Below are positions 1 through 64,000 of a DNA stretch of 64,000 bases, one piece after another. The stretch is from contig CAZWAK010000007.1 of assembly GCA_964631865.1 (NCBI GenBank), positions 1,934-65,933 of the forward strand, read 5' to 3'. The notes under the pieces are model-generated. The model was not told where the DNA came from, did not search any database, and saw nothing but the letters and a program-made list of their open reading frames with translations. A program made the position numbers and the translations under genes. Position 1 is the first letter of the stretch; every line of letters begins with the position of its first letter. Source of the DNA: an uncultured Heliobacteriaceae bacterium (GTDB taxonomy: Bacteria > Acidobacteriota > Blastocatellia > RBC074).

Positions 1-188
1 GCATTTTGGGGCCTGCGCCCGCACCGCTGGCCCGCATCAAAGGCGAGCATCGGTTGCAGGTGTTGATTAAGACGAAGAACCGCAGAGTCGCGCGCGAGGC
101 ATTGGATGCGGCGATGCTGGCGTTGAAGGAGCAAGCGTGGGATTTGCGGATGCTGAATGTCGAAGTTGATCCGGTGAGTTTGATGTAG
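1..188 (+). CDS. priA: Primosomal protein N' (PriA), C-terminal end; the gene starts upstream of the window
   Basis: The ORF tail ...[51 protein letters not shown] resembles a PriA C-terminus. It is in frame from position 1 and stops with TAG at 186-188. Confidence 0.55.
137..188 (+). repeat. Direct repeat copy 1: native 3' end of priA (att-like)
   Basis: gtgggatttgcggatgctgaatgtcgaagttgatccggtgagtttgatgtag recurs at 1441-1494 (about 1 mismatch over the 45-nt core) and at 2968-3024 (about 80% identical). Confidence 0.8.
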
Positions 189-269
189 CCTGTCCTTGAT
201 GCGATTATACAAAACTGCATTATGCAAAACTGCATTATGCGAATCTGTATAATTCAAGCAGGAGACAGT

Positions 270-1439
270 ATGAAAAACCCATTTCAATATGGCCGCGAAT
301 TAGGTGTGGATGAGTTGGTAGACCGTGAAACTGAAGTTGCCGAAGTAGTCAGCGCGATTCAGGAGGGCGGAAAACTTTTCCTCATTGGCCCGCGCCGTTA
401 CGGGAAGACTTCTATTTTGCAAGCCGCGCAAGCACAGGCTGAAAAAGCTGGAGCCATAGTGTTACGTTACGACGCCGAAGCGTGGCCGACTTTAGATTTG
501 TTAGTCCGCGCTGTTTTGGTCGAAGCCACCCAACGTCTTAGCACCAACCTCGATAAAGCGGGCGATAAGCTGCGCAAGTTTTTTTCCCGCCTGAAGCCTG
601 AAATCAATTTCAATCTCGCCGATCAAACCTTGAGCGGCAGTCTGGGTGTCAATGCGGACGACGCCAAAGAACCAATCGCACAAACCATGCTGCTGGTTGA
701 TTTGCTAAATGGTCTGGAAAAATTGGCCGCCGAAGCTGCGCGTCCGGTCGGACTGATGTTAGATGAATTCCAGAAAGTCATCATGCTCGGCGGCGAAGAA
801 GCAGAAGGGCAAATTCGCGCCGCAGTGCAACGGCATCGCCACGTCGGTTACGTTTTTGCTGGCTCGAAAACTCGCCTGCTGACCGATATGACAGGTCATC
901 CATCTCGTCCGTTTTATCGCCTGGGCGAGCGTCTTTTCATTGGCCCTGTGCCACGTGCGGATTTCACCGCCTTTCTGCTCGCAGGCTTTAAGCAAGGCAG
1001 CATCAAACCTACCGACGCGGGCATCGCTGCGATTCTCGATCTGGCCGAAGAGGTTCCTTACAATGTGCAACGGCTGGCGCATATTTGTTGGGATACGCTG
1101 CAAGTCGCACGCAGCAAAACGCTGGACGAAAACATCGTGCGGCAACAATTGGAATTGCTGGTCAGACGCGACGACACTTTTTACAGCCAGCTCTGGAATC
1201 AGCTTACAGCCGTGCAACAAAAAGCGATGATTGCTCTGCTGCGCGAAGGTGCTGTCCGCCTGCATTCGCAACAGGTCACACGCGCCTATAACCTGTCCCC
1301 TGCCAGCATGCAACGCGCGCTGAAATCGTTACAGGAACGCGACCTCGTGCGCGCGGAAGAAACGATGGGAACTGTGCGCCTGCGATTGGAAGACCCCTTT
1401 TTCGGAGCGTGGATTCGATTGGTGACAAGCAATTCTTGA
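270..1439 (+). CDS. AAA+ ATPase of the archaeal-ATPase (ATPase_2) type with a C-terminal DUF234-like winged-helix region; orphan
   Basis: Walker A GPRRYGKTS and a Walker B-like LMLDEF. GGAGA lies 6 nt upstream of the ATG at 270; the ORF-track start at 222 is probably too early. Confidence 0.7.
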   Translation: MKNPFQYGRELGVDELVDRETEVAEVVSAIQEGGKLFLIGPRRYGKTSILQAAQAQAEKAGAIVLRYDAEAWPTLDLLVRAVLVEATQRLSTNLDKAGDKLRKFFSRLKPEINFNLADQTLSGSLGVNADDAKEPIAQTMLLVDLLNGLEKLAAEAARPVGLMLDEFQKVIMLGGEEAEGQIRAAVQRHRHVGYVFAGSKTRLLTDMTGHPSRPFYRLGERLFIGPVPRADFTAFLLAGFKQGSIKPTDAGIAAILDLAEEVPYNVQRLAHICWDTLQVARSKTLDENIVRQQLELLVRRDDTFYSQLWNQLTAVQQKAMIALLREGAVRLHSQQVTRAYNLSPASMQRALKSLQERDLVRAEETMGTVRLRLEDPFFGAWIRLVTSNS

Positions 1440-1440
1440 G

Positions 1441-1494
1441 GTGTGGGGGTTGCGGATGCTGAATGTCGAAGTTGATCCTGTGAGTTTGATGTAG
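1441..1494 (+). repeat. Direct repeat copy 2 of the priA 3' terminus
   Basis: Near-identical to 137-188. It begins 2 nt after the ATPase stop and again ends in TAG. Confidence 0.8.
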
Positions 1495-1520
1495 GCTATA
1501 ATGCCGCCGAGGTAAAAGTT

Positions 1521-1850
1521 ATGAGCATCGTCGTTGAAGCCGAAGAATATTTGTCGTCATTGACGCGCGCCGAGAAAGCGCAGGTATTGCAATGGATCGT
1601 GCGCGATTTAGGCGATGCATTTCCCGGCATTGAAAGCACAGCAGGCGTTTGCGGTGGCGCAGCACGAATTGTCCGCACGCGCATTCCGGTTTGGACGTTG
1701 GAACAAGCACGACGATTGGGCACGAGCGAAGCTGATATTCTCAAAGCTTTTCCTACGTTGCGCGCGGAAGACCTGGCCAATGCGTGGGCGTATGTCCGTT
1801 CGCACAAACAAGAGATCGAACAGGAAATTCAGGAAAACGAAGAGGCTTGA
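1521..1850 (+). CDS. DUF433 domain protein (putative antitoxin-like HTH partner of a DUF5615/PIN-like protein)
   Basis: The motif ...ARIVRTRIPVWTLEQARRLGTSEADILKAFPTL... is typical of DUF433. It is followed 4 nt later by a DUF5615-like ORF. Confidence 0.65.
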   Translation: MSIVVEAEEYLSSLTRAEKAQVLQWIVRDLGDAFPGIESTAGVCGGAARIVRTRIPVWTLEQARRLGTSEADILKAFPTLRAEDLANAWAYVRSHKQEIEQEIQENEEA

Positions 1851-1853
1851 GCG

Positions 1854-2111
1854 ATGGCGCGTTTGTATTCGAATGAAAACTTCCCGTTGCTTATGGTGCA
1901 GGAATTACGACGTTTAGGCCATGACGTTTTGACCGTGCAGGAAGCGGGCAACGCCGACCGAGCCATTCCCGATGATGCGGTGTTAGCGTTTGCGATGGCT
2001 GAAGGCGTCTCCAAAAAGTGCAGACACTGTCTGCAAAATTCATTTGCGAGAACCGAAAAGACGCGGCACTTGCTCGAAACGCAACGCATCGTCAAAGGGA
2101 AAAGCCAATGA
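1854..2111 (+). CDS. DUF5615-like (PIN-like) protein, probably degraded or truncated after about residue 50
   Basis: N-terminus MARLYSNENFPLLMVQELRRLGHDVLTVQEAG...DDAVLAFAMAEG matches the DUF5615 pattern. The rest (VSKKCRHCLQNSF...) does not resemble the family. Confidence 0.45.
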   Translation: MARLYSNENFPLLMVQELRRLGHDVLTVQEAGNADRAIPDDAVLAFAMAEGVSKKCRHCLQNSFARTEKTRHLLETQRIVKGKSQ

Positions 2112-2162
2112 AGAGAAAGCGCATGTGCTACAATCCGGCGCGAATCGTTTGAGGGAACTTGT

Positions 2163-2532
2163 TATGACGACAATCACGTTGGAAGTACCGGATTCATTGG
2201 CGTCGCAGCTTACGCCGTTGCGTGATCGCTTGCCCAACATTTTGCAGCAAACGGTGGGCGCTTGGTCATTGCAGGTTGCGCCAAACCAACTCAGCAAATC
2301 GTTTCCGGTCTACGAAGCGATGATGGATTTTTTGGCGAGTGGGCCGACGCCGGAACAGATCATTGCGCACAAATCGTCACGGCCTTTACAGCGCCGCTTG
2401 GAAGCGTTGTTGGACAAACAGCGCGAAGACGGATTGACGGAAGAAGAAACGGCGGAGTTGAATGCGTTCGATCAGGTCAATGACGTGATGAGTTCGCTGA
2501 AGCTGCGAGCACGGTGCGCGCTTCGTTCATGA
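2163..2532 (+). CDS. Hypothetical protein (about 123 aa) immediately upstream of an HNH endonuclease
   Basis: Start trimmed to MTTITLEVPDSL... with ATG at 2163. No recognisable domain. It ends 10 nt before the HNH gene. Confidence 0.45.
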
Positions 2533-2541
2533 GCTACGACT

Positions 2542-2958
2542 ATGCCATCAGCCAATGTCCCCGCACGGCTTCGGCGACAAGTCATCGCCAGAGCCAATCA
2601 CGTTTGTGAATACTGCTTGCTACATCAGGACGATGCCGACTTTTTGCATCAGATAGATCACATCATCCCGCGCAAATACAACGGCCTGACTATCTTCATC
2701 ATCTTGGCGCTTGCTTGTCTGAAATGTAACAAAAACAAAGGCCCTGAAATTGCCGGACTTGATCCGATTGATAATGAAATCGCGCCCCTCTTCAATCCAC
2801 GCACGCAAAGTTGGGACGACCATTTCGAGTTGCTCGGCGCATTTATCCTCGGCAAAACCCGTATTGACCGTGCGACAGTCGCGGCATTGAAATTGAATGA
2901 TCCGATTCGCGTCAACCAGCGGCAGGAACTCATCGCCGAAGGCCAGTATCCACGCTAA
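2542..2958 (+). CDS. HNH endonuclease
   Basis: CEYCLL...H-x3-DHIIPRK...ALACLKCNKNKG match the HNH motif with its Cys pairs. Confidence 0.75.
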   Translation: MPSANVPARLRRQVIARANHVCEYCLLHQDDADFLHQIDHIIPRKYNGLTIFIILALACLKCNKNKGPEIAGLDPIDNEIAPLFNPRTQSWDDHFELLGAFILGKTRIDRATVAALKLNDPIRVNQRQELIAEGQYPR

Positions 2959-2967
2959 GACGAAAAT

Positions 2968-3024
2968 GGGTGTGGAATTTGCGGAAGCTGAATATCGAGT
3001 TGATCTCGTGAGCTTGACGTCAGC
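2968..3024 (+). repeat. Direct repeat copy 3 of the priA 3' terminus (diverged)
   Basis: gggtgtggaatttgcggaagctgaatatcgagttgatctcgtgagcttgacgtcag, about 80% identical to copy 1. It starts 10 nt after the HNH stop. Confidence 0.7.
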
Positions 3025-3114
3025 AATTGTGTTTAGAAAACGGCTGAAAATAACAACGAGTGACCAGCGCGCAGGCAAGTCACTCGTGGCAGCGGGGTGT
3101 GAGAGAAATCAAGG

Positions 3115-4338
3115 CTATTTCATGACGGCGCGGCGGCTCACTTCGACGACGCGGCTTTCGGCAAAGGTTGTGACCGGATAGCCGAGCGGCTCGACGTCTT
3201 GGACGTTGACTTCGCGCGCCATCAGCGGCAGCGGTTCGGCGGCGGTTTCAATGCCTGCCAGTTTGCCGAGCAACCATTCGTATTGATTCGTGATTTGCTC
3301 CCAATCGTAGCGGGCACGCACGCGGGACATGGCGCGGGCGCGATACTCGTGGATGAGCGCGGGGTGTGCCAGGACGCGGCGCATCTGGGCGGCTAAATCT
3401 TCGACCGAATCGTAGCTGATGCCAGCGTCGCCCATCACTTCCAAATTCTCCGGCGTGTTCAGCACCAGCGCGCAATTGCCTGCGCCCATCGCTTCGATCA
3501 ACGCGGGATGTGTGCCGCCGACTTCGGTCGCGTGAACGTAGCAATAGGCATTTTGCTGCAATGCGCGATAATCTTCGCCAAAGACGAAGCCGAGGAATTT
3601 GACGCGCGGGTCTTTCGTGCTTTTCAGTTGGGCGATGTACTCTTCCGCGTACGGTGCGCCGCCGACAATCACGAGCGGCAAATCGGTTTTGACTTGTTCA
3701 TAGGCTTCGATGACGAGGTGCGCGTTGTTTTCCGGCTCCAGACGGCTCACGTACAAAATGTAGCGATTGGCTTCCAACTCGAATTTTTGCAGGGTTTCCG
3801 GCGCGGCGCGGCGTTCGACATCAGCGCCGTAAGCGATCATCGAAGAATGTTTGCGATAGCGCGTGGCGTAGTAATCCTGTATGACCTGCGCATCGGTCAC
3901 AATCGCGGTGGGCAAAAACGTCGAAAGCCATTCCGACACGAAATAATACTGGCGTCCGAGCCAATTCCACTTTTTGCGTTTGCGCTCCAACCCGTCCACA
4001 TTCACGAGCGTCGGCGTGCCCAACAAACGCGGCAACACGGCGAAGATGCTGTTCGCTGCATTGCAGATCAAAATGACGTCGTAGCGGAAAAACAGCGCGT
4101 GCAGGACGGAGAGGAACGTATGAATGACGGTATCGAAATATTTGTGACGAATGGTGGGAAGAACGACCAGGTTGACACCTTGATGGGTGCGCGTGGAGCC
4201 GCTGGCGTAATGTTTGCGCCCGTACACGGTGACTGCGTGACCGCGTGTCACCAGTCGGGTGCTGAGTTGTTCAGCAAAGGTCTCAAACCCGCCGTAATTC
4301 GCCGGAATTCCGCGCGTCCCCAGAATGGCAATTTTCAT
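3115..4338 (-). CDS. Glycosyltransferase family 4 (DUF1972-type N-terminus)
   Basis: MKIAILGTRGIPANYGGFETFAEQL... and a C-terminal GT4 EX7E-like region (EVGGTHPALIEAMGAG). Confidence 0.8.
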   Translation of the reverse strand: MKIAILGTRGIPANYGGFETFAEQLSTRLVTRGHAVTVYGRKHYASGSTRTHQGVNLVVLPTIRHKYFDTVIHTFLSVLHALFFRYDVILICNAANSIFAVLPRLLGTPTLVNVDGLERKRKKWNWLGRQYYFVSEWLSTFLPTAIVTDAQVIQDYYATRYRKHSSMIAYGADVERRAAPETLQKFELEANRYILYVSRLEPENNAHLVIEAYEQVKTDLPLVIVGGAPYAEEYIAQLKSTKDPRVKFLGFVFGEDYRALQQNAYCYVHATEVGGTHPALIEAMGAGNCALVLNTPENLEVMGDAGISYDSVEDLAAQMRRVLAHPALIHEYRARAMSRVRARYDWEQITNQYEWLLGKLAGIETAAEPLPLMAREVNVQDVEPLGYPVTTFAESRVVEVSRRAVMK

Positions 4339-4523
4339 AAATTCAAACTAGAGAAAGTGAACCACAAAAAGCGAGGTAGCCCGTTTTAGAACGCAATCCG
4401 CACGGCTCTAATGGGGCTTGGGTTATCAAGGATGTCCAGGGGAGGCCATCAAGAAACTGGGTCTACTATAATAATGCTGCCTCGTTTTGTCACGCCGTAA
4501 TTTGCCTTTGGTTCAGAAAGTTT

Positions 4524-4769
4524 TTAGTCGGTTTTGGACGAAACAAAGCCCGGCGACTTCACTTTTTTCTCGCCGCGATCTTTGCTATCCCAGAGCGCCA
4601 CAATTTTTTCGATGCGGACGAAGAACGTCTGGTCATCTTTTTCCAATTGCAGAATATCGCCTTCAATTTGGATGACTTTGCCGCTCACTGTGCCCGCGCC
4701 AAAGCTCACGTCAATTTCTTTGCCAATACGATTTGCCAAAATTTCTTTCACTTGCTGCGACTCCTTCAC
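4524..4769 (-). CDS. Small hypothetical protein, possibly Sm/LSm-like
   Basis: 81-aa ORF with a beta-strand-like GKVIQIEGDILQLEKDDQTFFVRIEKIVAL. No firm family assignment. Confidence 0.4.
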   Translation of the reverse strand: MKESQQVKEILANRIGKEIDVSFGAGTVSGKVIQIEGDILQLEKDDQTFFVRIEKIVALWDSKDRGEKKVKSPGFVSSKTD

Positions 4770-4916
4770 TACGTGGTGTCAAAAAGGTGCGTCATTGTAC
4801 TGCAATCCGGCTGATTAGAAAAACCGCGCGCGCCGAAAGTCAGTTTATTTTCTGCGCGAATGTTTGTTATAGTCCCTGCTTACGAACAAGCACATCTCAT
4901 CACGACAGAGGAATTC

Positions 4917-5165
4917 ATGCTCGCAAAAGTTTATGTGACGCTCCGCAACGGCGTGCTCGACCCGCAAGGCAAAGCTATTCATCACGCCGCCACGACCATT
5001 GGTTATCAAGGCATCGCAGACATTCGCCAGGGCAAGTATTTTGCCATCACGTTTGACGATTCCGTAGACGAAGCGCAGGCGTACGAACAATTGGAAAAGC
5101 TCGCGCATGACGTGTTATCGAATCCGGTGATCGAGGATTACCAAATCGAATTGTTGGCCGATTAA
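4917..5165 (+). CDS. purS: Phosphoribosylformylglycinamidine synthase subunit PurS
   Basis: MLAKVYVTLRNGVLDPQGKAIHHA...YFAITFDD... is the PurS signature. Start chosen at the internal Met. Confidence 0.7.
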   Translation: MLAKVYVTLRNGVLDPQGKAIHHAATTIGYQGIADIRQGKYFAITFDDSVDEAQAYEQLEKLAHDVLSNPVIEDYQIELLAD

Positions 5166-5168
5166 GTT

Positions 5169-6608
5169 ATGCCTCTTCCTGCAAAAATCGCGGCGCAATT
5201 ACGTGCCATCTGTGGTGACGATGCGGTCTTGACGGACGCGGCGGACTTGCTCGTCTACGAATACGACGCCGTCACGACGCACCGCGCCCAACCGCTTGCC
5301 GTCGTCTTTCCGCAAACGACCGAACATGTCGCGGGCGTCGTGCGCGTGCTGATGGAGCACGGCATTCCGTACGGCCCGCGCGGCGCAGGCACGGGCTTGA
5401 GTTCGGGCGCAATTGCGCTCGGTTGTGAGGCTGGCGAAGGCGCGGTCATCATTGAAATGGCGCGGATGAATCGCATTCTGGAAATTGACTTCGCCAATCA
5501 ACGCGCGATTGTGCAACCGGGCGTCGTGAATTTGCGGCTCTCGCAAGCCATCGCGTCGCAAGGCTATCACTACGCGCCTGACCCGTCGTCGCAAGCTTCC
5601 TGCACGCTCGGCGGCAACGTCGCGGAAAACTCCGGCGGCCCGCATTGCCTGAAATACGGAATGACGACGAATCACATTCTCGGCCTCGAAGTTGTGTTGC
5701 CCAACGGCAACATCGTGCAATTCGGCGGCGACGCGGCGGACACGATTGGCTACGATTTGCTCGGCACGTTTATCGGCAGCGAAGGCACGCTCGGCATCGC
5801 CACAAAAATCATCGTCAAACTCAGCCGCAACCCGCAAACCGTCGTGACGTTGCTCGCGGATTTTATGGACGTCAACGATGCGAGCCGCGCCGTGTCGGCG
5901 ATCATTGCCGCAGGCTTGCTGCCGGCGGCGTTGGAGATGATTGACCAGCCCACGATTCTGGCGGTCGAATCGTCCATTTACAAAGCGGGTTATGCCACCG
6001 ATGTCGCGGCGTGTTTGATTGTCGAGTTAGACGGCCTGCGCGCAGGGATTGATGGGCAGGCGCAGCGTGCGAAAGATATATGCCTCGAACACGGTGCGCG
6101 CGCGGTGCGAGAAGCGCGCGATGAACTCGAACGCAAAAAACTGTGGGCCGGACGCAAAGGCGCGTTCGGCGCGCTCGGTCGCGTCAGCCCCGATTTGTTT
6201 GTGCAAGACGCGGTTGTGCCACGCACGAAATTGCCCGAAGTGCTGGCCGGGATTTACAAGGTCGCGGAACGGCGCGGCATCCGCTTGTGCAACGTTTTCC
6301 ACGCGGGCGATGGCAATTTGCATCCGACCATCAACTTTGACGGACGCAATGCCGACGAAGTCGAGCGCGTGCATCTCGCCGGCAAAGAAATCATGAAGCT
6401 ATGCGTGGAAGCGGGTGGCTCAATCACGGGCGAGCACGGCGTCGGCGTAGACAAGATTGGTTATATGCCGATGATCTTCGATCAAGCGTCGCTGGATGCG
6501 ATGTTGGCCGTCAAAGAAGTCTTCAATCCGACGGGACTATGCAATCCAGGCAAAGCCATTCCGGCGCAAAAGATGTGTCGGGAGTATCGGAAGGCGGTGC
6601 AGGGGTAG
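5169..6608 (+). CDS. FAD-binding oxidoreductase, glycolate oxidase GlcD / D-lactate dehydrogenase family
   Basis: 479 aa with an FAD-binding PCMH domain (GAGTGLSSGA) and the C-terminal ...GSITGEHGVG... signature. Confidence 0.8.
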   Translation: MPLPAKIAAQLRAICGDDAVLTDAADLLVYEYDAVTTHRAQPLAVVFPQTTEHVAGVVRVLMEHGIPYGPRGAGTGLSSGAIALGCEAGEGAVIIEMARMNRILEIDFANQRAIVQPGVVNLRLSQAIASQGYHYAPDPSSQASCTLGGNVAENSGGPHCLKYGMTTNHILGLEVVLPNGNIVQFGGDAADTIGYDLLGTFIGSEGTLGIATKIIVKLSRNPQTVVTLLADFMDVNDASRAVSAIIAAGLLPAALEMIDQPTILAVESSIYKAGYATDVAACLIVELDGLRAGIDGQAQRAKDICLEHGARAVREARDELERKKLWAGRKGAFGALGRVSPDLFVQDAVVPRTKLPEVLAGIYKVAERRGIRLCNVFHAGDGNLHPTINFDGRNADEVERVHLAGKEIMKLCVEAGGSITGEHGVGVDKIGYMPMIFDQASLDAMLAVKEVFNPTGLCNPGKAIPAQKMCREYRKAVQG

Positions 6609-6650
6609 GGCTATAAAAACTCTACTTTTCCGATCATTTTTGCTATTTGA

Positions 6651-6962
6651 TCAGGCACGACTTAGGGCAGCAAGTTTTTCTCGCAGGGGAGAGACATTGT
6701 TTTTTCGGAAGGCTTCGGCAAAGGCATGGTCGGTCTCGATGCTTTGATCTATTTCTTGACGGTGATCGTAGTAATAGGCCATCGCCGCATAAACAGCCGA
6801 CAAGGGGAGGTCATACTTCACAGCAATTTCTTCCAATGACTGCCCCAATCGGAAATGCATTAACACGACATCCGCCACCGTGATACGAGAATTGGCAAGG
6901 CGTGGCTTGTTGCCTCGCATCTCAGCATCAATTTCAATATGCGCATCTAAAACGACTTCCAT
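6651..6962 (-). CDS. DUF433 domain protein (second copy, no DUF5615 partner)
   Basis: ...RITVADVVLMHFRLGQSLEEIAVKYDLPLSAVYAAMAYYYDH... Start taken at MEVVLD. Confidence 0.6.
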   Translation of the reverse strand: MEVVLDAHIEIDAEMRGNKPRLANSRITVADVVLMHFRLGQSLEEIAVKYDLPLSAVYAAMAYYYDHRQEIDQSIETDHAFAEAFRKNNVSPLREKLAALSRA

Positions 6963-7097
6963 AAGGTTTCCTTTCCAGCTTTGCCGAGCTTGCATTGTAG
7001 CTGATTTTAGCGCGGATGGTAACTCACTTGCGCAGCAAAAGGGCGCGTCTCAACTGCTTGAAACGCGCCCTTTGATGTTTCAGCCAAGTGGCTTGCA

Positions 7098-7412
7098 TTA
7101 CTTCTTCGGCGGCACAACGGCGTCTTTGGCGGCTTTCGCCACACGGAATTTGACGACCGTTTTCTTGGGGATTTTGATTTCTGCGCCGGTCGCGGGATTG
7201 CGGCCTTTGCGCGCTTTGCGCTCGGCTTTCACGAGCTTGCCGATGCCGGGCAGAATGAATTGACCGACCTTTTTGGTTTGCGAGACGGCGAGGCTGGCGA
7301 GTTCATCCAGAATCGCACCGCCGACTTTTTTGGACACGCTGAATTTATCGGCCAGATGGGCGGCCAATTGGCCTTTGGTTAAGGGTTTTGCTGCTGCTTT
7401 TGCTGCTGCCAT
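7098..7412 (-). CDS. hup: HU family DNA-binding protein with Lys/Ala-rich N- and C-terminal tails
   Basis: ...GKLVKAERKARKGRNPATGAEIKIPKKTVVKFRVAKA... is the HU arm signature, plus AAAKAAAK tails. Confidence 0.85.
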   Translation of the reverse strand: MAAAKAAAKPLTKGQLAAHLADKFSVSKKVGGAILDELASLAVSQTKKVGQFILPGIGKLVKAERKARKGRNPATGAEIKIPKKTVVKFRVAKAAKDAVVPPKK

Positions 7413-8130
7413 ACAATATTCTCCTTTGTGAAAGTAACTGATGCAGAGCCGTTTCGACGGCGTCGTTTCGCTTTCTTGCGCTCAACGTATTCCGCGCGAA
7501 AATGCGCCCGCCCGAAAAGCCTTCGCATCAAACGTGGAAACCTTGGTGGCTTCCGTTGAGTAGTCTCGCAAACAAAAGGTTGTGGCGCGTACCACAAGTG
7601 CTCCGCAACCGTACTTTGACGGTCTCCCGAAAGGTGGTGCGCAGCGTGGAGGGGTGGTTTGCGAGGTGGAAAAGAACCAATTGCTTTTCTCCCTGAATTA
7701 GCGAGAAAAAGCTTCATCGCTTTGTGATCTGTGATGGTATCAAGCGACTGTATATTGTGTTAGAACGCGGCGGAGTATACATTAGCTGGTAGTTGAGCGC
7801 AAGCCCCAAATGCCCTATTTTTATTGGGAATTTTCTCGCTCACAGCGTTTCTGACCGCATCAATATTGGCGATGCCTCACTACGTGCCTGAAAAGTGCGC
7901 GCCACGCACACCATTCAGCCAAAACGGAAGGGCAAAAGGTTTGTCGGAAAACTGACTTTTTCCCCCACTTACACGTTGCAAAACGGCGCGCGATTAGTTT
8001 AGATTTGCGCCGCGTTCGCGCACCCTTTTATTTGTCAGGAATACTTATCATCAGAAATTATGCGGCCTGAAGCCGTGCCGCGATGACTCGCGGGTTTCAG
8101 GCAGTTACGAATCAGAGGAGGAACTAGATT

Positions 8131-8325
8131 GTGCCTTTAGCTACTTGCCCGGAATGTGACGCCGATATCCATGTGGATGAAGATATGGACAAAGGAGACG
8201 TCGTTGACTGCGACGAATGTGAGGCGAGCCTGGAAGTCGTGGGGCTAGACCCGATTGAGTTAGACCTGGTGTCTCAGGATGAAGAGGAAGACGATTACGA
8301 TGACGACGATGATGATGATTATTGA
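8131..8325 (+). CDS. LysW-family zinc-ribbon protein (amino-group carrier protein-like) with a hyper-acidic poly-Asp tail
   Basis: TCPECDADIHVDEDMDKGDVVDCDECEASLEVVGLDPIELDLV parallels the LysW CxxC...CxxC core. The tail is SQDEEEDDYDDDDDDDY rather than ...EDWGE. Confidence 0.55.
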   Translation: MPLATCPECDADIHVDEDMDKGDVVDCDECEASLEVVGLDPIELDLVSQDEEEDDYDDDDDDDY

Positions 8326-8354
8326 GCACCCGTGAGCAGGATTTCATTGGGGGT

Positions 8355-9332
8355 TCATTTAGCAGGAGCTGTGAAGGTGGTGCGATTGGAGCGGAGTTGC
8401 AGCGTGGCATTGACTGGTTCGACGCGCACGTCGTGCTGCTTGCCGTCGCGCATTTCCGGGTAATAGGCCAAACCGTAACTCGCCCGAATCTCTTCGGCCA
8501 GGGCTTTGAAGATGGGCGCAAAGTCGCGCGCATCCGCAGCAAAGTCCCGCCCGCCCGTCGCCGCTACAATGCGTGACGCATCCAACGGCGTAATCACGCG
8601 CTCGGTGTTGCGGCTGGCGGACAAAATATACGAGGGCAAAGTGATGGAATACACAGTCACCCCCGCCGCGTTGGCCCGTCGAATCAACTCCCGACTCTCC
8701 ACCAAACTCGAAGAATCAAAGCCATCCGTAATTACGACAACGACACGCCGCAGCGGTTTGTTGTTTTTGGAGAAATGCGCGCGCCGACTGAGCATCAGCA
8801 CCGCCTTGTCCAGCGCATCATAAATCCGCGTCGAGCCGCCGAAGTGCTCCATCTTGGCGAAGGCGCGCTCAATTTTTTTCTGTTCCGGCGTGAATTCCTG
8901 AAACACTTTCACTTCGTAATTGAAGCCCAGCGCGGCGAACACCGATTCGCCTTTCATCAATTCGGTGAACTTCAACGCGGACGCGCGCAGCGTGGCAATT
9001 TCGTCGGGCTTCAAGCTGCCGGAAAGATCGAGCGCGAAGACCACTGCCAACGGGCGCGATTGCATGACTTCATCGGTCACGCTGAAAAAATCTATCTTCC
9101 GTTGTTGCCCATCCACGAACAAGCGAAAATCGTTGGCCGTCAAATTGCGCACATAGTTGCCGCGTTTGTCCAGCGCCGTCACTTCGACCATCACCAAATC
9201 TGTGTCAATCTTGAGCACGTCGTCGGACGGCTTTTTTTCCTGCGCCGACAACACGAGCGGAGCCAGCAGCATCCACCCAACAGCAAACAAGAGATGCTTC
9301 AGAGCAACAGGTTGGCGGCCAAACGCAAGCAT
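8355..9332 (-). CDS. VWA domain-containing secreted protein
   Basis: Signal peptide, then DLSGSL (MIDAS DxSxS) ... VVVITDGFDSSS, typical of VWA. Confidence 0.8.
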   Translation of the reverse strand: MLAFGRQPVALKHLLFAVGWMLLAPLVLSAQEKKPSDDVLKIDTDLVMVEVTALDKRGNYVRNLTANDFRLFVDGQQRKIDFFSVTDEVMQSRPLAVVFALDLSGSLKPDEIATLRASALKFTELMKGESVFAALGFNYEVKVFQEFTPEQKKIERAFAKMEHFGGSTRIYDALDKAVLMLSRRAHFSKNNKPLRRVVVVITDGFDSSSLVESRELIRRANAAGVTVYSITLPSYILSASRNTERVITPLDASRIVAATGGRDFAADARDFAPIFKALAEEIRASYGLAYYPEMRDGKQHDVRVEPVNATLQLRSNRTTFTAPAK

Positions 9333-9462
9333 GTTTTTAGAACCTTTGGTTAAGCGATCTGCGGATCACAAGCAACGCGCTCGTCACTTGCAGTGCCGGA
9401 CTCGTTCGGCGATTATAAATTCCCGCAGCCCCGGCTGCCAGCAACTTTTCACAGGAGTTTCT

Positions 9463-10128
9463 ATGCGCATCATTTTTTCCAGCTTCGCACCTGATTTCTT
9501 ACGAAGCCTCATCACGCTGAGTTTCATCGCGCTGTCATTCACGACCACACGGGCCGAGGGCGGGCAAATTCAAGGCAAGGTCAAAGAGGACGGCGGCAAG
9601 TCGTTGGCAGGCGTAACGGTCAAAGCCAATCGTGCTGTTACGCGATCACTCGACAATCAAGACACTGGCCAACAGGACTACGAAACGAAAACCAATGACA
9701 AAGGCGAGTTCGTGCTGCGCGGCTTGTTGCCCGGCAATTATGCGCTGACGTTTGAATTGACGGGCTATCGCACGTTCGTCACGCGCCGCTTTGAATTGGC
9801 GGCGGGAGCGACGTTCAAAGTGCCGAACGCCATTGAGATGTCGCGCGAACCCGAAGCACACAGCCTGATTCGCGGTGCGGTGTTGGATGCGAACGGCTAC
9901 TCGCTCGAAAACGCGAGCGTGACGATTGAGCGAACGGATGGCAAGAAGTTCAAGAAATTCGAGAAAGCCTCGGTGGTCGGCGGGCAATTTGCGTTTCGCG
10001 TGCCGTCGGAAACCGGCACCTATCGCATCTCCGCGAGTGCTGACGGCTTTGTCACCGCCACGCAAGAAGTGTCGGTGGACAGAAACGAAATCCGCAGCAT
10101 CGTGATTCAGCTGGAAAAAAAGAAATAA
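9463..10128 (+). CDS. Secreted protein with two carboxypeptidase regulatory-like (CarboxypepD_reg) domains
   Basis: Signal peptide, then IQGKVKEDGGKSLAGVTVKA...GNYALTFELTGYRT and a second IRGAVLDANGYSLENASVTIE...YRISASADGF. Confidence 0.6.
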   Translation: MRIIFSSFAPDFLRSLITLSFIALSFTTTRAEGGQIQGKVKEDGGKSLAGVTVKANRAVTRSLDNQDTGQQDYETKTNDKGEFVLRGLLPGNYALTFELTGYRTFVTRRFELAAGATFKVPNAIEMSREPEAHSLIRGAVLDANGYSLENASVTIERTDGKKFKKFEKASVVGGQFAFRVPSETGTYRISASADGFVTATQEVSVDRNEIRSIVIQLEKKK

Positions 10129-10237
10129 ACCAAGACCTCACCGCAAAGAAACAAAGGGACAAAGGATCAAAGACATTGCGCGTAATATTCTGTGCTTTGT
10201 CACTTTGCCCCGTTGTCCCTTTGCGGTGGCTACGTTC

Positions 10238-11569
10238 TTACTGATTCATCGAATTCAGGAACTCGCCATTGCTCTTGGTGCGATCCAGCCGATCCAGCAC
10301 CAATTCCATTTGCTCCACTGGCGACAACGGATTCAGCACGCGGCGCAGCACCCAAATGCGGTCGAGGTCTTTCTTCTGAATCAACAATTCTTCTTTGCGT
10401 GTGCCCGATTTCTGCAAATCAATCGCCGGGAAGACGCGCTTGTCGGAGAGCTTGCGATCCAGGTGAATTTCCATGTTGCCCGTGCCTTTGAATTCTTCAA
10501 AGATCACATCGTCCATACGGCTGCCGGTTTCGACGAGCGCCGTCGCAATGATCGTCAGGCTGCCGCCCTCTTCGATGTTGCGCGCCGCGCCGAAAAATCG
10601 CTTCGGACGTTGCAAGGCGTTCGAGTCCACACCGCCGGAGAGAATCTTGCCCGAAGGCGGAACCACGGAGTTGTGGGCGCGCGCCAGACGGGTGATGGAG
10701 TCGAGCAGGATCACGACATCGCGTCCGTGCTCAACCAACCGTTTGGCTTTTTCAATGACCATGTCAGCGACCTGGACGTGGCGCGACGCGGGTTCATCAA
10801 ACGTCGAGGAAATCACTTCGCCGTTGACGGAACGCTGCATGTCGGTCACTTCTTCCGGGCGCTCATCAATGAGCAACACGATCAACGTCACTTCGGGATG
10901 ATTTTCCGTAATCGAATTCGCAATCGTTTGCAGCAGCACCGTTTTACCGGTGCGCGGCGGTGCGACGATCAAGCCGCGCTGCCCTTTGCCAATCGGTGTG
11001 ACGAGGTCAATCACGCGACCGGACAGGCTTTCCGAGGCCGTCTCCATCTTCAGATGTTCGTTCGGATAGAGCGGCGTCAGGTTGTCAAAGAAAATTTTAT
11101 CGCGCGCAATGTCGGGCGGCTCGAAGTTAATCGCTTCGACCTTGATGAGCGCGAAATATCGCTCGCCTTCTTTGGGCGGACGAATTTGACCGGAGATCGT
11201 ATCGCCCGTGCGCAAATCAAATTTGCGAATCTGCGACGGACTCACGTAAATGTCGTCCGGGCCGGGTAAGTAGTTGTACTCCGGTGCCCGCAAAAAGCCG
11301 AAGCCATCGGGTAGTGTTTCCAGCACGCCTTCCGAGAAGATCAAGCCGGACTTTTCGGTCTGGGCTTGCAGGATTTTGAAGATCAATTCCTGCTTGCGCA
11401 TACCGGTCGCGCCGGGGACTTCGAGTTCTTTCGCGATGCCCGTCAATTTGGAGATGCTCATCTCCTTGAGTTCCGAAATGTCGAGTAAATTAGAGTCGAG
11501 CAATTCTTCTTCTTCTTCGTAATAATCGACCACTTCTCGTTCACGTGCTTTTGCTGATTTGTCTGCCAT
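10238..11569 (-). CDS. rho: Transcription termination factor Rho
   Basis: N-terminal RNA-binding region, then the P-loop [12 protein letters not shown], the Q- and R-loops and the C-terminal ...[19 protein letters not shown]. The start could also be at 11647. Confidence 0.9.
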
Positions 11570-11913
11570 AACTTTGTTCTTGAGCGGCTCTTGTGCAACC
11601 AAGCGCCGCGGTAATTGCCCTTGCGGGGCAAGAGGTTGTTCTTCCAAGGGGGATTGCGCAGTGTGGGTACTTCACACTGTATGCGTTTTAGAAACCAAGC
11701 CGAAGGGGTACCGCGACCGTCGCAGAGACAAGCCGAATCAGCTTAGGGGGCATTGTTCGTTCTGTTGCAGATAATGAATACCGCTAGGATGTCATCGCCG
11801 ACTTGCGCTTGATTATCAGTAATTCTGCCGACGATGTTTTGGGATTATTGGTGATGCGAGAGTCAGCACGCTACTCTCGTGTGAAGTTCTGTTGTTACCG
11901 CCAGGGAGATTTG

Positions 11914-12519
<606 letters not shown>

Positions 12520-12552
12520 ACAGCAAAAAACTTTTCGGTAGCAGTGCGGAAC

Positions 12553-14994
12553 CTAACTGCTCAACACGCTGCCCGGTTGATTGGTGAGGCTGGGCGTTTG
12601 CCACAACGCCGCATCCAAATCCTCCGCCGTCACAACGGGTTCGGGCAAACGCTCCAACGCCAGTTGCAATACCTCGTCCATCGTCTCGACCGCGTTGAGT
12701 TGAAACGCTTCCAGAATGTCGGCTGGAATTTCGACCAAATCTTTTTCGTTGTCTTTCGGAATGATAATGGTCGTGATGCCGGCGCGATGCGCGGCCAGCA
12801 GTTTTTCTTTCAAGCCGCCAATCGGCAGCACTTTGCCGCGCAACGTGATTTCGCCCGTCATCGCGACGTGTTTGTGAATGGCGATGCGTGTCAGCACCGA
12901 AGCCAGCGCCGTCGCAATCGTGATGCCCGCCGACGGCCCATCTTTGGGGATCGCGCCTTCGGGAACATGCACGTGCAAATCGTAGTTTTTGTGAAAGTCG
13001 TTCGGAATGCCCAATTCCATTGAGCGCGAACGCAAATACGTGACCGCCGCTTGCGCCGATTCCTGCATCACATCGCCCAGCTTGCCGGTCAGCGTCAACT
13101 TGCCTGTGCCCGGCAGCAACGTAGCTTCGATTTGCAAGACATCGCCACCGAATTCCGTGTAGGCCAAGCCGTTGACCAGGCCGACTTCGCTGTGTTCCGC
13201 GATGGTTTGCGGGCGGAATTTGATCGGGCCGAGTAAATTTTTGACGGCGGTCTCATCCACCGTGAATTTGAAGGCTTCATCTTGTTGCGCCACAAATTGC
13301 CGCGCCACTTTGCGGCAAAGCGAACCGATTTCGCGTTCGAGGTTGCGCACGCCAGCCTCTCGCGTGTACGAGTTGATAACGGTGCGCGTTCCTTCTTCGT
13401 CGAATTCGATCTGCCCGCCTTTCAGCCCGTTGCCTTCCTGTTGTTTGGGAATCAAATGCCGTCGCGCGATTTCGAGTTTTTCGCGTTCGGTGTAACCCGC
13501 GAGCCGAATGATTTCCAAACGATCCTGCAACGGAATCGGGATCGTGTGCAAGACGTTCGCTGTCGCAATGAACATCACTTGCGACAGGTCATATTCGACA
13601 TCCAGGTAATGATCGTGGAAGGTGTTGTTCTGTTCCGGGTCGAGCACTTCGAGCAAGGCCGAGGCCGGATCGCCGCGATGATCGTGCGCCAGCTTGTCCA
13701 CTTCGTCCAATAAAATCACCGGGTTGATCGTCTTCGCCTTTTTCATCATCTGCACGATTTGCCCCGGCAACGCGCCGATGTACGTGCGCCGATGCCCGCG
13801 AATTTCGGCTTCATCGCGCACACCGCCGAGCGCCAGTCGCACGAAGTGGCGGCCTGTGGCTTTGGCAATCGAACGACCGAGCGACGTTTTGCCGACGCCC
13901 GGCGGGCCGACAAAACACAGAATCGTGCCGCGCGGTTTTTCAACCAATTGCCGCACCGCGAGATATTCCAAAATGCGTTCTTTGATTTTGTCGAGACCGT
14001 AATGATCGTTTTCCAGCACGTCCTGCGCGTGCTTCAAGTCCCGAATCTCGTCGCTCTTTTGCAGCCAGGGCACGCCGAGCAGCCAGTCAATGTAGTTGCG
14101 CGAAACAGTGGATTCCGCTGCCATCGGCGGCATTTGTTCGAGCTTCTGTAACTCAATCACCGCTTTTTCTTTCGCCTCAGCAGTCATCCCGGCTTCTTCG
14201 ATTTTGATGAGCAATTCCTCGAATTCGGCCTTCTCGTCTTTGCGACCCAACTCTTTGTGAATGGCTTTGATCTTTTCGTTGAGGTAATACTCGCGCTGCG
14301 ATTTTTCCATCTGCCGTTTGACGCGCGTTTGAATCGTGCGGTCGAGATTGAGCTTTTCGATTTCGATTTCGATGAGGTCTACCATCTTCAGCAGCCGTTC
14401 CGACACCGAATACGTTTCGAGCAAGCTCTGCTTGTCTTCCACCGGCAGCTTCATCACATGCGCCAGCAAATCCACCATTTGACCGGGATCGCCCACACGC
14501 AGCGCCGACAACAGCAATTCCGGGTTCGGCTCCTGCGCCAGTTTGAGATACTGATCCATTTGCGCGTTGACGCGCGAGACCAAATTCAGGGTGCGCCGAT
14601 TGTTTTCGGGCAGCACCGGCACGCGCCGTACAATCGCCTGCAAATAACCATCTTTTTCCACGACCCGGATCGCCCGTGCGCGTTCGCGTCCTTCGACCAT
14701 CACCTTGATGGTCGGCTCTTCAGGCTTGCGCAACGAATTAGAGATGTAGGCAATCGTGCCCACGTCGTAGATATGCCCTGTGCCAGGGTCTTCCATCGTG
14801 GCGTCGTGCTGCGTGGCCAGAAAGATCAAGCGATGCGTGGCCAGCGCCTCTTCTAACGCCCGCACCGACGAATCGCGCCCGATATTGAAGGCGGCTTTGG
14901 AAAACGGAAAGACCACCACATCACGAATCGGCACCATCGGATAGCTGACAATGTCATCGGGGGCAGCATCGGTAAATTCTCGAAAATCTTGCAT
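12553..14994 (-). CDS. lon: ATP-dependent protease Lon
   Basis: Lon N-domain, AAA+ GPPGVGKTS, and the protease domain with the catalytic Ser in ...DGPSAGIT.... Start taken at MQDFREF. Confidence 0.9.
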
Positions 14995-15132
14995 GATGAA
15001 AACCTCTTGGGAACCGCCTGGGGAATGCTTACGGCAAGGCGGTTGCAGTTTGTGGGCTGATAAATCAGGGCAGGAAATTTCCGCGTCGGATGGCAGCGCA
15101 GAGAACAAAAAACGGTGGTTCCGGGGTAGTCA

Positions 15133-16362
15133 TTATCCTGCTTTTTCGAGCGGGAAGATCACATTGCGGTTCAGAACCATATCGGCAGTCACAATGAAAT
15201 CTCTGGCTTTCTTCTGCCCTGGCAAGGTGTACATCGCTTCGAGCATCAGTTCTTCCAAAATCATGCGGAGGCCGCGCGCGCCCACTTTACGTTCGCACGC
15301 CAGATGCGCCACCGCGCGTAACGCATCATCGGTAAACCGCAGCTTGATATTGTCCCATTCAAACTGACGCTGATATTGCTTCATCAACGCGTTCTTCGGC
15401 TGGGTCAGAATCTCGATCATCGCTTCCTCTGACAGTTCGTGCAACGTCCCGACAACCGGCAAGCGCCCGACAAACTCGGGAATCAAGCCATACCGAATCA
15501 AATCTTCCGGTTGAATTTCTTCCAGCAAATTCGTCTGACGCAAGTGATTCAGCGGCCTGACCTTTGCTCCAAAGCCCAAGGCCTTTTGTCCCATGCGATG
15601 TTGAATGACACGTTCCAACCCGACAAACGCACCGCCGCAAATAAACAGAATATTCGTCGTATCAATGGGGAAGAATTCCTGCTGCGGGTGTTTGCGTCCG
15701 CCTTGCGGCGGCACATTGGCGACCGTACCTTCGAGGATTTTCAGCAACGCCTGTTGCACGCCTTCGCCCGACACATCGCGCGTGATCGAAGGGTTTTCGT
15801 CCTTGCGGCAAATCTTGTCTATTTCGTCAATGTAGATGATGCCGTGTTGCGCGCGGTCGGCGTCGCCGTTCGCGGCTTGCAACAGTTTGAGGATAATGTT
15901 TTCGACATCTTCGCCCACGTAGCCAGCTTCGGTCAGCGTCGTGGCGTCCACGATGGCGAACGGCACTTTGAGCATGCGCGCCAGCGTTTGCGCGAGCAAC
16001 GTTTTGCCTGTTCCCGTCGGCCCGATCAGCAGGATGTTGGATTTTTGAATCTCGACATCGCCGCGCCGCTTGGCCATTTCAATACGCTTGTAGTGTTGAT
16101 AGACCGCGACCGCGAGTTTCTTTTTGGTCTCTTCCTGACCAATCACATATTCGTCGAGGAATTCTTTGATCTCGTTCGGCTTGGGCAGCAGGGGGCGAGT
16201 GGCCTGGGCTTCCTGTTGAGCATCGTCGCTGATGATCTCGATGCAAATGTCAATGCACTCGTTGCAGATATAAACCGTCGGGCCGGCGATGAGCTTTTTG
16301 ACTTCGTTCTGGCTCTTGCCGCAGAAGCTACAGCGTAGCATGTCTTCGCCTCTTCGCATCAC
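15133..16362 (-). CDS. clpX: ATP-dependent Clp protease ATP-binding subunit ClpX
   Basis: N-terminal zinc-binding CSFCGKS...ICNECI, Walker A GPTGTGKT, and the IGF-like loop. Confidence 0.9.
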
Positions 16363-16618
16363 CGGGTGGCCTCCGTGCTAATGTATGGGTTGGGTCTTGA
16401 TTTCATGAAAACGTTTTGGGCACTTGAAAACCTACGCGCGAGAGCGGCAATGATAAACAACCGCTGGCAGGCGCGCAAGTCAAGAATTGCCAAGTCTGCC
16501 GGATTCCGCGCGAAAAAATGTTCCGTGGCGCGTCGTAGCTGGCGAACAGCGCGCTTTTCGCTTAAATATGTCCTTGATGTAAACAACAATCTCTCTATCA
16601 AGCGAAGATAAACTGACG

Positions 16619-17899
16619 ATGAACCGACGAACCTTTCTCCACTTCGCAACCATTGCTTTTCCGGCGTTCGCTCGCAACGCACAAGCCGATAAAACGCTGC
16701 CGCCCGTGCGCCGCATCACCAACGGCCCGAAATTCCACTGGTTCGGCTACTACGACAAATGGCAATTCGATCCGACCGGACGTTATGTGCTGGGCATGGA
16801 AGTCTCGTTCGAGCACCGTTCGCCGACGGCTGAGGACATCATCAAAATCGGGATGGTGGATTTGCAGGACGGCGACCGTTGGATTGAGTTGGGCGAAACG
16901 CGCGCGTGGAATTGGCAGCAAGGCTGCATGCTGCAATTCATTCCCGGCTCCAAAACCGACATCATCTGGAACGACCGCGTCGGCGATCAGTTTGTTTCGT
17001 ACATCCTCAACATCAAGACGCGCCAACGACGCACCTTGCCCGCGCCGATTTATGCCTTGAGTCCTGATGGCAAAACCGCGATTGCGCCCGATTTTCGCCG
17101 CTTGAATGACTGTCGCCCCGGCTACGGCTACGCCGGGCTGCCCGACCCGAATCGAGATGCGTTGCGCCCCGACAACGCAGGCATCTGGAAAATGGATTTG
17201 CGCACGGGCAAACAGGAATTGCGGATCACCTTCGCAGACATTGCGAAGATTCCGTATCAGGAAAAGAGCCGCCCCAATCACAACGATCCCGACAAGGCCA
17301 AGCATTGGTTCAATCACTTGTTGTTTGCGCCCGATGGCAAGCGATTCCTGTGGCTGCATCGCTGGCGCGTGTTTGAAAATATGGAGCGGCAAACCGCCGC
17401 GCGCGGCGGCTTCTCCACGCGAATGCTGACGGCGAATGTAAATGGACAAGATCGCTTTGTCGTTGACCCGTACGGCGGCACCTCGCATTTCATCTGGCGC
17501 GACCCGCAGCACATCGCCGCCTGGGCGTGGAACCCGCAACGCAACGAACGCTTCTACCTTTTCAAAGACAAGACCAGTGAAGTCACACCGCTCGCACCCG
17601 ACGTGATGACGGTCAACGGTCACAACACGTATTTGCCACGCCACAACAATCGCTGGATTCTGAACGACACCTACCCCGACAAAGACCGCCTGCAACATCC
17701 GTATTTGTACGACACCAAAACCAATCAACGACACGCGCTCGGACATTTCTACTCGCCACCCGAATACGTCGGCGAATGGCGCTGCGACACGCATCCGCGC
17801 TTCAGCCCCGACGGCAGGAAATGCGTAATTGATTCGACACACGAAGGTTTGGGACGGCAAATGTACCTGATAGATTTCAGCACGATTGTGGCTTCATGA
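16619..17899 (+). CDS. Tat-signal exported beta-propeller protein (oligogalacturonide-lyase-like / TolB-like)
   Basis: RRTFLHF twin-arginine motif and repeated SPDG/APDG beta-propeller-like blades. The family assignment is tentative. Confidence 0.5.
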   Translation: MNRRTFLHFATIAFPAFARNAQADKTLPPVRRITNGPKFHWFGYYDKWQFDPTGRYVLGMEVSFEHRSPTAEDIIKIGMVDLQDGDRWIELGETRAWNWQQGCMLQFIPGSKTDIIWNDRVGDQFVSYILNIKTRQRRTLPAPIYALSPDGKTAIAPDFRRLNDCRPGYGYAGLPDPNRDALRPDNAGIWKMDLRTGKQELRITFADIAKIPYQEKSRPNHNDPDKAKHWFNHLLFAPDGKRFLWLHRWRVFENMERQTAARGGFSTRMLTANVNGQDRFVVDPYGGTSHFIWRDPQHIAAWAWNPQRNERFYLFKDKTSEVTPLAPDVMTVNGHNTYLPRHNNRWILNDTYPDKDRLQHPYLYDTKTNQRHALGHFYSPPEYVGEWRCDTHPRFSPDGRKCVIDSTHEGLGRQMYLIDFSTIVAS

Positions 17900-17925
17900 G
17901 ACCGTCTTTATTGGCTGCGAGTTAT

Positions 17926-17969
17926 GTTACCAAATGGTAACTACCAAATGGTAACTACCAAATGGTAAC
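17926..17969 (+). promoter_or_regulatory. Three tandem palindromic 14-16-mers (GTTACCAAATGGTAAC, then TACCAAATGGTAAC x2) 20 bp upstream of the ADP-ribosylglycohydrolase start; candidate operator
   Basis: Read directly from the sequence. Each unit is a TACCA-N-TGGTA inverted repeat. Confidence 0.4.
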
Positions 17970-17990
17970 TGATGTCTCGAAGAGTGCGAT

Positions 17991-18875
17991 ATGAGGAACG
18001 AACACCGAATTCTCGGCTGCCTGCTCGGTGGCGCAATTGGCGATGCGTTTGGCGGCGTGTATGAAAACCAATCGCCACCCGTTGACTTCACGAAAGACTA
18101 CGATTGGCGGTTGTCCGATGATACGCAGCTAACGCTCGCCACTTGCGAAGCCATCATCGAAGCGAACGGCCAAATCGAACCGGCAAAGATCGCAGCCCGC
18201 TTTGCCGTGTGGCATCGTGCGGGGCGCGTCACCGGAATGGGAGCCAGCACGCTCAAGGCATTGACCGAATTGAGCGCAGGCGGGCATTGGGCGTTGGTGG
18301 GCAGAAAAGGCGAACGCGCGGCAGGCAACGGCGCGGCAATGCGAAGCGCGCCGCTGGCATTTTTTCTCAATCCGCAAAATCCCCGTGACAAACAACTCAT
18401 CCGCGACGTCAGCCGCATCACGCATCATCACGACGAAGCCTACGCGGGCGCGCTCGCCATCGTGACAGCGATTCGCGCTGCGTTCGATGGCGCTTGGACG
18501 GGCGAACCGAATTTGCTTGGAATGGTGATTGATGTTTTGCCGGATACAAGTGTGCGCGACCGATTGATGGAATGCGCCCGGCTGGATTGGCCGCTGGCAG
18601 AAGTTGCGCGGCGTTTTGGCAACTCCGGCTATGTGGTCGAATCGGTTCCGCTGGCAATTTACGGCGCGCAGCAAGTGGCGTCGCTCGGCTTTGCCACCTT
18701 GCTGCGCGAATTGGCGGCAACGGGCGGCGACACGGATACGATTGCGGCAATGGCTGGGCAAATCGCAGGCACGTTGCTCGGTCAGCACGGACTGCCGAAC
18801 GAATTCCTCACGCGGTTGCCTGAGCAGGAAGCCATCTTTTTGACCGCCCGTGCGCTCGCAGCACTCAACGCATAA
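17991..18875 (+). CDS. ADP-ribosylglycohydrolase family protein
   Basis: LGGAIGDAFG... DDTQLTLA ... GGDTDTIAAMAGQIAG are typical ARH/DraG motifs. Confidence 0.85.
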   Translation: MRNEHRILGCLLGGAIGDAFGGVYENQSPPVDFTKDYDWRLSDDTQLTLATCEAIIEANGQIEPAKIAARFAVWHRAGRVTGMGASTLKALTELSAGGHWALVGRKGERAAGNGAAMRSAPLAFFLNPQNPRDKQLIRDVSRITHHHDEAYAGALAIVTAIRAAFDGAWTGEPNLLGMVIDVLPDTSVRDRLMECARLDWPLAEVARRFGNSGYVVESVPLAIYGAQQVASLGFATLLRELAATGGDTDTIAAMAGQIAGTLLGQHGLPNEFLTRLPEQEAIFLTARALAALNA

Positions 18876-18882
18876 CGAGCCG

Positions 18883-19344
18883 CTACTGCTTCGGCGCAGG
18901 CGCAGGTGCTTCAGCCTGAGCGCGCGCGGCTTTGGCTTGTTTGATGAAGCATTTCGCCAGCTTTGGTTCTACATCGCCGCCGATGGAGCTTTCCTGACAA
19001 CTGGCGACCAAGGCTCCGGTGCGCGCGTCAATGGCGGTGACGGTGAAGCGCGTCGTCCATTTCTTGCGATAGACTTCCAGAATCAAATCGGCTTCCTCCT
19101 TGTCGCGCACGACAAGCAAGCCCAGTTCGTTGAAACCGGGATGCTTAACCAATTCGCGTTCTAACGCTTCGCGGTTCATGTAATCGGATTTGGGTTGGAC
19201 GAACACGGTTTTCGCCGCACGCAAAATTCCGGTTGCGCCTCCGGCAGTGGACGGCGTTGGGTTGGGCGCTTGGGCAAAGACAGAAACGACGCCGAGCCAA
19301 GCGACTGCGACAAAACTACGAAGGAACGTATTGAAAGGGGTCAT
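18883..19344 (-). CDS. Secreted hypothetical protein
   Basis: Start trimmed to MTPFNTFLRSFVAVAWLGVVSVFAQA (signal peptide). Confidence 0.5.
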   Translation of the reverse strand: MTPFNTFLRSFVAVAWLGVVSVFAQAPNPTPSTAGGATGILRAAKTVFVQPKSDYMNREALERELVKHPGFNELGLLVVRDKEEADLILEVYRKKWTTRFTVTAIDARTGALVASCQESSIGGDVEPKLAKCFIKQAKAARAQAEAPAPAPKQ

Positions 19345-19439
19345 AGAAGGTTTCTCCTGTAATTGGTTTTGATGGCGGCATCGTAACCAGCGAGAAAACT
19401 TCTCAGGCGGAAAGCTGTCACACTTTTTCGAGTGTGACA

Positions 19440-19769
19440 TTACTTCTTAAAGTTGGGATTGGGCGTCATAAAGACCAGCAAGGTGAGGCGAGCGTCGCTC
19501 GCGTTGCGCACGCCGTGCAGTGCTCCGGCGGGCGCAAAAACGATTTCGTTCGTGCTGAGTTCGCGTTCTTCCTCGCCGACCAAAAACGTGCCGCGCCCGT
19601 CCAACACATAATAAATTTTGTCGGCATCATCGTGTGCATGCGGCTTTTGTTCCTGACCGGGTTCCAATCCGTACACGTCGCAGAAAAAATTCGGCGTCTC
19701 GTACAGATTGGTTTTCTGCATTTTTTCGAGGGCAAAGCGCGCCTCGGCGAAAACGTGTTTGGGATTCAT
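19440..19769 (-). CDS. Cupin domain protein
   Basis: ...HAHDDADKIYYVLDGRGTFLVGEEE...IVFAPAGALHGVRN... is a cupin motif. Start at MNPKHV; the longer ORF-track N-terminus runs through the heptamer repeat and is rejected. Confidence 0.7.
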   Translation of the reverse strand: MNPKHVFAEARFALEKMQKTNLYETPNFFCDVYGLEPGQEQKPHAHDDADKIYYVLDGRGTFLVGEEERELSTNEIVFAPAGALHGVRNASDARLTLLVFMTPNPNFKK

Positions 19770-19857
19770 GGGTTGGTGGTTGGTGGTTGGTGGTTGGTGG
19801 CTGGTGGTTGGTGGTTGGTATGAAACTAACCACCAACCACCAGCCACCAACCACCAA
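19770..19857. repeat. Heptamer-repeat hairpin: (TTGGTGG)x~7, loop, (CCACCAA)x~4, with a roughly 29-bp perfect stem filling the whole intergenic space
   Basis: ggttggtgg...ctggtggttggtggttggta tgaaacta accaccaaccaccagccaccaaccaccaa. Confidence 0.85.
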
Positions 19858-20397
19858 TTATTTCACTTTGAATGAACGCGCGATGGCGTCGGTTTGGCTG
19901 CGCAGGGCTTCCATCGTGCCGCGATTGCCCGTGAAGCGCAGTAGGTACACAGTCGTTTCATTCACTTGCAAATAATAGTTGCGGCCTTTCTTCGGGCGTC
20001 CGCCTTGCGTGAAATCATAAGCTGTAACCGCTGCCGGAATCTTGCCGCCGCCGGCACTGAAATCTTCCAGCGCGCCTTTTGTGTAGCCCGGCAGGAAGGT
20101 CAACGTTTGCCCTTCATCTTTTTTGAAGACATCAATAAGTTTCGCATCTTTTTCGACTTCGATGCGACGCACTTTCAGCAAACTGTCTTCGCGGACTTTG
20201 TACACGACTTCGATCTGTTTGCGACCCAAGCCGTCCTGACTTTGAATCGCCAGCCAATCAGCGTTGGGCAAAGTCAACGAATATTTTCCTTCGGGGTCAT
20301 CAATGGTGTTTCCTTGCGCTTCAGCTTTGCGTAACGATGAAACACCGAGCACTAACCCCATCACCGCAAATGCGAGAAAGCAAAATCTCAACTTCAT
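19858..20397 (-). CDS. Secreted hypothetical protein
   Basis: Signal peptide MKLRFCFLAFAVMGLVLGVSSL. No recognisable domain. Confidence 0.55.
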   Translation of the reverse strand: MKLRFCFLAFAVMGLVLGVSSLRKAEAQGNTIDDPEGKYSLTLPNADWLAIQSQDGLGRKQIEVVYKVREDSLLKVRRIEVEKDAKLIDVFKKDEGQTLTFLPGYTKGALEDFSAGGGKIPAAVTAYDFTQGGRPKKGRNYYLQVNETTVYLLRFTGNRGTMEALRSQTDAIARSFKVK

Positions 20398-20416
20398 TTT
20401 GGATTCTCCTTAAATC

Positions 20417-21196
20417 TTAATTGGTCGCTGGCTGAGCATTCAGCAGCGCCAGGCTTTTTCCGATGGTTTGTTCGATGGCGGCGCGTTGGAGCGCAATTAA
20501 GTTATCAATGCCAACTTCCGCCGCCGCGATCAATTCGTGCATTTGCGCGCGCGAAAACGGTTCGGCTTCGGCAGTGCCCTGCAACTCGATGAAGCGACCA
20601 TCGCCCGTGCGCACAATGTTCATATCCACTTCCGCCGTCGAATCTTCCGTGTAGGCCAAATCGAGCAACACGCGGCCTGCGACGATGCCAACGCTGACCG
20701 CCGCGACGTAATCGCGCAGCGGCAATTTCGTGAGCTTCTGATTCTCGACGACTTTGTTCAGCGCGATGGCGAGCGCCACGAAGCCGCCCGTGATCGAAGC
20801 CGTGCGCGTGCCGCCATCGGCCTGAATCACATCGCAATCAATCGTGACGGTGCGTTCGCCGAGCGCCGACATATCCAACGCCGCGCGCAGACTGCGCCCA
20901 ATCAAGCGTTGGATTTCGTGCGTGCGACCGGACGGCCCGCCGCGTCCGATTTCGCGCGCGGTGCGGGATTCGGTCGCGCGCGGCAACATCGCATATTCCG
21001 CCGTGACCCAGCCTTGCCCTTTGCCCTTCAAAAAATTCGGCACTTTTTCGTCTATCGTCGCCGTACAAATCACGCGCGTCGCGCCGACTTCAATCAGCAC
21101 CGAGCCTTCGGCGTATTTGGTGAATCCGGTCGTGATGTTGGTGGGCCGAATCTCCAACGGCGAACGTCCATCAAGACGTGTGAAAGTTTCCGACAT
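20417..21196 (-). CDS. rph: Ribonuclease PH
   Basis: ...[33 protein letters not shown]... and the RNase PH domains. Start at [11 protein letters not shown]. Confidence 0.9.
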
Positions 21197-22049
21197 GCTC
21201 CAAAACCTCAACGGCTTCCAGATGTTCGAGTGGATAGCCTAAAAATCGTTCCGCGATACGATGAAACCGCGCCGCCGCGTCCGTCACATAAAACTCGCTC
21301 CAGCCTTTGTCCGTTTGCGGATTGCGCAACTTGCGTTCGTGCAGCAGCGTTTCAATTTCGGCAGCCGTCGCCGCGCCGGAGTCAATCAATGTGACATCGC
21401 CGCCGATTGTTTCAGCAATCACGGTTTTTAGCAAAGGGTAATGTGTGCAACCGAGCACGAGCGTGTCAATTTGCTGGGCACGCAACGGCGCAAGATATTT
21501 TTCCGCGACTTGATGCGCGATGGCGGAATCCGTTTCGCCTTCTTCGACGAGCGGCACAAACAGCGGACAGGCTTGCGAAACGATTTCGACCGCGTCGTGA
21601 CAAGCCTCGCGCAAACCATCGGCATACGCCCCGCTGCCAATCGTCGCTTCGGTCGCAATCACACCGATGCGCTGATTCTTCGTCGCCCGCGCCGCCGCGC
21701 GCACGCCCGGCCCGATCACGCTCAAAAACGGCACATCAAATTCGCGCCGCAACCGTTCGCGCGCCAACGCCGACGCCGTGTTGCACGCAATGATGATGAC
21801 TTTGACGCCTTTGTGAATTAGGAACGCGGCATCTTCGACGGCATAACGTTCGACCGTCGCGCGCGATTTCGTCCCATACGGCACGCGCGCCGTATCGCCC
21901 AAATAAATCAGGTTCTCATTCGGCAATCGTTCGCGCACCGCGCGCAGCACGGTCAGCCCGCCAACACCGGAATCAAAAATTCCGATGGGCAGTGAAGGTT
22001 GGGCATGTTGTTCCGATGATTGCATCAAGGCAGGAATCTCAAATTTCAA
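21171..22049 (-). CDS. murI: Glutamate racemase
   Basis: [14 protein letters not shown]...ACNTAS...LGCTHYPLL are the MurI catalytic motifs. It overlaps the rph start by about 26 nt. Confidence 0.85.
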
Positions 22050-22076
22050 ATCTCAAATCTCAAATTCGAGATGTAA

Positions 22077-22442
22077 TGGTGGAGGTGGTCGGAATCGAAC
22101 CGACGTCTAGCAGCCATTCACGAAAGAATCTACATACTTAGCCGCTTCGATTATGTTTTCACTCCCGCGCGGTAGTGCGAAGCGGCGAAGAACCGCGCGC
22201 GAGCTATGCCAGAGAAGTCTCGCTCTCCAACTCTGACCTGCGTCAGAAAGCCAGCCGATACAAGTGACGCTCGGAGCCACGCCTATCGGCGAAACGTGGG
22301 CGAACGGGCTGTGAACTAGAGTTAACTAGGCAGCCATTGCGAGTTCTTGATTCGCAATTATGTTTTGCTTGCAGAGTACGGGTTACAAGCATCCCGGTAT
22401 GCATCCGTCGCTGCAGGTCTCCTATCGAAACCAATGCACCCC
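22077..22442 (-). ncRNA. ssrA: tmRNA (SsrA)
   Basis: The minus strand reads 5' GGGGGTGCATTGGTTTCGATAGG... and ends ...GTCGGTTCGATTCCGACCACCTCCACCA, giving a tRNA-like acceptor, T-arm and CCA. An internal ORF ...GCG AAT CAA GAA CTC GCA ATG GCT GCC TAG TTAA suggests a tag ending ANQELAMAA. Confidence 0.75.
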
Positions 22443-22541
22443 CACATTCAAAGAGCGTTTCTATTGTCAGGGAAACGCGGACGGTTTAGAGTCTACGGTT
22501 CGTAAAGATGTGTGTCAAGCACCTGATTTTTCGAGGATTTC

Positions 22542-24035
22542 ATGCAGAAATTGATTTGTGTTCCGATTACAGAACCGAAGATGTTGGATTTCGTGCGGGC
22601 GATTGAAGAGGCAGAAAAAACCGCCGACATTATCGAACTACGCCTTGATTACGTGACCGATCATTCTCCGGCCTATGTGCTGAAGCTGATAGAAACGAGA
22701 AAGGATTTTTTTCGCAAACCCTTCATTCTTACTTATCGCCCGCGCGAGCAAGGCGGACAGCGAGATATAAAATTTAATGATCGCCTCAGATTTTGGCGAA
22801 AATTAGATTTTTGGGACGTGATTGATTACGCTGACATTGAACTGGATATGGTTGAGCGATTAGCCCAAACCAAATTCCAAATCCCCTGGCACAAAGTTAT
22901 CTGCTCATATCACAACTTTGACGAAACACCCGCGAATCTCAACGAAATTTACGAACGCATCGCGCGCACACCCGCGGCTGTCGTCAAAATCGCCACGAAA
23001 GCGAACCGCATTGCCGATTGCCTGCCGCTGTTCGACTTGATGCAGCGCGGCGCAAAGCCCGTCATCATTTTGGGGATGGGCTTGCCCGGCGTGGCGACGC
23101 GCATTCTGGCGTTGTCACGCGGCGCGATGCTCACGTTCGGAGCTTTGCGACGCGGCGCTGAAAGCGCGAGTGGACAACCGACCGCGACAGAACTGCGCGA
23201 GTTGTATCGCGCGCATCAACTCACGCCACACAGCGAAATTTACGGCGTCATCGGCAACCCAATCGGCCATTCGCGTTCGCCGCTGATTCACAATGCCGCG
23301 CTCCAAGCCGTCGGTAGAGACGCTGTGTACTTGCCGCTCGAAGTAAACGATGCGGCGGAATTCATTCGTGATTTCGTGCATCCGAAAACCAAAAAGCTGG
23401 ATTGGAATTTGCGCGGCTTGAGCGTGACGATTCCGCACAAACTGAGCGTGATGCCGCATCTGGATTTCATCTCGCCCGCTGCCGAAGCGGTTGGCGCAGT
23501 CAACACGATCATCGTCAAAGGCGACGAATTGCACGGCGACAACACGGACGTGATCGGCGCGATGAACCCGCTCGAAAAACTGATGGATGTGAACGGCGCG
23601 CGGGCGGCCATCATCGGCGCGGGCGGCGCAGCACGCGCGATTTGTTATGGCCTGCAACAACGCGGCGCAAGCGTGACGATTTATGCGCGCGATGTTCGCA
23701 AAGCGCAAACGCTCGCCGACGAATTCAATGCACACGCCGCAGCCATCAGCGATTTTCGCGGCGATGTTGATCTCGTCATCAACTGCACGCCCGTCGGAAT
23801 GCAGGGCCACAACGAAGCGGCCAGCCCGCTCAACGCTGACACATTGAAAAACGTGCGCCTGGTGTACGATCTGATTTACAACCCGCGCGAAACGCAATTG
23901 CTCAAAGATGCAACCGCCCTCGGCTGCCAAACGCTCGGCGGCATGGCGATGCTGCTTGGGCAAGCGGCAGAACAGTTTCGTTTGTGGACAGGCGCAGACG
24001 CGCCGTTGGACGTGATGTGGCAGGCCATCGCGTGA
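22542..24035 (+). CDS. aroDE: Bifunctional 3-dehydroquinate dehydratase (type I) / shikimate dehydrogenase
   Basis: N-terminal type-I DHQase-like region, and a C-terminal AroE region with ...YGVIGNPIGHSRSPLIHNAA... and a Rossmann fold (GAGGAARAI). Confidence 0.85.
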   Translation: MQKLICVPITEPKMLDFVRAIEEAEKTADIIELRLDYVTDHSPAYVLKLIETRKDFFRKPFILTYRPREQGGQRDIKFNDRLRFWRKLDFWDVIDYADIELDMVERLAQTKFQIPWHKVICSYHNFDETPANLNEIYERIARTPAAVVKIATKANRIADCLPLFDLMQRGAKPVIILGMGLPGVATRILALSRGAMLTFGALRRGAESASGQPTATELRELYRAHQLTPHSEIYGVIGNPIGHSRSPLIHNAALQAVGRDAVYLPLEVNDAAEFIRDFVHPKTKKLDWNLRGLSVTIPHKLSVMPHLDFISPAAEAVGAVNTIIVKGDELHGDNTDVIGAMNPLEKLMDVNGARAAIIGAGGAARAICYGLQQRGASVTIYARDVRKAQTLADEFNAHAAAISDFRGDVDLVINCTPVGMQGHNEAASPLNADTLKNVRLVYDLIYNPRETQLLKDATALGCQTLGGMAMLLGQAAEQFRLWTGADAPLDVMWQAIA

Positions 24036-24123
24036 AAAAAATCCGCGCCGCTCCGTTTCATCCGCATCATTCGTAGTCTATTATTGCCGTTCAATTTGAA
24101 TTTCAGACAAAGGCCAAAAACGA

Positions 24124-25521
24124 ATGACTACGCAACCCGATTGGGCAATCCCGAATTATCTCGAAGTCAAAAACAACCACCTGCACATCAATGACGTAGA
24201 TGTGACGACGCTCGCCGCGCAATACGACACGCCGCTGTTTGTGATTTCTGCGCCGCGCATTCGCGCCAATATCGCGCGCCTGCTCGAAGCGAAAAAGCAT
24301 CATCCGAAACTCAAACTTTGCTATGCCTCGAAAGCGAACAATGCGCTCGGCGTCTTGCGCGTCGTGCGGGATGCCGGGATTGATGTCGAAGTGAATTCCG
24401 GCGGCGAATTGTTTCGGGCCTTGCGCGCGGGCTTTCGGCCAGAGCAAATCGAAATGAACGGCATTGCCAAAACCGAACAGGAAATCGCCGAAGCCATCGA
24501 AGCGGGCATTTACGCGATCAATCTGGATTCGCCGTTTGAACTGGAATTGGTCGAACAGGTTGCGGCGAAACTCAACAAGCGCGCCAACGTCACGGTGCGT
24601 TTGGTGGCAGGCGTCGGTACACGCTCGCACGCCGGATTGCAGACGGCGCTCTACACCTCGAAATTCGGCATCTCGCCGTCGCAAGCCCGCGAAGTGATGC
24701 TGCGTGCGCTGCGCAATCCTGATCACCTCAACCTCGCAGGCATTCACATTCACGTCGGCTCGCAAACACCTGACCCCGAACCGTACGCCACAGCGTTTGC
24801 GACCATGTGGGAACATTTGTTGTGGCTGCACAAAGAAACCGGACACGAGTTGCAACACATCAACATCGGCGGCGGCATTCCGGTGAATTATTTGCGTGAC
24901 CGCGCGCACGCCGAAGAAATCAGCGCCAACGAACGCACGATGCTCGGCGCGATTTTGACGTCCGACGAAGCGATTGGCGCGGCGCTCGAAGCCGTACGCA
25001 AAGCCGCACGCATCGCAGGCGCAGACCATTTGCTCAACGATTTGGAAATCGTGATGGAACCGGGACGCGCCGTCATCGGCGATGCGGTCACGATTTTGAC
25101 CACCGTGCGCAACCTCAAAACGCGCCCGGAGACACATGAAAACTGGGTACTGACGGACGCGGGGTATAACCTGATGCTTTCGATGGTGATGTACCACTGG
25201 TATTACCACGCTGTGAACGCCTCGCGCGCAGGCGAAGCCCATTCGTCGCGCTATCGGATGGCGGGGCCGTTGTGCGATGGCGGCGATGTCTATTTCGATT
25301 TGCACGGCGAAGGGCATTTGCCGGATTGCCGGTTGTTGCCGGTGAATGCACAGGTCGGCGAAGTCATCGCGATGCTGAACACAGGCGCGTACACGATGTC
25401 GCAAATGACGGCGTACAACGGACGCCCCTTTCCGGCGGCGGTGCTGGTGGAGGACGACGGTCAAGTCGAAGTCATTCGCAAACGCGACAGCTACGAAGAT
25501 TTGTTGCTGAACGAAATTTGA
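24124..25521 (+). CDS. PLP-dependent decarboxylase, Orn/DAP/Arg decarboxylase family 2 (diaminopimelate decarboxylase-like)
   Basis: ...YASKAN... and ...EPGRAVIG...CDGGD... signatures of the family. Confidence 0.75.
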   Translation: MTTQPDWAIPNYLEVKNNHLHINDVDVTTLAAQYDTPLFVISAPRIRANIARLLEAKKHHPKLKLCYASKANNALGVLRVVRDAGIDVEVNSGGELFRALRAGFRPEQIEMNGIAKTEQEIAEAIEAGIYAINLDSPFELELVEQVAAKLNKRANVTVRLVAGVGTRSHAGLQTALYTSKFGISPSQAREVMLRALRNPDHLNLAGIHIHVGSQTPDPEPYATAFATMWEHLLWLHKETGHELQHINIGGGIPVNYLRDRAHAEEISANERTMLGAILTSDEAIGAALEAVRKAARIAGADHLLNDLEIVMEPGRAVIGDAVTILTTVRNLKTRPETHENWVLTDAGYNLMLSMVMYHWYYHAVNASRAGEAHSSRYRMAGPLCDGGDVYFDLHGEGHLPDCRLLPVNAQVGEVIAMLNTGAYTMSQMTAYNGRPFPAAVLVEDDGQVEVIRKRDSYEDLLLNEI

Positions 25522-25559
25522 TTCACGAGTACCGTTCGCCTCAGCGAGCGCTGGCAGGA

Positions 25560-26372
25560 TCATTTGCGCCGCTTCTCGGTTCGGACTGGATTACGTGTGA
25601 GTAAGACACGATAGCGATAGAGGTCGCTGCGATAGAGAACCCGGACGTATTCGACGGGTTTTTCTTCGGCGCTATAAATCGTATTCTCGATGGACAACAA
25701 GGCCGAGCCGACCGGGATTTCCAGGCGTCCGGCCACATACGGATCGGCCAGCGCCGCCGTGATTTGTTGGATGCCTTTGTACAGGCGGAGGCCGATTTTG
25801 GTTTCCAATTGTTCCAGCACCGACCCCTGACTCAAGTCCTCTGCCGTCAGCCGCACCCCAATTTCGGCGGGGAAATAATTGACCAATAATCCGTACGGCT
25901 TGTCATCGAGCAAGCGCAAGCGTTCGACGCGCGAAACCGGATCGCCGAGTTGCAAGCCCAGCAACTTGGCGGCTTGGGCATCGGCTTTGATGAGGTTGAT
26001 GTCGAGCACTTTCACGGGCGTCTTTTGCCCCATCGCAATCAACTCATCCAGCGACCCCGTCAAGTTAATCACCCCTTCAAAGCGTCCCTCCACCAGGTTA
26101 GTGCGCGCGCGGCGTTCGGCAATAAACGTGCCGCGTCCCTGCCGTCGCTCAATTAACCCTTCGCCTGCCAGCGTGGCCAGAGCTTGCCGCACGGTGATGC
26201 GGCTGACGCCGTATTCGGCGATCAAATCGTCTTCGGTGGGCAACTGATCGCCCTGCGCATAGACGCCAGAGTTGATCTTTTCGCGCAAGAGGATTTCCAA
26301 TTGATAATAAAGCGGCACGCGCTTGGAAACGAACTGAGCGGGTGGTTTGGTCATAGAGATTTTTCGTGCCAT
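25560..26372 (-). CDS. GntR family (HutC subfamily, UTRA domain) transcriptional regulator
   Basis: An N-terminal wHTH ...LPTEDDLIAEYGVSRITVRQAL... and a UTRA-like C-terminal domain. Confidence 0.8.
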   Translation of the reverse strand: MARKISMTKPPAQFVSKRVPLYYQLEILLREKINSGVYAQGDQLPTEDDLIAEYGVSRITVRQALATLAGEGLIERRQGRGTFIAERRARTNLVEGRFEGVINLTGSLDELIAMGQKTPVKVLDINLIKADAQAAKLLGLQLGDPVSRVERLRLLDDKPYGLLVNYFPAEIGVRLTAEDLSQGSVLEQLETKIGLRLYKGIQQITAALADPYVAGRLEIPVGSALLSIENTIYSAEEKPVEYVRVLYRSDLYRYRVLLTRNPVRTEKRRK

Positions 26373-26518
26373 CTTTTACCTGCGTTGTGGAGCGGGTGAC
26401 AGACACGATTTTATTATAAAAAAATGACAAATGAAATATTATCGTTATATTGTCAGTATGATTGGAACCGATTATTGAGTTTGCCTGTCGCGGTTCGCGG
26501 TAGGACTCTATCCAGGAG

Positions 26519-28060
26519 ATGATTTTGATGAAACGTTTCGCATTCGTTTTTGCACTGACCTGCCTGTTGTTTTCGCTGCCGCTGGCGGCGCAATCCGTAG
26601 ACAAAATTCTCAAACAAGCTACCAAAGCGTTGGGCGATGAAAAAGCCTTGCGCAACCTGCGTTCGTGGCAGGTGCAGGGAACCGTCACGCGCCGTCGCGA
26701 TGGCGAAAGCGGCAAATACGAAGCCGCCGCACTCGCCCCTAATTTGTATTGGGGGCAATTCGATTTGCGCGGCTTAGAAACGAGCGTCGGCTACAGTGGC
26801 AAATCCGGCTGGTTCCGCGATGCGCGCAACGGCTTGCGCACAATGACCGGCGACGTGAGCCGCGATTTTCAGGCCGAAGCCGCGTTGCGCAACACGCGCT
26901 GGCTCGACGCGAAAAAGAACAAAGCCAAACTCGTCGCCGCGCCCGGCACGATCAATGGCAAAGCGGTGAACACCGTGACGATGACGACGGCGAAGAATGT
27001 CCGCCTCAAACTGCATTTCGACGCGGCTTCGGGCTTGCTCGTGCGCGAAGAAATTCCGGCGGGCGCACTGACGCGCATCTTTGACTACAGCGACTACAAG
27101 CCGGTCAACGGCCTTCAGTTTGCGCACACGATCACGACCACTGTCGGGCCGGACATCTACGACATCAAGCTTGACCGCATCGTGCCGAACGCGCCGCTCG
27201 AACGCGCTCGCTTTGACTTCCCCGTTGTGTCCAACGAGCTGCTGCCGAACATTGACGCTTTGTTGCAAGAGGTGAAAGCGAACGAAGACAAAGTGGACGA
27301 AATCCTCGAAAAATACACCTACACCGAAAAGCAAACCGACCGCGAATCCGATGCGTCAGGCCAACTGCGCGAAAAAAAATCCGAGACCTTTGAACTCACC
27401 TTTTACAAAGGCAATCGCATCAAACGACTGATTGAAAAGAACGGCAAACCGCTGGCAGCGAACGAACTCGAAAGTGAAAACAAACGCATTGAAAAGCGCG
27501 TGCGCGAGATTGAGAAGAAAGAAGCCGAGAAAGAAAAGAAAGCCAGCAAAGAACGCGAACTCGCGCAAGAGACCGCCGGAACGCCCGATGACGAAAACGG
27601 ACAACGCATTTCCATCGCCGATGTGTTGCGCGCCTCGAAGCTCACGAACCCGCGCCGCGAACGCTTCCGCAACCGTGATGTAATTGTCTTCGATTTCGAG
27701 CCACTGCCCGGCTACAAACCACAAAAACGCGTCGAGAAATTCTTCGGCAAAACGGCGGGCGCGATTTGGGTAGATGCAAACGACAAGCAAGTCGCCCGCG
27801 TCGAAGCCCGGCTGGTCGAAGCCTACAAAGTCGCGGGCGGGATGCTCGCGTCGCTGAAAGAAGGCGCGACGTTTGTGCTCGAACAAGACCGCGTCAACAA
27901 CGAAATCTGGCTACCAACGCGCGCCGACATCAACCTGTCCATAAAGGTGCTGATGGTCAAAGGCATCAATGCGAATTCGGTGATCGAGTACGGCAACTAC
28001 AAACGCTTCCAGGTGGATGCCGAAAAAGAAAAGCTGAAAGACCCGACCAAACCGCAATGA
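26519..28060 (+). CDS. Secreted hypothetical protein with a KE-rich coiled-coil linker between two LolA-like regions
   Basis: Signal peptide and a KRIEKRVREIEKKEAEKEKKASKERE coiled coil. The domain guess is weak. Confidence 0.5.
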   Translation: MILMKRFAFVFALTCLLFSLPLAAQSVDKILKQATKALGDEKALRNLRSWQVQGTVTRRRDGESGKYEAAALAPNLYWGQFDLRGLETSVGYSGKSGWFRDARNGLRTMTGDVSRDFQAEAALRNTRWLDAKKNKAKLVAAPGTINGKAVNTVTMTTAKNVRLKLHFDAASGLLVREEIPAGALTRIFDYSDYKPVNGLQFAHTITTTVGPDIYDIKLDRIVPNAPLERARFDFPVVSNELLPNIDALLQEVKANEDKVDEILEKYTYTEKQTDRESDASGQLREKKSETFELTFYKGNRIKRLIEKNGKPLAANELESENKRIEKRVREIEKKEAEKEKKASKERELAQETAGTPDDENGQRISIADVLRASKLTNPRRERFRNRDVIVFDFEPLPGYKPQKRVEKFFGKTAGAIWVDANDKQVARVEARLVEAYKVAGGMLASLKEGATFVLEQDRVNNEIWLPTRADINLSIKVLMVKGINANSVIEYGNYKRFQVDAEKEKLKDPTKPQ

Positions 28061-28230
28061 TGGCACGCATCCCGCAAGGCTACGTCGAAACCGCCGCCGG
28101 GCAATTGCATTATCGCAGCGCCGGAGACCGCACTGCGCCGTCCCTGTTGCTGTTACATCAAACCGCGAGTTCGTCTGCGATGGATGAAGCCTTGCAAAAA
28201 CCACATTCCACAATCCGATGCCAGCCGTAG
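28057..28230 (+). pseudogene. N-terminal fragment of an alpha/beta hydrolase (about 57 aa)
   Basis: MMARIPQGYVETAAGQLHYRSAGDRTAPSLLLLHQTASSSAM... then an early stop. It overlaps the next fragment on the other strand. Confidence 0.4.
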
Positions 28231-28593
28231 CCGCTCCTGTGGCACAACCGTCAATGCTGCGTGCGCGCGCTGCACAATATGTTCGACACTTTCGACCGGC
28301 GCTTCGGTGTCCAGATTGAGCAGACCGGGGATCACCGCTTTCCCGCCCGCGTGCGTCAGCCGTTCGGGCGTGTGACCGGGCTGTTCATATTCCAAACTGA
28401 TTTCGTCAATGTTCGTCGCGGCGAGCAAGGCTAATGCCTGTTCGTAGACCGGATTGACGCACTTCGCAGCAATGTTCTTCGAGTAGCCGTAACACATGTG
28501 AACAGCCGAGCGCGTCGTGATGCCGTGCAGCGTGCGATTGATCGCTTCGACGGCAAAGTCTTTGAGCTGCGGGCTGCTTGGGATCACCACCAC
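28153..28593 (-). pseudogene. C-terminal fragment of a cobalamin-independent methionine synthase (MetE-like / URO-D-like) gene
   Basis: A 146-aa ORF ...CYGYS...EISLEYE...DCGMW... resembles the MetE C-terminal region. No matching N-terminus upstream (an AT-rich patch instead). Confidence 0.4.
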
Positions 28594-28759
28594 TTGCTTA
28601 AAGTCCTGAACTGCCCCAAACCGAGTCCTTTATGATGCGGTTACCCTGAGTCATTATAGAAGTACAAGAATATTCTTGACGTTGTAATAATAACAAGACA
28701 ATATAAAACTGCTTCCTCTTTTTCAAAGGAAAAAGTTTTAAGCAGAGAGACAAAAGTTT

Positions 28760-29392
28760 TGCCGTGCAATCGCTCTTTTCATTTTTCATTGTGGACGATG
28801 GGGCGCGACGGCAAATGGCTCGCCAACTTTGCGAGCGAATCTACGAAAACGAGCAAGGGCCGCGTCACGATCAGCACCGAAGCGGTCAAAGCGGATGGCG
28901 GCGGGGTTCTGAACGGCGTCTTTCAGATCGTTCACGGCGGCCCTTCGGTCGGCGGCAAGCGGGTCAACGATGCGCGCATTCGTGCCGTGTCGTTCACGGG
29001 CGGCCTCGCAGGCGGACGCGCGATTGCCCGTGCTCGCGCGGAAGATTTCAAGCCCGCGCAACTCGAACTACGAACAAACTGCCGCGGCGGGCGCAACGTT
29101 TGCCGTCTACAATCCAACGGATGGCAGCGTCGTTGCACAAGCGGCACGAGGCGATGCCACAGATGCTGACCTGGCCGTGCAAGCGGCACGCGCAGCGTTT
29201 CCGCGTTGGGCGAATCTGCCTGCATCGGAACGCGAGCGGTTGCGGCTCAAAGCTGCCGATATATTCGAGCAGCGGAAAGATCGCTTTCCCGATTTGTTGA
29301 TGGACGAAAGCGGCTCGACCATTGCGAAAGCGCGCGACGAAGTGAATTTCACGCCGCAACTTCTGCGGGCGGCAGCGGGCGCAGCGGCGTAG
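28760..29392 (+). pseudogene. Scrambled aldehyde dehydrogenase fragments (a mid-protein fragment followed by an N-terminal fragment in another frame)
   Basis: ...VSFTGGLAGGRAIARARAEDFKPAQLEL... is the ALDH NAD-binding/catalytic region. Downstream, ...VYNPTDGSVVAQAARGDATDADLAVQAARAAFPRWANLPASERERL... is an ALDH N-terminus. Confidence 0.45.
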
Positions 29393-29489
29393 CTACAGCA
29401 TCAAAGCATTTACGGAACAAAAATGGATCAGCGTCGAAGTCAGTCCGCTGCCCATCACAGAACCACAAATCAATTGAAGGAACTTCGGG

Positions 29490-30707
29490 ATGAACGAACA
29501 AACACACAACAATCCGCGTCCGCTCGAAGGCGTGCGCATTTTAGAGATGGGACAATTGCTCGCGGGGCCGTTCGCTGCCGTCTTGCTCAGCTGGTTTGGC
29601 GCGGAAGTTATCAAGATCGAACCGCCCGGCATCGGCGATCCGCTGCGCAAATGGCGCAAGCTGCACCAGGGGACGGCGCTCTGGTGGTACATTCTGGGGC
29701 GCAACAAAAAATGCGTGACGCTCAATTTGAAAGACCCGCGCGGGCACGAGATCGTCAAGCAACTCGTCGGCAAAGTGGATGTGCTGATCGAAAACTTCAA
29801 ACCCGGCACGCTCGAAAAATGGGGGCTGGGTTATGAAGAACTCAAGCAGATCAACCCGCAATTGATTATGTCGCGCGTCTCCGGCTACGGGCAGACGGGG
29901 CCGTATTCATCGCGTCCTGGTTACGCGAGCGTGGCGGAAGGCTACGGCGGCTTTCGCTACATCAACGGCTTCCCGGATCGTCCGCCCGCACGACCGAATT
30001 TGAGTCTCGGCGACACGCTTGCCGGTTTGCATTCGGCGCTCGGCATTCTGATGGCGCTGTATCACCGCGATGCGAAGCAGACCGGGCAAGGCCAGATGAT
30101 TGACGTGGCGATTTACGAAGCCGTGTTCAATATGATGGAGTCCATGATTCCCGAATACGACAAGCTCGGCGAAATCCGCGAACGACAGGGAGCCAAGCTG
30201 TCGGGCATCGTGCCGACGAACACCTATCCGACCAAAGACGGCAAGTACGTCATCATCGGCGGCAACGGCGATTCGATTTATAAACGCTTGATGACGGCAG
30301 CCGGGCGCGAAGATTTGGCGAACGATCCGCGCCTCGCGCACAACGACGGGCGCGTCGAGCACGAAGCCGAAATTGACGCCGCGATTGAAGCGTGGACGCG
30401 GGCCAATAATTACGACGACATTTACAAAATCCTCGACGCAGCGGGCGTGCCCGTCGGCCCGATTTACAACGCGGCGGATATGGTCAACGACCCGCACTTC
30501 ATCGCGCGCGGTTTGTTTGAAGACGCGGACATCGGCAACGGCGAAACGGTCAAGCTGCCGACGTTTGTGCCCAAGTTGAGCGCGACGCCCGGCGGGACGC
30601 AGTGGATCGGGCCGCCGCTCGGCGCGCATAACCGAGAAGTGTATTGCGAGATGTTAGGAATGAGTGAACCGGAATTTCAGAGCTTGCAACACGATGGCGT
30701 GATTTAG
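29490..30707 (+). CDS. CoA-transferase family III (CaiB/BaiF)
   Basis: ...GVRILEMGQLLAGPFAAVLLSWFGAEVIKIEPPG... and ...GNGDSIYKRLM.... Confidence 0.85.
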   Translation: MNEQTHNNPRPLEGVRILEMGQLLAGPFAAVLLSWFGAEVIKIEPPGIGDPLRKWRKLHQGTALWWYILGRNKKCVTLNLKDPRGHEIVKQLVGKVDVLIENFKPGTLEKWGLGYEELKQINPQLIMSRVSGYGQTGPYSSRPGYASVAEGYGGFRYINGFPDRPPARPNLSLGDTLAGLHSALGILMALYHRDAKQTGQGQMIDVAIYEAVFNMMESMIPEYDKLGEIRERQGAKLSGIVPTNTYPTKDGKYVIIGGNGDSIYKRLMTAAGREDLANDPRLAHNDGRVEHEAEIDAAIEAWTRANNYDDIYKILDAAGVPVGPIYNAADMVNDPHFIARGLFEDADIGNGETVKLPTFVPKLSATPGGTQWIGPPLGAHNREVYCEMLGMSEPEFQSLQHDGVI

Positions 30708-30739
30708 GCTGCGCACAGAGGAGTTCGGAATTCAGGTGT

Positions 30740-32554
30740 TTACTTTGCTTTGATGCGAAGCGCGATGTCGTCCTTGTAATTTGGCGCGTTGAATTGTCGT
30801 GTGCCGCCGTTATGCTGAAAGCTTTCGTTGCGCATCCCTGCGCCTGTCACCGGGTCAATCCATTCCGCCGTGAAAGTTCCGGCGGGCAATTCAATCTGCA
30901 AATTCGTCGGCGCATTCGGATCGCGCGGCACATTCAACGGGCCTATCGTGCCCCAACTGAAATTCACTTCGGCATCATTGCGCGCCAGTTGCAAATCCGA
31001 GAGCCACGCATCCTTGAAATACTCGGCCTTCAATCCCGCTGTGCCAAACGCGCGGCTCGGAATCACTTCTTTCGGCTGGCTCGCGCTTGACCACAGCAGC
31101 TTCGTCACGCCTTGCCCGCCGTTGTAAAAATATTCGAGCTTGATGTCGTAGCGTTTGCCTGCTTCGAGTTTGATTTTGTCGGTGTCTTCCGTCTCGCCGT
31201 GATCTGTCCAGTTGTTGATGATGCGCTCGCCGTTGATCCACAAACGCACACCGTCATTCGACAAAGTATGAAATGAATATTCTTCTGAAAACTTCGGTTC
31301 GATTTGTCCCGTCCAACGCGCCGAGAATGCGCCGAATACCATCGTGCGCAAATAGATTGCATAAGCTTTCTTCGGCTCGACCAACGCGCGCGCGGTCACG
31401 CCCGCAGGCACGCCGCCTTTGAGGATCGCGTTGTCGGGCTTCATCTTGATGAAGTTGAAGCCGTTGATGAAATCGCGCAGGTAGCGCAGTTGCTGGCGAA
31501 ACGTCGGATTCCCGCTGCCCGGTTGTGTGTCGGGATATTGATATGTGCCGTCTTCGTAGCCGTGTGTAAACGAGTAATCGAGGTTGTTGTACAGCCCGCC
31601 GCCCGCGATGATGAAGTCCCAGCCTTCCATGCGATAGGGCGTTTCTTTCGACCCGGCAAAGCCGGTTTCGTTGTCGCCGATCACTTTGTTCAGCGCGTAA
31701 TTCATCGCAACGGTGTCGGGCGGATAGGCATAGTGAAAGTTGAAGATCGAAACCGCCGGGTGCGGATTCACGACCTTTTGCTTGCCGTTGTTGATGTTTT
31801 GCGAGATCAGATGTTTATGCTTGAAGTTCTTTTCGGTCTCGACAATCACGTCCGCAATGTGGCGTTGCCATTCGTCCGTCACGCCGCCTGCGTACGGCTC
31901 GTTGCAGATTTCGTAGTAGACGTTATCGAAGTCTTTCAGCTCCGCGACGATCTTGCGCACGTACGCATCCTGCGCGGCGGTGACGTCGGCGTGCTTGAGC
32001 GTTTCGGCTTCGTCCCATTGGCAATTGCCGACGTTGTTGATGTTGTTTTTGAAATAGAACGGATGCGTGAACCAAGACCTATCGCTGTAATAACTGCTGA
32101 AGAGATTCGCTTCGATGATGATGCCGCGTTTGGCGGCTTGCGCGACGAAATCTTTCAGGCGCGCGAAATATTTTTCATCCCACTTCGTCAAATCGAATTT
32201 GTTGCCGCCATCGAAATAGCCCGGCACGTTGCTGCGCGCCCAGGGCGTGATGAACTTCTCCTGCTTTGGCGCAAGCACGTTGTTGGCGATGCCGAACGCG
32301 CCGGGTTGTTCTCGATAGGCAAGGAACGTGCGCGTCAGATTGAGCTTATCTTTGGCGAGCGTGTCGAGATATTTGACGTAATCAAAGTCCAGATTCACGA
32401 CCGCGCCGTAATGTTCGCCTGACGTAATCAACACGGTCGGTTGGCCGCGAAATAAAAAGTAGTGCGGATTGTCAGGATGCAGCGCAAGCGGTTTGGATTG
32501 GGCAAACGACGCGACATAAACGAAGAGCAACGCAAACACAGGGCTTCTTTTCAT
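30740..32554 (-). CDS. Secreted glycoside hydrolase (GH5-like TIM barrel with an NEP motif) with a C-terminal PA14 domain
   Basis: Signal peptide MKRSPVFALLFVYVASFAQS, ...YYEICNEPYAGG..., and a PA14-like ...GVRLWINGERIINNWTDHG...KRYDIKLEYF. Start trimmed from the ORF-track 32806. Confidence 0.6.
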   Translation of the reverse strand: MKRSPVFALLFVYVASFAQSKPLALHPDNPHYFLFRGQPTVLITSGEHYGAVVNLDFDYVKYLDTLAKDKLNLTRTFLAYREQPGAFGIANNVLAPKQEKFITPWARSNVPGYFDGGNKFDLTKWDEKYFARLKDFVAQAAKRGIIIEANLFSSYYSDRSWFTHPFYFKNNINNVGNCQWDEAETLKHADVTAAQDAYVRKIVAELKDFDNVYYEICNEPYAGGVTDEWQRHIADVIVETEKNFKHKHLISQNINNGKQKVVNPHPAVSIFNFHYAYPPDTVAMNYALNKVIGDNETGFAGSKETPYRMEGWDFIIAGGGLYNNLDYSFTHGYEDGTYQYPDTQPGSGNPTFRQQLRYLRDFINGFNFIKMKPDNAILKGGVPAGVTARALVEPKKAYAIYLRTMVFGAFSARWTGQIEPKFSEEYSFHTLSNDGVRLWINGERIINNWTDHGETEDTDKIKLEAGKRYDIKLEYFYNGGQGVTKLLWSSASQPKEVIPSRAFGTAGLKAEYFKDAWLSDLQLARNDAEVNFSWGTIGPLNVPRDPNAPTNLQIELPAGTFTAEWIDPVTGAGMRNESFQHNGGTRQFNAPNYKDDIALRIKAK

Positions 32555-32656
32555 AATCCTCGTAGTGGTGATTGATTTTTTCTGTCCGTGATTATGCCAG
32601 CAGTTGGCCAGGTCGAAAAGGGGAACGATTCTCCTTCTGTTGATATCCCTGAGTGC

Positions 32657-32750
32657 GCGCAGCGTTTGGAGTGCTGCGGCTTGACGTAGCTTTTTATCAC
32701 TCGAATTACCAAAGCGACGTCGAGACCGTCGCACTCCAAACGCTTCGCGC
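32657..32750. repeat. About 95-nt structured (nested inverted-repeat) element, copy A, 75 bp downstream of the TBDR stop
   Basis: Shares identical blocks agtgctgcggcttgacgtagcttt and aaagcgacgtcgagaccgtcgcactccaaacgcttcgcg with 43123-43219. Confidence 0.8.
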
Positions 32751-32826
32751 CACCCCCAATAAAAATGAGCCAGTGTATTGCCGCGAACGACAATGCACTG
32801 GCTCAAATAACAAAGGAGGATTTTCT

Positions 32827-35800
32827 TTAGAACACAACCTTCGCCCGCAACTGAATCATGCGCCCGCTGTAGTTCCCAATGTTGTAATTATTGAAGAACG
32901 TGTTGCCCGCCGTTGCGAACGCTGCCGTCAATGCGCCAACGCCTGCGACGGTGCGCGGTTGTTGATTGAAGATGTCAAAGAATTCCGCGCCGATGCGGAA
33001 GTTTTGCCCTTTCTCGCCGAACACGAACGCTTTCGTCAAATTCAAATCCGTGCGATTGAAGCCGAACGTGCGGAAGGTGTTGCGACCCGCTGTCGAACGC
33101 GCGCCAATGCCTGCCACGACGTATTGCGCGTTCGGATTGTTGACGACATAACCAACCGTCGCGTTGTTGCCCATCGCTACGGTTTGCCCGGCGGCATTGA
33201 TCGCCGTGACGCCGCTCGAAATGCCTGCGATGCCGTTCGGATTGAAGATCGTGCGGTCGCCTGCATTGTCGCGGTTGATGTTGCTGTCTACGCCGGACAG
33301 TGGCGTGATCGGTTGTCCCGATTGCGCCTGGAAGATGCCGTGAACTTGCCAGCCCGCAAACGTCATCCGCAGCCATTTGTTATCGAGGTTTTGGAAGAAC
33401 GGCATGTCGTACGTGAACGACGAAGCCACGCGATGCGGAATGTCCATCGCCGAACGCGCCCGATCTGCGCGCAGGTTGAAGAAATCCTGTGGGCGACGCG
33501 GATTGATCGCGCTGCTGTTCAATTCAACGGTCGAATTGTCAATCGTTGTGCTCCACGTGTAGGCCAGATTGAAGGCCAGTCCGCGATGGAATTGGCGTGT
33601 CAAACTCACCGAACCCGCGTTGTACTGCGACGAGCCAACGAATTGATACGACGTGAGATTTGTCGAGAAGCCGTTCGCTGCGAGCGGTCGCGCATTGACG
33701 CCCGGCACAGCACGCACATCGCCCAATGTTTGCAAGCCCGCAAGTTGCGTCACATCCGGCGTGCTGAAGAACGTCGGCAACACGAGCGCGTTGTCGAAGA
33801 CGGCAGGCGCATTCAAGCGCAATTGCACGGGCAAGTGGCTGCCGCGCGTGCCGAGGTAGCGAACTTCCAAGACCGTGTTCGGCATGATCTCGCGTTGATA
33901 CGCAACCGACCACGACATCGAACGCGGCGAGACTTGATCGGGAATGAACGCATTCGTCGCCGCGCGCGCTGCGTTCGCGTCGGTCAACGGAATCAGTTGA
34001 TTCGGGATGCCGCCGCTTTGCAAAAATGCACGCGCCGGATCGAGTCCGAACGCTGCGTTCGCGGAAGCTGCCGTCAACGTTTGCTGAAACTGCGGCGGCA
34101 ACGAAGTCAGCACGAGATTGTAGAAATTCTCGTAATAACTCACGCCAAAATTCGCGCGAATTGCGCTCTTGCCTTGTTCGCCGAACAACCAATTGCCGAC
34201 GCGATTTTTCATCGTCGGCGACCACGCAAAACCAACGCGCGGCGCAAAGTTGTTTTTGTCCGTGCGCGGTTTGTTGAATTCGAGCACGCCCGGCGCGCTC
34301 GCAATGGAATTCAACGCCTGCATCGCCAAATCGCGCGGCAACGTTGAGTATTCGTAACGCACGCCGAGGTTCAGCGTGAAGTTTGGCTTCAGCTTCCAGT
34401 CGTCCTGCGCGAACGCGGCGGTGCGATATTGATTGCCCGTGAAGCCGTCGCTGCCTGTGCTGCGGAACGAACCGTTGACGAGCGGCGATTGATCGCGCAG
34501 CAAGTTGTCAAAGCTCGCGTAATCGTAATAACCGCGCGCGAATTGCAGGAAGCGTTGCGTGAAAATTTGCCGCCGCATTTCGCCGCCGAATTTGAACGTG
34601 TGCGCGCCGCGCATCCAGCTCAGCGCGTCGGCAATTTGATAGCTGCTGTTCACGGGAGCGCCTTGCGGCAAGACCTGATTCGGGCCGAGATTCAAATTCA
34701 ATTCGGTCACAACCAGATTCGGAAAGTTGCTGACGTTCGCGTCTTTGATCGGATAGTTTTCCGTGATGCCGCGATACGCAATGCGCGCGTCGTTGACAAT
34801 CGTCGGGCTGAACACGCGCACCCACGTCGCCGAAAACAAACGGCTGTCGTAGGCTTGCAAATTATTGAACTTCGCATTGCCGCCGCCCGGTTGTTCCGCG
34901 CGCCGCCGCTCGAAACTGAAGCGATAGCGAAATTGATTTTTGTCGTTCGGCAAATGGTCAATGTTGGTTTGGAACAGATGCTCGCGCGCGCCTGCCGGAA
35001 CCGTCAACGCAACCGTGCCGAAGGGAACGCCCGCGTTGCCAAGCACTGTGCGTTGCGCGGTTTCGGTCGGCGCGAGCGCGAGGTTGTTGCGCAACGTCTC
35101 CACGACAAACGGGCTGACGCCAGCAAAGCCTGCGATTTGTTGCAAGCCCGCTTCCGTCGGCGCGAGGTACGTCGAAGTCACGGCGTTTTGTTGCGTGCGT
35201 TCGTATTGATACGCGCCGAAGTAAAACAATTTGTTGGCGACAATCGGCCCGCCAATCGTGCCGCCGAAGCGGCGATTGCGAAAGTACGGGCGTGTGCCGT
35301 TGCTCCAACGCGCGTTCAGGCTTTCGGTTTGCGCATAGCCGAACAGCGAGCCGTGCAGCGCATTCGTGCCGGACATCGTGACGGTGTTGAATTGACCGCC
35401 CGCTGCGGAACCGAATTCCGCATTGAAGTTGTTCGTCAAAACCGTGAATTCCTGAATCGCATCGAGGATCAATTTGGTCGAAGGCCCGGTCACGCTCGGA
35501 TCGTCGTTGTTGACGCCGTCAATGTTGAAGCTGTTGCCGCGCGGGCGCACGCCGCCGATGGTTCCGCCCGTGCCAACGACGCCCGTCGAAGTCGCTACGA
35601 CATTCGGCGCGAGCAACGCCAGCGAGTAATAGTTGCCGATGATTGGCAGCTCCAGCGATTGCCGCGAATTCCAACTGCCGCTCAGTTGTGACGTGTCGGT
35701 TTGGAGCGTTCCGCCTGCGGTGGCGGTGACGTTGACCTGATCGGAAACCTCGCCCGTTTGCATGGCAACATCCACGACGGATTCCTGATTGAGCGCAATG

Positions 35801-36090
35801 ACGATTTCGCTCGCCGCAGCTTTGAAGCCGTCCGCCGCAATCTTCACGTTATATGTGCCAACGGGAACGTTGGGAAAGTTATAAGCACCTGCCGCCGTCG
35901 TCTGCATCGTCACGGTTTGCCCGGTCGCCTCGTTTTTCAACGTGACCGTAGCGTTGGGAATCACCGCGCCGGAAGCGTCGGTGACGGTTCCGCTGGCGCG
36001 TCCGCCCGTCGCCTGCGCAAACGCACAGACGGCTGTCAGCAAGAGGATCAAAAGGCTGTGAAAGACAAATTTAGGATTCATAAAACTCAC
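32827..36090 (-). CDS. TonB-dependent receptor with an N-terminal carboxypeptidase regulatory-like domain
   Basis: Signal peptide, ...GTVTDASGAVIPNATVTLKNEATGQTV..., about 1080 aa with beta-barrel repeats and a C-terminal ...RAKVVF. Start may be at 36081. Confidence 0.8.
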   Translation of the reverse strand: MSFMNPKFVFHSLLILLLTAVCAFAQATGGRASGTVTDASGAVIPNATVTLKNEATGQTVTMQTTAAGAYNFPNVPVGTYNVKIAADGFKAAASEIVIALNQESVVDVAMQTGEVSDQVNVTATAGGTLQTDTSQLSGSWNSRQSLELPIIGNYYSLALLAPNVVATSTGVVGTGGTIGGVRPRGNSFNIDGVNNDDPSVTGPSTKLILDAIQEFTVLTNNFNAEFGSAAGGQFNTVTMSGTNALHGSLFGYAQTESLNARWSNGTRPYFRNRRFGGTIGGPIVANKLFYFGAYQYERTQQNAVTSTYLAPTEAGLQQIAGFAGVSPFVVETLRNNLALAPTETAQRTVLGNAGVPFGTVALTVPAGAREHLFQTNIDHLPNDKNQFRYRFSFERRRAEQPGGGNAKFNNLQAYDSRLFSATWVRVFSPTIVNDARIAYRGITENYPIKDANVSNFPNLVVTELNLNLGPNQVLPQGAPVNSSYQIADALSWMRGAHTFKFGGEMRRQIFTQRFLQFARGYYDYASFDNLLRDQSPLVNGSFRSTGSDGFTGNQYRTAAFAQDDWKLKPNFTLNLGVRYEYSTLPRDLAMQALNSIASAPGVLEFNKPRTDKNNFAPRVGFAWSPTMKNRVGNWLFGEQGKSAIRANFGVSYYENFYNLVLTSLPPQFQQTLTAASANAAFGLDPARAFLQSGGIPNQLIPLTDANAARAATNAFIPDQVSPRSMSWSVAYQREIMPNTVLEVRYLGTRGSHLPVQLRLNAPAVFDNALVLPTFFSTPDVTQLAGLQTLGDVRAVPGVNARPLAANGFSTNLTSYQFVGSSQYNAGSVSLTRQFHRGLAFNLAYTWSTTIDNSTVELNSSAINPRRPQDFFNLRADRARSAMDIPHRVASSFTYDMPFFQNLDNKWLRMTFAGWQVHGIFQAQSGQPITPLSGVDSNINRDNAGDRTIFNPNGIAGISSGVTAINAAGQTVAMGNNATVGYVVNNPNAQYVVAGIGARSTAGRNTFRTFGFNRTDLNLTKAFVFGEKGQNFRIGAEFFDIFNQQPRTVAGVGALTAAFATAGNTFFNNYNIGNYSGRMIQLRAKVVF

Positions 36091-36290
36091 TGGTTATGAA
36101 GCGCAAGTGCCGCTAAAACCTGGCTTCGTAGTTGTGATGGGTGTTCGATGATTGAGGATTGGCGATAAACTCTTGTGGGCTGTCGGAAACGTTATGAGGC
36201 CAACGCGCGAGGGGCTTGCTGCGAGGAAGGTATTAGACCAGCCGGGTTCGCTGGATACAAGTTACAAAGTAATGACAATTTAATGACAGC

Positions 36291-36403
36291 GTTGGGTGCG
36301 GGGCGCATCCTGCGGGCTGAGGCTCACGGGGTGAATCCCTTATTACGATGAAAGCCTCAGCCTTCGCAAGCCTCAGCCCGCAGGATGCGCCCCGCACCCA
36401 ACA
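36291..36403. terminator. 34-bp perfect inverted repeat with a 45-nt loop, ending at the stop codon of the GMC oxidoreductase gene
   Basis: gttgggtgcggggcgcatcctgcgggctgaggct ... agcctcagcccgcaggatgcgccccgcacccaac. Confidence 0.6.
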
Positions 36404-38092
36404 TTACACCTCGCCGCGTTTGGCTTGCTCAATCAAGTATTCACTCGCGCGCATTGCCAGTGCCAGAATCGTCAGCGTCGGATTCACGCAGCCGCTCGAC
36501 ACAAAGCAACTGCCATCCACGACGAACAAATTTTTCACATCGTGCGCTTGATTGAATTGATTGAGCACCGAAGTCTTTTTGTCATTGCCCATGCGCGCGG
36601 TTCCGACTTCGTGAATGCTGTGACCGGGCGGGAACATGGCGAGGTTTTCGCTGACCAATTCGACGCCCGCCGCCTCAAACATTTCGTGCGCGCATTCAAT
36701 CGCATCGTTCGTCAGGTTTTGTTCGTTGTCGCCGTAAGCAATGTCAATCTTGAGCGACGGAATGCCCCACGCATCTTTCAGGTTCGGATCAATCGCAACG
36801 TGATTTTCCTTGCGCGCGAGGACTTCGCCAAACGCACTCATCCGCACAAACGCGGGATGCAACGCGCGGACTTCGGTTTTGAAATCTTTGCCAAAACCCG
36901 CCGTCGTTTTTGCGTGGCTGGGGAAAATCCCAGCGCCGCTCCCCGCTTGATAGCCAAAGCGGCGAATGTATTTTTGCTGCTTCGACGCTTTGTCCAAATT
37001 GCGAAACGGCGGGATGTATGTGCCTTGCGGACGCCCGTCTTCATTGACGATTTCGCGTCCTTTGAAATCTTTGATTAGCCCCGTGAAGCTCACGCCCCAC
37101 GTGTGATCGTGCAAATATTTGCCGAGCACGCCGCTCGAATTCGCCAGGCCGTTTGGATACTCGCGCGAAGTCGAATTGAGCAAAATGCGCGTGGATTCGA
37201 GCGTGGACGCGCCGAGAATCACGACTTTGCCGAGCGCTTCGTAATCGCGCTTCGAGGTGCGATCAATGAAGCGCACGCCTTTTGCTTTGCCGGTTTTGGA
37301 ATCCAACAAAACTTCGCGCACCACCGCATCCGAACGCAGCGTCAGCTTGCCCGTGTCGTTCGCCGGAGCAAGCAAGCCCGTCGGCGAATTGAACATTGCG
37401 CCGACATCGCAGCCGCGCCCGCACGTGCCGCAGTAATGACAGGCCGCGCGATATTTGTTGTGCGCGAGTTTTTCGCTGATGACGCCTGCGCGCGTCGGAA
37501 TCAAATGACGTCCGGTTTTCTCCACGCCACGCTGCAAAATCTTTTCGCCACACAGCATCGGCTGTGGCTTTTGAAAGATGCCGTCAGGCAATTGCGGCAA
37601 GCCTTCGCGTGTGCCCATAATCCCGATCAAACGATCTACGTGGTCGTAGTACGGCTGCAAATCATCGTATGAAATCGGCCAGTCATCGCCGTAACCATCG
37701 TGCGAAGCGGCTTTGAAATCGAACTCGCTCAAACGCAACGCCACGCGCCCCCACACGAGCGTGCGACCGCCGACAGCCCGCGCGCGTACCCAATCGAACG
37801 GCTTATCTTTCGGCGTCGAATACGGGTTTTCATCGAGCCGTGCGTAGATGTGTGTCGTGTAGCCGTCGGCGAACCCGTATTTGTAATTGTGCGCATCGCG
37901 CGGCGAGATGCGACCGCGATATTTTTCTTCGTACGGCCAAGTGTGCGTTTTGAAGTCGTTGTATAAATCCAGCTTCGGCCCGGCTTCGAGAACTAACACA
38001 TCCATTCCCGCTTTGGTGAGCATGTACGCCGCCATCCCGCCTGCCGCGCCCGAACCAACAATGACGGCATCATAAATTTTTTGGGTGGTCAT
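36404..38092 (-). CDS. GMC family oxidoreductase
   Basis: VIVGSGAAGG FAD-binding motif and GMC C-terminal signatures. 562 aa. Confidence 0.85.
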   Translation of the reverse strand: MTTQKIYDAVIVGSGAAGGMAAYMLTKAGMDVLVLEAGPKLDLYNDFKTHTWPYEEKYRGRISPRDAHNYKYGFADGYTTHIYARLDENPYSTPKDKPFDWVRARAVGGRTLVWGRVALRLSEFDFKAASHDGYGDDWPISYDDLQPYYDHVDRLIGIMGTREGLPQLPDGIFQKPQPMLCGEKILQRGVEKTGRHLIPTRAGVISEKLAHNKYRAACHYCGTCGRGCDVGAMFNSPTGLLAPANDTGKLTLRSDAVVREVLLDSKTGKAKGVRFIDRTSKRDYEALGKVVILGASTLESTRILLNSTSREYPNGLANSSGVLGKYLHDHTWGVSFTGLIKDFKGREIVNEDGRPQGTYIPPFRNLDKASKQQKYIRRFGYQAGSGAGIFPSHAKTTAGFGKDFKTEVRALHPAFVRMSAFGEVLARKENHVAIDPNLKDAWGIPSLKIDIAYGDNEQNLTNDAIECAHEMFEAAGVELVSENLAMFPPGHSIHEVGTARMGNDKKTSVLNQFNQAHDVKNLFVVDGSCFVSSGCVNPTLTILALAMRASEYLIEQAKRGEV

Positions 38093-38103
38093 GAGTTTCT
38101 CCT

Positions 38104-38193
38104 AAAGAGGCGTCAAGAGTTCAAGCTTCAGCTTGGTTTTTCAGTCACACAAGCGCAAACCCAAGCTAAAGCTTGAACTCTTGACGCCTCTTT
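38104..38193. terminator. About 90-nt near-perfect palindrome (25-bp outer stem plus inner stem) between the 2OG-oxygenase stop and the GMC start. Member of a palindromic element family.
   Basis: aaagaggcgtcaagagttcaagctt ... aagcttgaactcttgacgcctcttt followed by tttt. Confidence 0.65.
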
Positions 38194-38808
38194 TTAGCGT
38201 AGCAAATTGCTTTCGAGCGAACGTCGCTTGAACCAGCCTGTGAGACTAAAACGTTCGCGCGTCGCAGGCAAGACTTCGTGCGCAATCGCGTCGCTGCGAA
38301 AGAGTGCAAACGTTCCGGCGTGCGGGTAAACGTCAATGTGCTGCGCGCCTTCGTACAACCGCAATGCGCCGCCATCGGCTTCGTTCCAGTTGGCATTCAG
38401 ATACAACGAACATGAAAGAATGCGTTCATCCGCTGTGTTGAAGCGGTCGAAATGCTTTTGATAAAACGCGCCGGGCGGATAGACGGCATAATGCGCTTCC
38501 AAATCCTGCACGCCGACAAACAATTGCGCGTTGAGTTCCTGCCGCAGCGTTTCCATCGCGGTGAAATATTCAGCTTGCGGCGTAGTCAAATTCGCTTCGT
38601 CGAGCCACAAAATATGATCGCGGCGGATGTCGGCGCGAATACTGAAGTCTGCGCCGCGCCCGACGCCAGCGGATTTGAATGCGGCAGTTATCCACAACGT
38701 TTGCGCTTCGTCGGCCAAAGCAGCAATCGTGTGTGGCGCGAGCAAGTCGGTTGTAACCGCCCAGCCGTGCTCGGCGAGATGGTTAATGAGGAACGAGGTA
38801 TTTTCCAT
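38194..38808 (-). CDS. 2OG-Fe(II) oxygenase (prolyl-4-hydroxylase-like)
   Basis: ...HFDRFN...D...ALRLYEG...HEVLP..R.S.TGWF... gives the HxD...H facial triad and an RxS motif. Confidence 0.8.
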   Translation of the reverse strand: MENTSFLINHLAEHGWAVTTDLLAPHTIAALADEAQTLWITAAFKSAGVGRGADFSIRADIRRDHILWLDEANLTTPQAEYFTAMETLRQELNAQLFVGVQDLEAHYAVYPPGAFYQKHFDRFNTADERILSCSLYLNANWNEADGGALRLYEGAQHIDVYPHAGTFALFRSDAIAHEVLPATRERFSLTGWFKRRSLESNLLR

Positions 38809-39130
38809 GATGATTTGAAGATCAACTATACCTTATTCAATTTCGCCTGTCCGCCCGTTCCCAGCGTTTTGCAACGCACGAGGCTACAGCGGAAAGTTTC
38901 GCACGGTGTGCGACCGTTGTGCGCGAAAATCCGCGAATTTGTGGGGCAAGGCTCGGTTTTTCGCGCGGCATACGTTTTGCTCTCTTTGCCAAGGGGGGAA
39001 CCTGAAAAGAGCCAGTAGGGCTAGAAATCGGGGAGTTAGTGCGGTGGGTGCAGCCGCTGCACTAGAGGTTCCCCCCGTTCGATCAAGAAAACTTGGCTAT
39101 CTTGGGGCTGGATTTTTCCTTTTTCAATGC

Positions 39131-40028
39131 GAGGGATGAAATGACAGAATCAATGAAAATTTTGATGGCGTACGATGGCTCTGATTGCGCGCAGGCCGCG
39201 TTGGATGATTTACGCTCGGCGGGCTTGCCCACCAAAGCGAATGTCAAAGTGGTGGCGATTTTGGAAACGTGGTTGCCGCCGCCGTCGGGCTGGGCACTGA
39301 TGGAAGGCACGAGCAGAGCCAGTGAAGAATTGGATCGGTTGGCGCTGGCACAAGGTGCGGCGGTGTCCTTGCGCTCGATGTTTCCAGGCTGGGAGCTGAC
39401 GGCGCAGGAAGAAATCGGTTCTCCGGCCAGCGTCTTGCTGAAGATCGCAGATGATTGGAAGCCGGATTTGCTGGTCGTCGGTTCGCACAGTCGTTCCGCC
39501 GCCGGGCGCTTTTTTCTCGGCAGCGTTTCGCAAAAACTGGTTCACGAAGCGCATTGCTCAGTGCGTGTGGCGCGTGGGCGCGTGCAAGAGCCGGACACGC
39601 CGCTGCGCCTCCTCATCGGGGTAGACGGTTCCGCCGGTTCGCAAGCGGCAGTGAATGTCGTCGCACAGCGTAATTGGCCGACGAACACCGAAGTAAAGCT
39701 GGTGAACGCCACGTGGGCCGCGCCGCATTTGTTCGCTGAACCAGCCGCCTCAGCCGTGACGAAATGGTTAGCTGAAGAACACGCGCGCATCGAAACGAGC
39801 CTGCAAGAAGCACAGGAAAAACTACAAGCCGCAGGTTTGCAGGTGACGCGGCTGACCCGACAAGAAGACCCGAAAACATTGCTCTGCGAAGAGGCGGAAC
39901 GCTGGGGAGCAGATTGTATTTTTGTGGGAGCCAAAGGCGTAGGCCGCTGGGAACGGCTGTTGATTGGCAGTGTGTCTTCCGCGGTGGCGGCGCGTGCGCA
40001 TTGCTCGGTCGAGATTGTGCGTCCGTAA
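39131..40028 (+). CDS. Universal stress protein (tandem UspA domains)
   Basis: Two UspA-like halves, each with ...LLVVGSHSRS.../...FVGAKGVGR... ATP-binding-like loops. RBS gaggga lies upstream of the ATG at 39131. Confidence 0.8.
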
Positions 40029-40084
40029 AGCGCGGGCAGATGTGGGGCAGGCTGAAAACCTGCCCCATATTTTTTCGGTGCGCT

Positions 40085-40507
40085 TTATTGCCAATGTTCA
40101 CTGACGCCCGTGATGCGGTTGATGCGCAGACGAAAGACAATGGTTTCCGCTTGTTCCTGCTTGATCTGAGACTCTACGGGCGTGAGGTGCGGCAACCGCT
40201 GGAACATCGCGCCGAGGATTTGTTCGCGCTCGTCTGCCTCGGTGATCTCTTCGTACTCGCCAAACACAATGACGCTCTTCCAGTTGTAATCATCCACGAC
40301 CTCATCTACTTGCAGGCAAATCTGCGGTTGTGCCCGCATAGCACGAATTTTCAAACCGGGCAGCGAGTGCATATACAGGTCTTCGCCCGTGTACAAATAG
40401 TTGATCGGCAAAACATACGGCTCCTGGTTGACGTTGCAACCCAAACGGCCTAACTGATGAGCTTGCAGTAAAGCCCGTGCATCTTCTTTTCCAAGCGGTT
40501 CAATCAT
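40085..40507 (-). CDS. Pyridoxamine 5'-phosphate oxidase family (NimA-like FMN-binding split-barrel) protein
   Basis: ...LGRLGCNVNQEPYVLPINYLYTGEDLYMHS... Confidence 0.75.
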   Translation of the reverse strand: MIEPLGKEDARALLQAHQLGRLGCNVNQEPYVLPINYLYTGEDLYMHSLPGLKIRAMRAQPQICLQVDEVVDDYNWKSVIVFGEYEEITEADEREQILGAMFQRLPHLTPVESQIKQEQAETIVFRLRINRITGVSEHWQ

Positions 40508-40766
40508 AAGTGAAAATTCCTCTCCGGTTGGGATTCAGGCAAGCAGCGTACCGCTTTCGGGCCGGTACAGCCACTCTAAATCACGCTTTCTCTCGTCGCG
40601 CTCATAATTTTTTATTTTGCCAAAAAAGCGATTGTGCTATTATCCCGCGCCGTAAGGAAGGTAGTAAATTCAGTCCTTAACCGCTGATTCTCAATCAGCG
40701 GTTCGAGAGCAGGTTTTTGCCCGAAAGATTCCTCACCTGCTTGGTAATCCGGTCCCCGAACTCCTT

Positions 40767-41000
40767 TCAGTGTTTCATAGCCCTGTGTCTTTCGCCTGGA
40801 TTGGCAGGTTTTGTTCTTTTATAAATTGCTGGCACTTGATCATTCGTTGACCACACATACACATTATATTGGCTATCTTTTTTCCAAGTTAAGGAAACGG
40901 CTGACTCGAGAGTAGCATCTGACCGCCAGTCGCAATCTTCGGTAAAGTTCTTCACGACTTTGTTTTTCTGGTTCACTTGTTTGGTGTACGGCTTATTCAA
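40767..41000 (-). CDS. Small hypothetical protein in a locally lower-GC segment
   Basis: ORF only. Confidence 0.3.
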   Translation of the reverse strand: MNKPYTKQVNQKNKVVKNFTEDCDWRSDATLESAVSLTWKKDSQYNVYVWSTNDQVPAIYKRTKPANPGERHRAMKH

Positions 41001-41031
41001 CGATCAACTCAATTGATAGGGAGACAACGCT

Positions 41032-41298
41032 ATGAGTGCAGCAATTCAGTTAGTCAATCCACAGGCCATCTATCCTGAAAGAACCGTCGCAGAGGTCGAG
41101 TCCATCACGGTCGGCTCGAACGAACAAAAGCTGCGGCGCGCGCTCGAATACATTCACGAACTGCAAGCGGAAAACCGCCTGCTCCACGCCGAATTGGCGC
41201 GCGCCGAGCGGGCCTTGACGCATCGCGACACGCTGCTGCGCAATGCGATTTTGCGCGAGCAGGAGTTACGGGCGGAGTTGGTCAAAGGAGTTTTTTAA
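41032..41298 (+). CDS. Hypothetical coiled-coil protein
   Basis: ORF with heptad-like ...LRRALEYIHELQAENRLLHAELARAERAL... Confidence 0.4.
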   Translation: MSAAIQLVNPQAIYPERTVAEVESITVGSNEQKLRRALEYIHELQAENRLLHAELARAERALTHRDTLLRNAILREQELRAELVKGVF

Positions 41299-41509
41299 GA
41301 TTTCCGGGAAGTCCTCATAAGCCAGCGATGCTCCTCAACCCAGCCCCCTGCAATCGCTGCTCTTCAGGCCATTCTTCACGAAACTCTTGACCGGCAATCA
41401 GAAGCTTGCGGCTGACAAGCCGAAGCGAAGTGTATAAATGCGACGAGGCTCACCGATGAATGTGCTTCATCAATGAGCCTGCGACGCGCCATCGCTTTGT
41501 GCTGCGGCT

Positions 41510-42193
41510 TCAGCGGACGGGTTTGACTTCCCATTGGGAAAGCGCAGATACCGCCATGCCCATCATCACCCAACGTTTGGGCGTGGTGAGAAAATGGATG
41601 CCCACGCGCCAGAACCCTTCGGCTTGATGGGCGTATTTGACCACGCCTTCCACTTGAAATTGTCCTTCCAGTCCGTTGAGCCGGAGTAAATCGCCGACGC
41701 CGACCTGCCGGTTAAGCGAAACGCAAACGCCGCGCCGACTGACGTTCTCGGTGTAAACTTCGTCCGCAAATCCTTGTCCGAACCGATCCTTGCCCTCGAC
41801 GGTCAGCTTCACGCCCAGCCGCACGCGGGTGTCGCGCAAACGGACGCCGGGCATGTCGTCCACCTCTCTTTCGACACTGCTTTTGTCAATGATCTCCTGC
41901 ACTTTGGCCAGATCGCTTTCCGCAATTTCCAGAAACCGCACGCCCACGCCCACTTCGCTCTGCACAAAACGCACCTGCGCTGTGGCTTGAATAAACGTGC
42001 GATCCGGTAAATTGAGTCGGAGATGCACCAACGCACCGGCTTGCAAGGGTAATTTGGTTGCAATGAAAACCCCTCCGATACTGAGGTTCGTCGCTTTGAC
42101 CCGGTACGTTTCTCCCTGGCAAAACAAAGTTACGGGGTATCCTGTGTCCACGCGGCGATAGCGCCGTTTATCTGTGTAGTTTTCTTTGGTCAT
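41510..42193 (-). CDS. Tandem PilZ domain protein (c-di-GMP receptor-like)
   Basis: RRYRRV...NLSIGGVF and RLRDTRVR...ENVSRRGVCV match the RxxxR / DxSxxG PilZ motifs twice. Confidence 0.75.
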   Translation of the reverse strand: MTKENYTDKRRYRRVDTGYPVTLFCQGETYRVKATNLSIGGVFIATKLPLQAGALVHLRLNLPDRTFIQATAQVRFVQSEVGVGVRFLEIAESDLAKVQEIIDKSSVEREVDDMPGVRLRDTRVRLGVKLTVEGKDRFGQGFADEVYTENVSRRGVCVSLNRQVGVGDLLRLNGLEGQFQVEGVVKYAHQAEGFWRVGIHFLTTPKRWVMMGMAVSALSQWEVKPVR

Positions 42194-42721
42194 GATCGGA
42201 CTCCACTTTTTCTCGTAGTAATCTCAGGGGCACGGGGGCTGCCATCTGTCAGCTTCTTTGTACGCCGCTTTTGTTTTCCCGTTGTTTTAATCTGATGATG
42301 AAGCTGTAACGCCCTGGAAATCTCGCGCTCTCAGAAAGGCTGAGGCCGGGGCCGGAAGTGGTTCGATCAAAGCGTTGATCTGGTGATTTTTCAGAGACTT
42401 AAACCCTCCTTCACTCGGCTCTAACACGGCTTGCCTAGACTTGGCGCGTTCGTTGGAAGCGGAACATCGTCCGCTTCCTTGTGCTGGAACAAGCCCGGTT
42501 GTCTTTGCGAGCTTCGGTCATCCGTTCCAGCGATTCCTGGCTTGACGGGGCGGAAAACGCAAGGGGAGGCGTGTGACGGAGAAGGCGAACGAGAAGTCAT
42601 CCCAGGAAAGGTCATCGCGCCAGCTTGGGGGAGTTGAGCGGGACACGCACTACGGGGGCAAGCCGCATGAACCGGGCACCAGCATCATCACAATTTTGCT
42701 GCTTTTGCTGATACAGGTTTG

Positions 42722-42768
42722 GAGGCGCAGGCAAAGTTAGGGGGAAATTGTCTGCGCCTTTTTTTTTG
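42722..42768 (+). terminator. Rho-independent terminator (plus strand)
   Basis: ggcgcag gcaaagttagggggaaattgt ctgcgcc followed by T9. Confidence 0.6.
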
Positions 42769-42789
42769 CTCGCAACACGGAAGGAGTTT

Positions 42790-42885
42790 ATGCGTCGAGA
42801 TGTTTTAGCCTTTGGCTCTGTCAGCCTGCTGGTCTTTCTCTTATTGGTCGCTACGATCTGGTATTTGCTCCCGCCAGTTCGTTGA
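42790..42885 (+). CDS. Putative 31-aa hydrophobic peptide
   Basis: Strong SD ggaaggag 7 nt upstream of the ATG. MRRDVLAFGSVSLLVFLLLVATIWYLLPPVR. Speculative. Confidence 0.3.
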   Translation: MRRDVLAFGSVSLLVFLLLVATIWYLLPPVR

Positions 42886-43122
42886 ATCGCACCAAATCAT
42901 CGCGCACCGTTGTCGCGTTGCAAGTCGTGAGAACCAGCTTTGCACCGCGCTCCAACAACGCCTCAAACAACAGCACCATTTTGCTTTCGAGATGCACGCT
43001 CCAGCCACACGCCCGTCAAATCGGGCATTGCCGCAATCGCACGTTGCGTGCGCGGCATGTGCAGGCGCATCCAAGCGAGGTCAGTGGCGCTGGCATGGAC
43101 AAAGATGGGGAAGAGAATGAAT

Positions 43123-43219
43123 TGCGATGCCACGCGAAGCGTTTCTCAGTGCTGCGGCTTGACGTAGCTTTGGCATCGCTACGAAGACAAAAGCGACGTC
43201 GAGACCGTCGCACTCCAAA
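43123..43219. repeat. About 95-nt structured element, copy B, 17 bp downstream of the second TBDR stop
   Basis: See copy A at 32657-32750. Same orientation relative to the upstream TBDR gene. Confidence 0.8.
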
Positions 43220-43235
43220 CGCTTCGCGTGAACGA

Positions 43236-46200
43236 TCAAAACGTGAACTTCACCGCCAACTGCAATTGACGCGGGTCGCCCACGCCTTGCCGCAGGAAGC
43301 CGTCAAAATTGAACAGCCCCGGCGTAATCAGCGGATTGATGAGGTTCCGGTTATTGAAGGTATTGAACATCTCGATGGTCGGAATCAGTGCGAAGCGTTC
43401 GCCGCCGAAACGGAACGGACGCGACACGCGCCAATCGAACGAGAAGAATTCGTTTTCCTTGCGCGTCGTGTTGCGGTTCGTCGCCGTCCGCGTGCCCGGC
43501 GTGATCGGTTGCGCGGAACGAGCCTGAATGCGCGTGTTCACCTGCAAACCGCCCCAGATTTCGCCGTAGAGCAGGAAGTTGAATTTGTGGCGAATGTCGC
43601 GGTCGGAGAGCGCGTAATCGAGGCGCAGATTGCGGATGTCGAACGAACGATCTGAGAACGGGTCGCGTTCGTTGGAGTCGTCGTCCAGGTCTTTCGACCA
43701 CACGTAATTGCCGTCCAATTGAAAACCTCTGCTCAGCCGTTTGCGCACACCGATTGTGAAGCCACGATAGAGCGATTTGCCGACTGAACTTGTAATCGCC
43801 GTTTCATCCAGATACGGCGCGAAGATGCCTAGGCGTCCGTAGTTCAAAAAGCGCGTCAGCCGCACGCCTTTGGAATGCGTGAAGTCGAGATAGAGCGCCG
43901 TGTCCGTAGCAATCTGTTGCTCAAACTGCACGTTCGTCGTGTAAATACGCGGGTTCGTGTAATCGCGGCTGAACGCGCGCACGCCTGAAAAACACGGGAA
44001 CGGATTGGTGCCGAGCGAGCCGCTACAGGTTTGTGCCGTCGGCGTCAGCACGCCCGGCCACGTCGGCGCAGGCAAGCCGAACCCGATCAACTCTGTGTTG
44101 CGGAAGATGGTTTGTTGCTGCACGCCGTTCGTCGTGATCGAACCGACTTGCGACAACATATTTTGCCGCGCGTTGTAAATGCCCCACGAAGCGCGCAGCA
44201 CCGATTTGCTGTTGTTTGCGAAATCCCACGCGAAGCCGATGCGCGGTTGGAACATCTTCCATTGATCGGGCAACGTGCCATCGGACGGGAAACGCGGATC
44301 GCGCAGGAACAAACCGTACGCCGTTTTGGCAGGCTCAACCGTTGGGTTCGGCAAGACCTGTGCTTCCCAACGCAAACCGAACTGCCACGTGAAGCCGGGA
44401 CGCCATTGCCATTTGTCCTGCACGAACGCCGCGAACTCATCGTTGTTGATGTCAGACGCACCGGCTGCATCAGTAGCGGGGCCGCTGGGGCCTGCGCCTT
44501 GCAAATACAACAGCAACGGGCCGCCTGTCGCCGTCGTTCCAGTTGGACAAGCGGCTGTCGCGGCGACATACGTTCCGTTCGAGCAGCCTTTGATGTTTGG
44601 CCCGAATCCTGCGCCCAGGCTCGCGGGCGAGGCATAACGTAAAAATCCGGTCACGCTGTCAAAGATGTAGCGCGCGGTGAAGAAGCCGCGAAAGACCTGT
44701 GTGTTGTTGCTGCGAATGTATTCGCCGCCGAATTTCAGGTTGTGTCCGCCCGCGATGATGGAGAAGCTGTCGCGCACCTGAAACCGCTGGAACAATTCAT
44801 CAATGCCGGGTTGTATAAAGAACGGGCTGCCGAAACGAAACGTCGTGGCAAAGCCCATCGCCGTGTCCGCCGGGACGTTCGATTGCACGGCGCTGCGCGG
44901 ACGATCTTCGCGCGAAAACGTCGCGTGAAATTCATTGAGCTTCGTGCTGGACAACGATGAGTACAGGTTCCAATTCAGCACATTGATTTTGCCCGGCCCT
45001 TCCGTGCCGTTCGCCGAATTGCCATACGTCGCCACATCGAAAGTTTCGTTGTCTTTGCGCGAGCGGCTGAAGTTGTATGAAAACGCAAAATCATTGGCAT
45101 CGCTGAATTTCCAATCCAGTTTGCCCAAAAACGCCGACGTATTGACCGGTTTTTTCAGCGGCAAGCCTTCGTCCTGTTGGCGCGTGGTTTTGAAAAAGTT
45201 GATGAGCGCGAGGCGTTGGCAATCGGCGCTGCTGTTGATGAGGGCTTCGTTGGCCTGAATCGTCGGAGCTTGAAGGCTGCACGGCGTGCCAATCGGCACA
45301 CTCAAATTCGCGCGCGTGAAGTTGCCAGTGATTTGCTCGAACGCGCCGAAGAAAAACGCTTTGTCCTGCACCAGCGGGCCGCCCAGCGTGCCGCCGAATT
45401 GCTCACGGTGAAAATCTTTGAGCGAATTGCCATCGGACGTTTTGGCCGTCATGTTTTCGTGGCGTTGGAAATGAAAGATCGTGCCGCGAAAATTATTCGT
45501 GCCGGATTTGGTGATGACGTTCACGACACCGCCTGCGGTGCGTCCGAATTCAGCCGATGCGCCCGTCGCCACGACCTGAAATTCCTTGATCGCGTCGAGC
45601 GTGATGTCAATGGCCGCGCGCTGTCCGCCGACCTGTTCGCCGAAGAAGCCGTTGTTGTAATCGCCGCCGTCCAAACTGATGTTATTGAAGACGCCGCGTT
45701 GCCCGGCAAAATTGACGACATCGCCGTCCGGCCCTTGCGTGACGCTGACGCCGGGCGTCAGCGTGAGCATATCCAGAAACTTGCGCCCCAGCACTGGCGT
45801 GTTGGAGACCGCGACTTCATTGAGCGTCGAACTGGATTCGGTTTTCACGGTGTCAATCGTCGGCGCACTGGTGATCGTGATGGTTTCTTCCACTGACGAA
45901 ACTTTCATTTGCAACGACAAACTGATCGTTTGTCCGACCGTTAACGAAAGGCTTTCCTGTCGCAGTTTGGCGTAGCCTTGCTTCGCTACTTGCAACTCGT
46001 AACGACCCGGTTGCAATTGCAAAAAAGCAAAGCGCCCTTCCGCATCTGAAACCAAAACTCTCGTCAAATTATTGTCCAGATTTTTGGCTTCAATATTCGC
46101 ACCGGGCACGACTGCGCCGGCCTGATCGGTGACGGTTCCCTGAATAACGCCGGTCGTGCTTTGGGTTTGAGCGAAAGCGGGGAGAGAACATAAAAGCAAT

Positions 46201-46237
46201 AATAAGAGGCTGATGCCTCGTCGTAGATGACAAATCA
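43236..46237 (-). CDS. TonB-dependent receptor with an N-terminal carboxypeptidase regulatory-like domain
   Basis: Signal peptide MICHLRRGISLLLLLLCSLPAFAQ, ...GTVTDQAGAVVPGANIEAKN..., about 1000 aa, terminal ...LAVKFTF. Confidence 0.8.
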
Positions 46238-46503
46238 TTGGCGTGCTCCTTCTCGAAAAAAATAACCTGTGTCTCAAGTTTCTTGTGACCGCATTTGATG
46301 GCTGGCGATTGTATGAAGCCATCCCGCATTCGGCAAGGGCTGGGAAAGATTTTTGCGCAAATCAAATCCATGTTAGCGCGAGGTTAAGCGGAGCCAATAT
46401 TAACAGGGGTTTGCTGCATCATTTTGACAATGTGAGCGAGGATGGCCACAATGCAGGCGCGTCGTTTTTCTTCGTCAAAATGTTCCGAAACTGAGGAGGT
46501 CTT

Positions 46504-47268
46504 TTGCGCTACCAACTCGCGCTCACACGCAAGCCGGGCAACTCGTTTCGCCAGGGCATCACGACCGCCCAACTCGGTGCGCCGAACATCGCGCTGGCCT
46601 TGCAGCAACACGCACAATACGTTGCCGCGCTCCGAGCCTGTGGCCTTGTGGTGCTTGAGCGGGAAGCCGATGAGCGATTCCCCGATGGTTGTTTTGTCGA
46701 AGACACGGCGCTCATCACCGCCGAATTCGCGGTCATCACGAATCCTGGTGCGCCGAGCCGACGCGGCGAAACGGCGGCGATAGCGGCGGTGTTGCAGCAG
46801 TATCGCCCGCTGAAGTTTTTGCCTCAGGCAGTAACGTTGGACGGCGGCGATGTGTTGTTGATTGAGCAAACTTTTTACGTCGGCCTTTCGGCACGCACGA
46901 CGATGGAAGCCGCGTCAGCATTGGCCGAAATCGTTCAGCCACACGGTTACGAAGTGGTTCCCATCGTGGTCGCAGACATCCTGCATTTGAAAACCAGCGT
47001 TTGTTACCTGGGCGATAAAACGATTGTCGCCACGCAACAATTCGCTGGTTGCTCTGAGTTTCGAGACTACCAAAAAATCGTGACGTTGCCCGCCGAAGAC
47101 TACGCCGCGAATTGTTTGCGCATCAATGACCACATCGTGATGGCGGCGGGCTTCCCGGAGTTGAAACGCAAGCTGCAACAACTTGAATGTCCGGTGCTGG
47201 AAGTGGAAATGAGCGAGTTCCGCAAGATGGATGGCGGGCTGACCTGTTGTTCGCTGTTGTTGTCATAG
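46504..47268 (+). CDS. N(G),N(G)-dimethylarginine dimethylaminohydrolase (DDAH) family protein
   Basis: ...ERFPDGCFVEDTALI...PSRRGET...HLKT...YAANCLRIND...FRKMDGGLTCCSL parallels the Pseudomonas DDAH motifs, including the C-terminal catalytic Cys. Confidence 0.8.
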   Translation: MRYQLALTRKPGNSFRQGITTAQLGAPNIALALQQHAQYVAALRACGLVVLEREADERFPDGCFVEDTALITAEFAVITNPGAPSRRGETAAIAAVLQQYRPLKFLPQAVTLDGGDVLLIEQTFYVGLSARTTMEAASALAEIVQPHGYEVVPIVVADILHLKTSVCYLGDKTIVATQQFAGCSEFRDYQKIVTLPAEDYAANCLRINDHIVMAAGFPELKRKLQQLECPVLEVEMSEFRKMDGGLTCCSLLLS

Positions 47269-47277
47269 GAGTGAAAT

Positions 47278-48528
47278 ATGAAATTGCTTGTCACGCTGAT
47301 GAGCCTGTGTTTATTGAGTCTCGCGCCCGTTTGGGGGCAAACGAAAGCCAAATCGTTCCTCACCTCTGAACTGATTTTTCCGCTCGAACATTGGCACAAC
47401 CACGCTTCGTGCATCGTCGAAGCGCCCAACGGCGATCTGCTTGTCTGCTGGTTTCACGGCTCCGGCGAACGCCAAGCGGACGATGTGATCGTTGAGGGCG
47501 CACGTTTGAAAAAAGGCGCGAAGCAATGGTCGCCGCGCTTCACGATGGCCGACACGCCGGGCTATCCCGACACGAATTGCACGATGTTCGTTGATCCAAA
47601 CAATCGCCTGTGGCTGCTGTGGCCGACGATTATGGCGAACCTGTGGGAAAGCGCGTTGATGAAATACAAAATTGCTTCGCAGTGGACAGGCACAGGTGCG
47701 CCGAAGTGGGACGTGCAGGAAGTCTTGCACGTCACGCCGGGACAAGAGTTCGTGGACGGTGTGAACAAGGCGATGGATCAACTGGAACACACGAACGCGC
47801 AATCGTCAGAATATCCGCGCGAAACCTTGCAAGCTTACATCGCACGAATGCGCAAGATGGCTGCCGACAAACTCACGCGCCGCATCGGTTGGATGACGCG
47901 CGCGCATCCGTTTGTTTTGGACAACAAGCGCCTCATCGTGCCGCTCTATTCCGATGGCTTTTCAATTTCGTTGATGGCGATTACAGACGATTGGGGCCAG
48001 ACGTGGCACACAAGCACGCCGCTGGTCGGCGGCGGCAACATTCAACCGAGCATCGTGCGCAAGCGCGATGGCACGCTCTACACGCTGATGCGCGACAACG
48101 GCCCGCCGCCGAAACGCCTGCATCAAAGCGAATCGAAAGACAACGGCGAAACCTGGTCGCCCGTGACCGACAGCGAACATCCGAATCCCGGCTCCGGCGC
48201 TGAAATCATTGGTTTGCGCAACGGGCATTGGGCGTTGATTTCCAACGACACCGAACGCGGTCGCCACAGCCTCGCCGTTGCCATTTCCGACGACGAAGGC
48301 AAAACGTGGAAATGGAAACGTCATCTCGAACTTGATACCTCAGCCGAAGCCAGTTCGTTTCACTACCCCTCGCTCCTCCAAGCCAAAGACGGCACGTTGC
48401 ACGCCACCTACAGTTATTTCGTGAATAAAAAAGAAGTGCCTGTGGACAAAGACGGCAAGCCGATGCGCAAGGCGATCAAGCACGCGCATTTCAATGAAGA
48501 GTGGGTGATGGAAGGCAATTCCAAGTAA
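47278..48528 (+). CDS. Secreted BNR/Asp-box repeat exo-alpha-sialidase-like glycoside hydrolase
   Basis: Signal peptide and Asp-boxes TDDWGQTW, SKDNGETW, SDDEGKTW. Confidence 0.7.
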   Translation: MKLLVTLMSLCLLSLAPVWGQTKAKSFLTSELIFPLEHWHNHASCIVEAPNGDLLVCWFHGSGERQADDVIVEGARLKKGAKQWSPRFTMADTPGYPDTNCTMFVDPNNRLWLLWPTIMANLWESALMKYKIASQWTGTGAPKWDVQEVLHVTPGQEFVDGVNKAMDQLEHTNAQSSEYPRETLQAYIARMRKMAADKLTRRIGWMTRAHPFVLDNKRLIVPLYSDGFSISLMAITDDWGQTWHTSTPLVGGGNIQPSIVRKRDGTLYTLMRDNGPPPKRLHQSESKDNGETWSPVTDSEHPNPGSGAEIIGLRNGHWALISNDTERGRHSLAVAISDDEGKTWKWKRHLELDTSAEASSFHYPSLLQAKDGTLHATYSYFVNKKEVPVDKDGKPMRKAIKHAHFNEEWVMEGNSK

Positions 48529-48547
48529 AGCTGCGCCCGCGAACACA

Positions 48548-48624
48548 GGCGTCAAGAGTACGCGCTTCAGCGTGATTTTGCTTTCGATGACAAACCCTCA
48601 CGCTGAAGCGTGTACTCATGACAC
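48548..48624. terminator. 28-bp-stem hairpin between the convergent sialidase-like and murQ genes. Second member of the palindromic element family.
   Basis: ggcgtcaagagtacgcgcttcagcgtga ... tcacgctgaagcgtgtactcatgacacc, then tctttt. Confidence 0.65.
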
Positions 48625-48630
48625 CTCTTT

Positions 48631-49521
48631 TCACGATTTCAGTTCAGCCACAGCCTGCGCGACCAATTGATTCGACTTTGCCAACGCCGCGTCTGCGATC
48701 TCCCGATTTACATTCGCTTGCTGCATCACGAGCGCCACAGGCAATCGCCAATCCGCTGCTTCCAACACGGCGCGCGCTGTCGCGGCATCTACCTTGCATT
48801 CGTCCTGCACGATGCCGACCGCGCGTTCGCGCAGCTTGATGTTTTTGGTTTGCAGGTTCGCCATGCGATTGCCCTTCACATAGCCGAGCCGCACCAGCGC
48901 CATCGTCGAAAGCATATTCAGCACGAGCTTTTGTGCGGTGCCGGATTTCAGCCGCGTCGAACCGGCGATGACTTCGGGGCCGACAATCGGTTCAATTGGA
49001 ATTTCGACCGCTGCCGCGAGTGCGGTGTTCGCGTTGCACGTGATGCACGCGGTCAATGCGCCGAGTTGCCGTGCGTATTCGACTGCGCCGATGGTGTACG
49101 GCGTGCGACCGCTCGCAGCAATGCCGACGACGACATCGTTGGCGTTGACGTGGCGCGCTTGCAAATCGCTCGCGCCCGCGGCGCGATCATCTTCGGAGGC
49201 TTCGACGGCTTTGTAACAAGCTTCGTAGCCGCCTGCGATGATGCCTTGCACGAGTTCGGGCGACACGCCAAACGTCGGCGGACATTCCGCAGCGTCGAGC
49301 ACGCCCAAGCGTCCGCTCGTGCCTGTGCCGACGTACAACAAACGGCCTCCGCGCGCGAGCCGTTCGACGATTGCGTCAACGGCGTTCGCAATCGCGGGCA
49401 GGACTTGCGCAATGGCATCGGCGACTTTTTTGTCTTCGGCATTGATGATTTGTAAGGCTTCGAGCGTAGAGACGCGATCAATTTCTGCGGTGTTGGGGTT
49501 GGGTTGTTCAGTGGTGGTCAT
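48631..49521 (-). CDS. murQ: N-acetylmuramic acid 6-phosphate etherase
   Basis: SIS domain ...LLYVGTGTSGRLGVLDAAECPPTFG... Confidence 0.85.
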   Translation of the reverse strand: MTTTEQPNPNTAEIDRVSTLEALQIINAEDKKVADAIAQVLPAIANAVDAIVERLARGGRLLYVGTGTSGRLGVLDAAECPPTFGVSPELVQGIIAGGYEACYKAVEASEDDRAAGASDLQARHVNANDVVVGIAASGRTPYTIGAVEYARQLGALTACITCNANTALAAAVEIPIEPIVGPEVIAGSTRLKSGTAQKLVLNMLSTMALVRLGYVKGNRMANLQTKNIKLRERAVGIVQDECKVDAATARAVLEAADWRLPVALVMQQANVNREIADAALAKSNQLVAQAVAELKS

Positions 49522-50600
49522 CGTGGTCTGGGGAACGACGGTTTGCCCCCTCCGAGTTGCTGTCCGACGAGCAACTGATTTTGACTTTGCACATAATTCG
49601 CCAGCGCCATTTGCGCTGCACCGACGGCGGGTTTGCAGAGCGGCGTGGCAATGATCGCGTTTGGCGCAAAGGCTGTGATGTCTTCACGCAAGGGTTGCAA
49701 AATCAAATTGCCTGCGCCGAACACGCCGCCGACATAACCGATGCGAAACGTTTCGTCGCGCATATTCAATTGCGCAATCACGGCTTTGATCGCGCGTGCC
49801 AATTCGTGCGCAGCGTCTTTGAGAATTTCAATCGCAACGGCGTCGCCTGCCTGCGCGGTTTCGACGACGAGTTTGGAAAGCTGCGCGATTTGCGGCAGCA
49901 CGTTGGCGTCAGGATTGTAGATCACTGCCGGAAGCTCAGGCGGCGTTTTCACATTGAAGAAGCGGCAGACTTTTTCGGTCAACGCGGTCTCTTCGTGGCG
50001 ACGATAATCATACGCGGTCATCACGGCTTCGAGCGCGCGACGACCGATGTACGTGCCGCTGCCTTCGTCGCCAAGCGTCGGCCCCCAACCGCCCGCGCGC
50101 GCGACTTCGCCGTCTTGGTTGACGCCGTACGCGATGGAACCTGTGCCGGCAATAATCACGATGCCGGGTTTGCCTGCGGTGGCTCCGGCGAGCGCAATGC
50201 GCGCGTCGGTTTCGAGCGTGAAGCTCAGCGCGGGCAAAGCGGCCTCAATCGCATCGTACATTTTGCGATGGTTGTCGGGATGCGACACGCCCGCGAGACC
50301 GATGCAGGCGGCAGTGATTTGATGCGGTGCGATGTTGGCTTGACGACACGCAAGAATGATTGCGGTCGTGACGGATTGCGTGGCGGCTTCGACGCCAACG
50401 CGGTGAAAATTGGCGGCGGCGGCGCGACCTTCGCCCACTAAATATTCAGACAGATGAACGCTGGGATCCGCCGCGACGCGAAAGATCATCGCTCTGGTAT
50501 TTGTCCCGCCACCATCCACGCCCAGCCAATACGGCAAATCTTCCTGCGCTTCGGCTAGATTCCTGACAACAGAATCTAAAACCTCGGTGAGGTGGAGCAT
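49518..50600 (-). CDS. BadF/BadG/BcrA/BcrD-type ATPase, N-acetylglucosamine (or MurNAc/GlcNAc) kinase-like
   Basis: LGVDGGGTNTR... ASKHA-fold motifs. 4-nt overlap with murQ. Confidence 0.7.
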   Translation of the reverse strand: MLHLTEVLDSVVRNLAEAQEDLPYWLGVDGGGTNTRAMIFRVAADPSVHLSEYLVGEGRAAAANFHRVGVEAATQSVTTAIILACRQANIAPHQITAACIGLAGVSHPDNHRKMYDAIEAALPALSFTLETDARIALAGATAGKPGIVIIAGTGSIAYGVNQDGEVARAGGWGPTLGDEGSGTYIGRRALEAVMTAYDYRRHEETALTEKVCRFFNVKTPPELPAVIYNPDANVLPQIAQLSKLVVETAQAGDAVAIEILKDAAHELARAIKAVIAQLNMRDETFRIGYVGGVFGAGNLILQPLREDITAFAPNAIIATPLCKPAVGAAQMALANYVQSQNQLLVGQQLGGGKPSFPRPR

Positions 50601-50780
50601 AATATTTTTCTATCCTTCCCACTCCATGCAACGTCGTGCATCACGCCCGCCAAAAAACGCACGGCGCGAGCTTCCCACTGATACAACCGACGTTCCCTTT
50701 TGTAGCCTGGGGAAGTTTTATATTAAACTCAGCGCGTGTCATAAATAAAACTAAAAGTTCTGATGGTAATGATAAATGAA

Positions 50781-50854
50781 AGTTGTCAGTTGTCAGTGGC
50801 TGGTTGTCAGCTACTGTGTTTTTGCTGGCAACTGACAACCGACAACTGACAACT
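50781..50854. promoter_or_regulatory. Heptamer-built palindrome (TTGTCAG x3, T-rich centre, CTGACAA x3) in the divergent promoter region between the kinase gene and the LysR gene
   Basis: agttgtcagttgtcagtggctggttgtcag ctactgtgtttttgctggcaa ctgacaaccgacaactgacaact. Confidence 0.6.
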
Positions 50855-50858
50855 GCTT

Positions 50859-51746
50859 ATGGAATTCCGACAACTCCGAACTCTGCTGGCCATTGCGGAA
50901 ACGCGCAACTTCACGCGCGCGGCGGAGCGTGTGCATTTGACGCAGGCTGCCGTGAGCGCGCAGATCAAAACGCTTGAAGCCGAAACCGGCGTGCCGTTGT
51001 TTGCGCGCGTGAACAAAAAAGTTTTTCTGACCGAGGCGGGCGAATTGCTGGTGCGACGCGCCGAGCGTTTGCTCAAAGCGCACGACGAAGCTTTGCTTGC
51101 GCTCAAGGAATTGGGCGATGCCGAACGAGGCCGCCTGCGCATCGGCACGGCTTCGACGATGGCCAGCAATGAGCAATTGCCAACGATTCTCGCGGAACTC
51201 AAACGCGCGTATCCGAAAGCACAAGTCACCGTGCGCCGCGCGACGAGTGCGGAAATCGTCGCGCAGATTTTGCAAAACGATTTGGATGTCGGCTTGGTTT
51301 CGCTGCCCGTCGAGGCCAACGACATTCGCGCTGAGGTGTTGCAACGAGATCGTCTAGTTGCTATCGTGCAACCTGCTCATCCCCTCGCGCATCAACGCAG
51401 CATAAGCCCCCTACAACTCGCTGCCGAGCCGCTGATTCTCGGTGAACAGGGCGGCAACACCCGACGGTTAATTGATTTGTTTTTTGAGAAATCTGGTGTG
51501 CGGCCCCAAGTGGTCATGGAATTGGGCAGCAACACTTCGATCAAACGCATGGTCGAGCACGGCCTGGGCGTGAGCCTGCTGCCGCGTTCGTCGGTGCGCG
51601 AGGAGATGAAGGCTGGTAAACTAATTGCGTTGCCGGTGCGTGGCTTTAAGGATAATTGGGAATTGGGGCTGGTCACGCTCAAAGGCGATCACGTGCCGCC
51701 CCTGCAACGAGCCTTCAAGCAGCTTTGCAAACAATATTTCGACTGA
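50859..51746 (+). CDS. LysR family transcriptional regulator
   Basis: N-terminal HTH ...LRTLLAIAETRNFTRAAERVHLTQAAVSAQIKTLE... and a substrate-binding domain. Confidence 0.85.
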   Translation: MEFRQLRTLLAIAETRNFTRAAERVHLTQAAVSAQIKTLEAETGVPLFARVNKKVFLTEAGELLVRRAERLLKAHDEALLALKELGDAERGRLRIGTASTMASNEQLPTILAELKRAYPKAQVTVRRATSAEIVAQILQNDLDVGLVSLPVEANDIRAEVLQRDRLVAIVQPAHPLAHQRSISPLQLAAEPLILGEQGGNTRRLIDLFFEKSGVRPQVVMELGSNTSIKRMVEHGLGVSLLPRSSVREEMKAGKLIALPVRGFKDNWELGLVTLKGDHVPPLQRAFKQLCKQYFD

Positions 51747-51759
51747 GGAAACTTTGAGG

Positions 51760-52920
51760 ATGAAACAAACACGACAAACCTGGTTCAGCGTCATCATCAG
51801 TGCCACACTCATCATCAACTTATTCGCCTTTTCTGCGTTCGCACAACAACGACGACCACGTCGTACCAGCGACGTAGAATTCAGCCCGCTCGCAGCAGGC
51901 ACACGGGTCTTGCCCAGAGGCTACGTGATCGTCCTGCGCCTGGACACGCGCTTGGATTCCAGCCGTGTGCGTCCGAGTGATCGCTTTTACGCGCGCCTTG
52001 ACGAACCCATCACGGACGAAGCGGGCAGCATGATCTTGCCCGCGAATTTATTGGTGATGGGCCACGTCAGGGAGGCCACGCCCGCACAGATGGGGCGGCG
52101 TTCCGGCCTCATCGAAATCGAGTTCGACCGCCTGGCCATGCCTGACGGACGCGAGCTGCCGGTCAAAGGCATTTTGACCAGCGCCGATCCGGCAGAACGC
52201 AAAAAACTCAAAATTGATGAAGAAGGCGTGCTGGAAGGCGGCGGACAAGTGAAGCGCAACACCGTGTTTGTGGGCGGCGGCGCGGCGACAGGGGCGGTGA
52301 TCGGCGCGATTGCGGGAGGCGCGGCGTTGGGCGCGGCAGTCGGCGCAGCGGCAGGTGTGGTCGCGGTGTTGTTGGCCAAAGGCAAAGAAGCGATTGTCGA
52401 GCCAGGCACATTGATTGGCCTCGAATTGACGGAGTCGTTGGACTTGACGCAACGCGGCACGATTCCGCCACCACGACCGACAACACCAGCGCCAACGACA
52501 CCAACCACGACGCCTTCGCCTTCAACGCCCGCGCCGAATCCCAGTCAACCTCCTGCGACAACGCCGGACACAAACGGTTCGCAGCAGCCTGTTCCGCTAC
52601 CGACGCCGCCTCAGGAACCGCAACTGGTGAAAGTCAGTTTTGTGCAAGTCGAGCGTGTGTCGGGGAATTCGATTTTGGTGGTTGCCACAGCCGAAACAAC
52701 CTCTGGCGGCTGGCGCGTCAAGGCGGAGCATCAAGTTAATCAAGACACGCTGGAAGTATGGGTCAAAGGCACGCCGCCGGAAGGTCGCGCGTCCAAAGCC
52801 ATCTCGCATCCGACGGTCACCACAACGGTGGCAGACCCCAGTCGTGCCATTCGCCGCGTCGTGGTTCACGGTCTGGGCGGCGACCGCACCGTCGCCGTGC
52901 CGCAACAAATTCGCCGGTAA
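51760..52920 (+). CDS. Secreted protein with a glycine-zipper segment and a Pro/Thr-rich linker
   Basis: Signal peptide, GGGAATGAVIGAIAGGAALGAAVGAAAGVVAV, and PPPRPTTPAPTTPTTTPSPSTPAP. Start trimmed to MKQT. Confidence 0.5.
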   Translation: MKQTRQTWFSVIISATLIINLFAFSAFAQQRRPRRTSDVEFSPLAAGTRVLPRGYVIVLRLDTRLDSSRVRPSDRFYARLDEPITDEAGSMILPANLLVMGHVREATPAQMGRRSGLIEIEFDRLAMPDGRELPVKGILTSADPAERKKLKIDEEGVLEGGGQVKRNTVFVGGGAATGAVIGAIAGGAALGAAVGAAAGVVAVLLAKGKEAIVEPGTLIGLELTESLDLTQRGTIPPPRPTTPAPTTPTTTPSPSTPAPNPSQPPATTPDTNGSQQPVPLPTPPQEPQLVKVSFVQVERVSGNSILVVATAETTSGGWRVKAEHQVNQDTLEVWVKGTPPEGRASKAISHPTVTTTVADPSRAIRRVVVHGLGGDRTVAVPQQIRR

Positions 52921-52937
52921 CAACAACGCCAACGACG

Positions 52938-53573
52938 ATGAAATTTTACGACATCACCGTTCCGTTCTCGACCGATTTGCCCGTGTATCCGGGCGATCCA
53001 GCCGTGCAAATCACGCAAGTCGCCAGCCTCGCGGCAGGCGATATTTGCACCGTGTCGCATTTGAGTTTTGGTTCGCACACGGGCACGCACGTAGACCCGC
53101 CGGCCCACTTCGTTGCAGGTCGAGCGACGTTGGACGAATTGCCGTTGGAAGTGTTGATTGGCCCGGCGCGTGTCGTGGATGTCGGTGAGATCAGCGCGAT
53201 TGATGTGGTGACGATTGACGCCGCGAATTTAACGGGCGTCGAGCGCGTACTGTTCAAAACGCGCAATTCACGGCTCTGGCAAGCAGGCGTGTGCGAATTT
53301 GAGACAGCGTTTGTTTACCTGGAAACAGCAGCGGCTGAGCGATTGGTGGAACTCGGCGTGAAACTGGTCGGGATTGACTATCTCTCGGTGGAAAAATTCA
53401 ACTTCGAACAGCCCACCACGCATTACGCGCTGCTCGGCAACGATGTCGTGATTGTCGAAGGCTTGAATTTAACGGACGTGGCGGCGGGCGATTACGAATT
53501 GATTTGTCTGCCGATGAAAATTCAGAACGGCGATGGCGGCCCGGCGCGAGTGGTGCTGAGAGAACTGGCTTGA
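52938..53573 (+). CDS. Cyclase family protein (kynurenine formamidase-like)
   Basis: HTGTHVDPPAH matches the cyclase HxGTHxDxPxH motif. Confidence 0.8.
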   Translation: MKFYDITVPFSTDLPVYPGDPAVQITQVASLAAGDICTVSHLSFGSHTGTHVDPPAHFVAGRATLDELPLEVLIGPARVVDVGEISAIDVVTIDAANLTGVERVLFKTRNSRLWQAGVCEFETAFVYLETAAAERLVELGVKLVGIDYLSVEKFNFEQPTTHYALLGNDVVIVEGLNLTDVAAGDYELICLPMKIQNGDGGPARVVLRELA

Positions 53574-53594
53574 GGCGCTTTTGTGGGGAGCGGG

Positions 53595-55190
53595 TCAATT
53601 ACACTCGATCAACGAAGTTTCCGCCAGAATGGCTTCGGGTTTGGCGTCCGCTTGTTGCAGCAGGCTGTCGAGCGTCTGACTCAATTCCTGTTGGAACGAA
53701 CCGCAAATGCTGTCGAGGTCTACCAGCAGGTCTTCGTGATCCAGTTTGCGATACAGCGTCATCGCGCCGATGTCGTGGTTTTGATGACGCAGCGGCACGC
53801 GCAACGACCACTTAGCCTCTACCGTTGTCAGTTCGTCCACGTCTCCACCCGAACGTACTTTGCCCCATCGAACATTGGTCGCGTCGGTAGGCATCGGTTT
53901 CCATCCGTTCATCTCTGCCCCGGCAGCGAACGTTGGTTGGTGAGACGTACTGGCGAGTGTCTTGAGTTCCAGCGTGATGCTGTCAAAATCATTCATCTCG
54001 CAAATTTGACTGAGCAACGCGAAAATCTTTTCGGCATCTGCCGTCTGCTTCATCGCGGCGCACAGTTGCCGGACATTCACATTGGCGATCATTCGGCGGC
54101 GGCGGCGCGTGACGCCTTGACGGATTTTACTCCCGATTACTTCAAATTCAGGGTAACGAAGCCGTTGCACCCCCACCACGATCAACACGCCCAACGTGCT
54201 AAAAATCAACGCGGCGAGCGAGCGACGCGGATTCAGTAGCAAAATGCCGAACAGACAAAATACGCCGCAAACCCCGTACAGCAAAATCGTCGTTTGTCGC
54301 ACCGACAAACCGTGATCCAGGAGCCGATGATGAATGTGCCCGCGATCACTTTGCATCAGCGGTTTGCCGCCCACGAACCGCCGAATCACGGAGAGAAAAA
54401 TTTCGACGATGGGCAAGCCGAACGACACCATCGGAATGGCAATCGCAATTGTCGTCGTTCCTTTTTGCGCGCCAATCAACGACAGCACGGCCACCATAAA
54501 CCCCAGCATCAGGCTGCCCGAATCGCCCAGGAAAATCGAAGCGGGGTGAAAGTTGAAATAAAGAAACCCGACGACGGCTCCGAGCAAAATGATCGCCAGC
54601 AAACCGATCTCGAAATTCCCTACGGCCACAACCGTGAACAAAATCGAAAGCAGCGCAAACGCGGAAATACCGGCGGCCAAGCCGTCCACGCCATCCACCA
54701 GATTGAACGCGTTCGTGATGCCGAGAACCCAAATTAAGGTCAGCACAAAGCCCAGCCCCTCCGGCAGGGCAAAGTTTTCGCCCAGAAACGGCAGCGAAAC
54801 CAACTCAATGCCGAATCCCCAATACTGCAATAAAACGGCAGCCCCGCTCTGCACGGCAATTTTGACCCAGGCACTGCAACCCTTCAGGTCATCATACACG
54901 CCCAGCAAAAAAACTACGGCGGTACACAAGACAATAGAAAGATACCACTGCGGATGCGCATTGAAGCGTTGCCCGATTTCATTTTGCAGAAACGGCACGC
55001 AGCAAAGCGTGAGCAGGAAGCTCGCAAAAATCGCCACGCCGCCCAGGCGCGGCGTAGGTTTCTGGTGAACGCGGCGCTCGTTGTCGGGAATATCTATTGC
55101 ACCCAATGCCATCGCCAACCGCGCGATCAGCGGCGTAAAGACCAACGTCAAAATCAGTGCAATGAGAAATAATACGATGTAGGAGCGCAT
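53595..55190 (-). CDS. Undecaprenyl-phosphate N-acetylhexosamine-1-phosphate transferase (WecA/MraY family) with a roughly 200-aa C-terminal extension
   Basis: Polytopic. ...VYDDLKG..., ...NAFNLVDGVDGLA..., ...HIHHRL... motifs of the MraY/WecA family. Confidence 0.8.
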   Translation of the reverse strand: MRSYIVLFLIALILTLVFTPLIARLAMALGAIDIPDNERRVHQKPTPRLGGVAIFASFLLTLCCVPFLQNEIGQRFNAHPQWYLSIVLCTAVVFLLGVYDDLKGCSAWVKIAVQSGAAVLLQYWGFGIELVSLPFLGENFALPEGLGFVLTLIWVLGITNAFNLVDGVDGLAAGISAFALLSILFTVVAVGNFEIGLLAIILLGAVVGFLYFNFHPASIFLGDSGSLMLGFMVAVLSLIGAQKGTTTIAIAIPMVSFGLPIVEIFLSVIRRFVGGKPLMQSDRGHIHHRLLDHGLSVRQTTILLYGVCGVFCLFGILLLNPRRSLAALIFSTLGVLIVVGVQRLRYPEFEVIGSKIRQGVTRRRRRMIANVNVRQLCAAMKQTADAEKIFALLSQICEMNDFDSITLELKTLASTSHQPTFAAGAEMNGWKPMPTDATNVRWGKVRSGGDVDELTTVEAKWSLRVPLRHQNHDIGAMTLYRKLDHEDLLVDLDSICGSFQQELSQTLDSLLQQADAKPEAILAETSLIECN

Positions 55191-55201
55191 AACAAATTAT
55201 T

Positions 55202-56395
55202 TCAATCCAGTAAACGTTCGCCAGCCATCACAGCTTTATAAACTTCCAATGTTTGGCGAATAACCAATTCCTGCGTAAATTTCTCCAACACCAAAGCGCG
55301 ACCATTGGCTCCCATTTCCCGCCGCAAAGCCGGGGCGAGAAGTAATTTTTGCAAAGCATCAGCCAGTGCAACCGGGTCTTTGGGCGGAACCAGCAGCCCG
55401 TTCCATCCATCCCGCACAATTTCACGACAACCGGTGACATCGGTCGTCACAATCGGTCTGCCGGACGCCGCCGCTTCAATCAAAGACAGCGGTAAGCCTT
55501 CGCGGTACGAAGGCAAACAAACAATATGCGACTGCGCCAGCAACTCCGGGATGTCGCTGCGATGCCCAACCCATTCGACCAATCCTTCTTTTTCCCAGCC
55601 TCGCACCTCCGCTTCCGTAATTGCGGTGGGATTTCCGGGATCGAGCATGCCAGCCAGAAGCACGCGCAGTTGTTGCCCGCGCTGCTTGAGAAGGCGGCTC
55701 GCCTCGACCAATTCGACCACCCCTTTGTCACGCAGCATGCGAGCCGTGAGCAAAATGACGGGCGTGCCGACTGGCTCCGGTTTTGGAGTAAAGAGCGTTG
55801 TGTCTACTCCCGCCCCGGCAATCAATGCGGTTCTGCTTTCAGGCAGGATTTTCCGCTGCACAAAAAAAGACCGATCATCCTCGTTTTGAAAAATGGTGCG
55901 GGCGTTCCGATTTGCCAGACAAAGGCGATAGGCAAAGGTCAATGCGCGCCGCAGCACGCGCGCCTGCCACTGATTGGACGTGAAAAGATAGCCGAGTCCC
56001 GTCACCGCGTTCACAGTTGGGACGCGCGTCAGACGCGCCGCGATGGAGCCGTACAGAATCACGCGCAGCGTGACCTGATGCACAAGCTGCGGCTGCCAGC
56101 GCCGATGCAACGCAACAATGTTGGCTATCGTTCTCCATTCCGTCAGCGGCGTCGCGCTCAGTCGTTGCAACCGCAGCGGTTCAAAATCGAAGCCTTCCGC
56201 CTGAATGCGTTCGACATATTCGCCCGGCAACGTGGCCACCGTGACCGCGTATCCAGCCGCGCGCGCGGCGCGTGCCAGCCGCAGACGATGTGTCCAAAAA
56301 TACCAATCGTTGGGAATCAAATACAGAATGCGCGGTTGCGCCGTGGGCTGCTGCGCCGAAGCCGAGTCAGTAGCCAACTTCGCAGGCCCAATCAT
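55202..56395 (-). CDS. Glycosyltransferase family 4
   Basis: C-terminal GT4 motifs (...[26 protein letters not shown]...). Start set at MIGPAK for a 4-nt overlap with asnB; it could extend to 56455. Confidence 0.75.
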
Positions 56396-58356
56396 CTCGC
56401 TTCTTCGCTCAACCAAGCCTGGAACATCAAAATGGGCCATAAGTAATAATGCCAATTGCGCGCGCCGGACAAATGCTCAAGCCATCGCTCCCGCACTAAA
56501 TCTGCTTTGAAAAAGCCTTCCGTGCGCAAGCGGTTTTCATCAATCAACGCCTCCGCCCATTCGCGCAACGGCCCGCGCAACCAAACATCAATCGGCACGC
56601 CGAACCCTGTTTTCGGGCGTTCGATCAATTCACGCGGAACAAACTTATAAAGCAGTTGCCGCAAAATCCATTTGCCTTTGCCGTCCCGAATTTTCAGGTG
56701 CAGCGGCAAACGCCAGGCGAATTCAATCACGCGATGATCGAGAAACGGAACTCGTGTTTCCAGACTCACGCCCATCGCCGCGCGATCTACTTTCACCAGA
56801 ATGTCATCGGGCAAATATGTCATGAAGTCCAGAAACATCATGCGTTGCTCAAAATTTGTCCCGTCGCCCCAAGCTTGACTAATAGCCATCGCAGTCGGGT
56901 CTTCGTGCGTGTGCAACACCAAATCGTCCGTTTTCTTCCAGGTCGAAATCAAACTCTGATAAATAGCCTCTGGCTGCTCGACCACCAGAATCTCCGCCAG
57001 TTTATGCAGTTTGTCGCCGGGCACGTTGTAGCGCAGGCTGCCGGGAATAATCATTTTCAGCCCCTGAAACGTGTGATTCCAGGTGGTCGGCGAGACGGTT
57101 GTAATCCCAGCAGCAGCGGCCTTTCTAAGTCCGAGTGGAATCCAACCCAGCTTGTTCCAGATGTTGGTCGCCCAAAAATATCGGTTGTACCCACCAAACA
57201 ATTCGTCTCCGGCATCGCCCGACAAACTGACCGTCACCTTCCGCCGCGCCAGTTGAGAGACGAGGAAGGTGGGAACTTGTGACGAATCGGCGAAGGGTTC
57301 ATCGTACAGTGCAGGCAGCTTCGGGATCACCGCCAACGTTTCGGCGGGCGTGACATAAAATTCTGTGTGATCGGTGCCCAAATGACGCGCCACCGCCTTC
57401 GCAAATTCTGCTTCGTTGTATTCGGTCTCGTGAAAGCCAATCGTAAAGGTCTTGACCGCTGACGCCGACTCGGCCTGCATTAAAGCCACAATCAACGAAG
57501 AGTCTATGCCGCCCGACAAAAACGCGCCGAGCGGCACATCGGCGATCATCTGCCCGCGAATCGTTTCGCGTAAGATCGTCTCCAATTCGGTCAACGCTTC
57601 TTCTGCCGTGCCGGAAAACATCTGAGCGCGTGCTTGATGGGCAATCTCCACCGGGTCCCAATACGGCTTCGGCACTAGGCTTTCTTTGCGCCCACAAGCC
57701 GCCAACGGAATCGTCAGAATCGTGCCCGGCAACAGCTTGTAAATACCGCGATAGATCGAATACGGCGCGGGAATATAGGTATAGCGCATCAAGAGCGCCA
57801 GCGCTTTTCGCTCGACTTCTCCGCGCCAATCTGGGTGCGCACACAACGCTTTCAATTCCGAGCCAAAGAGCAACGCCTCGCCGACCCAGCCATAATACAG
57901 CGGCTTCTCTCCAGCGCGATCTCGCACCAGATGTAGCACTTGTTCTCGCCGATCCCACACCGCGAACGCGAACATCCCGACGAAGCGTTTGACCGCCGCT
58001 TCTATGCCCCATTGAGTAAAAGCGGCCAGCATAACTTCCGTGTCCGAATGGCCTCGAAAACCGTGTCCTAAAGACTCTAACTTCGCTCTTAACAGTGGGA
58101 AGTTATAAATCTCTCCGTTGAAGACAAGCACATATCTGCCGTCCGCAGAAAGCATCGGTTGATGGCCTTCCGGGGACAAATCCACGATGGACAGACGGCG
58201 ATGCCCCAATCCAATTCCCGTTTCGGTCTCCACCCAGGCACCACTGTCATCCGGGCCGCGATGAAGCACCGCACAGGCCATCTGCGCAGCGATGTTCGTG
58301 AGTTCTGCTTCGCTTCGGTGATTCGCGGAATCAAGAAAACCCGTTATGCCACACAT
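56392..58356 (-). CDS. asnB: Asparagine synthase (glutamine-hydrolysing)
   Basis: N-terminal MCGITGF... GATase Cys2, and the PP-loop SGGIDSS. Confidence 0.85.
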
Positions 58357-58364
58357 AGCAATCG

Positions 58365-59456
58365 TTACCTGATAGGATGGGATAAGACTTCTCGATAAAG
58401 GTTTTCGTAGCGCGCGACGACGGAACTTAAACTAAAATGTTCTTCAATCCTACGCCGCGCCGCCGCACCCAACGCAACTCGTTCAGGTTTACTCATCATC
58501 AATATCGTTCGCCATCCAGCAGCCAACGCCTGCGCGTCGCGCGGCGGTACTACAAGACCAGCGTCGCCGATTATCAGGGCCGAATCGCCCACGTCTGTAG
58601 CCACACACGGAACGCCACAAGCCATGGCTTCTCCCAGCACATTGGGGAAGGCTTCGCTTTCCGAAGAACTAGTGGCAAGGTCAAGAGCGAGCAGAATCGG
58701 CGTGACATCTTCACGCCTTCCAAGCAAAAAGCAAGCGTGTTCAATGCCTGTCTGTTGCAGGAGCGCCATCAATTCCTTGTTCTCCCAATGAATTCCGTTG
58801 CCGCAAAGAAGAAAGCGAGCAGCAGGCATGTCTTTCAGCAGTAAAGCTGCCGCCTGAGCAAAATTAGGAAGGCCTTTTCTGCGATCATATCGAGTAATTA
58901 GCCCGATCAATGGCGTTGTACTTTCCAAACCCAATTCCTGGCGAAGCGAAGTAGAATTTTCCTGACTAGCCCGATAATGTGTTAGGTCAAAGCCATTAGG
59001 GATAACGACTATTTTGTCGGAATCATAACCCATTTCAAGGTGCGACTTCCGGGCGGTTTCCGAACAACTAACAATGCGAGTAGGAAGCAATGACGATAAG
59101 CGGGCACAGACTTTAGTTAGTATAAACGTCTTTTTATCTTTGATATAAGGAGCAACGTCAGCTCTGATATTCCATACGACGGTGGCATTTGTACTGAGTT
59201 TTCCTACAATGCCCGCCATCAAATCTGCGTGGTACATCCAGGTTTGAATAATATCTACGGGGCGACCTGCCAGGTAACGCCAGAGCCTCCCTAATTTCGC
59301 AGGTGAAGGAATTTGCATCCCTTGCCTCAGCCCCAACGCCCTAACCGGGATGCCGAGCTGCTGAATTTTTTCTCCTAATTGCCCCTGATCTGTTAACGAG
59401 ATAACTTCCAAATCAAATACTTCTTTATTCATGCCGACGAGAAGTCTATAAAGCAT
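58365..59456 (-). CDS. Glycosyltransferase family 4 whose N-terminal beta-strand/Gly-loop is encoded upstream of the first ATG
   Basis: GT4 motifs (...[27 protein letters not shown]...). The in-frame upstream codons read ...KIHIVHVISGLLAGGAES before MLYRLL, with no ATG/GTG/TTG. Confidence 0.65.
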
Positions 59457-59566
59457 TGATTCAGCCCCTCCGGCAAGAAGCCCGCTAATAACGTGAACAA
59501 TATGAATTTTATTTTGCAGAAGCCAAAACCATCCGTAACCTGCGATAGGCGAGCTATCTCAGATAG

Positions 59567-60424
59567 TTATTTTTTGTACCCCACGGCTGTCCAGAATTGA
59601 TCTGTATGGAAAGTAATATCACGTAACCCCGCCCGCAGCATCATTTGCCTCACTTGTAATTGCGTGAAGCGTTGTTCGAGGCGCGTCCCAAACCGGTCAA
59701 GCGCATCATTTCTCATCACGTACAACGTACGGTGGCGATACCAGGCTAAGGGAAAGTGTTCTACATTTACCCCCAGTGCTTCTAACCCTAAAGCAAAACG
59801 AGCCAGTGGCCAGTAAATTAACCTCGCTAATATGTCACTTATGAGAGATCTTAGAGGAAGAGGTAGCCGAGAGATAAGGCGGCGGGCTAAGTCACTTCCT
59901 TTCCAAATCAACCTAAACCAAAACGGACGGTTATCAAACGCATAATACAAATAGAGTAAGAAAGGAGCACCAGGTTTGAGTTTGGCAATACATTGCCGAA
60001 GCCCAGCCTCCGTATCAGGAACATGGTGCAACACTCCTAATGAATATCCAAAATCAGCAGAGTTATCAAGTAAAGGAATAGCATCTACACTGGCTTGATA
60101 AAACTGACAATTTGACACTTCCTTAAGATTTAGGCGCGCAACATCAAGTGCTTCCGCACTAGGGTCAATCAGATGTAAGAAGCCAACTCGTGGGGTAACG
60201 AATTTCGCCCATCTTCCACTGCCACAACCTAAATCAAACCCCACCGCATTCGGTGGTAACTTCTCCCAGGGGAAAATATTAAAATAACTATCAAACATCA
60301 CAGACAACTCTGCGGCTGAGAGCTTCGATTGATCAAATCGTTGCCACTCGTCCCCAAACCCCTTTACAACTTCTTCGTGAATATTTGCGGCTGTCATTGC
60401 CTGGGGAAATAAGGAATTCCGCAT
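59567..60424 (-). CDS. Class I SAM-dependent methyltransferase
   Basis: ...VGFDLGCGSGRWA... motif I. Confidence 0.7.
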   Translation of the reverse strand: MRNSLFPQAMTAANIHEEVVKGFGDEWQRFDQSKLSAAELSVMFDSYFNIFPWEKLPPNAVGFDLGCGSGRWAKFVTPRVGFLHLIDPSAEALDVARLNLKEVSNCQFYQASVDAIPLLDNSADFGYSLGVLHHVPDTEAGLRQCIAKLKPGAPFLLYLYYAFDNRPFWFRLIWKGSDLARRLISRLPLPLRSLISDILARLIYWPLARFALGLEALGVNVEHFPLAWYRHRTLYVMRNDALDRFGTRLEQRFTQLQVRQMMLRAGLRDITFHTDQFWTAVGYKK

Positions 60425-60425
60425 C

Positions 60426-61802
60426 TCAATTTACTCCCCTAGCAAAGCCCCGCCTATTCGCCACCGGCACAAATCTGATTCGTTGTCTTTTGCGCTTCAG
60501 TCTTACAAATGGCCGGATAATTATTCGTAGAAATCCAGGGCCACCAGTAAGAACTAAAATGCCGTATGCAACTATATGATGTCGAATTGCCGTGCCCCAA
60601 TTGGCAGTTCCCATCGCCCACAAAAACTCAAGGCTAAAATAGCAGATTATTAGAAAGCCCCATTGACTCCGGCGCTCGCCCGAAGCGTGATACCAGGTGG
60701 CCAAGGCGTGAAAGATCAATAGTAATCGCAGATAACCTTCAAACGCTCCATAAATATCAACTGTACTGGAAATCTGCCAAGGGAATGGAGCCAGCATATA
60801 CATAGTAAATACCCAAGCGGCAGAAGGAATAAAAGCAGTAAGTGAAGACGTATCGAGCGTTCCCCCATAGCTGGCTCGGTCATAGCTTGTTGTTGTTCGA
60901 TCCCGATAGACTCCAGCATACTCTGCTCCTTCGCCAGACATTAAGGCTCTGGCCGCTCCCCCTGTGTCGCTGGCAATCAAAAACCAAGTCAATAAGATTC
61001 CTCCGAGCAACCCTACCCCCGCAAGTTTGGCTATCAAGCTTCGCCCTTCCCACCTCTTCAAATTGAAACGCAGCCCCCAAAAGAAACCTAAACAGATCAA
61101 AAATAGGGCGTATATGAATAACCCATTATGAAAGACCCCTAACGCGAACCCTGACCCACTCAGCATTATCATTTTCACTAATGTAGGCTTTTTGCGCAGC
61201 GACAAACCGAAATATGCGACCATCAAAAAGAATAGCATCTGTAGTGACTCGCGCATGGTGATAGAAGTGAAGATGATTGCTGAAGGCAGTAAGCCATAAA
61301 TAAGAACCAGCCCGATTTGCCATCTTGCAATACCAAGCAATCTTGCCATTTTTATAATCACCAAGCAGGACATAACATAGGCCAAAATTGATAATTCCTG
61401 GCCGAGCAGTTTAGAATCACCAAATAAGCGATAGAAAAACGAAAGAAACTGGATATATGCACTACTCCCTGCCTCCATACCGCCAAACTCAGCAAACCAC
61501 ATAGGCTGAATTGAATGTGACATGGTGACAGCATTCTCGTGGAAAGTGACAGCATCCATATCAGCGCCGATTAAGATGAAGTAATAAGCGTTGACGAACG
61601 AGGTAAGGTGTCTAGCTGATAAAGCGAGAAAAGTAACGGCTAACAACCTCCAATCGCTATGGATATCCTCATCTGCAAACAGAGTGAAATAGGTTCCGTA
61701 AAGCACGACTAAGGCTGCACGGTCGGCGGATAGAAAACTAAAGAAAACTATAATCATAAATGCAAGGGATAGAATACTAACTTCTGATTTACCTAAGATC
61801 AT
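60426..61802 (-). CDS. Polytopic membrane protein, putative O-antigen/EPS repeat-unit polymerase (Wzy-like)
   Basis: More than 10 predicted TM segments, in the middle of a GT/methyltransferase cluster, low GC. The assignment is by context only. Confidence 0.45.
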   Translation of the reverse strand: MILGKSEVSILSLAFMIIVFFSFLSADRAALVVLYGTYFTLFADEDIHSDWRLLAVTFLALSARHLTSFVNAYYFILIGADMDAVTFHENAVTMSHSIQPMWFAEFGGMEAGSSAYIQFLSFFYRLFGDSKLLGQELSILAYVMSCLVIIKMARLLGIARWQIGLVLIYGLLPSAIIFTSITMRESLQMLFFLMVAYFGLSLRKKPTLVKMIMLSGSGFALGVFHNGLFIYALFLICLGFFWGLRFNLKRWEGRSLIAKLAGVGLLGGILLTWFLIASDTGGAARALMSGEGAEYAGVYRDRTTTSYDRASYGGTLDTSSLTAFIPSAAWVFTMYMLAPFPWQISSTVDIYGAFEGYLRLLLIFHALATWYHASGERRSQWGFLIICYFSLEFLWAMGTANWGTAIRHHIVAYGILVLTGGPGFLRIIIRPFVRLKRKRQRIRFVPVANRRGFARGVN

Positions 61803-61919
61803 ATTTCTTATTCAATCTATCAACCAACTTTGTAGTTATGTGATTACACAAAGTAAATGTTGATGGCTAAATACTGCATTAAACTCCGGACTGCAAGACA
61901 ACTCCATTTGCTATACTGA

Positions 61920-63062
61920 TTAAAGTAGCTGGCTCAGGGCCTGTTCAGTTTTTATAAAGAGTGTCTCTATACTAAAATTTTCAGCAATCTGGTGCCGCAC
62001 AATATTTTTTTCAGGTAAGGTTCCTCTTGCAACACTTAATATCGCCTCGGCCAGTAATACGGGATTACGTGCTGGAACCACGATACCAACGGAACCGACA
62101 ATATTTGACGAATCTCCTACATCGGTCACAATACAGGAAACACCACAGGCCATCGCTTCCCCAATGCTATTTGAAAAACCTTCTGTAATCGAAGAGGAAA
62201 CCGCAATATCCAGCGAATTATAGACTGCGGCCATATCGTCCCGAGCCTCACTCCAAATTAAGCGCGAACCTAGCATTTGTGCAGCAGCTAAATTTTTCAT
62301 TTCTGATACATATTCCGGACTTCCATTACCAACACACACAAACCGCAATTTGGCGTTTTGCTGCGCCGTCGAGAGTGCTGCCTGTAAGAATGTAGGATGA
62401 TCTTTCATCGGGTCAATTCGAGCGACTAATCCAATCAATATTTCGTCTTCCTGAATGCCCCATTCAAGTCTGAGTTTTTTTCTCAAGGCGTCGTTTGGTG
62501 AAAACTTCCGGATATCTATGCCATTATATATGGTAATTATTTTGCTCCTCGGAAATTGACGGGTAATAAGATGACGATAACCAGCCTGCGAATTTACGAT
62601 GATCAGATCCGCCCAACGAGCCAAATATTGCTCTAATTGACTAATGAATCGCTCTAACCAGTCATAGCGGCTCAAATCCATGTCAGAGGCGCGAATTCCC
62701 CAAACTATTTTCATTTTTGGGGAAAAAGCTTTAATGAGTACAGCCAAAATATTGGCAACTGCCAAATAGCTATGTAAAATTGCAGGCTTCTCTTGGCGAA
62801 TTAATAAAATCAGCCTGCAAATGAATAACAACACATCCCAGCGCCCTCTTTTCTGTAGGCAATGCACTGGAATACAATTACTAACTAGTTCTGAATCAAA
62901 TTCCCCTTTATAAAAAGTAGCAACAGTTACAGGCCACCTTTTTAAGGTGAGGCCTTTTGTTAACAAGACTAACTGTCTTTCTGCCCCCCCCCGCTCTAAA
63001 GCGCGCGAGAGAAAAAGAATTTTCTTCTGAGCTATTGACATGCTATTACAATTTCTCGTCAC
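61920..63062 (-). CDS. Glycosyltransferase family 4 carrying a G9 homopolymeric tract in codons about 19-22
   Basis: ...[23 protein letters not shown]... GT4 C-terminus. The likely start is MSIAQKK at 63041. Confidence 0.8.
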   Translation of the reverse strand: MTRNCNSMSIAQKKILFLSRALERGGAERQLVLLTKGLTLKRWPVTVATFYKGEFDSELVSNCIPVHCLQKRGRWDVLLFICRLILLIRQEKPAILHSYLAVANILAVLIKAFSPKMKIVWGIRASDMDLSRYDWLERFISQLEQYLARWADLIIVNSQAGYRHLITRQFPRSKIITIYNGIDIRKFSPNDALRKKLRLEWGIQEDEILIGLVARIDPMKDHPTFLQAALSTAQQNAKLRFVCVGNGSPEYVSEMKNLAAAQMLGSRLIWSEARDDMAAVYNSLDIAVSSSITEGFSNSIGEAMACGVSCIVTDVGDSSNIVGSVGIVVPARNPVLLAEAILSVARGTLPEKNIVRHQIAENFSIETLFIKTEQALSQLL

Positions 63063-63078
63063 TCTTTCCTAATCAACC

Positions 63079-63882
63079 TTATTTAACTCCGACACACATG
63101 ACATACGTTGCCAGTTGCTGATTAGACTTTATATTGCCGTTTATTTTCTCAAGCAACCTTACTAGGTACGAGCCACGCCTTAGTAAGGCTATAATGGGAA
63201 ATGTGATAATAAAAGCTAAACTGTTAGTCTTTACCCCACTCAAGTTACACATGCCAAAGTTTAGGGGTATTAAATAGTCGCATGTCAATACATTAATACC
63301 TGAGTCATAGTGCGCACGCTTTAGGTCTTCAGTTGTAAGCGGCACGTGGATATCGTAAACTCGCCGATTGGCAGTTTTTTGCGCCCAACCAATTATACCA
63401 GTCATATTCGGGATTATGGTTATAACTATACCTCCTTTTTTCATATAACGCATAACAGCTTGTATATATCGAGATGTATCTTCAAAATGCTCTGCCACCC
63501 CCATTGATAGAACAACATCGAATACCTCAATTAGATTATCCGGCGGGTGAAACAAATCTGCACAAATAATACTACCTTGTACGCCCGCCCGATATAAGAT
63601 TTGGCGCTCTTGCTCGCAACCTATTTCTGAGTAATCGATTCCACTAACTTCAAACCCATACTCTTTGGCAAAATAGGGAAGCCAGGACGAGCAAGCGCAT
63701 CCGATCTCTAACAAAGTTGCCCCTTTCATTTGCCTTCCTCTGAATATGTCCTGAAAACATTCATGTAGTTTTATATTTACATAGTTTTTACTACTTAAAT
63801 TATAAGGATCAACTGGTTTAATATCGGCAACAGTATTCCAATTGGCATCCCAGTAATCCTTTCCCGCTTTATCTATGTTCAT
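63079..63882 (-). CDS. Class I SAM-dependent methyltransferase
   Basis: ...LLEIGCACSSW... motif I. AT-rich gene. Confidence 0.7.
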   Translation of the reverse strand: MNIDKAGKDYWDANWNTVADIKPVDPYNLSSKNYVNIKLHECFQDIFRGRQMKGATLLEIGCACSSWLPYFAKEYGFEVSGIDYSEIGCEQERQILYRAGVQGSIICADLFHPPDNLIEVFDVVLSMGVAEHFEDTSRYIQAVMRYMKKGGIVITIIPNMTGIIGWAQKTANRRVYDIHVPLTTEDLKRAHYDSGINVLTCDYLIPLNFGMCNLSGVKTNSLAFIITFPIIALLRRGSYLVRLLEKINGNIKSNQQLATYVMCVGVK

Positions 63883-64000
63883 TATTTTCTTTTCTCAAGC
63901 TTTGAATACTAAAACAGTCCATCTTAATTTTCTTGGCGACAAAATAGTAACGCGATGTTTATTTAGGTGAGGTTCGGACTATATACAGTACCTATTAAGC

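Follow-up and report, generated by a model that had tools for sequence, protein, structure and literature searches.

The two elements and their neighborhood

The window, a 64-kb stretch of Blastocatellia DNA, contains two TonB-dependent receptor genes (TBDR1 and TBDR2), and a nested inverted repeat of ~95 nt lies downstream of each. The features of the two loci are as follows.

30740-32557, minus strand: GH5/PA14 gene (Pfam), downstream of copy 1
32590-32600, minus strand: −10-like box CTGGCATAATC upstream of the GH5/PA14 gene, conserved in the window, L024, and L022
32655-32750: copy 1 doublet, with outer stem extension GCGCAGCG / CGCTTCGCGC, left unit, 17-nt spacer, and right unit
32664-32696, plus strand: copy 1 left REP-like unit, TGC/GTA stem type, GTTTGGAGT-GCTGCG-GCTTGA-CGTAGC-TTTTTA
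32708-32741, minus strand: copy 1 right REP-like unit, GAC/GTC stem type with a 7-nt loop, inverted relative to the left unit
32757-32805, minus strand: canonical intrinsic terminator of TBDR1 (17-bp stem, UUCG loop, then CAUUUUUAUU), between the stop codon and copy 1
32827-36090, minus strand: TBDR1, outer-membrane receptor with Pfam CarboxypepD_reg and OMP_b-brl_4; ORF of 1,087 aa, orthologues of 1,084 aa
42790-42885, plus strand: small conserved ORF MRRDVLAFGSVSLLVFLLLVATIWYLLPPVR from the ORF list, convergent with TBDR2
43131-43230: copy 2 doublet, with outer stem CACGCGAAGCGTTT / AAACGCTTCGCGTG, left unit, 18-nt spacer, and right unit
43142-43174, plus strand: copy 2 left unit, with the degenerate head CTCAGT versus TGGAGT
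43187-43220, minus strand: copy 2 right unit, a hairpin followed by TTTTGTCTTC
43236-46238, minus strand: TBDR2, with the architecture of TBDR1; 1,000 aa if its start matches that of the orthologues, which makes 46238 the likely true start of an ORF reaching 46322

The preliminary description had reported two sequence blocks shared by the elements, and both are exact: the 24-nt block AGTGCTGCGGCTTGACGTAGCTTT lies at 32670-32693 and 43148-43171, and the 39-nt block AAAGCGACGTCGAGACCGTCGCACTCCAAACGCTTCGCG at 32711-32749 and 43190-43228, with no match in 100 shuffles when up to 3 mismatches were permitted. It was also right that the central loops and outer left arms differ between the copies; the spacers are wholly different and the arms identical. 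Some positions had to be corrected: copy 2 ends at ~43230 rather than at 43219, and the gaps from the stop codons, given earlier as 17 to 75 nt, are 76 nt for copy 1 (TBDR1) and 7 nt for copy 2 (TBDR2). A weak echo placed near 41470 came down to a 12-nt match at 41499-41510 (blastn E 0.3) that the covariance model did not see, and it is thus attributed to chance.

The nested stems proposed earlier are borne out by folding. The predicted structure of both copies is a long, imperfectly paired hairpin with an energy of −56 to −62 kcal/mol (z −5.9 to −9.1), equally stable on both strands; copy 1 (inverted repeat I25) reaches −61 to −62 kcal/mol on the plus as well as the minus strand. The statement that the element does not end in a T-run holds for the whole, as no U-run follows the outer stem of either copy, and needs refinement for the parts, since each arm hairpin is directly followed by TTT(T/G). 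A lax terminator scan was passed only by arm hairpins with TTTTTAT or TTTTGTCTT; terminator-like matches were found in the copy 1 left unit on the plus strand and in the copy 2 right unit on the minus strand (43211-43193). The latter is the unit that the TBDR2 transcript meets first.

TBDR1 and TBDR2 are only 25% identical, so the doublets were not left behind by a gene duplication. For the TBDR1 terminator (−35 kcal/mol, z −6.4), conservation extends to L022, L023, and L024 and includes compensatory changes at 3 pairs, and copy 1 lies between this terminator and the −10-like box of the GH5/PA14 gene. Copy 2 is located between convergent genes, given the orientation of the small plus-strand ORF, whose DNA is conserved downstream of the TBDR2 orthologues of L019 and L021, and it is the sole terminator-like structure after the TBDR2 stop codon.

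The presence of the element varies at orthologous sites. Among the TBDR1 orthologues (94%, 89%, and 84% identity), the closest locus, L022 (94% at the amino acid level), lacks the copy 1 element, and L024 carries a different insert at that site. At the TBDR2 orthologues, unrelated hairpins were found in L021 and L020, and a degenerate relative right after the stop codon in L019. A DDE_Tnp_1 gene was also observed near the L019 orthologue.

A hairpin unit with compensatory stem changes

Each arm carries a unit of 26 to 33 nt, GGAGT-GC NNN G-GCTYGA-C NNN GC-TTTGG, composed of an unpaired invariant head (GGAGT), a 6-bp G+C-rich stem with three variable middle pairs, a conserved loop (GCTYGA, or GTCTCGA in one subtype), and a tail (TTTGG). 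The Blastocatellia subfamily has an extra 9-bp outer extension, CGCGAAGCG. In an alignment of 31 units, 27 of them distinct, 100% of the cells are paired, and both sides have changed in 3 of the 6 pairs (22 such cells, a value as high being reached in 0 of 500 shuffles); all slid registers were worse. The alignment includes the left and right units of copy 1, which score 50.9 and 52.2 bits with covariance model R1 and are both paired at 6 of 6 positions, as well as the left unit of copy 2 (43.1 bits); the right unit of copy 2 scores 51.1 bits. Six stem variants were found, all complementary (TGC/GTA, TAC/GTA, GAC/GTC, GGT/ACC, GGC/GCC, and GCC/GGC), the sixth coming from a scan with unconstrained NNN. 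The unit hairpin is maintained by compensatory substitutions.

In all 10 doublets, pairing within the arms is 6/6, with 2 to 4 mismatches between the arms at the same columns. Two units of different stem subtypes face each other across the spacer, so that the entire element is also able to form one hairpin of ~95 nt. Conservation of the arms is 100%; the spacers, from 17 nt upward in length, diverge, those of copy 2 (w2), L002, and L004 looking related. In our reading, each element is probably a doublet in which two REP-type units stand tail to tail, with the architecture of a BIME or REPIN.

Copies in other genomes and competing explanations

Further copies were found, five in 3 Blastocatellia metagenome-assembled genomes (MAGs) and five in metagenome contigs. 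Exact matches number 1 to 2 per fragmented MAG, compared with 2 doublets in the 64 kb of the window, and 92 kb of closely related contigs contain none. The genes flanking the copies elsewhere are diverse (CHAT/TPR, LptE-like, Uma2, sulfatase, PIN/HicB, DPPIV, PDZ, EngA, ferredoxin, CAP, and HAD): copies were found behind the PDZ, EngA, ferredoxin, and sulfatase genes and next to toxin-antitoxin and CHAT genes. In this small sample most copies lie 0 to 110 nt past a stop codon, and for several the distance is at most 13 nt (0 to 13 nt in L007, L008, and L012; 63 nt in L011); the L002 doublet is located between convergent genes. The exception is L004, whose doublet precedes a gene start by 57 nt and is separated from the stop codon before it by 354 nt. 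Phage contigs contain the unit singly, in both orientations and inside tight gaps between co-directional genes. No target-site duplication was found at the flanks of any copy.

The preliminary description had favored a 3′-untranslated region (3′UTR)-derived small RNA (sRNA) or a cis-acting stability element dedicated to TBDR transcripts. It is true that each window copy follows one of the two TBDR genes, the only ones among ~57 genes (nominal chance, ~6 × 10^-4), in the same orientation relative to these genes, both of which are on the minus strand, and the degenerate relative in L019 again follows a TBDR2 orthologue. An sRNA of this kind would be located within its parent transcript, as copy 2 could be; copy 1, however, lies beyond a conserved intrinsic terminator and its U-run. 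Neither is the element conserved with the gene, being absent from the closest TBDR1 locus and replaced by unrelated hairpins at TBDR2 orthologues, and no TBDR was found among the identifiable flanking genes of nine other copies. The fold shows no strand preference, and in Rfam searches only the tmRNA of the window reached the gathering threshold, the surroundings of the elements giving just subthreshold matches to generic hairpins (miRNA). A dedicated TBDR role is thus already largely refuted and has hardly any probability left, the association with TBDR genes seen in the window being incidental or a local effect at most. The same earlier account had named a random scatter of copies with respect to gene type and orientation (a generic REP) as an outcome that would refute its idea, and the copies do behave as a generic REP; the REP-like element that it listed as an alternative is the candidate favored by the evidence. 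As the repeat sits behind many unrelated genes in related bacteria, it is an ordinary intergenic repeat rather than a TBDR-specific signal.

A family of (bidirectional) terminators or mRNA 3′-end protectors, kept by host selection and not by a transposase, is unlikely, although several observations fit it. An incoming transcript would meet a G+C-rich hairpin followed by UUU(U/G), and the doublet (~60 kcal/mol) would block 3′ exonucleases; besides the positions after stop codons and the scan matches of the arm hairpins, copy 2 provides the only terminator-like structure after TBDR2, some strong hairpin, differing in sequence, is always present at orthologous sites, and the spacers drift between fully conserved arms. 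A hairpin right behind a stop codon is also what an intrinsic terminator shows. However, the U-run is merely 3 to 4 nt, short of the 5 or more U that follow the G+C-rich hairpin of an intrinsic terminator, and the single-unit hairpin is weak, the stretch fold being no better than that of shuffles (z +1.05). A complete canonical terminator already precedes copy 1, and neither the L004 doublet nor the units in phage contigs are placed as this explanation would have them. Function alone also leaves unexplained why identical sequences occur at unrelated loci of different species. The invariant head, loop, and tail, combined with covarying stem bases, could instead mark the recognition element of a DNA-binding protein (a regulator, a nucleoid protein, or gyrase), as E. 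coli REPs are targets of gyrase and IHF (cited in PMC3733652). We consider such a site very improbable: a duplex half-site needs no compensation, so the stem covariation speaks for a folded single strand, the copies are not positioned relative to promoters, and their flanking genes share no function. Slightly less credible still are classical MITEs, i.e., insertion sequences that have lost internal parts, keep terminal inverted repeats, and are mobilized by a DDE transposase. The ~95-nt size, the long terminal inverted repeats, the variable center, and the DDE_Tnp_1 gene of L019 would fit, but target-site duplications are absent, units occur singly, and selection acts on an intra-arm hairpin that a terminal inverted repeat does not require.

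A REP-type repeat family in Blastocatellia, that is, a dispersed palindromic repeat of a known kind, remains the likely explanation. By analogy with other REPs, its units may be recognized as single-strand DNA hairpins and spread or homogenized by a RAYT/TnpA-REP-type Y1 HUH transposase. The lack of target-site duplications is expected under Y1-type, not DDE-type, mobilization. A Y1_Tnp scan of the ~50 larger ORFs of the 64-kb window (~60 called in all) and of a few ORFs beside the phage-contig units detected no RAYT or Y1 transposase gene, either in the window or beside any copy. The spacers of the two window copies differ completely, so transposition of whole doublets is only a possibility. 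Copies may persist just past stop codons because insertions are tolerated there, and once transcribed, the hairpin could form a 3′-end barrier leading to mRNA stabilization or weak termination; the doublet probably acts as a 3′-end hairpin incidentally.

Comparison with known hairpin and repeat families

Enterobacterial 3′UTR-derived sRNAs, which regulate envelope proteins, share the conservation of their parent gene, whose terminator marks their end. The elements described here resemble them in lying downstream of an outer-membrane protein gene and differ in the lack of conservation with that gene and in the position of copy 1 beyond the terminator. Compared with intrinsic terminators, the elements are similar in the TTT(T/G) after each unit and differ in lacking a U-run of 5 to 8 nt and in recurring with the same sequence at unrelated loci; the real terminator of TBDR1 is a separate conserved structure.

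Within the phylum, class 3 TnpA-Y1-associated hairpins are known from Acidobacteria, and also from Planctomycetes, with ~600 copies in Solibacter usitatus (PMC6006769). These are high-copy atypical hairpins thought to be REP-like; compared by description only, they have a 5′ CnGA foot that is missing here.

The closest parallels are with REP/BIME/REPIN sequences of E. coli, Pseudomonas, and Stenotrophomonas, in particular the GTAG superfamily (Di Nocera et al. 2013, PMC3733652), which are likewise short, G+C-rich imperfect palindromes with a conserved unpaired head, a tail of 3 nt or more, and subfamilies defined by stem bases. REPs are 20 to 40 nt long with stems of 5 to 13 bp, a range that includes all 27 distinct units, and their alternative complementary stems have a counterpart in the six variants. 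Published REPs also form heterodimers and tail-to-tail dimers with variable spacers (PMC3733652); the ten doublets are similarly inverted, mostly heterodimeric, and foldable into one hairpin of ~100 nt. REPs lie within ~20 bp of 3′ ends where the neighboring ORFs are unidirectional or convergent (PMC3733652), and the Blastocatellia copies are also extragenic and near 3′ ends, in a small sample and apart from L004, without target duplication. Differences concern the low copy number as seen, compared with tens to hundreds, or thousands, of copies per genome for classical REPs, the lack of a linked RAYT gene with units on its flanks (REPtron), and the occurrence of units in phage contigs. Acidobacteriota (class Blastocatellia) are not among the phyla listed for tagged REPs (PMC3733652). 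The invariant head GGAG(T) departs from the strict consensus GT[AG]G, while head positions 2 and 3 tolerate degeneracy in published families (PMC3733652).

REPs flanking RAYT genes provide the nearest sequence match (Quentin et al. 2018, Table S1, PMC6006769). In Chloroflexus aurantiacus (subclass 2.2) the head GGAGTG precedes CGGCAGC-CAT-GCTGCCG, and in Calothrix (2.7) GTAGT precedes GCGAGCG-TCT-CGCTCGC. Although the loops differ in sequence and length (GCTYGA here versus CAT or TCT), the TTTGG tail occurs only here, and RAYT association is shown only there, the Blastocatellia unit, in which GGAGT precedes GCGACG-GTCTCGA-CGTCGC, has a near-identical head and a similar start of the stem.

Two doublets behind the receptor genes

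Two copies of the doublet, which consists of two inverted REP-like units (the left and right arms) and a spacer, lie beside the TonB-dependent receptor genes TBDR1 and TBDR2, and the first is accompanied by a terminator:

32655-32750, doublet copy 1 (full element)
32757-32805, minus strand, canonical intrinsic terminator of TBDR1 with a 17-bp stem and a UUCG loop, then CAUUUUUAUU
43131-43230, doublet copy 2 (full element)

As stated in the preliminary description, the copies share two exact blocks, one of 24 nt (32670-32693 and 43148-43171) and one of 39 nt (32711-32749 and 43190-43228). No further match of either block was found elsewhere in the window at up to 3 mismatches, and none occurred in 100 shuffles. 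The pair and its inverted arms were also recovered by a window-wide repeat scan (repeats D12 and I25). The nested inverted-repeat fold was likewise confirmed, both copies forming a long imperfect hairpin (-56 to -62 kcal/mol, z -5.9 to -9.1) with no strand preference in folding energy, since both strands fold equally well. The proposed partial "echo" near 41470 was reduced to a 12-nt match at 41499-41510 (E 0.3), which the covariance model of the single unit (R1) did not see and which we treat as a chance match.

Both copies do lie 3' of TBDR genes in the same relative orientation, but the distances past the stops were corrected from 17 to 75 nt to 76 nt for copy 1 and 7 nt for copy 2. The two minus-strand genes encode Acidobacteria-type receptors with CarboxypepD_reg and OMP_b-brl_4 domains, whose proteins are only 25% identical. 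This low identity rules out an origin of the doublets by gene duplication. Because the receptor DNA has long diverged, yet the 24- and 39-nt blocks are perfect, the doublet arrived or was homogenised independently of the TBDR genes.

The repeat unit and its distribution

Each arm is itself a small palindrome, GGAGT-GCTGCG-GCTTGA-CGTAGC-TTT on the left and, on the other strand, GGAGT-GCGACG-GTCTCGA-CGTCGC-TTT on the right. The unit consensus is GGAGT-GC NNN G-GCTYGA-C NNN GC-TTTGG (search pattern GGAGTGCNNNGGCTYGACNNNGCTTT). In an alignment of 31 units (27 distinct), the 6-bp hairpin was paired in 100% of cells, with changes on both sides in 3 of the 6 pairs (22 cells); none of 500 shuffles reached the observed values, and all slid registers were far worse. 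The head GGAGTGC, the loop GGCTYGAC and the tail GCTTT are invariant or nearly so. When viral contigs were scanned with the stem left free, NNN was complementary in every match, which added a sixth variant, GCC/GGC.

While pairing within each arm was 6/6 in 10 of 10 doublets, pairing between arms showed 2 to 4 mismatches at the very columns that pair within the arms. The conserved structure is thus the small arm hairpin, which is under selection, and the long hairpin arises only incidentally, from two non-identical units that face each other in inverted orientation. The arms were shown to be conserved far more strongly than the spacers. Those in the window (17 and 18 nt) are mutually unrelated in sequence; the spacers of copy 2 and of the doublets at two other loci, L002 and L004, look distantly related, and the arms there are identical. 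No target-site duplication is visible at any copy, and a MITE with target duplication was rejected on this ground.

With the right-arm core as the query, a genome scan yielded five true matches in three Blastocatellia MAGs and two chance matches in actinobacteria, and a metagenome scan with the left arm added five more contigs. In the metagenome copies, the left arm is teamed with other right-arm stem types (GCGGTG...CACCGC or GCGGCG...CGCCGC); one contig holds a tandem pair of doublets and another a lone left unit. When viral contigs were scanned, genuine phage contigs encoding a terminase, Mu gp37 and a tail protein proved to carry single units. In seven IMG/VR contigs (L013-L018 and L025; 56-65% G+C), single units (GGAGTGCGGCGGCTTGACGCCGCTTT and variants) occupy very short intergenic gaps, in both orientations with respect to the genes. 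In the window R1 matched the four arms alone, and 92 kb of closely related contigs gave no match. Neither the doublet nor the single unit had a meaningful BLAST match among plasmids and phages, and a protein search with a "ghost ORF" translated from one doublet (LECGGLTPLW...) gave no candidates. Similar units may be common in Planctomycetes, Verrucomicrobia and Acidobacteria, an idea to which this protein search lent no support.

Insertion sites and neighbouring genes

The TBDR1 terminator (-35 kcal/mol, z -6.4) lies between the TBDR1 stop and copy 1. In the TBDR1 orthologous loci, taken via the closest homologues (94%, 89% and 84% identity), it is kept in 3 of 3 cases with three compensatory pairs and a U-run, so that transcription of TBDR1 should stop short of copy 1. 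At the closest locus, L022, the doublet is absent, and the next gene's conserved -10-like box, CTGGCATAAT, stands ~20 nt beyond the terminator. A second orthologous locus, L024, carries at this site an unrelated insert of ~130 nt (4345-4475), rich in GTACCG/CGGTAC motifs and probably another repeat family. Since one locus lacks the element, another has a different insert and the window has the doublet, copy 1 is a lineage-specific insertion between terminator and promoter.

Directly 3' of the TBDR2 stop, the window has the doublet and the orthologues compared (91%, 91% and 84% identity) have other sequences: an unrelated hairpin (L021), two other long hairpins (L020), or a degenerate relative in which 15 nt (GTCAAGCCACCGCAC) match the right-arm type seen in metagenomes (L019). 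Two of these three loci have a small convergent ORF in common further downstream. Two more intergenic sites near TBDR1 (36291-36402 and 38104-38193) hold long hairpins in the window and different ones in the orthologous loci, unlike the TBDR1 upstream region, which is conserved. Hairpin repeats behind stop codons are evidently general in these genomes and turn over quickly.

Several other elements were noted at gene ends and around the receptor genes. The site at 36291-36402 is a perfect inverted repeat with 34-nt arms (GTTGGGTGCGGGGCGCATCCTGCGGGCTGAGGCT ...), 1-2 nt past the stop of a GMC oxidoreductase gene (36404-38092, minus strand), and L022 has unrelated sequence there. A second doublet family (38104-38193 and 48538-48635) combines AAGAGGCGTCAAGAGT with a small hairpin in inverted pairs; its inner hairpins, CAAGC-TTCA-GCTTG versus ACGC-TTCA-GCGT, have covarying stems in the same nested architecture, and it fills the 3'-end gaps of 2OG oxygenase/GMC and of the convergent BNR/SIS genes. 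Long hairpins at 19771-19857 and 50781-50854, also at gene 3' ends, are built from the tandem motifs (TTGGTGG)n and (AGTTGTC)n and their complements. A 31-codon ORF at 42790-42885 on the plus strand (MRRDVLAFGSVSLLVFLLLVATIWYLLPPVR), with an A-run upstream, looks like a single-pass membrane peptide, and its DNA is conserved 3' of the TBDR2 orthologues in L019 and L021. Upstream of TBDR1, a direct repeat at 36257-36288 on the minus strand (TGTCATTA-AAT-TGTCATTA-CTTTGTAACTTGT) is almost exactly conserved in L022 and a further orthologous locus, L023, amid varying sequence, and may bind a regulator or belong to a promoter. Elsewhere, a 55-nt direct repeat (93% identical; 137-191 and 1443-1497) brackets an AAA-ATPase gene (222-1439), after which come DUF433 and HNH genes. 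A glycosyltransferase and methyltransferase block at 58365-63882 has a third-position G+C of 0.37-0.46, versus 0.6-0.7 elsewhere, a difference that suggests a horizontally acquired polysaccharide cluster.

The preliminary description had favored a regulatory RNA or stability element specific to TBDR transcripts. In the window, the 2 copies do stand behind the only 2 TBDR genes among ~57 genes, for which the chance is roughly 6e-4, a coincidence that should not be dismissed. Neither the other copies nor the orthologous loci repeat the association. The doublets in other genomes and metagenomes are flanked by genes for LptE-like, CHAT/TPR, Uma2, sulfatase, PIN/HicB, DPPIV, PDZ, EngA, ferredoxin, CAP-domain and HAD hydrolase proteins, with no TBDR among these identifiable neighbours. 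With copy 1 beyond the TBDR1 terminator and the orthologous loci differing, a TBDR-specific RNA is unsupported. The coincidence could stem from local spread, with 10.5 kb between the copies, from a preference for gene ends that have strong terminators, or from chance.

The alternative that the preliminary description also named, a REP-like element, is supported instead. The nearest upstream stop is 0-13 nt away at L012, L008 and L007 and 63 nt away at L011; the L002 doublet lies between convergent genes, ~90-110 nt from the nearest upstream stop, and that of L004 is 354 nt past the upstream stop, with the next start only 57 nt away. Orientation is not fixed, as the right arm faces the upstream gene in five cases and the left in about three.

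Possible effects and relation to REP systems

Copies have dispersed to unrelated loci, and orthologous sites differ in whether they carry one. As in other REP systems, the units would be recognised in folded, single-stranded form, and a Y1 HUH transposase (RAYT) would copy or homogenise them; copies would survive just past stop codons, where they may do little harm, and those that are transcribed would add a strong 3' hairpin. Any transcript entering the doublet from either side meets the first unit as a hairpin followed by UUU(U/G), so that the doublet could plausibly act as a weak stop in both directions or as a barrier to exonucleases. At TBDR2, copy 2 is the only terminator-like structure. 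Because a single unit is a poor terminator (z +1.05) and copy 1 lies behind a complete one, termination is not the reason for the family's existence. We regard as improbable a broader reading, in which the unit is an uncatalogued structured motif, widely shared among Blastocatellia, other higher-G+C bacteria and their phages, and more than a lineage-specific selfish REP. A conserved factor, either a RAYT class not yet described or an RNA- or DNA-binding protein of the host, would then recognise its invariant head, loop and tail, and tail-to-tail doublets would be modular two-way transcription stops or insulators kept by hosts at gene ends.

The tempting but wrong lead of a receptor-specific regulatory RNA is removed, and a REP-type doublet family is now documented in Blastocatellia (Acidobacteriota). 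Its clean covariation assigns the conserved structure to the small arm hairpin instead of the long one, and different hairpin repeats are exchanged at the same post-stop sites in these genomes. Repeats of this kind fragment assemblies, give rise to spurious small ORFs and can pass for terminators or sRNAs, so R1 is useful for annotation.

No Rfam family matches the doublet; a tmRNA gene (22077-22443, minus strand; RF00023, 142 bits) was the only hit at gathering level in the window, and an E-value search around the doublets and four related loci gave only generic miRNA and snoRNA noise. A full-text literature search with the sequence strings gave only unrelated primer matches. No RAYT or Y1 transposase was found among the ~50 window ORFs scanned or the ORFs adjoining units in phage contigs.

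The evidence supports a new REP-type repeat that shares its features with REP elements and with BIME/REPIN, the inverted doublets of such elements. Tagged REPs have a short G+C-rich palindrome, a conserved unpaired head and a short tail, form sub-families set apart by complementary stem bases, prefer heterodimers, and occur as tail-to-tail dimers with variable spacers and no target duplication, near 3' ends between unidirectional or convergent genes (PMC3733652); the doublet matches all of these traits. The tagged REP head is GTAG, in contrast to GGAG(T) in the window unit; the supplements of that survey hold no consensus matching the unit, and Acidobacteriota are not among the tagged-REP hosts that it lists (PMC3733652). 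In Acidobacteria, REP-like hairpins have been linked to class 3 Y1 proteins (PMC6006769). Discovery of a cognate RAYT for the window unit would add a new phylum to the REPIN-RAYT system. Very close to the window unit, GGAGT|GCGACG-GTCTCGA-CGTCGC, are the RAYT-flanking REPs of Chloroflexus, GGAGTG|CGGCAGC-CAT-GCTGCCG, and Calothrix, GTAGT|GCGAGCG-TCT-CGCTCGC (PMC6006769, Table S1).

Follow-up and report, generated by a model that had tools for sequence, protein, structure and literature searches.

The two palindromes e1 (38104–38193) and e2 (48543–48630) in the 64-kb stretch of DNA analysed here (the window) are best explained as REPINs (probability roughly 0.87), i.e., non-autonomous mobile elements that were spread by, and co-diverged with, a RAYT-type HUH/Y1 tyrosine transposase. 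They represent a type of element that is already known, here encountered in a phylum that has been little studied, rather than a novel RNA structure. An earlier note, made from the sequence of this DNA alone, had proposed a mobile or duplicated REP/MITE-like family of hairpin terminators. Its view of a mobile family agrees with the present results and can be stated more precisely: dispersed palindromes of the REPIN type with a cognate RAYT in related genomes. The presence of repeats on both sides of these RAYT genes is the decisive evidence for REPIN identity.

In both elements, a spacer separates two REP units in inverted orientation. The arms of e1 (inverted repeat I1; 38104–38140 and 38157–38193) measure 37 nt each and are 95 % complementary. 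Its left REP unit (38109–38135, plus strand), delimited by sequence, the consensus of 62 arms and intra-arm pairing, is composed of the foot GGCGTCAAGAGT (38109–38120) and the 5-bp hairpin CAAGC-TTCA-GCTTG (38122–38135); the right unit (38162–38188, minus strand) is its reverse complement, with the hairpin CAAGC-TAAA-GCTTG at 38162–38175 and the foot ACTCTTGACGCC at 38177–38188. In e2 (inverted repeat I4), the 38-nt arms (48538–48575 and 48598–48635) are 84 % complementary. Based on sequence and the 62-arm consensus, the left unit (48548–48574, plus strand) comprises the foot GGCGTCAAGAGT (48548–48559) and the hairpin CGCGC-TTCA-GCGTG (48561–48574), and the right unit (48599–48625, minus strand) the hairpin CACGC-TGAA-GCGTG (48599–48612) and the foot ACTCATGACACC (48614–48625), which corresponds to GGTGTCATGAGT on the minus strand. 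Across the window, GGCGTCAAGAGT occurs exactly three times, in each case inside e1 or e2, and the fourth arm carries GGTGTCATGAGT. The GCTTCAGC box is present in both elements, with GCTTYAGC as the box common to the two palindromes. Sequence and inverted-repeat arms thereby confirm the palindromes, their common GGCGTCAAGAGT termini and their box as previously located, and the bases on either side of GCTTCAGC differ between e1 and e2 as had been described.

Searched with the family profile (nhmmer), e1 scored 74.5 bits (E 2e-21) and e2 62.8 bits (E 1e-17). Either element may fold into one long hairpin or into a clover, in which a 5-bp hairpin per REP would sit atop an outer stem of ~17 bp. Computed RNA folds of e1 and e2 range from -56 to -66 kcal/mol (z -8 to -11 versus dinucleotide shuffles), with -57/-62.6 kcal/mol (z ~ -11) for e1 and -55.9/-65.9 kcal/mol for e2, and in both the long hairpin is 16–23 kcal/mol more stable than the clover. 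An Rfam scan of the window returned tmRNA as the only family passing the gathering threshold. No curated family reached this threshold at e1 or e2; apart from an ilvH cis-regulatory RNA (E 0.75), the sub-threshold matches around them are eukaryotic miRNA precursors, which are generic hairpins.

Element e1 is flanked by two minus-strand genes. On one side lies the gene for a 2OG-Fe(II) oxygenase (38194–38808; Pfam PF13640, E 1.2e-21), the TAA stop of which overlaps the A-run of e1, and on the other that for a GMC oxidoreductase (36404–38092; Pfam PF05199/PF00732), with SD (AGGAG) and ATG located 1–10 nt past e1. Converging on e2 are a BNR/sialidase-like gene (47278–48528, plus strand; Pfam PF13088, E 1.1e-43) and a MurQ-like SIS gene (48631–49521, minus strand; Pfam PF22645/PF01380). 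The gene context of both elements is thus as reported earlier, with the correction that both genes next to e1 are on the minus strand. The short T-run ascribed to each end is a feature of the consensus, but that of e1 spans only 3 nt on the minus strand (CUCUUUAGGAG) and is directly followed by SD and ATG of the next gene.

The pattern search suggested in the earlier note, here complemented by profile searches (nhmmer) over the window and related loci, revealed further copies in many genomes, the similarity spanning the whole arm and not just the 13-nt terminus. In total, 32 full copies were identified, 28 in the scan loci including the window and 4 more in assembly WBZS01. The 30 copies besides e1 and e2 all originate from Blastocatellia/Acidobacteriota assemblies, with up to 9 in the examined loci of MAG GFS_12554. 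All 32 are inverted doublets with spacers of 15–45 nt, and none is flanked by direct repeats, i.e., target-site duplications were absent from the entire set. The REP unit (~37-nt arm) contains an A-rich lead, the foot CAGGCGTCAAGAGTT, the 5-bp hairpin CAAGC-TTYA-GCTTG and a T-rich tail; two such units, inverted around the variable spacer, make up one element. The consensus of the 62 arms displays an invariant foot (GGCGTCAAGAGT) and a self-complementary box, preceded by an A-run and followed by a T-run, and is devoid of a GTAG tetranucleotide. TGTC replaces CGTC in one arm of 11 of the 28 copies. The family thus combines the properties that characterize REPs and REPINs, namely a dispersed extragenic repeat, an inverted doublet and a self-palindromic unit. 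In the metagenome collection, a single arm was matched exactly only 4 times, and with 2 copies per 64 kb in the window the elements appear modest in number. Classical REPIN populations comprise hundreds of copies, and the copy number in Blastocatellia looks lower than that of Pseudomonas REPINs.

Most classified copies (22 out of 28) reside between genes at 3' ends (18 tandem, 4 convergent, 0 divergent), and those between same-strand genes are often abutted by the next start codon. Two copies (loci L033 and L006) are read through in frame, adding ~26 residues; that of L033 is clearly located inside one protein (kinase gene).

Where e1 and e2 differ, the opposite arm had been found to differ as well, which was taken to imply selection for the structure of the long stem. 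The compensating changes are real, but the box pairs better within than between arms: in an alignment of 25 copies, those positions of the box that vary are paired to 96.0 % and 93.6 % intra-arm (16 double-changed cells), versus 88.0 % inter-arm (4 double-changed cells), the latter leaving 4–9 copies unpaired per variable pair. True inter-arm covariation is confined to the outer stem, with A-U/U-A at 17:5 in columns 13/62 and U-A/A-U/C-G at 17:3:1 in columns 18/57. Neither the observed whole-structure covariation score nor the count of double-changed cells was reached in any of 500 shuffles. Intra-arm box pairing together with the outer stem constitutes the published REPIN "clover" fold, which has been described alongside the long hairpin (PMC3116915, Fig. 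S11 legend). The compensatory changes lend no support to selection on the long stem and, being a generic property of REPINs (PMC3116915), do not point to an RNA function.

RAYT genes of 200 aa with copies on both sides, the arrangement of a REPtron (RAYT flanked by its own repeat), are present in three related genomes (L016, L048 and L049). In L016, the ORF (6262–6864) codes for a 200-aa protein scoring 81.7 bits with NCBIfam NF047646 REP_Tyr_transpos (cut-off 80) and 27.2 bits with Pfam Y1_Tnp (PF01797; cut-off 23). Judged by its Y1/HUH motifs and the score above the curated cut-off, this protein is a RAYT, and complete copies surround its gene at 6152–6238 and 6865–6950. As this locus was found via the element itself, it is not an unbiased test; the L048 and L049 loci were reached solely via RAYT homologues and are independent of the element. 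L048 encodes a RAYT 81 % identical to that of L016, accompanied by REP units at 3886–3927, 3946–3986 and 4667–4704 and a REPIN at 4727–4815. The RAYT of L049 (62 % identical to that of L016) is bracketed by diverged copies (GGCGTTTAGAGTT-CAATC-TTCA-GATTG) at 3851–3928 and 4617–4681, with two additional diverged copies within 8.6 kb. Lineage-specific variants are therefore seen in repeat and RAYT alike. The NF047646 cut-off is passed only by the L016 protein, 5 other homologues scoring 64–75 bits. Across an alignment of 8 homologues, H87-Y88-H89 and N146-Y147..H149.N151-P152-V153 (HYH and NYVHHNPV) are invariant. At E<=1e-10, 1313 homologues were retrieved; those with a source name belong to Blastocatellia, Pyrinomonadaceae or Acidobacteriota, and some carry the JGI name REP-associated tyrosine transposase.

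Since no RAYT gene was detected within the 64-kb window, the cognate link between RAYT and repeat is established in relatives only, and the genome of the window probably carries its RAYT elsewhere. A single-domain HUH/Y1 RAYT is proposed to spread the family and to co-diverge with the repeat, and is presumably the enzyme actually moving the elements. By analogy to IS200/IS605 TnpA and the E. coli RAYT, it would act on single-stranded DNA, recognizing the small hairpin of the REP together with its 5' foot, and would then cut and rejoin the strand without target-site duplication. Any influence on transcripts, be it through protection of the 3' end, partial termination or cleavage by RNase III, would be a putative by-product only.

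Alternatively, the elements might primarily be selected RNA structures, i.e., bidirectional intrinsic terminators or 3'-end stabilizers that were duplicated or recruited for the flanking genes. Compatible with this are the very stable folds of e1 and e2, the location of copies at gene 3' ends but never between divergent genes, the A-run before and T-run after the consensus palindrome, and a terminator scan picking the box hairpin plus T-rich sequence at 38121–38136 and 48559–48574. Moreover, different palindromic families occur at the same orthologous intergenic sites of different lineages, where a hairpin could be wanted. However, strand asymmetry is absent, as expected for an element acting at the DNA level: 21 oriented copies display 10 G-U pairs versus 17 A-C mismatches on the sense strand, and downstream T (4.5/10) about equals upstream A (4.0/10) without difference between sense and antisense, so that the A- and T-runs form part of the element's symmetry. 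The T-runs are short, with a mere 3 U on the transcribed strand of e1; full termination at the 18 of 28 copies in same-strand gene arrays would silence the downstream gene, and 2 copies are translated in frame. Terminator-like sites in the region (35) match the shuffled expectation (34.8), the intra-arm covariation of the box is unneeded by a terminator stem, and the RAYT association accounts for dispersal without RNA function. With arms of 34–38 nt or a branched fold and a short U-run, the elements also deviate from the compact G+C-rich stem-loop plus U-tract of an intrinsic terminator. The terminator role assigned earlier is thus unsupported, and a primary function as RNA structure is improbable.

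An origin as conventional MITEs, i.e., internally deleted derivatives of a DDE-transposase IS moved through terminal inverted repeats, would be in line with the length of ~80–95 nt, the terminal inverted repeats and the dispersal in intergenic DNA, and a DDE_Tnp_1 gene is indeed situated ~1 kb from a decayed e1-like copy in L037. Yet neither a solo arm nor a long element with these ends was found around a DDE gene (~500 kb searched), so a parent IS is missing just as are target-site duplications (0 of 32 copies). The sole gene bracketed by arms, in three genomes, codes for the Y1/HUH RAYT, and intra-arm hairpin covariation fits a structure-reading HUH rather than a sequence-reading DDE enzyme, rendering such an origin very unlikely. 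Chance resemblance of two unrelated hairpins deserves mention insofar as the 12-mer, with 2 mismatches allowed, shows no significant excess within the window (9 versus 5.4 expected); it is refuted by the 30 further full copies in related genomes and the profile matches (E-values of 1e-17 to 1e-21), and 3 out of 3 exact 12-mer matches fall in e1 and e2, leaving it practically no probability.

REPINs and RAYTs were defined in Pseudomonas fluorescens SBW25 and E. coli (Bertels & Rainey 2011, PMC3116915; PMC3337134; PMC5581495). The Blastocatellia REPINs share with these the two inverted REP units with a less conserved spacer, the long-hairpin and clover folds with frequent compensatory changes, the extragenic location without target duplication, and a RAYT gene flanked by its own repeat, both diverging together between lineages. 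They differ in their host, Blastocatellia (Acidobacteriota), for which no REPIN report was found in the literature searched, in a REP hairpin of only 5 bp preceded by an invariant 15-nt foot, and in a RAYT of 200 aa with HYH motif and proline-rich N-terminus; in addition, they lack the 5' GTAG tag of the best-studied REPs (RAYT group 2/3 systems). By description only, the RAYTs (200 aa, PNHYH, NYVHHNPV, N-terminal RRPLHSPPHW) resemble TnpA-REP subclass 2.8 (~199 aa, NHYH HuH motif, YIHYNP-type Y motif, proline-rich N-terminal domain, long REPs; Quentin et al. 2018, PMC6006769). That subclass was reported as cyanobacterial in the sample studied (PMC6006769).

CGTC REPs (Di Nocera et al. 2013, PMC3733652) carry an unpaired tag immediately 5' to a stem of 8-9 bp, a 4-5-nt loop and a CCA tail, and were reported without dedicated transposase. 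The Blastocatellia family is similar in the CGTC of its foot, varying to TGTC, in its predominance of inverted dimers and in the existence of intragenic copies. Its CGTC lies, however, 8 nt before a 5-bp stem and is paired in the doublet, a CCA tail is missing and a RAYT is present; tag position and pairing, stem length and tail therefore exclude membership among the CGTC-tagged REPs. Quite speculatively, the family might represent REPs that contain CGTC and possess a RAYT of their own, in a class reported without a dedicated transposase. The TIRYTs/TIRtrons reported for Acidobacteria are genes similar to RAYTs that lie between long inverted repeats (PMC3733652), to which the present RAYTs flanked by inverted repeats correspond by description. 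The in-frame copies of L033 and L006 recall Rickettsia palindromic elements (RPE) and other intragenic REPs, but most Blastocatellia copies are intergenic and sequence similarity to RPEs is absent. Correia (Neisseria) and ERIC elements are MITE-like palindromes affecting the fate of mRNAs; those of the Correia type duplicate a TA at the target and have been linked to mobilization of the DDE type. The family is like both in forming ~100-nt palindromes inside operons or at 3' ends with long RNA hairpins, and unlike Correia in the absence of target duplication and in having a Y1 transposase as partner enzyme.

At the e1 site (2OG 3' end), L034 carries the element and L037 a decayed copy, and in L035, L036 and L038–L040 it is either replaced or missing; e2 is absent from L045–L047. 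Because neither a clean empty site (matching flanks, precise absence) nor excision intermediates were recovered among the orthologous loci, mobility is something we infer. The sialidase/MurQ spacer is occupied in the window by the REPIN family of e1 and e2, in GFS_12554 by a CCCTGGGTAYGCAGGCGTCCCGCCTGCG doublet and in WBZS01 by a third long palindrome, and the 2OG 3' end carries, depending on lineage, the same REPIN family or a GGATTGACA-heptad hairpin. Quite speculatively, several unrelated REPIN-like palindromic doublet families might insert time and again at the same sites at gene 3' ends in Blastocatellia. Should this reflect more than neutral turnover, the host may need a strong 3'-end hairpin and recruit any REPIN that happens to be active, or pre-existing hairpins may be what the elements target.

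Two palindromic elements, e1 (38104–38193) and e2 (48543–48630), are present in the window where an earlier note had placed them. The arms of e1 (38104–38140 and 38157–38193; 37 nt) are 95 % complementary, those of e2 (48538–48575 and 48598–48635; 38 nt) 84 %. ORFs and domain matches agree with the neighbours described earlier: e1 adjoins genes for a 2OG-Fe(II) oxygenase and a GMC oxidoreductase, both on the minus strand, and a BNR/sialidase-like gene and a MurQ-like SIS gene converge on e2. The window contains only three exact matches to the 12-mer GGCGTCAAGAGT, each inside an arm of e1 or e2; the remaining arm carries GGTGTCATGAGT in its place. Alignment of the four arms yielded a mean column identity of 77 % and includes the internal GCTTCAGC box that the two elements had been said to share. 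Folded as RNA, either strand reaches −56 to −66 kcal/mol (z-scores −8 to −11).

REPINs are composed of two inverted REP units, each forming a small hairpin of its own, and their defining partner is a REP-associated tyrosine transposase (RAYT). Apart from lacking a GTAG tag, the element conforms, in structure and genetic setting, to what defines a REPIN-RAYT system. The mobile or duplicated REP/MITE-like family envisaged in the earlier note was substantiated as a dispersed family with REPIN architecture and a RAYT gene bracketed by repeats. Further copies were indeed found when the proposed pattern search was run in modified form (GGCGTCAWGAGT-N(40-70)-ACTCWTGACRCC; one genome per species). Of the 30 loci matched, 24 contain elements alignable over their whole length; all 24 come from MAGs of Blastocatellia or of unclassified Acidobacteriota, in which several copies occur together. 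Two more copies came from a profile search of the fetched loci, and another four, all from assembly WBZS01, from a single-arm scan of metagenome contigs aimed at a parent element. These four loci were the only single-arm matches, each being an ordinary doublet rather than a parent element, and the scanned viral contigs gave zero matches. Pattern matches in Actinomycetota (L011, L021, L028) and a Woesearchaeota MAG (L031) have the 12-mers alone in common with the family and were left out of it.

The consensus of 62 arms reads (A-rich)-ACAGGCGTCAAGAGTT-CAAGC-TTYA-GCTTG-(T-rich). This provides annotators with a concrete consensus, AAAACAGGCGTCAAGAGTT-CAAGCTTYAGCTTG followed by its inverted counterpart, and family copies can be counted by GGCGTCAAGAGTTCAA and its variants. 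In one arm of 11 of the 28 copies, GGCGTC is replaced by GGTGTC (alignment A2, columns 8/67), a C-to-T change at CpG without preference for the transcribed strand. The same CGTC-to-TGTC variation was noted for CGTC REPs by Di Nocera et al. (PMC3733652); by their definition, however, the element falls outside the CGTC-REP families. Two palindromes of one Acidobacteriota MAG (L005, 3200–3269; L009, 7838–7907) have the 14-nt foot GGCGTCATGAGTTC, the invariant stretch 5' of the box, in common with the family, but their interior GGAAATACAARCACC is unrelated; they were kept apart and may represent a sister REPIN family. Three Logan contigs (L001–L003) and one NCBI contig (L034) bearing the 2OG gene terminate 26–56 nt past this gene, within the palindrome. 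Short-read assemblies break at these sites because of the palindromic element.

A tblastn search with an E. coli RayT sequence matched a single ORF across all fetched loci, L016 6262–6864; its identification rests not on this probe but on NCBIfam and Pfam scores, homologues and alignment. The 200-aa product scores 81.7 bits against the NCBIfam REP-associated tyrosine transposase equivalog (cut-off 80) and 27.2 bits against Pfam Y1_Tnp (cut-off 23), and complete family copies abut the gene on both sides (6152–6238 and 6865–6950). Since L016 had been fetched for containing the element, two loci were retrieved via RAYT homologues alone. In L048, from another assembly, the RAYT is 81 % identical to that of L016 and is accompanied by two upstream REP units (3886–3927 and 3946–3986) and, downstream, a REP unit (4667–4704) and a full REPIN (4727–4815). 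In L049 (Pyrinomonadaceae), the RAYT is 62 % identical and neighbours diverged copies at 3851–3928 and 4617–4681, whose foot is GGCGTTTAGAGTT and whose box is CAATC-TTCA-GATTG; within 8.6 kb there are two more copies. Divergence of the enzyme is therefore accompanied by divergence of the repeat. In all, 1313 RAYT homologues were identified at E ≤ 1e-10. The HYH (HUH motif) and NYVHHNPV (catalytic Tyr motif) sequences are invariant in the RAYT alignment. Five more homologues match the NCBIfam model with E values of 1e-18 to 1e-21 but score below its cut-off, pointing to a divergent RAYT clade. In length, NHYH motif and proline-rich N-terminus, the clade is similar to subclass 2.8 described by Quentin et al. 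(PMC6006769), a resemblance only. No transposase gene was detected among the 30 ORFs scanned in the window.

The compensatory changes reported earlier between opposite arms are real; the constraint on the box, however, acts inside each arm rather than across the arms. The box CAAGC-TTYA-GCTTG is a palindrome by itself, and pairs were counted for two candidate structures in 25 copies aligned without gaps over 74 columns. As one long hairpin with inter-arm pairing, the box is paired in 88.0 %, with 4–9 unpaired copies per variable pair and 4 double-changed cells, whereas an outer stem with a small hairpin per arm gives 96.0 % and 93.6 % pairing and 16 double-changed cells. The whole-structure covariation score of the latter was matched by none of 500 shuffles. 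In copies such as that of L006, the left box (here CAACC..GGTTG) and the right box (CACGC..GCGTG) cannot pair across the arms, yet each is self-complementary. The left Y and right R of the loops, as read in 28 copies (T/A 9, C/G 6, T/G 6, C/A 7), vary independently and hence behave as loop positions. True inter-arm covariation is confined to the outer stem (columns 13/62: A-U 17, U-A 5; columns 18/57: U-A 17, A-U 3, C-G 1). In e2, the intra-arm constraint is hidden because both arms carry the same box variant. The covariation, to which either selection or quasi-palindrome template-switch mutation may have contributed, supports the REP-level (clover) fold that a hairpin-reading HUH transposase would use. 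In e1 and e2, the branched form is nevertheless less stable than the long hairpin, by 16–23 kcal/mol. Compensatory changes in a palindromic repeat are not evidence of a functional RNA.

The elements had also been taken for hairpin terminators. Copies do sit at gene 3' ends (in tandem contexts in 18 cases, in convergent ones in 4 and in divergent ones in 0; the L008 copy is also tandem on inspection), but the mostly tandem contexts speak against termination, and so does the lack of a strand-specific signal. Among 21 oriented copies, G-U pairs on the sense strand (10) are not in excess over A-C mismatches (17), and T downstream (4.5/10) and A upstream (4.0/10) show no strand bias, the A-run and T-run being the outermost part of the palindrome. 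On its transcribed strand, e1 is followed only by UUU and then by AGGAG and ATG of the next gene, and terminator-like sites in a 20-kb region are as many as expected from shuffling. Moreover, two copies of one MAG are read through in the same frame (L033, 425–500 in ORF 1–2031; L006, 545–626 in ORF 1–2043), yielding the peptide DNRRQEFSLQ...TLKRELLTPEA; that of L033 lies between a Pkinase domain (aa 1–127) and a transmembrane/TPR region. Such copies resemble the intragenic RPEs of Rickettsia. A canonical intrinsic terminator was rejected, as was a DDE-type MITE. At e1 and e2, no bacterial Rfam family matched at gathering or permissive thresholds; all matches were sub-threshold and all but one were to miRNA precursors. 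Effects on mRNA stability, partial termination and RNase III cleavage are reported for other REPs and, by analogy, are possible by-products of the element.

For the REPIN-RAYT system, the most likely mechanism, modelled on IS200/IS605 TnpA and on the RAYT of E. coli (literature reviewed in PMC3116915 and PMC3733652), is RAYT-driven mobility of the elements. On single-stranded DNA, probably that of the replication fork, a RAYT dimer is predicted to recognise the small hairpin of the REP unit together with the foot 5' of it, and would then cut and rejoin DNA without target duplication; the clover would be the form recognised, and the long stable hairpin the resting state. The intra-arm covariation predicted for a structure-reading enzyme is observed in the family, and a search for target-site duplications flanking the copies found none. 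Blastocatellia are abundant, poorly cultured soil bacteria, and REPIN-RAYT studies to date have, to our knowledge, dealt almost wholly with Proteobacteria and Cyanobacteria. No report of REPINs in Blastocatellia was found in the open-access literature. The element is of a known kind, now evident as a clear co-diverging REPIN-RAYT system in this class, and is of use for annotation and as a caution on covariation in palindromic repeats.

Orthologous sites show gain, loss and replacement. At the 2OG 3' end, L034 (protein 82 % identical) carries an e1-like copy inside which the contig ends, L037 a decayed copy, and L035 and L036 a different GGATTGACA-heptad hairpin. L038–L040 lack both an element and the GMC gene, so no clean empty site was found for e1. 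The block missing there (window 36100–38200; relatives' sites L038 10612–10876, L039 10606–11031, L040 9057–9292) comprises e1, the GMC gene and a palindrome at 36291–36402, and the 2OG gene is directly followed by the conserved leader TTGTCATTAAATTGTCATTACTTTGT...GGCTGGTCTAATA of a TonB-dependent receptor gene. In L045, the sialidase/MurQ spacer of e2 contains an additional gene, in L046 a doublet of a different family and in L047 a third long palindrome; a clean empty site was not found among these relatives either. The mini-hairpin CAGGCGTCCCGCCTG at this site in L046 was dismissed as a possible excision footprint, because it is one unit of that doublet family, also present in L022.

Two further palindromic doublet families, G (CCCTGGGTAYGCAGGCGTCCCGCCTGCG) and X (CTGCTGGGAGCGCACGCGGCTCGCGTGCTGAGG), the arms of which have their own small hairpins, occupy the e2-orthologous site in other lineages (L046, 7270–7370; L022, 2830–2925; L047, 7260–7385; L012, about 6300). 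The octamer CAGGCGTC is common to family G and the REPIN family. The palindrome at 36291–36402 (GTTGGGTGCGGGGCGCATCCTGCGGGCTGAGGCT) is perfect, with 34-nt arms, lies directly past the GMC stop codon and is distinct from e1 and e2; no second copy was detected in the sequences compared. Three long intergenic hairpins (19771–19857, 10139–10228 and 50781–50855) have arms of short tandem repeats (TTGGTGG heptads, CAAAGGGA-like units and AGTTGTC heptads), and each closely follows, on the 3' side, a stop codon within an array of same-strand genes; the heptad hairpin of L035/L036 resembles them. Another palindromic repeat of ~95 nt is present in two mostly near-identical copies (32655–32750 and about 43129–43228) just downstream of paralogous TonB-dependent outer-membrane receptor genes. 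A tmRNA gene is located on the minus strand at 22077–22443 (Rfam RF00023, 142 bits). Between 58000 and 64000, G+C falls from about 0.56 to 0.41–0.49 across clustered genes for glycosyltransferases and methyltransferases that probably form a polysaccharide locus.

Follow-up and report, generated by a model that had tools for sequence, protein, structure and literature searches.

We are fairly confident that the DNA between positions 53,595 and 64,000 of the window (the whole analysed stretch of 64,000 nucleotides) makes up the promoter-distal half of a flippase-dependent heteropolysaccharide cluster in the chromosome of an uncultured Blastocatellia-type acidobacterium, an assessment that covers jointly the layered structure of the locus and the pathway that its genes would encode. 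The product is most likely an exopolysaccharide or a capsule, an O-antigen being possible. In the pathway that we envisage, a WecA/MraY-family enzyme would load a sugar-1-phosphate onto undecaprenyl phosphate, and three or four cytoplasmic GT4 enzymes would then assemble a repeat unit including a dTDP-activated 6-deoxyhexose produced by RmlA, RmlB and RmlC. This unit would be modified by an AsnB-type enzyme and two methyltransferases and carried across the membrane by a MurJ-like flippase; at the outer face, a membrane protein of the GT-C fold would most likely polymerize the units, or else transfer a sugar to them from a lipid-phosphate donor. The locus itself consists of a conserved layer of typical composition (wecA, GT4a and asnB), an AT-rich cassette that extends, in window-equivalent coordinates, from 58.36 kb to about 65.6 kb and the pieces of which are exchanged between lineages through recombination in the conserved flanks and within the GT-C gene, and a second conserved flank with rmlCBA and a further GT4 gene. 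The cluster belongs to a known kind of system and has two unusual features, namely the GT-C protein and an initiating enzyme fused to a GAF-fold domain.

The segment is occupied by eight genes, all on the minus strand. In order of increasing coordinates, these encode a WecA-like initiating transferase (53,595-55,190; 531 aa; PF00953, E = 1.6e-39); the glycosyltransferase GT4a (55,202-56,395; Pfam Glycos_transf_1, E = 3.2e-34), which is called as a 397-aa gene in public assemblies as well and the start of which overlaps the stop of asnB; the glutamine-dependent amidotransferase AsnB (56,392-58,356; 654 aa; 488.6 bits with TIGR01536 against a cut-off of 267.1); GT4b, the first of the AT-rich genes (58,365-59,456; 363 aa; Pfam GT4 domains); the SAM-dependent methyltransferase MT1 (59,567-60,424; 285 aa; Pfam Methyltransf_11, E = 5.9e-17); a polytopic glycosyltransferase of the GT-C class A fold that has no Pfam model (60,426-61,802; 458 aa); GT4c (61,920-63,062; 380 aa; Pfam GT4 domains), which lies in the lineage-specific part of the cassette; and a second SAM-dependent methyltransferase, MT2 (63,079-63,882; 267 aa; Pfam Methyltransf_11, E = 8.4e-12). 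Upstream of MT2 begins an intergenic region (63,883-64,000, minus strand), beyond which the cluster goes on in another contig, L001. The order and the strand of the genes are those given in a sequence-only reading of this DNA, and the Pfam and NCBIfam matches agree with it; so do the gene identities, except for the label 'Wzy-like' of the polytopic protein, which matches no Wzy model and has a GT-C fold. The assignment to polysaccharide biosynthesis, of the exopolysaccharide, capsule or O-antigen type, is likewise borne out by the gene families, and the two methyltransferases make a methylated glycan a plausible prediction.

Contig L001 is 100% identical to positions 58,375-64,000 and runs 4289 bp (about 4.3 kb) farther, with genes for a MurJ-like flippase, rmlA, rmlB and rmlC and the 3' end of another GT4 gene, in this order, in accord with the earlier expectation that the cluster continues past the window. 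The flippase, a MurJ/MatE-type protein of 422 aa from the MOP superfamily, scores 206.8 bits with the MurJ model, below the cut-off of 235.55; RmlA, RmlB and RmlC all exceed their NCBIfam equivalog cut-offs. Of the wzx and wzz genes that had been thought worth seeking there, the former is represented by this flippase, and no Wzz is encoded in the window or L001. The same holds for a polymerase of a known family, any chain-length regulator (Wzz/Wzc) and the outer-membrane exporter Wza, and among related loci a Wzc-type kinase is encoded upstream in L084, and Wza together with a co-polymerase-like protein in L089. The rml set of the window and L001 contains no rmlD, so that the 6-deoxyhexose may not be rhamnose. 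The setting is chromosomal, with housekeeping genes for Lon, Rho and AroD/E and a tmRNA around the cluster, and the best genome matches are Blastocatellia MAGs (Acidobacteriota) that share its flanking cyclase and LysR genes.

The closest known counterparts are the Wzx/Wzy clusters for O-antigen, capsule and exopolysaccharide, such as the enterobacterial rfb and cps loci, which likewise combine an initiating phosphoglycosyl transferase, several cytoplasmic glycosyltransferases, rmlABC sugar-nucleotide genes and a MOP-superfamily flippase, and in which an AT-rich variable centre between conserved flanks is swapped by recombination in these flanks. The present locus differs from them in that it encodes no polymerase of any described Wzy family, the GT-C class A protein being the sole candidate, in that the flippase is MurJ-like rather than of the Polysacc_synt type, and in that the initiating enzyme has a GAF-fold domain and the rml set is devoid of rmlD; furthermore, the host belongs to the Acidobacteriota. 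An AT-rich recombining cassette in a polysaccharide locus is a textbook pattern, which the present locus extends to uncultured Blastocatellia in metagenomes from streams and soil.

The drop in GC content that had been noticed at about 58.4 kb is confirmed. In 2-kb bins, GC is 0.53-0.59 over 1-58 kb and then falls to 0.489, 0.442 and 0.407. Against a GC3 of 0.663 +/- 0.043 for 33 background genes of the window, wecA (0.66), GT4a (0.62) and asnB (0.62) are typical, asnB being the last such gene before the AT-rich part, whereas GT4b (0.46), MT1 (0.42), the polytopic gene (0.45), GT4c (0.39) and MT2 (0.37) deviate with z from -4.6 to -6.8; MT2 is the lowest-GC gene of the window (GC 0.396, GC3 0.369). 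The Karlin codon-bias distance of these five genes from the background corresponds to z from +4.5 to +7.0, and the dinucleotide signature distance of 58,365-64,000 is 213, compared with 41 +/- 14 (at most 62) for the remainder of the window taken in 5-kb pieces. The composition, then, is not uniform, and the step coincides with a recombination breakpoint in the 8 bp that separate asnB from GT4b (58,357-58,364, assigned to neither strand), across which the codon bias rises from 0.28 to 0.56 and GC3 falls from 0.62 to 0.46. Could this switch be an artefact, that is, a chimeric contig uniting two organisms at about 58.37 kb? The window does come from a metagenome-derived contig of 87,846 bp, and the assembly of SRR12816583 breaks at the junction, where two contigs end at 58,375 and 58,403 with a 29-bp overlap. 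Yet a contig from another run, SRR12808459, spans the junction and is 100% identical over 54,429-60,049, which rules out an assembly chimera at this point, and the GT4b-asnB adjacency recurs in L004, L086, L091, L092 and L093 and, with one methyltransferase gene in between, in L006; we therefore give the artefact next to no credence. The assembly break at 58,375-58,403 in SRR12816583 is the only strain-level clue to variation, an indirect one that hints at it.

The relatives available for comparison represent different species or genera, with asnB nucleotide identities of 81-85%; the AsnB proteins of L084 and L091 are 90-91% identical to that of the window, and GT4a identity in relatives is 68-87%. 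The AT-rich block is an exchanged cassette because these close relatives carry other genes in its place. In L084, where asnB is 90% and rmlB 86% identical, the genes between rmlA and asnB encode a methyltransferase, a GT-C protein, a second methyltransferase, a flippase and a GT4 enzyme, and nucleotide homology to the window halts at 58,362, where a stretch of 85% identity begins, and at window-equivalent 65,574. L091 is collinear with the window, with 81% nucleotide identity over 53,497-60,452 and 78% up to 60,976, followed by divergence, and lacks GT4c and MT2. GT4b is 80% identical in L091 and 49% in L084; for MT1, identity is 87% with L091 and 63-66% with L006 and L093, the last two having the gene at other places in the locus. 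For GT4c, no counterpart exists at the matching position in L084 or L091, the best orthologue-like matches (43-54%) being those in L086, L093 and L088, and MT2 has no close counterpart in L084 or L091. The nucleotide homology to both L084 and L091 stops at exactly 60,976, inside the GT-C gene (breakpoint interval 60,970-60,982, assigned to neither strand), and residues 276-458 of the encoded protein are 81-87% identical to the homologs from these two loci, compared with only 45-47% for residues 1-275, a pattern by which the gene can be recognized as chimeric, with the breakpoint at about 60,976. Thus, the replacement of the block among relatives that had been predicted is indeed seen, in that gene content differs in L084 and L091 between collinear flanks, but the view of 58.4-64 kb as one imported unit has to be abandoned: the GT4b-MT1 pair is common to L091 at flank-like protein identity (80-87%, compared with 84-91% for the flanking genes), and the lineage-specific part extends from within the polytopic gene (about 60.98 kb) to about 65.6 kb. 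In the more distant genomes of L086 and L093, the architecture is that of the window. Judged by these sequence comparisons, the locus is a layered cassette with sharp borders between conserved flanks, pieces of which have been swapped between lineages.

Why, then, is the block AT-rich? The sequence-only reading had taken the low GC as typical of horizontally exchanged regions of O-antigen loci, and the atypical composition is indeed strong, with the GC3 and dinucleotide deviations given above and a sharp border at 58,357-58,364, as would be expected if the entire 58.4-64 kb block were a genomic island imported once and recently from an AT-rich donor whose composition it still reflects. We consider such an import unlikely. 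GT4b and MT1 of L091, which resemble their window counterparts as closely as the flanking genes do, are equally AT-rich (GC3 0.44 and 0.40), although the copies have diverged by about 0.9-1.0 substitutions per fourfold site; at the block borders, there is neither a tRNA nor an integrase, insertion sequence or flanking repeat. Moreover, the block is AT-rich relative to its own flanks, the GC3 of which is 0.41-0.65, in L004, L006, L084, L086, L091 and L093, all of Blastocatellia type, and, with L001, which is the extension of the source genome, in all seven further loci measured, so that low GC is a long-standing feature of the locus rather than a trace of recent import. An explanation that is possible, if somewhat doubtful, is a local equilibrium whereby alleles that are too divergent for homologous recombination, or are weakly expressed, are spared GC-biased gene conversion or codon selection, so that they drift towards AT while still being exchanged as units. 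Compatible with this are the persistence of the AT-rich state in every lineage examined, at a level that partly follows the host (block GC3 of 0.25-0.38 with flanks of 0.41-0.50, and 0.37-0.46 with flanks of 0.61-0.66), and a synonymous divergence of the block (K4 of 0.9-1.4) that exceeds that of the flanks (0.52-0.63), as estimated from 74-144 sites with a simple correction; however, repeated draws on a shared pool of AT-rich alleles would yield the same pattern. The persistence of low GC in a partly vertically inherited block argues against equating low GC with recent import in glycan loci.

The transmembrane core of the polytopic protein is structurally similar to the GT-C class A fold glycosyltransferases (ArnT, PMT, ALG, PIG, OST), with ALG12, ArnT, PIG-M, Pmt4 and AftB as the best matches; the protein shows neither a WaaL-, RodA- or WzyE-like fold nor a match to a Wzy_C-related model (GT-C class B, clans GT-C1 and GT-C2). 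This is the fold of lipid-phosphate-sugar transferases and oligosaccharyltransferases, not of known polymerases or ligases. The family is large (of the clusters formed at 50% identity, about 1000 match at E <= 1e-30 and about 7000 at E <= 1e-3) and has no Pfam or NCBIfam model. The window protein matches no curated family (PMT_2, PMT and similar), none of 64 family members matches EpsG, Wzy or Wzy_C at E <= 1, and nine of ten distant members have no Pfam match at E <= 0.1, the tenth having a chance-level hit to DUF7471 (E = 0.015). Besides D83, which is invariant in a GAxxDAxxFH motif where a short helix begins after the N-terminal helices, R184, R407 and H408 are conserved. The polymerases of the GT-C3 clan (GT122-124) are described as having a long conserved loop near the N-terminus and conserved Asp, His and two Arg residues (PMC10920833), which resembles the present arrangement, with D83 in an N-terminal loop region; this resemblance to a description, unmatched by any EpsG, Wzy or Wzy_C hit among the 64 members, is only a lead.

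We regard the GT-C protein as most likely the repeat-unit polymerase, because the locus holds no other candidate: no product of 53.6-64 kb or L001 matches the Wzy_C, EpsG or O-antigen polymerase models, and in eight of ten loci that carry the family it is the sole polytopic protein besides the flippases, and hence the sole candidate; a canonical Wzy_C protein is encoded as well in the other two, L088 and L090. If the GT-C protein polymerizes the units, a Wzy-type function would reside on an ArnT/ALG/OST-like fold, amounting to a new polymerase family, and annotation would be helped for thousands of environmental glycan loci in which a polymerase now seems to be missing. It is nonetheless conceivable, and we would put it at a substantial minority chance, that the protein acts as a glycosyltransferase in the periplasm and, like the Gtr and ArnT-type enzymes, attaches a side-branch or terminal sugar taken from an undecaprenyl-phosphate monosaccharide, with the true polymerase encoded elsewhere. 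All solved compact GT-C class A enzymes, including the five best structural matches, use lipid-phosphate monosaccharide donors (PMC10920833), and this donor class, together with the weak match of one of the 64 homologs to PMT_2 (E = 3.4e-5), favours sugar addition over polymerization, as does the Wzy_C protein of L088 and L090. Against it, the three-component periplasmic glycosylation systems (GtrA/GtrB/Gtr*, ArnC/ArnE-F/ArnT; PMC11127046) include a lipid-phosphate sugar synthase and a small flippase, which are absent here and in nine of ten related loci: a GtrB/ArnC-type synthase (GT2 with C-terminal membrane helices) is encoded in L088 only, the window and L001 encode no GT2 at all, and no GtrA-like small flippase was seen. 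Furthermore, the GT-C gene adjoins the flippase gene in L089 and L091, and in L089 also a co-polymerase-like gene, the place expected of a polymerase.

The AsnB protein is comparable to the AsnB-like amidotransferase WbpS of P. aeruginosa: as with the WbpS-type and XrtA/PEP-CTERM-associated enzymes, an AsnB paralogue is encoded among the GT4 genes of a polysaccharide locus and, we presume, amidates a sugar carboxylate. However, AsnB scores 586.9 with TIGR03108 (XrtA/PEP-CTERM amidotransferase; cut-off 816.9) and the GT4 proteins 114-142 with TIGR03088 (cut-off 409), neither exosortase nor PEP-CTERM genes were seen in its vicinity, and no gene for uronic-acid synthesis is present in the window and L001. 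The scores speak against an XrtA/PEP-CTERM exopolysaccharide system.

The initiating transferase is a member of the WecA/MraY family but, with 129.8 bits against the cut-off of 326.05, not of the WecA equivalog TIGR02380. It is fused to a C-terminal domain of GAF fold (53,643-54,152, minus strand; residues about 347-516), cryptic at the sequence level in that none of 58 homologs matches GAF sequence families at E <= 1. PelD, a c-di-GMP receptor with a GAF domain, controls the synthesis of the Pel polysaccharide. In both cases, a GAF-fold domain is joined to polysaccharide machinery that is embedded in the membrane, a parallel that points to control by a small ligand, although here the domain is fused straight to the transferase and is not accompanied by a GGDEF-like domain; the fusion suggests that a small molecule controls the first committed step directly. 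That both proposals hold together, i.e. that the GT-C family is the missing polymerase of flippase-dependent pathways in Acidobacteria and other uncultured phyla and that initiation is ligand-gated through the fused GAF domain, we suggest tentatively, at somewhat less than an even chance. A limited literature search yielded no description of the WecA/MraY-GAF fusion, which is common in Acidobacteria and is also present in Gemmatimonadales.

A glycan biosynthesis cluster of mosaic composition is indeed present at 53595-64000, as the sequence-only reading had proposed, and it is of a well-known kind; what is new relative to that kind is a candidate polymerase with a GT-C class A fold and the fusion of a WecA-type enzyme with a GAF-fold domain. 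That reading needs correction in where it placed the variable block and how it saw its layout, in the meaning it gave to the low GC, and in a 'Wzy' label. All eight minus-strand genes are found where it had put them: a WecA/MraY-family initiating transferase (53595-55190), a GT4 glycosyltransferase (GT4a, 55202-56395), an AsnB-type amidotransferase (56392-58356), a second GT4 (GT4b, 58365-59456), a SAM-dependent methyltransferase (MT1, 59567-60424), a 458-aa polytopic protein (60426-61802), a third GT4 (GT4c, 61920-63062) and a second SAM-dependent methyltransferase (MT2, 63079-63882). Sequence models back seven of the eight labels; the exception is the polytopic protein called Wzy-like, which matches no Pfam or NCBIfam model. 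A PEP-CTERM/XrtA system, raised by the best NCBIfam names, is ruled out given that every score lies far under the cut-off.

The cluster was also expected to continue past the window, and a public contig of the same genome bears this out. This contig (L001, from SRR12816583), 100% identical over 58375-64000, adds a further 4289 bp that encode, in upstream order, a 422-aa MurJ-like flippase scoring under the true-MurJ cut-off, RmlA, RmlB and RmlC, each of which passes its equivalog cut-off, and the end of another GT4. The exact cluster proteins were found only on Logan contigs, with lengths up to 9.9 kb. No rmlD is present in the rmlC-rmlB-rmlA sets of this contig (314-2809, equivalent to window positions ~65.5-68.0 kb) or of the related loci L084, L086 and L093; therefore, the dTDP-6-deoxyhexose may be other than L-rhamnose, or a gene outside the locus may supply the reductase.

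The marked drop in GC content from about 58.4 kb is confirmed by every measure applied. In 2-kb bins, GC is 0.53-0.59 across the first 58 kb and then falls to 0.49, 0.44 and 0.41. Against the 33 other genes of the window (GC3 0.663 +/- 0.043), the five genes from GT4b to MT2 show a GC3 of 0.37-0.46, that is, 4.6-6.8 sd under the background, and a codon usage 4.5-7.0 sd off it, and the dinucleotide signature distance of 58365-64000 is about five times that of other 5-kb pieces of the window (213 vs 41 +/- 14, maximum 62). The wecA, GT4a and asnB genes are typical of the window in composition. The switch occurs within the 8 bp that separate asnB from GT4b. Past the window, the flippase gene has a GC3 of 0.38 and the rml genes one of 0.48-0.54, and the far GT4 gene is back at 0.64; hence, the AT-rich stretch spans about 9.6 kb and is internal to the cluster.

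Right at the compositional junction, the SRR12816583 assembly is broken (58375-58403), with two contig ends sharing a 29-bp overlap. A chimeric assembly is ruled out by an independent contig from SRR12808459 that bridges the junction with 100% identity over 54429-60049, and the adjacency of GT4b and asnB recurs in several relatives. The break may reflect the coexistence, in that sample, of strains carrying alternative cassettes.

Two metagenome contigs of close relatives, L084 and L091, reveal how the locus is organized. In L084, AsnB is 90% identical to its window counterpart (85% at the nucleotide level), RmlB 86% and the far GT4 80%, but the genes between rmlA and asnB are not those of the window: they encode a methyltransferase, a GT-C protein, a second methyltransferase, a flippase that is Wzx-like and, with just 49% identity to GT4b, a GT4; nucleotide homology ends at 58362 on one side and, on the other, at window-equivalent position 65574 within the 3' end of rmlA. 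L091 is collinear with the window, with nucleotide identity of 81% over 53497-60452 and 78% as far as 60976, beyond which similarity is gone; the protein identities are 84% for WecA, 87% for GT4a, 91% for AsnB, 80% for GT4b and 87% for MT1. This relative lacks GT4c and MT2, and its flippase belongs to a different family. Within the gene of the polytopic protein, homology ends at exactly 60976 against both relatives: residues 276-458 match the two at 81-87% identity, whereas residues 1-275 do so at only 45-47%, in a region where L084 and L091 share 76% with each other. These homology limits and identities imply that the locus is built in layers. From 53.6 to 58.36 kb runs a conserved module; next come an AT-rich segment that some relatives have as well (58.36-60.98 kb) and the segment of lowest GC, which is specific to the lineage (60.98 to ~65.6 kb); the rml/GT4 flank is again conserved. 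Thus, an exchanged variable block does exist, its gene content being replaced in close relatives, but neither the position nor the single-block layout originally proposed fits this layering. Mobile-element borders are ruled out by the lack of tRNA genes (a tmRNA at 22 kb was the sole find of this type), significant repeats and insertion sequences at 58.36 and 60.98 kb, and shuffled sequence yields at least as many promoter-like and terminator-like sites.

Four more distant genomes (L004, L006, L086 and L093) keep a common order, namely GT4, rmlCBA, a MurJ-like flippase, variable methyltransferases and glycosyltransferases, GT4, GT-C, GT4, AsnB and GT4, while the decorating genes vary, and so does the initiating enzyme. 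A PglC-like small transferase with PglD/E/F-like genes replaces wecA in L086 (15838-19949) and L087, and in L093, genes for a deacetylase and a formyltransferase occupy 17698-19467, with no initiating transferase there. The variable part of L093 also contains a truncated acyltransferase gene together with a DDE transposase fragment (5216-5470), a trace of mobile-element-mediated rearrangement. An extra short-chain reductase/epimerase gene adjoins the GT-C gene in the same locus. In one close relative, L092 (6306-9478), a gene for a restriction-modification-like protein (M_Eco57I_C) follows wecA in place of the convergent cyclase gene, which indicates that the locus varies at its downstream border as well.

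So is the low GC a mark of a single recent import? The comparative evidence speaks against this interpretation. In all lineages examined, the central block is richer in AT than the flanks, irrespective of flank composition, and GT4b and MT1, which are conserved between the window and L091 at the level of the flanks, are nevertheless AT-rich in both copies. Substitutions per fourfold site between the two amount to ~0.9-1.0 in GT4b and MT1, compared to 0.52-0.63 in the flanks; by a rough calculation, DNA drifting towards host composition should have lost most of its GC deficit at such divergence. Because the AT-rich state has been kept nonetheless, we regard the low GC as a lasting feature of the cassette rather than as a sign of a single recent import. 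Either recurrent exchange among alleles of an AT-rich pool or a lower local equilibrium could keep it in place.

By family and by fold, the product of 60426-61802 is not a Wzy. None of its homologues matches the Wzy models, and Pfam searches at relaxed thresholds gave a single weak match, to PMT_2, for 64 family members and, for ten more distant ones, nothing in nine and a chance-level DUF match (E 0.015) in the tenth. A profile search of the family against the sequences of solved structures yielded no meaningful match, nor did tblastn with the protein against annotated plasmids and phages. The family, for which there is no Pfam or NCBIfam model, is large (with clusters at 50% identity, 7125 representatives at E<=1e-3 and 1033 at E<=1e-30), and in different phyla its members repeatedly accompany genes for GT4 and AsnB; one homologue carries an Elusimicrobiota label. 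As to membrane topology, what helix positions and the positive-inside rule indicate is contradictory.

What, then, could this protein do? Its fold class covers enzymes that use lipid-phosphate monosaccharides and also oligosaccharyltransferases, whose donors are lipid-diphosphate oligosaccharides (PMC10920833); in the polymerase clan GT122-124, the structure is unassigned, the conserved residues are an Asp, two Arg and a His, and a long loop lies close to the N-terminus (PMC10920833). The setting of the gene speaks for a polymerase-like role. Of 10 loci carrying a family member, 8 have it as the sole polytopic protein besides flippases, just two encode a canonical Wzy_C protein (L088 and L090) and only one a GtrB-type lipid-phosphate sugar synthase (L088); in L089, the gene is flanked by a Wza/co-polymerase pair and a flippase. 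Furthermore, the N-terminal two-thirds of the protein, the flippase and the cassette glycosyltransferase vary in concert, a pattern that polymerase genes show. A polymerase is accordingly our tentative preference, held at a little under an even chance. A periplasmic sugar-adding enzyme, which the lipid-phosphate branch of the fold class would accommodate, is a serious competitor, if a somewhat less probable one. An oligosaccharyltransferase-like enzyme, for which the fold class likewise has room, appears improbable, and all other possibilities together are given an equally small share.

The WecA-like enzyme usually occurs in Blastocatellia in the long form that includes the C-terminal domain, and full-length matches are also found in Gemmatimonadales; a search with the C-terminal part alone gave just 5 matches. 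A limited literature search found no paper connecting a GAF domain to WecA-type enzymes, which is weak evidence for the novelty of the fusion.

Genes, folds, composition and breakpoints are observations; to these, we add a pathway whose steps we infer. The WecA-family enzyme would place a sugar-1-phosphate on undecaprenyl phosphate, possibly gated by a ligand bound to the GAF fold, and the GT4 enzymes would lengthen the repeat unit from several donors, among them a dTDP-6-deoxyhexose that RmlA, RmlB and RmlC produce. AsnB would amidate a carboxylate and the methyltransferases would methylate the unit, which would then cross the membrane via the MurJ-like flippase and be polymerised, or given a further sugar, by the GT-C fold protein. 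Export might involve machinery like the Wzc-type kinase upstream in L084 and the Wza of L089; given the presence of Wzc and Wza in related loci, the product is more likely an exopolysaccharide or capsule than an O-antigen.

Outside the cluster, the window carries ordinary chromosomal genes (Lon, Rho, shikimate pathway, tmRNA, TonB-type barrels), and the nearest genomes are metagenome-assembled genomes of Blastocatellia (Acidobacteriota), in which wecA likewise has as neighbours the convergent cyclase gene, a LysR gene and a conserved gene of unknown function. A 431-aa ORF at 51625-52920 on the plus strand, without a Pfam match, has counterparts of 55-68% identity beside the cyclase gene in L004, L086 and L093; as listed, it runs into the LysR and cyclase ORFs at its ends, which makes the given start tentative. 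The tmRNA gene (22077-22443, minus strand; ARAGORN; Rfam 142 bits) encodes the tag peptide ANQELAMAA, and a 227-aa protein with two PilZ stretches is encoded ~12 kb from the cluster (41510-42193, minus strand). The minus-strand stretches 30740-36090 and 43236-46322 encode two large TonB-type outer-membrane barrels, whose N-terminal domains are carboxypeptidase-regulatory-like, and a GH5/PA14 protein, a content typical of acidobacterial glycan uptake.

Follow-up and report, generated by a model that had tools for sequence, protein, structure and literature searches.

The window (the whole 64-kb stretch of DNA that was analysed) ends inside a cluster of co-directional genes, in the order rmlC, rmlB, rmlA, MurJ-like flippase, methyltransferase, the glycosyltransferase that concerns us here, a 458-amino-acid membrane protein, methyltransferase, GT4, AsnB-like protein, GT4 and WecA-like protein, of which the first four lie past the window's end on an overlapping Logan contig, L002. 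The central gene, at 61920–63041 on the minus strand, encodes a GT4-family glycosyltransferase of 373 amino acids and carries a run of nine G residues close to its 5′ end. An alternative GTG start at 63062 would give 380 amino acids, while the N-termini of orthologues (‘MKKILFLS’, ‘MAGSAKKILFLS’) favour the ATG at 63041. The product matches the Pfam domains Glyco_transf_4 (PF13439; residues 18–178, 73.6 bits, cut-off 28.5, E = 2.6e-20) and Glycos_transf_1 (PF00534; 78.4 bits against a gathering score of 26.4, E = 6e-22), as well as PF13692 (86.6 bits, cut-off 27), and has the EX7E motif in its C-terminal domain (EGFSNSIGE, residues 287–295). It shares these two Pfam domains and EX7E with the solved GT4 structures of BshA (2jjm/3mbo), HepE/Alr3699 (4xso) and MshA (3c4q), and the ‘PGGAE’ of HepE aligns with its own N-terminal GGAE. 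It has no equivalog-level match, the best NCBIfam hit, TIGR03088, reaching 142 bits where 409 are required, and its similarity to these PDB relatives reaches E-values of only 1e-11 to 1e-12. The gene product is thus a generic GT4 enzyme with predicted glycosyl-transfer activity.

Directly upstream, in the same operon, lies a SAM-dependent methyltransferase gene (63079–63882, minus strand; Pfam Methyltransf_11/23/25), the most AT-rich of these genes with a GC content of 39.6%. Directly downstream is the gene for the 458-amino-acid multi-pass membrane protein (60426–61802, minus strand), which has at least six hydrophobic segments, gave no Pfam or NCBIfam match, and has a counterpart kept in the same position in a syntenic cluster (L003, described below); its position suggests a Wzy-like polymerase. 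The remaining genes, all on the minus strand, encode a second methyltransferase (59567–60424; Pfam), a second GT4 enzyme (58365–59456; Pfam), an asparagine-synthase-like amidotransferase (56392–58356; Pfam Asn_synthase, E = 7e-120), from which point the GC content is normal, a third GT4 enzyme (55202–56455; NCBIfam matches, and Pfam domains annotated on the Logan contigs) and, at the distal end of the cluster, a WecA/MraY-family initiating phosphoglycosyl transferase (53595–55190). The last of these matches TIGR02380 (WecA) with E = 1e-37, under the equivalog cut-off, and its orthologue in L003 carries PF00953. The flippase (L002 2948–4216) likewise matches TIGR01695 under the cut-off, with E = 6e-61, and has Pfam MurJ/MatE domains. 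With both an initiating transferase and a flippase among its predicted products, this is by gene content a predicted Wzx/Wzy-type surface-polysaccharide cluster.

The second GT4 gene shows a peculiarity at its own start. A conserved GGAE motif, ‘KIHIVHVISGLLAGGAES’, lies in frame upstream of its ATG at 59456 (window 59457–59558, minus strand), and there is no ATG, GTG or TTG between this start and an in-frame TGA at 59559–59561, the only candidates being CTG (59517–59519), ATT and ATC. The L003 orthologue is arranged likewise (‘ILHIISGLIAGGAET-MLY’), which suggests either a non-canonical start codon or a systematic miscall of the start.

From about 58.4 kb onward the GC content falls to 40–49%, and over the last 6 kb to 41–49%, compared with about 55% elsewhere, and GC3 to 0.37–0.46, compared with 0.61–0.73. 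An earlier sequence-only reading of this DNA described this part of the cluster as AT-rich and apparently acquired; the first description stands, while the second goes a step further than composition does, since the syntenic clusters in L003 and L004 are also low in GC (45.6–46.5%) and low GC therefore characterises such clusters in general. It is plausible that this low-GC island was acquired recently. The host is probably an uncultured member of the Blastocatellia (Acidobacteriota) and not a host-adapted pathogen, because two proteins of the window share 90%-identity clusters with others labelled ‘Blastocatellia bacterium’ and because the window encodes CarboxypepD_reg/OMP-barrel receptors.

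The G9 run in the reading frame

The run is C9 on the plus strand at 62984–62992, where the sequence reads ...TCTGCCCCCCCCCGCTC..., i.e. G9 on the coding (minus) strand, and occupies nucleotides 50–58 of the GT4 gene, within the first 5% of the open reading frame. It is spelled CGG GGG GGG GCA and encodes R17 G18 G19 A20 as counted from the ATG at 63041. The sequence-only reading had reported this run and placed it in a GT4 gene, and both points are borne out, the former by direct reading and two independent assemblies, the latter by two Pfam domains far above their gathering scores; its assignment of the run to codons 19–22 is to be corrected to codons 17–20, or 24–27 if the GTG at 63062 is used. 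It had also proposed the run as a candidate for phase variation. In its strongest form this would make G9 an evolved contingency locus, kept by selection as a stochastic and reversible ON/OFF switch, which would turn one sugar-addition step or the whole downstream operon on and off and so vary the surface polysaccharide as a defence against phages or grazers. The evidence that bears on this account comes from several directions and is taken up as it arises.

Within the 64-kb window, G9 is the only G/C homopolymer of seven or more, followed in length by a G6 and a C6 in intergenic DNA, at 38993 and 39071; under a first-order Markov model 0.03–0.06 runs of nine or more would be predicted for the window. 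That the run is the sole long G/C run of the window favours a contingency locus. A tandem-repeat scan found no further simple sequence repeats in the island, and Rfam and tRNA scans gave no match at the G9 locus. The longest A/T homopolymers of the window are T9 at 42759–42767 and A8 at 27372–27379.

The two G/C runs of six both belong to a potential RNA structure at 38993–39077 on the plus strand, upstream of a tandem-Usp gene (39093–40028). Here two hairpins lie inside a perfect 11-bp stem (GGGGGGAACCT...AGGTTCCCCCC), with a minimum free energy of −48 kcal/mol (z = −4.0 against shuffled sequences); it had no Rfam match at gathering score and could be a leader or a regulatory RNA structure. 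The window also contains a tmRNA gene at 22077–22443 on the minus strand (Rfam RF00023, 142 bits), with the tag peptide ANQELAMAA (ARAGORN).

Homopolymers are error-prone on some platforms and the source is a metagenome-assembled contig, and one might suspect that the true run has another length or is interrupted. Two Logan contigs from different SRA runs are, however, 100% identical to the window and carry G9 in both cases, namely L001 (SRR12808459), which spans window positions 61448–63330 (1.9 kb), and L002 (SRR12816583), which spans 58375–64000 (5.6 kb) and runs 4.3 kb past the window's end. Because these independent assemblies agree with the window base for base, the run is not an assembly artefact; in addition, G9 alone keeps the frame through a full-length protein which aligns end to end with 373-amino-acid homologues, GGAE included. 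An error of sequencing or assembly is accordingly very improbable. The three copies at hand (the window and the two Logan assemblies) all have G9 in frame, a small sample of very low power; the uniform length counts against a contingency locus to that extent.

In silico, loss of one G (G8, a −1 slip) leads to a TAG stop at 62969–62971 and a peptide of 23 amino acids, and gain of one G (G10, a +1 slip) to a TAA stop at 62908–62910 and a peptide of 44 amino acids, both stops being on the minus strand with coordinates derived manually from the sequence. The earlier expectation that a slip in either direction would truncate the protein early therefore stands, with these two lengths in place of the roughly 25 residues it had given for both. 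Such early truncation by either slip, close to the 5′ end of a gene for a surface-polysaccharide glycosyltransferase, is again what a contingency locus would show.

An NCBI-sourced record of 304 amino acids (P0143) was considered as a possible sign of a frameshifted tract and rejected. It begins at an internal in-frame GTG, codon 70 (62832–62834, minus strand), with GAGGG 9 nucleotides upstream, and a product from this codon would be N-truncated and lack the GGAE loop. NCBI-sourced records shorten the adjoining, tract-free methyltransferase in the same way, to 216 amino acids from 267 with a start at the internal Met52, while identical DNA was called as 373 and as 380 amino acids on the two Logan contigs, and none of the six N-terminal peptides predicted for G7, G8, G10 or G11 occurs in the protein records. 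P0143 is for these reasons a start-site miscall, and both truncated records look like gene-caller start errors in atypically AT-rich DNA. Thus neither this apparent truncation nor any predicted variant product in the protein records speaks for a switching locus.

A further account takes the run for a recoding signal, in which a −1 ribosomal frameshift heptamer or transcriptional slippage would yield a defined fraction of short product. The zero-frame sequence (CG)G GGG GGG does fit the pattern X_XXY_YYZ as G_GGG_GGG. All-G heptamers and G/C runs are, however, poor slippery sites in comparison with A/U-rich ones, translation in the −1 frame terminates at 44 residues, neither of the shifted frames (23 or 44 residues) yields a product that can be recognised, and the run is missing from the orthologues. 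Both forms of recoding are very unlikely, and we rate them as the least credible of the explanations considered here.

Motif, codon usage and orthologues

The residues encoded by the run belong to the family's invariant N-terminal motif. All ten homologues that were inspected keep the sequence G-G-A-E unchanged; it marks the start of the Glyco_transf_4 profile (Pfam profile position 2), and the 16-residue peptide F-L-S-R-A-L-E-R-G-G-A-E-R-Q-L-V is identical in both nearest orthologues. In the context GAR CGN GGN GGN GCN GAR, it takes only G at three synonymous third positions to produce G9. In the island GGG is the commonest glycine codon (29–30%, compared with 13% in core genes) and CGG accounts for about 17% of arginine codons, and from this usage the probability of CGG GGG GGG is about 0.5–1.5%. 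Synonymous codon shuffling gave a run of at least nine in 1.55% of trials for the glycosyltransferase gene (nominal P = 0.0155) and in 1.4% for the six island genes (nominal P = 0.014). A value of about 1.5% is out of the ordinary, yet the island's preference for GGG among glycine codons keeps it from being compelling. Although such nominal and uncorrected values, drawn from 64 kb of the genome, can be cited for a contingency locus, they also fit the rough extrapolation that chance alone would place about 0.5 such run in a genome with a few hundred kilobases of island-like DNA, most probably at the N-terminal Gly-Gly of a GT4 gene. The ease with which this invariant motif can give rise to a run is a point against selection for the run itself.

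The rest of the window behaves differently. Its 48 core ORFs (window 1–58360) contain no G/C run of six or more, where synonymous codon shuffling predicts 11.4, and the native genes thus strongly avoid G/C homopolymers, a contrast that can be read in favour of a contingency locus. In the island, G runs of 3–5 occur at the expected frequency, with no general avoidance, while runs of length 6–7 are missing (expected, 1.7) and a single G8 and a single G9 compare with expectations of 0.17 and 0.02. For the genome G9 is thus a real outlier, but for the island only about a 1–2% tail event.

The G8 just mentioned lies in the MurJ-like flippase gene (L002:4104–4111), about 185 bp past window position 64000 and 1.2 kb upstream of G9, on the same strand and in the same low-GC island. 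It is spelled TGG GGG GGG AGT and encodes W386-G-G-S of a 422-amino-acid protein; its orthologues have W-G-V/I-N at this site, so that the run was created by a lineage-specific change from Val/Ile to Gly. Two runs of at least eight in the island occurred together in 0.36% of codon shuffles (nominal P = 0.0036), which is the best statistical hint of non-randomness and adds to the case for selection. On the other side, codon 386 of 422, near the 3′ end, is badly placed for an OFF switch, and this weighs against a contingency locus.

The nearest orthologues of the glycosyltransferase, in L003 (GCA_009612815.1) and L004 (a Logan contig), are syntenic and 64–66% identical. They spell the same motif CGC GGA GGA GCA and CGC GGT GGA GCA respectively, with no run and no indel, and the missing tract counts against a contingency locus. 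The sequence-only reading had allowed that a tract interrupted in close relatives, with no indels, would tell against switching. This is formally the pattern seen in the two genomes, but as proteins common to the syntenic clusters are 47–76% identical, placing the relatives at roughly genus level or beyond, it makes a weak test. The absence of the tract carries little weight because the relatives are only 64–66% identical, and because the gonococcal glycosyltransferase gene pgtA varies in this respect within one species, tract-bearing and tract-free alleles occurring side by side (PMC2193922).

Nothing closer to the gene came to light. Among 5.8 billion protein clusters there was no homologue of the glycosyltransferase between 66% and 100% identity, and a search of genome and metagenome contigs for a conspecific locus returned only distant GT4 genes of 27–46% identity. 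The WecA-like protein (53595–55190) has a variant of at least 90% identity, P0158, on another Logan contig of 2.5 kb, while no near relatives of the island genes turned up, a hint that related strains have the cluster's flanks in common but not its low-GC centre, which is probably serotype-specific.

Slippage, switching and comparable systems

Slipped-strand mispairing at G/C runs of seven or more is an established basis of phase variation (PMC2193922, PMC5953494), a threshold that G9 exceeds, and no simple sequence repeats in coding regions are more mutable, or more strongly avoided, than mononucleotide repeats of G/C (PMC3315296). Comparable runs of G9–G14 switch in Neisseria pgtA (PMC2193922) and in the Akkermansia exopolysaccharide gene Amuc_1413 (PMC13055324).

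The explanation we favour, and hold to be probable if only by a little, is that G9 is an incidental, slippage-prone by-product of the conserved motif and local codon usage which would nonetheless be able to give ON/OFF heterogeneity. An invariant Arg-Gly-Gly-Ala, spelled CGG-GGG-GGG-GCA in a GGG-rich island, would be enough to create the run. If the run behaves as its counterparts do in other bacteria, slipped-strand mispairing at replication would add or remove a single G with a frequency that exceeds the base rate by orders of magnitude, and the resulting G8 or G10 alleles, with their peptides of 23 or 44 amino acids, would abolish the transferase. Early termination might also lower the expression of the wzy-like gene and those after it by polarity, and a slip in the opposite direction would restore the gene. 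By the same analogy, G9 may be inferred to yield glycosyltransferase-null variants, and revertants, at a much higher frequency than ordinary mutation. Three points stand against a mere by-product, namely that core genes purge such runs, that the second run, G8, lies nearby, and that a 5′ position is typical of selected switches. An evolved contingency locus, with the same points in its favour, strikes us as a good deal less probable and on balance doubtful.

The arrangement of a homopolymer within a glycosyltransferase gene is classic in Neisseria lgt and pgtA and in LOS/LPS genes of Campylobacter and Helicobacter. A close parallel is pgtA of N. gonorrhoeae (pglA of N. meningitidis), which encodes the pilin galactosyltransferase; there too the poly-G tract within the ORF specifies several glycines in a row, and altering its length by one G turns the enzyme OFF (PMC2193922). 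The pgtA tract lies mid-gene (Gly246–249), has 9–20 G and is length-polymorphic among isolates, with switching demonstrated by FLAG fusions (PMC2193922), whereas the present G9 lies at codons 17–20, has one length in the three copies at hand and is known from sequence alone. The hosts differ as well, a host-restricted pathogen in the one case and an environmental acidobacterium in the other. The sequence-only reading had listed Neisseria and Haemophilus among its precedents; pgtA bears out the former (PMC2193922), while Haemophilus makes a poor example for homopolymers, as it depends chiefly on tetranucleotide repeats (PMC2651432).

Precedents beyond the classic pathogens also lend some support to a contingency locus. 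In the non-pathogen Akkermansia muciniphila, Amuc_1413 is a putative exopolysaccharide biosynthesis/export gene with a 5′-proximal G9 (nucleotide 164), which is truncated by G10 (PMC13055324). During experimental evolution G9 changed to G10 in four of nine sequenced mutants, variants with G8 and G10 are found in 4 of 100 genomes, mucin binding has been measured as a phenotype, and the organism's mutation rate is normal at about 1e-10 per nucleotide per generation (PMC13055324). The Amuc_1413 product is not a GT4 enzyme, and its slip was observed directly (PMC13055324). In Vibrio cholerae O1, an aquatic bacterium, homonucleotide tracts in O-antigen genes likewise give rise to intra-strain heterogeneity of a phage receptor, the variants there having been selected with lytic phage and characterised (PMC3441752). 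The present run, if it switches, would have the same ecological rationale. None of the papers covered by a literature search dealt with Acidobacteria, phase variation and homopolymers together.

G9 is, then, a genuine run, predicted to be prone to slippage, and a legitimate candidate for phase variation of a well-known kind, with both switching and selection putative. The label of candidate given by the sequence-only reading is a fair one and is in keeping with the anatomy of the run, while an origin in motif and codon usage, the tract-free orthologues and the single length of the three copies stand against going further. The codons for the invariant N-terminal Gly-Gly loop of GT4 enzymes are by nature rich in G, and location by itself is weak evidence, because synonymous drift can make G runs just where contingency tracts are expected.

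That G9, perhaps together with the flippase G8, forms a selected slipped-strand switch of surface polysaccharide in an uncultured member of the Blastocatellia is a tentative proposal and an unlikely one. Were it true, the Acidobacteriota would gain their first described homopolymer contingency locus, and there would be evidence that free-living environmental bacteria use switches of the Neisseria and Campylobacter style, presumably against phage or grazing. If switching is real, the run would also provide a simple read-level marker in metagenomes for phage- or predation-driven heterogeneity of the cell surface.
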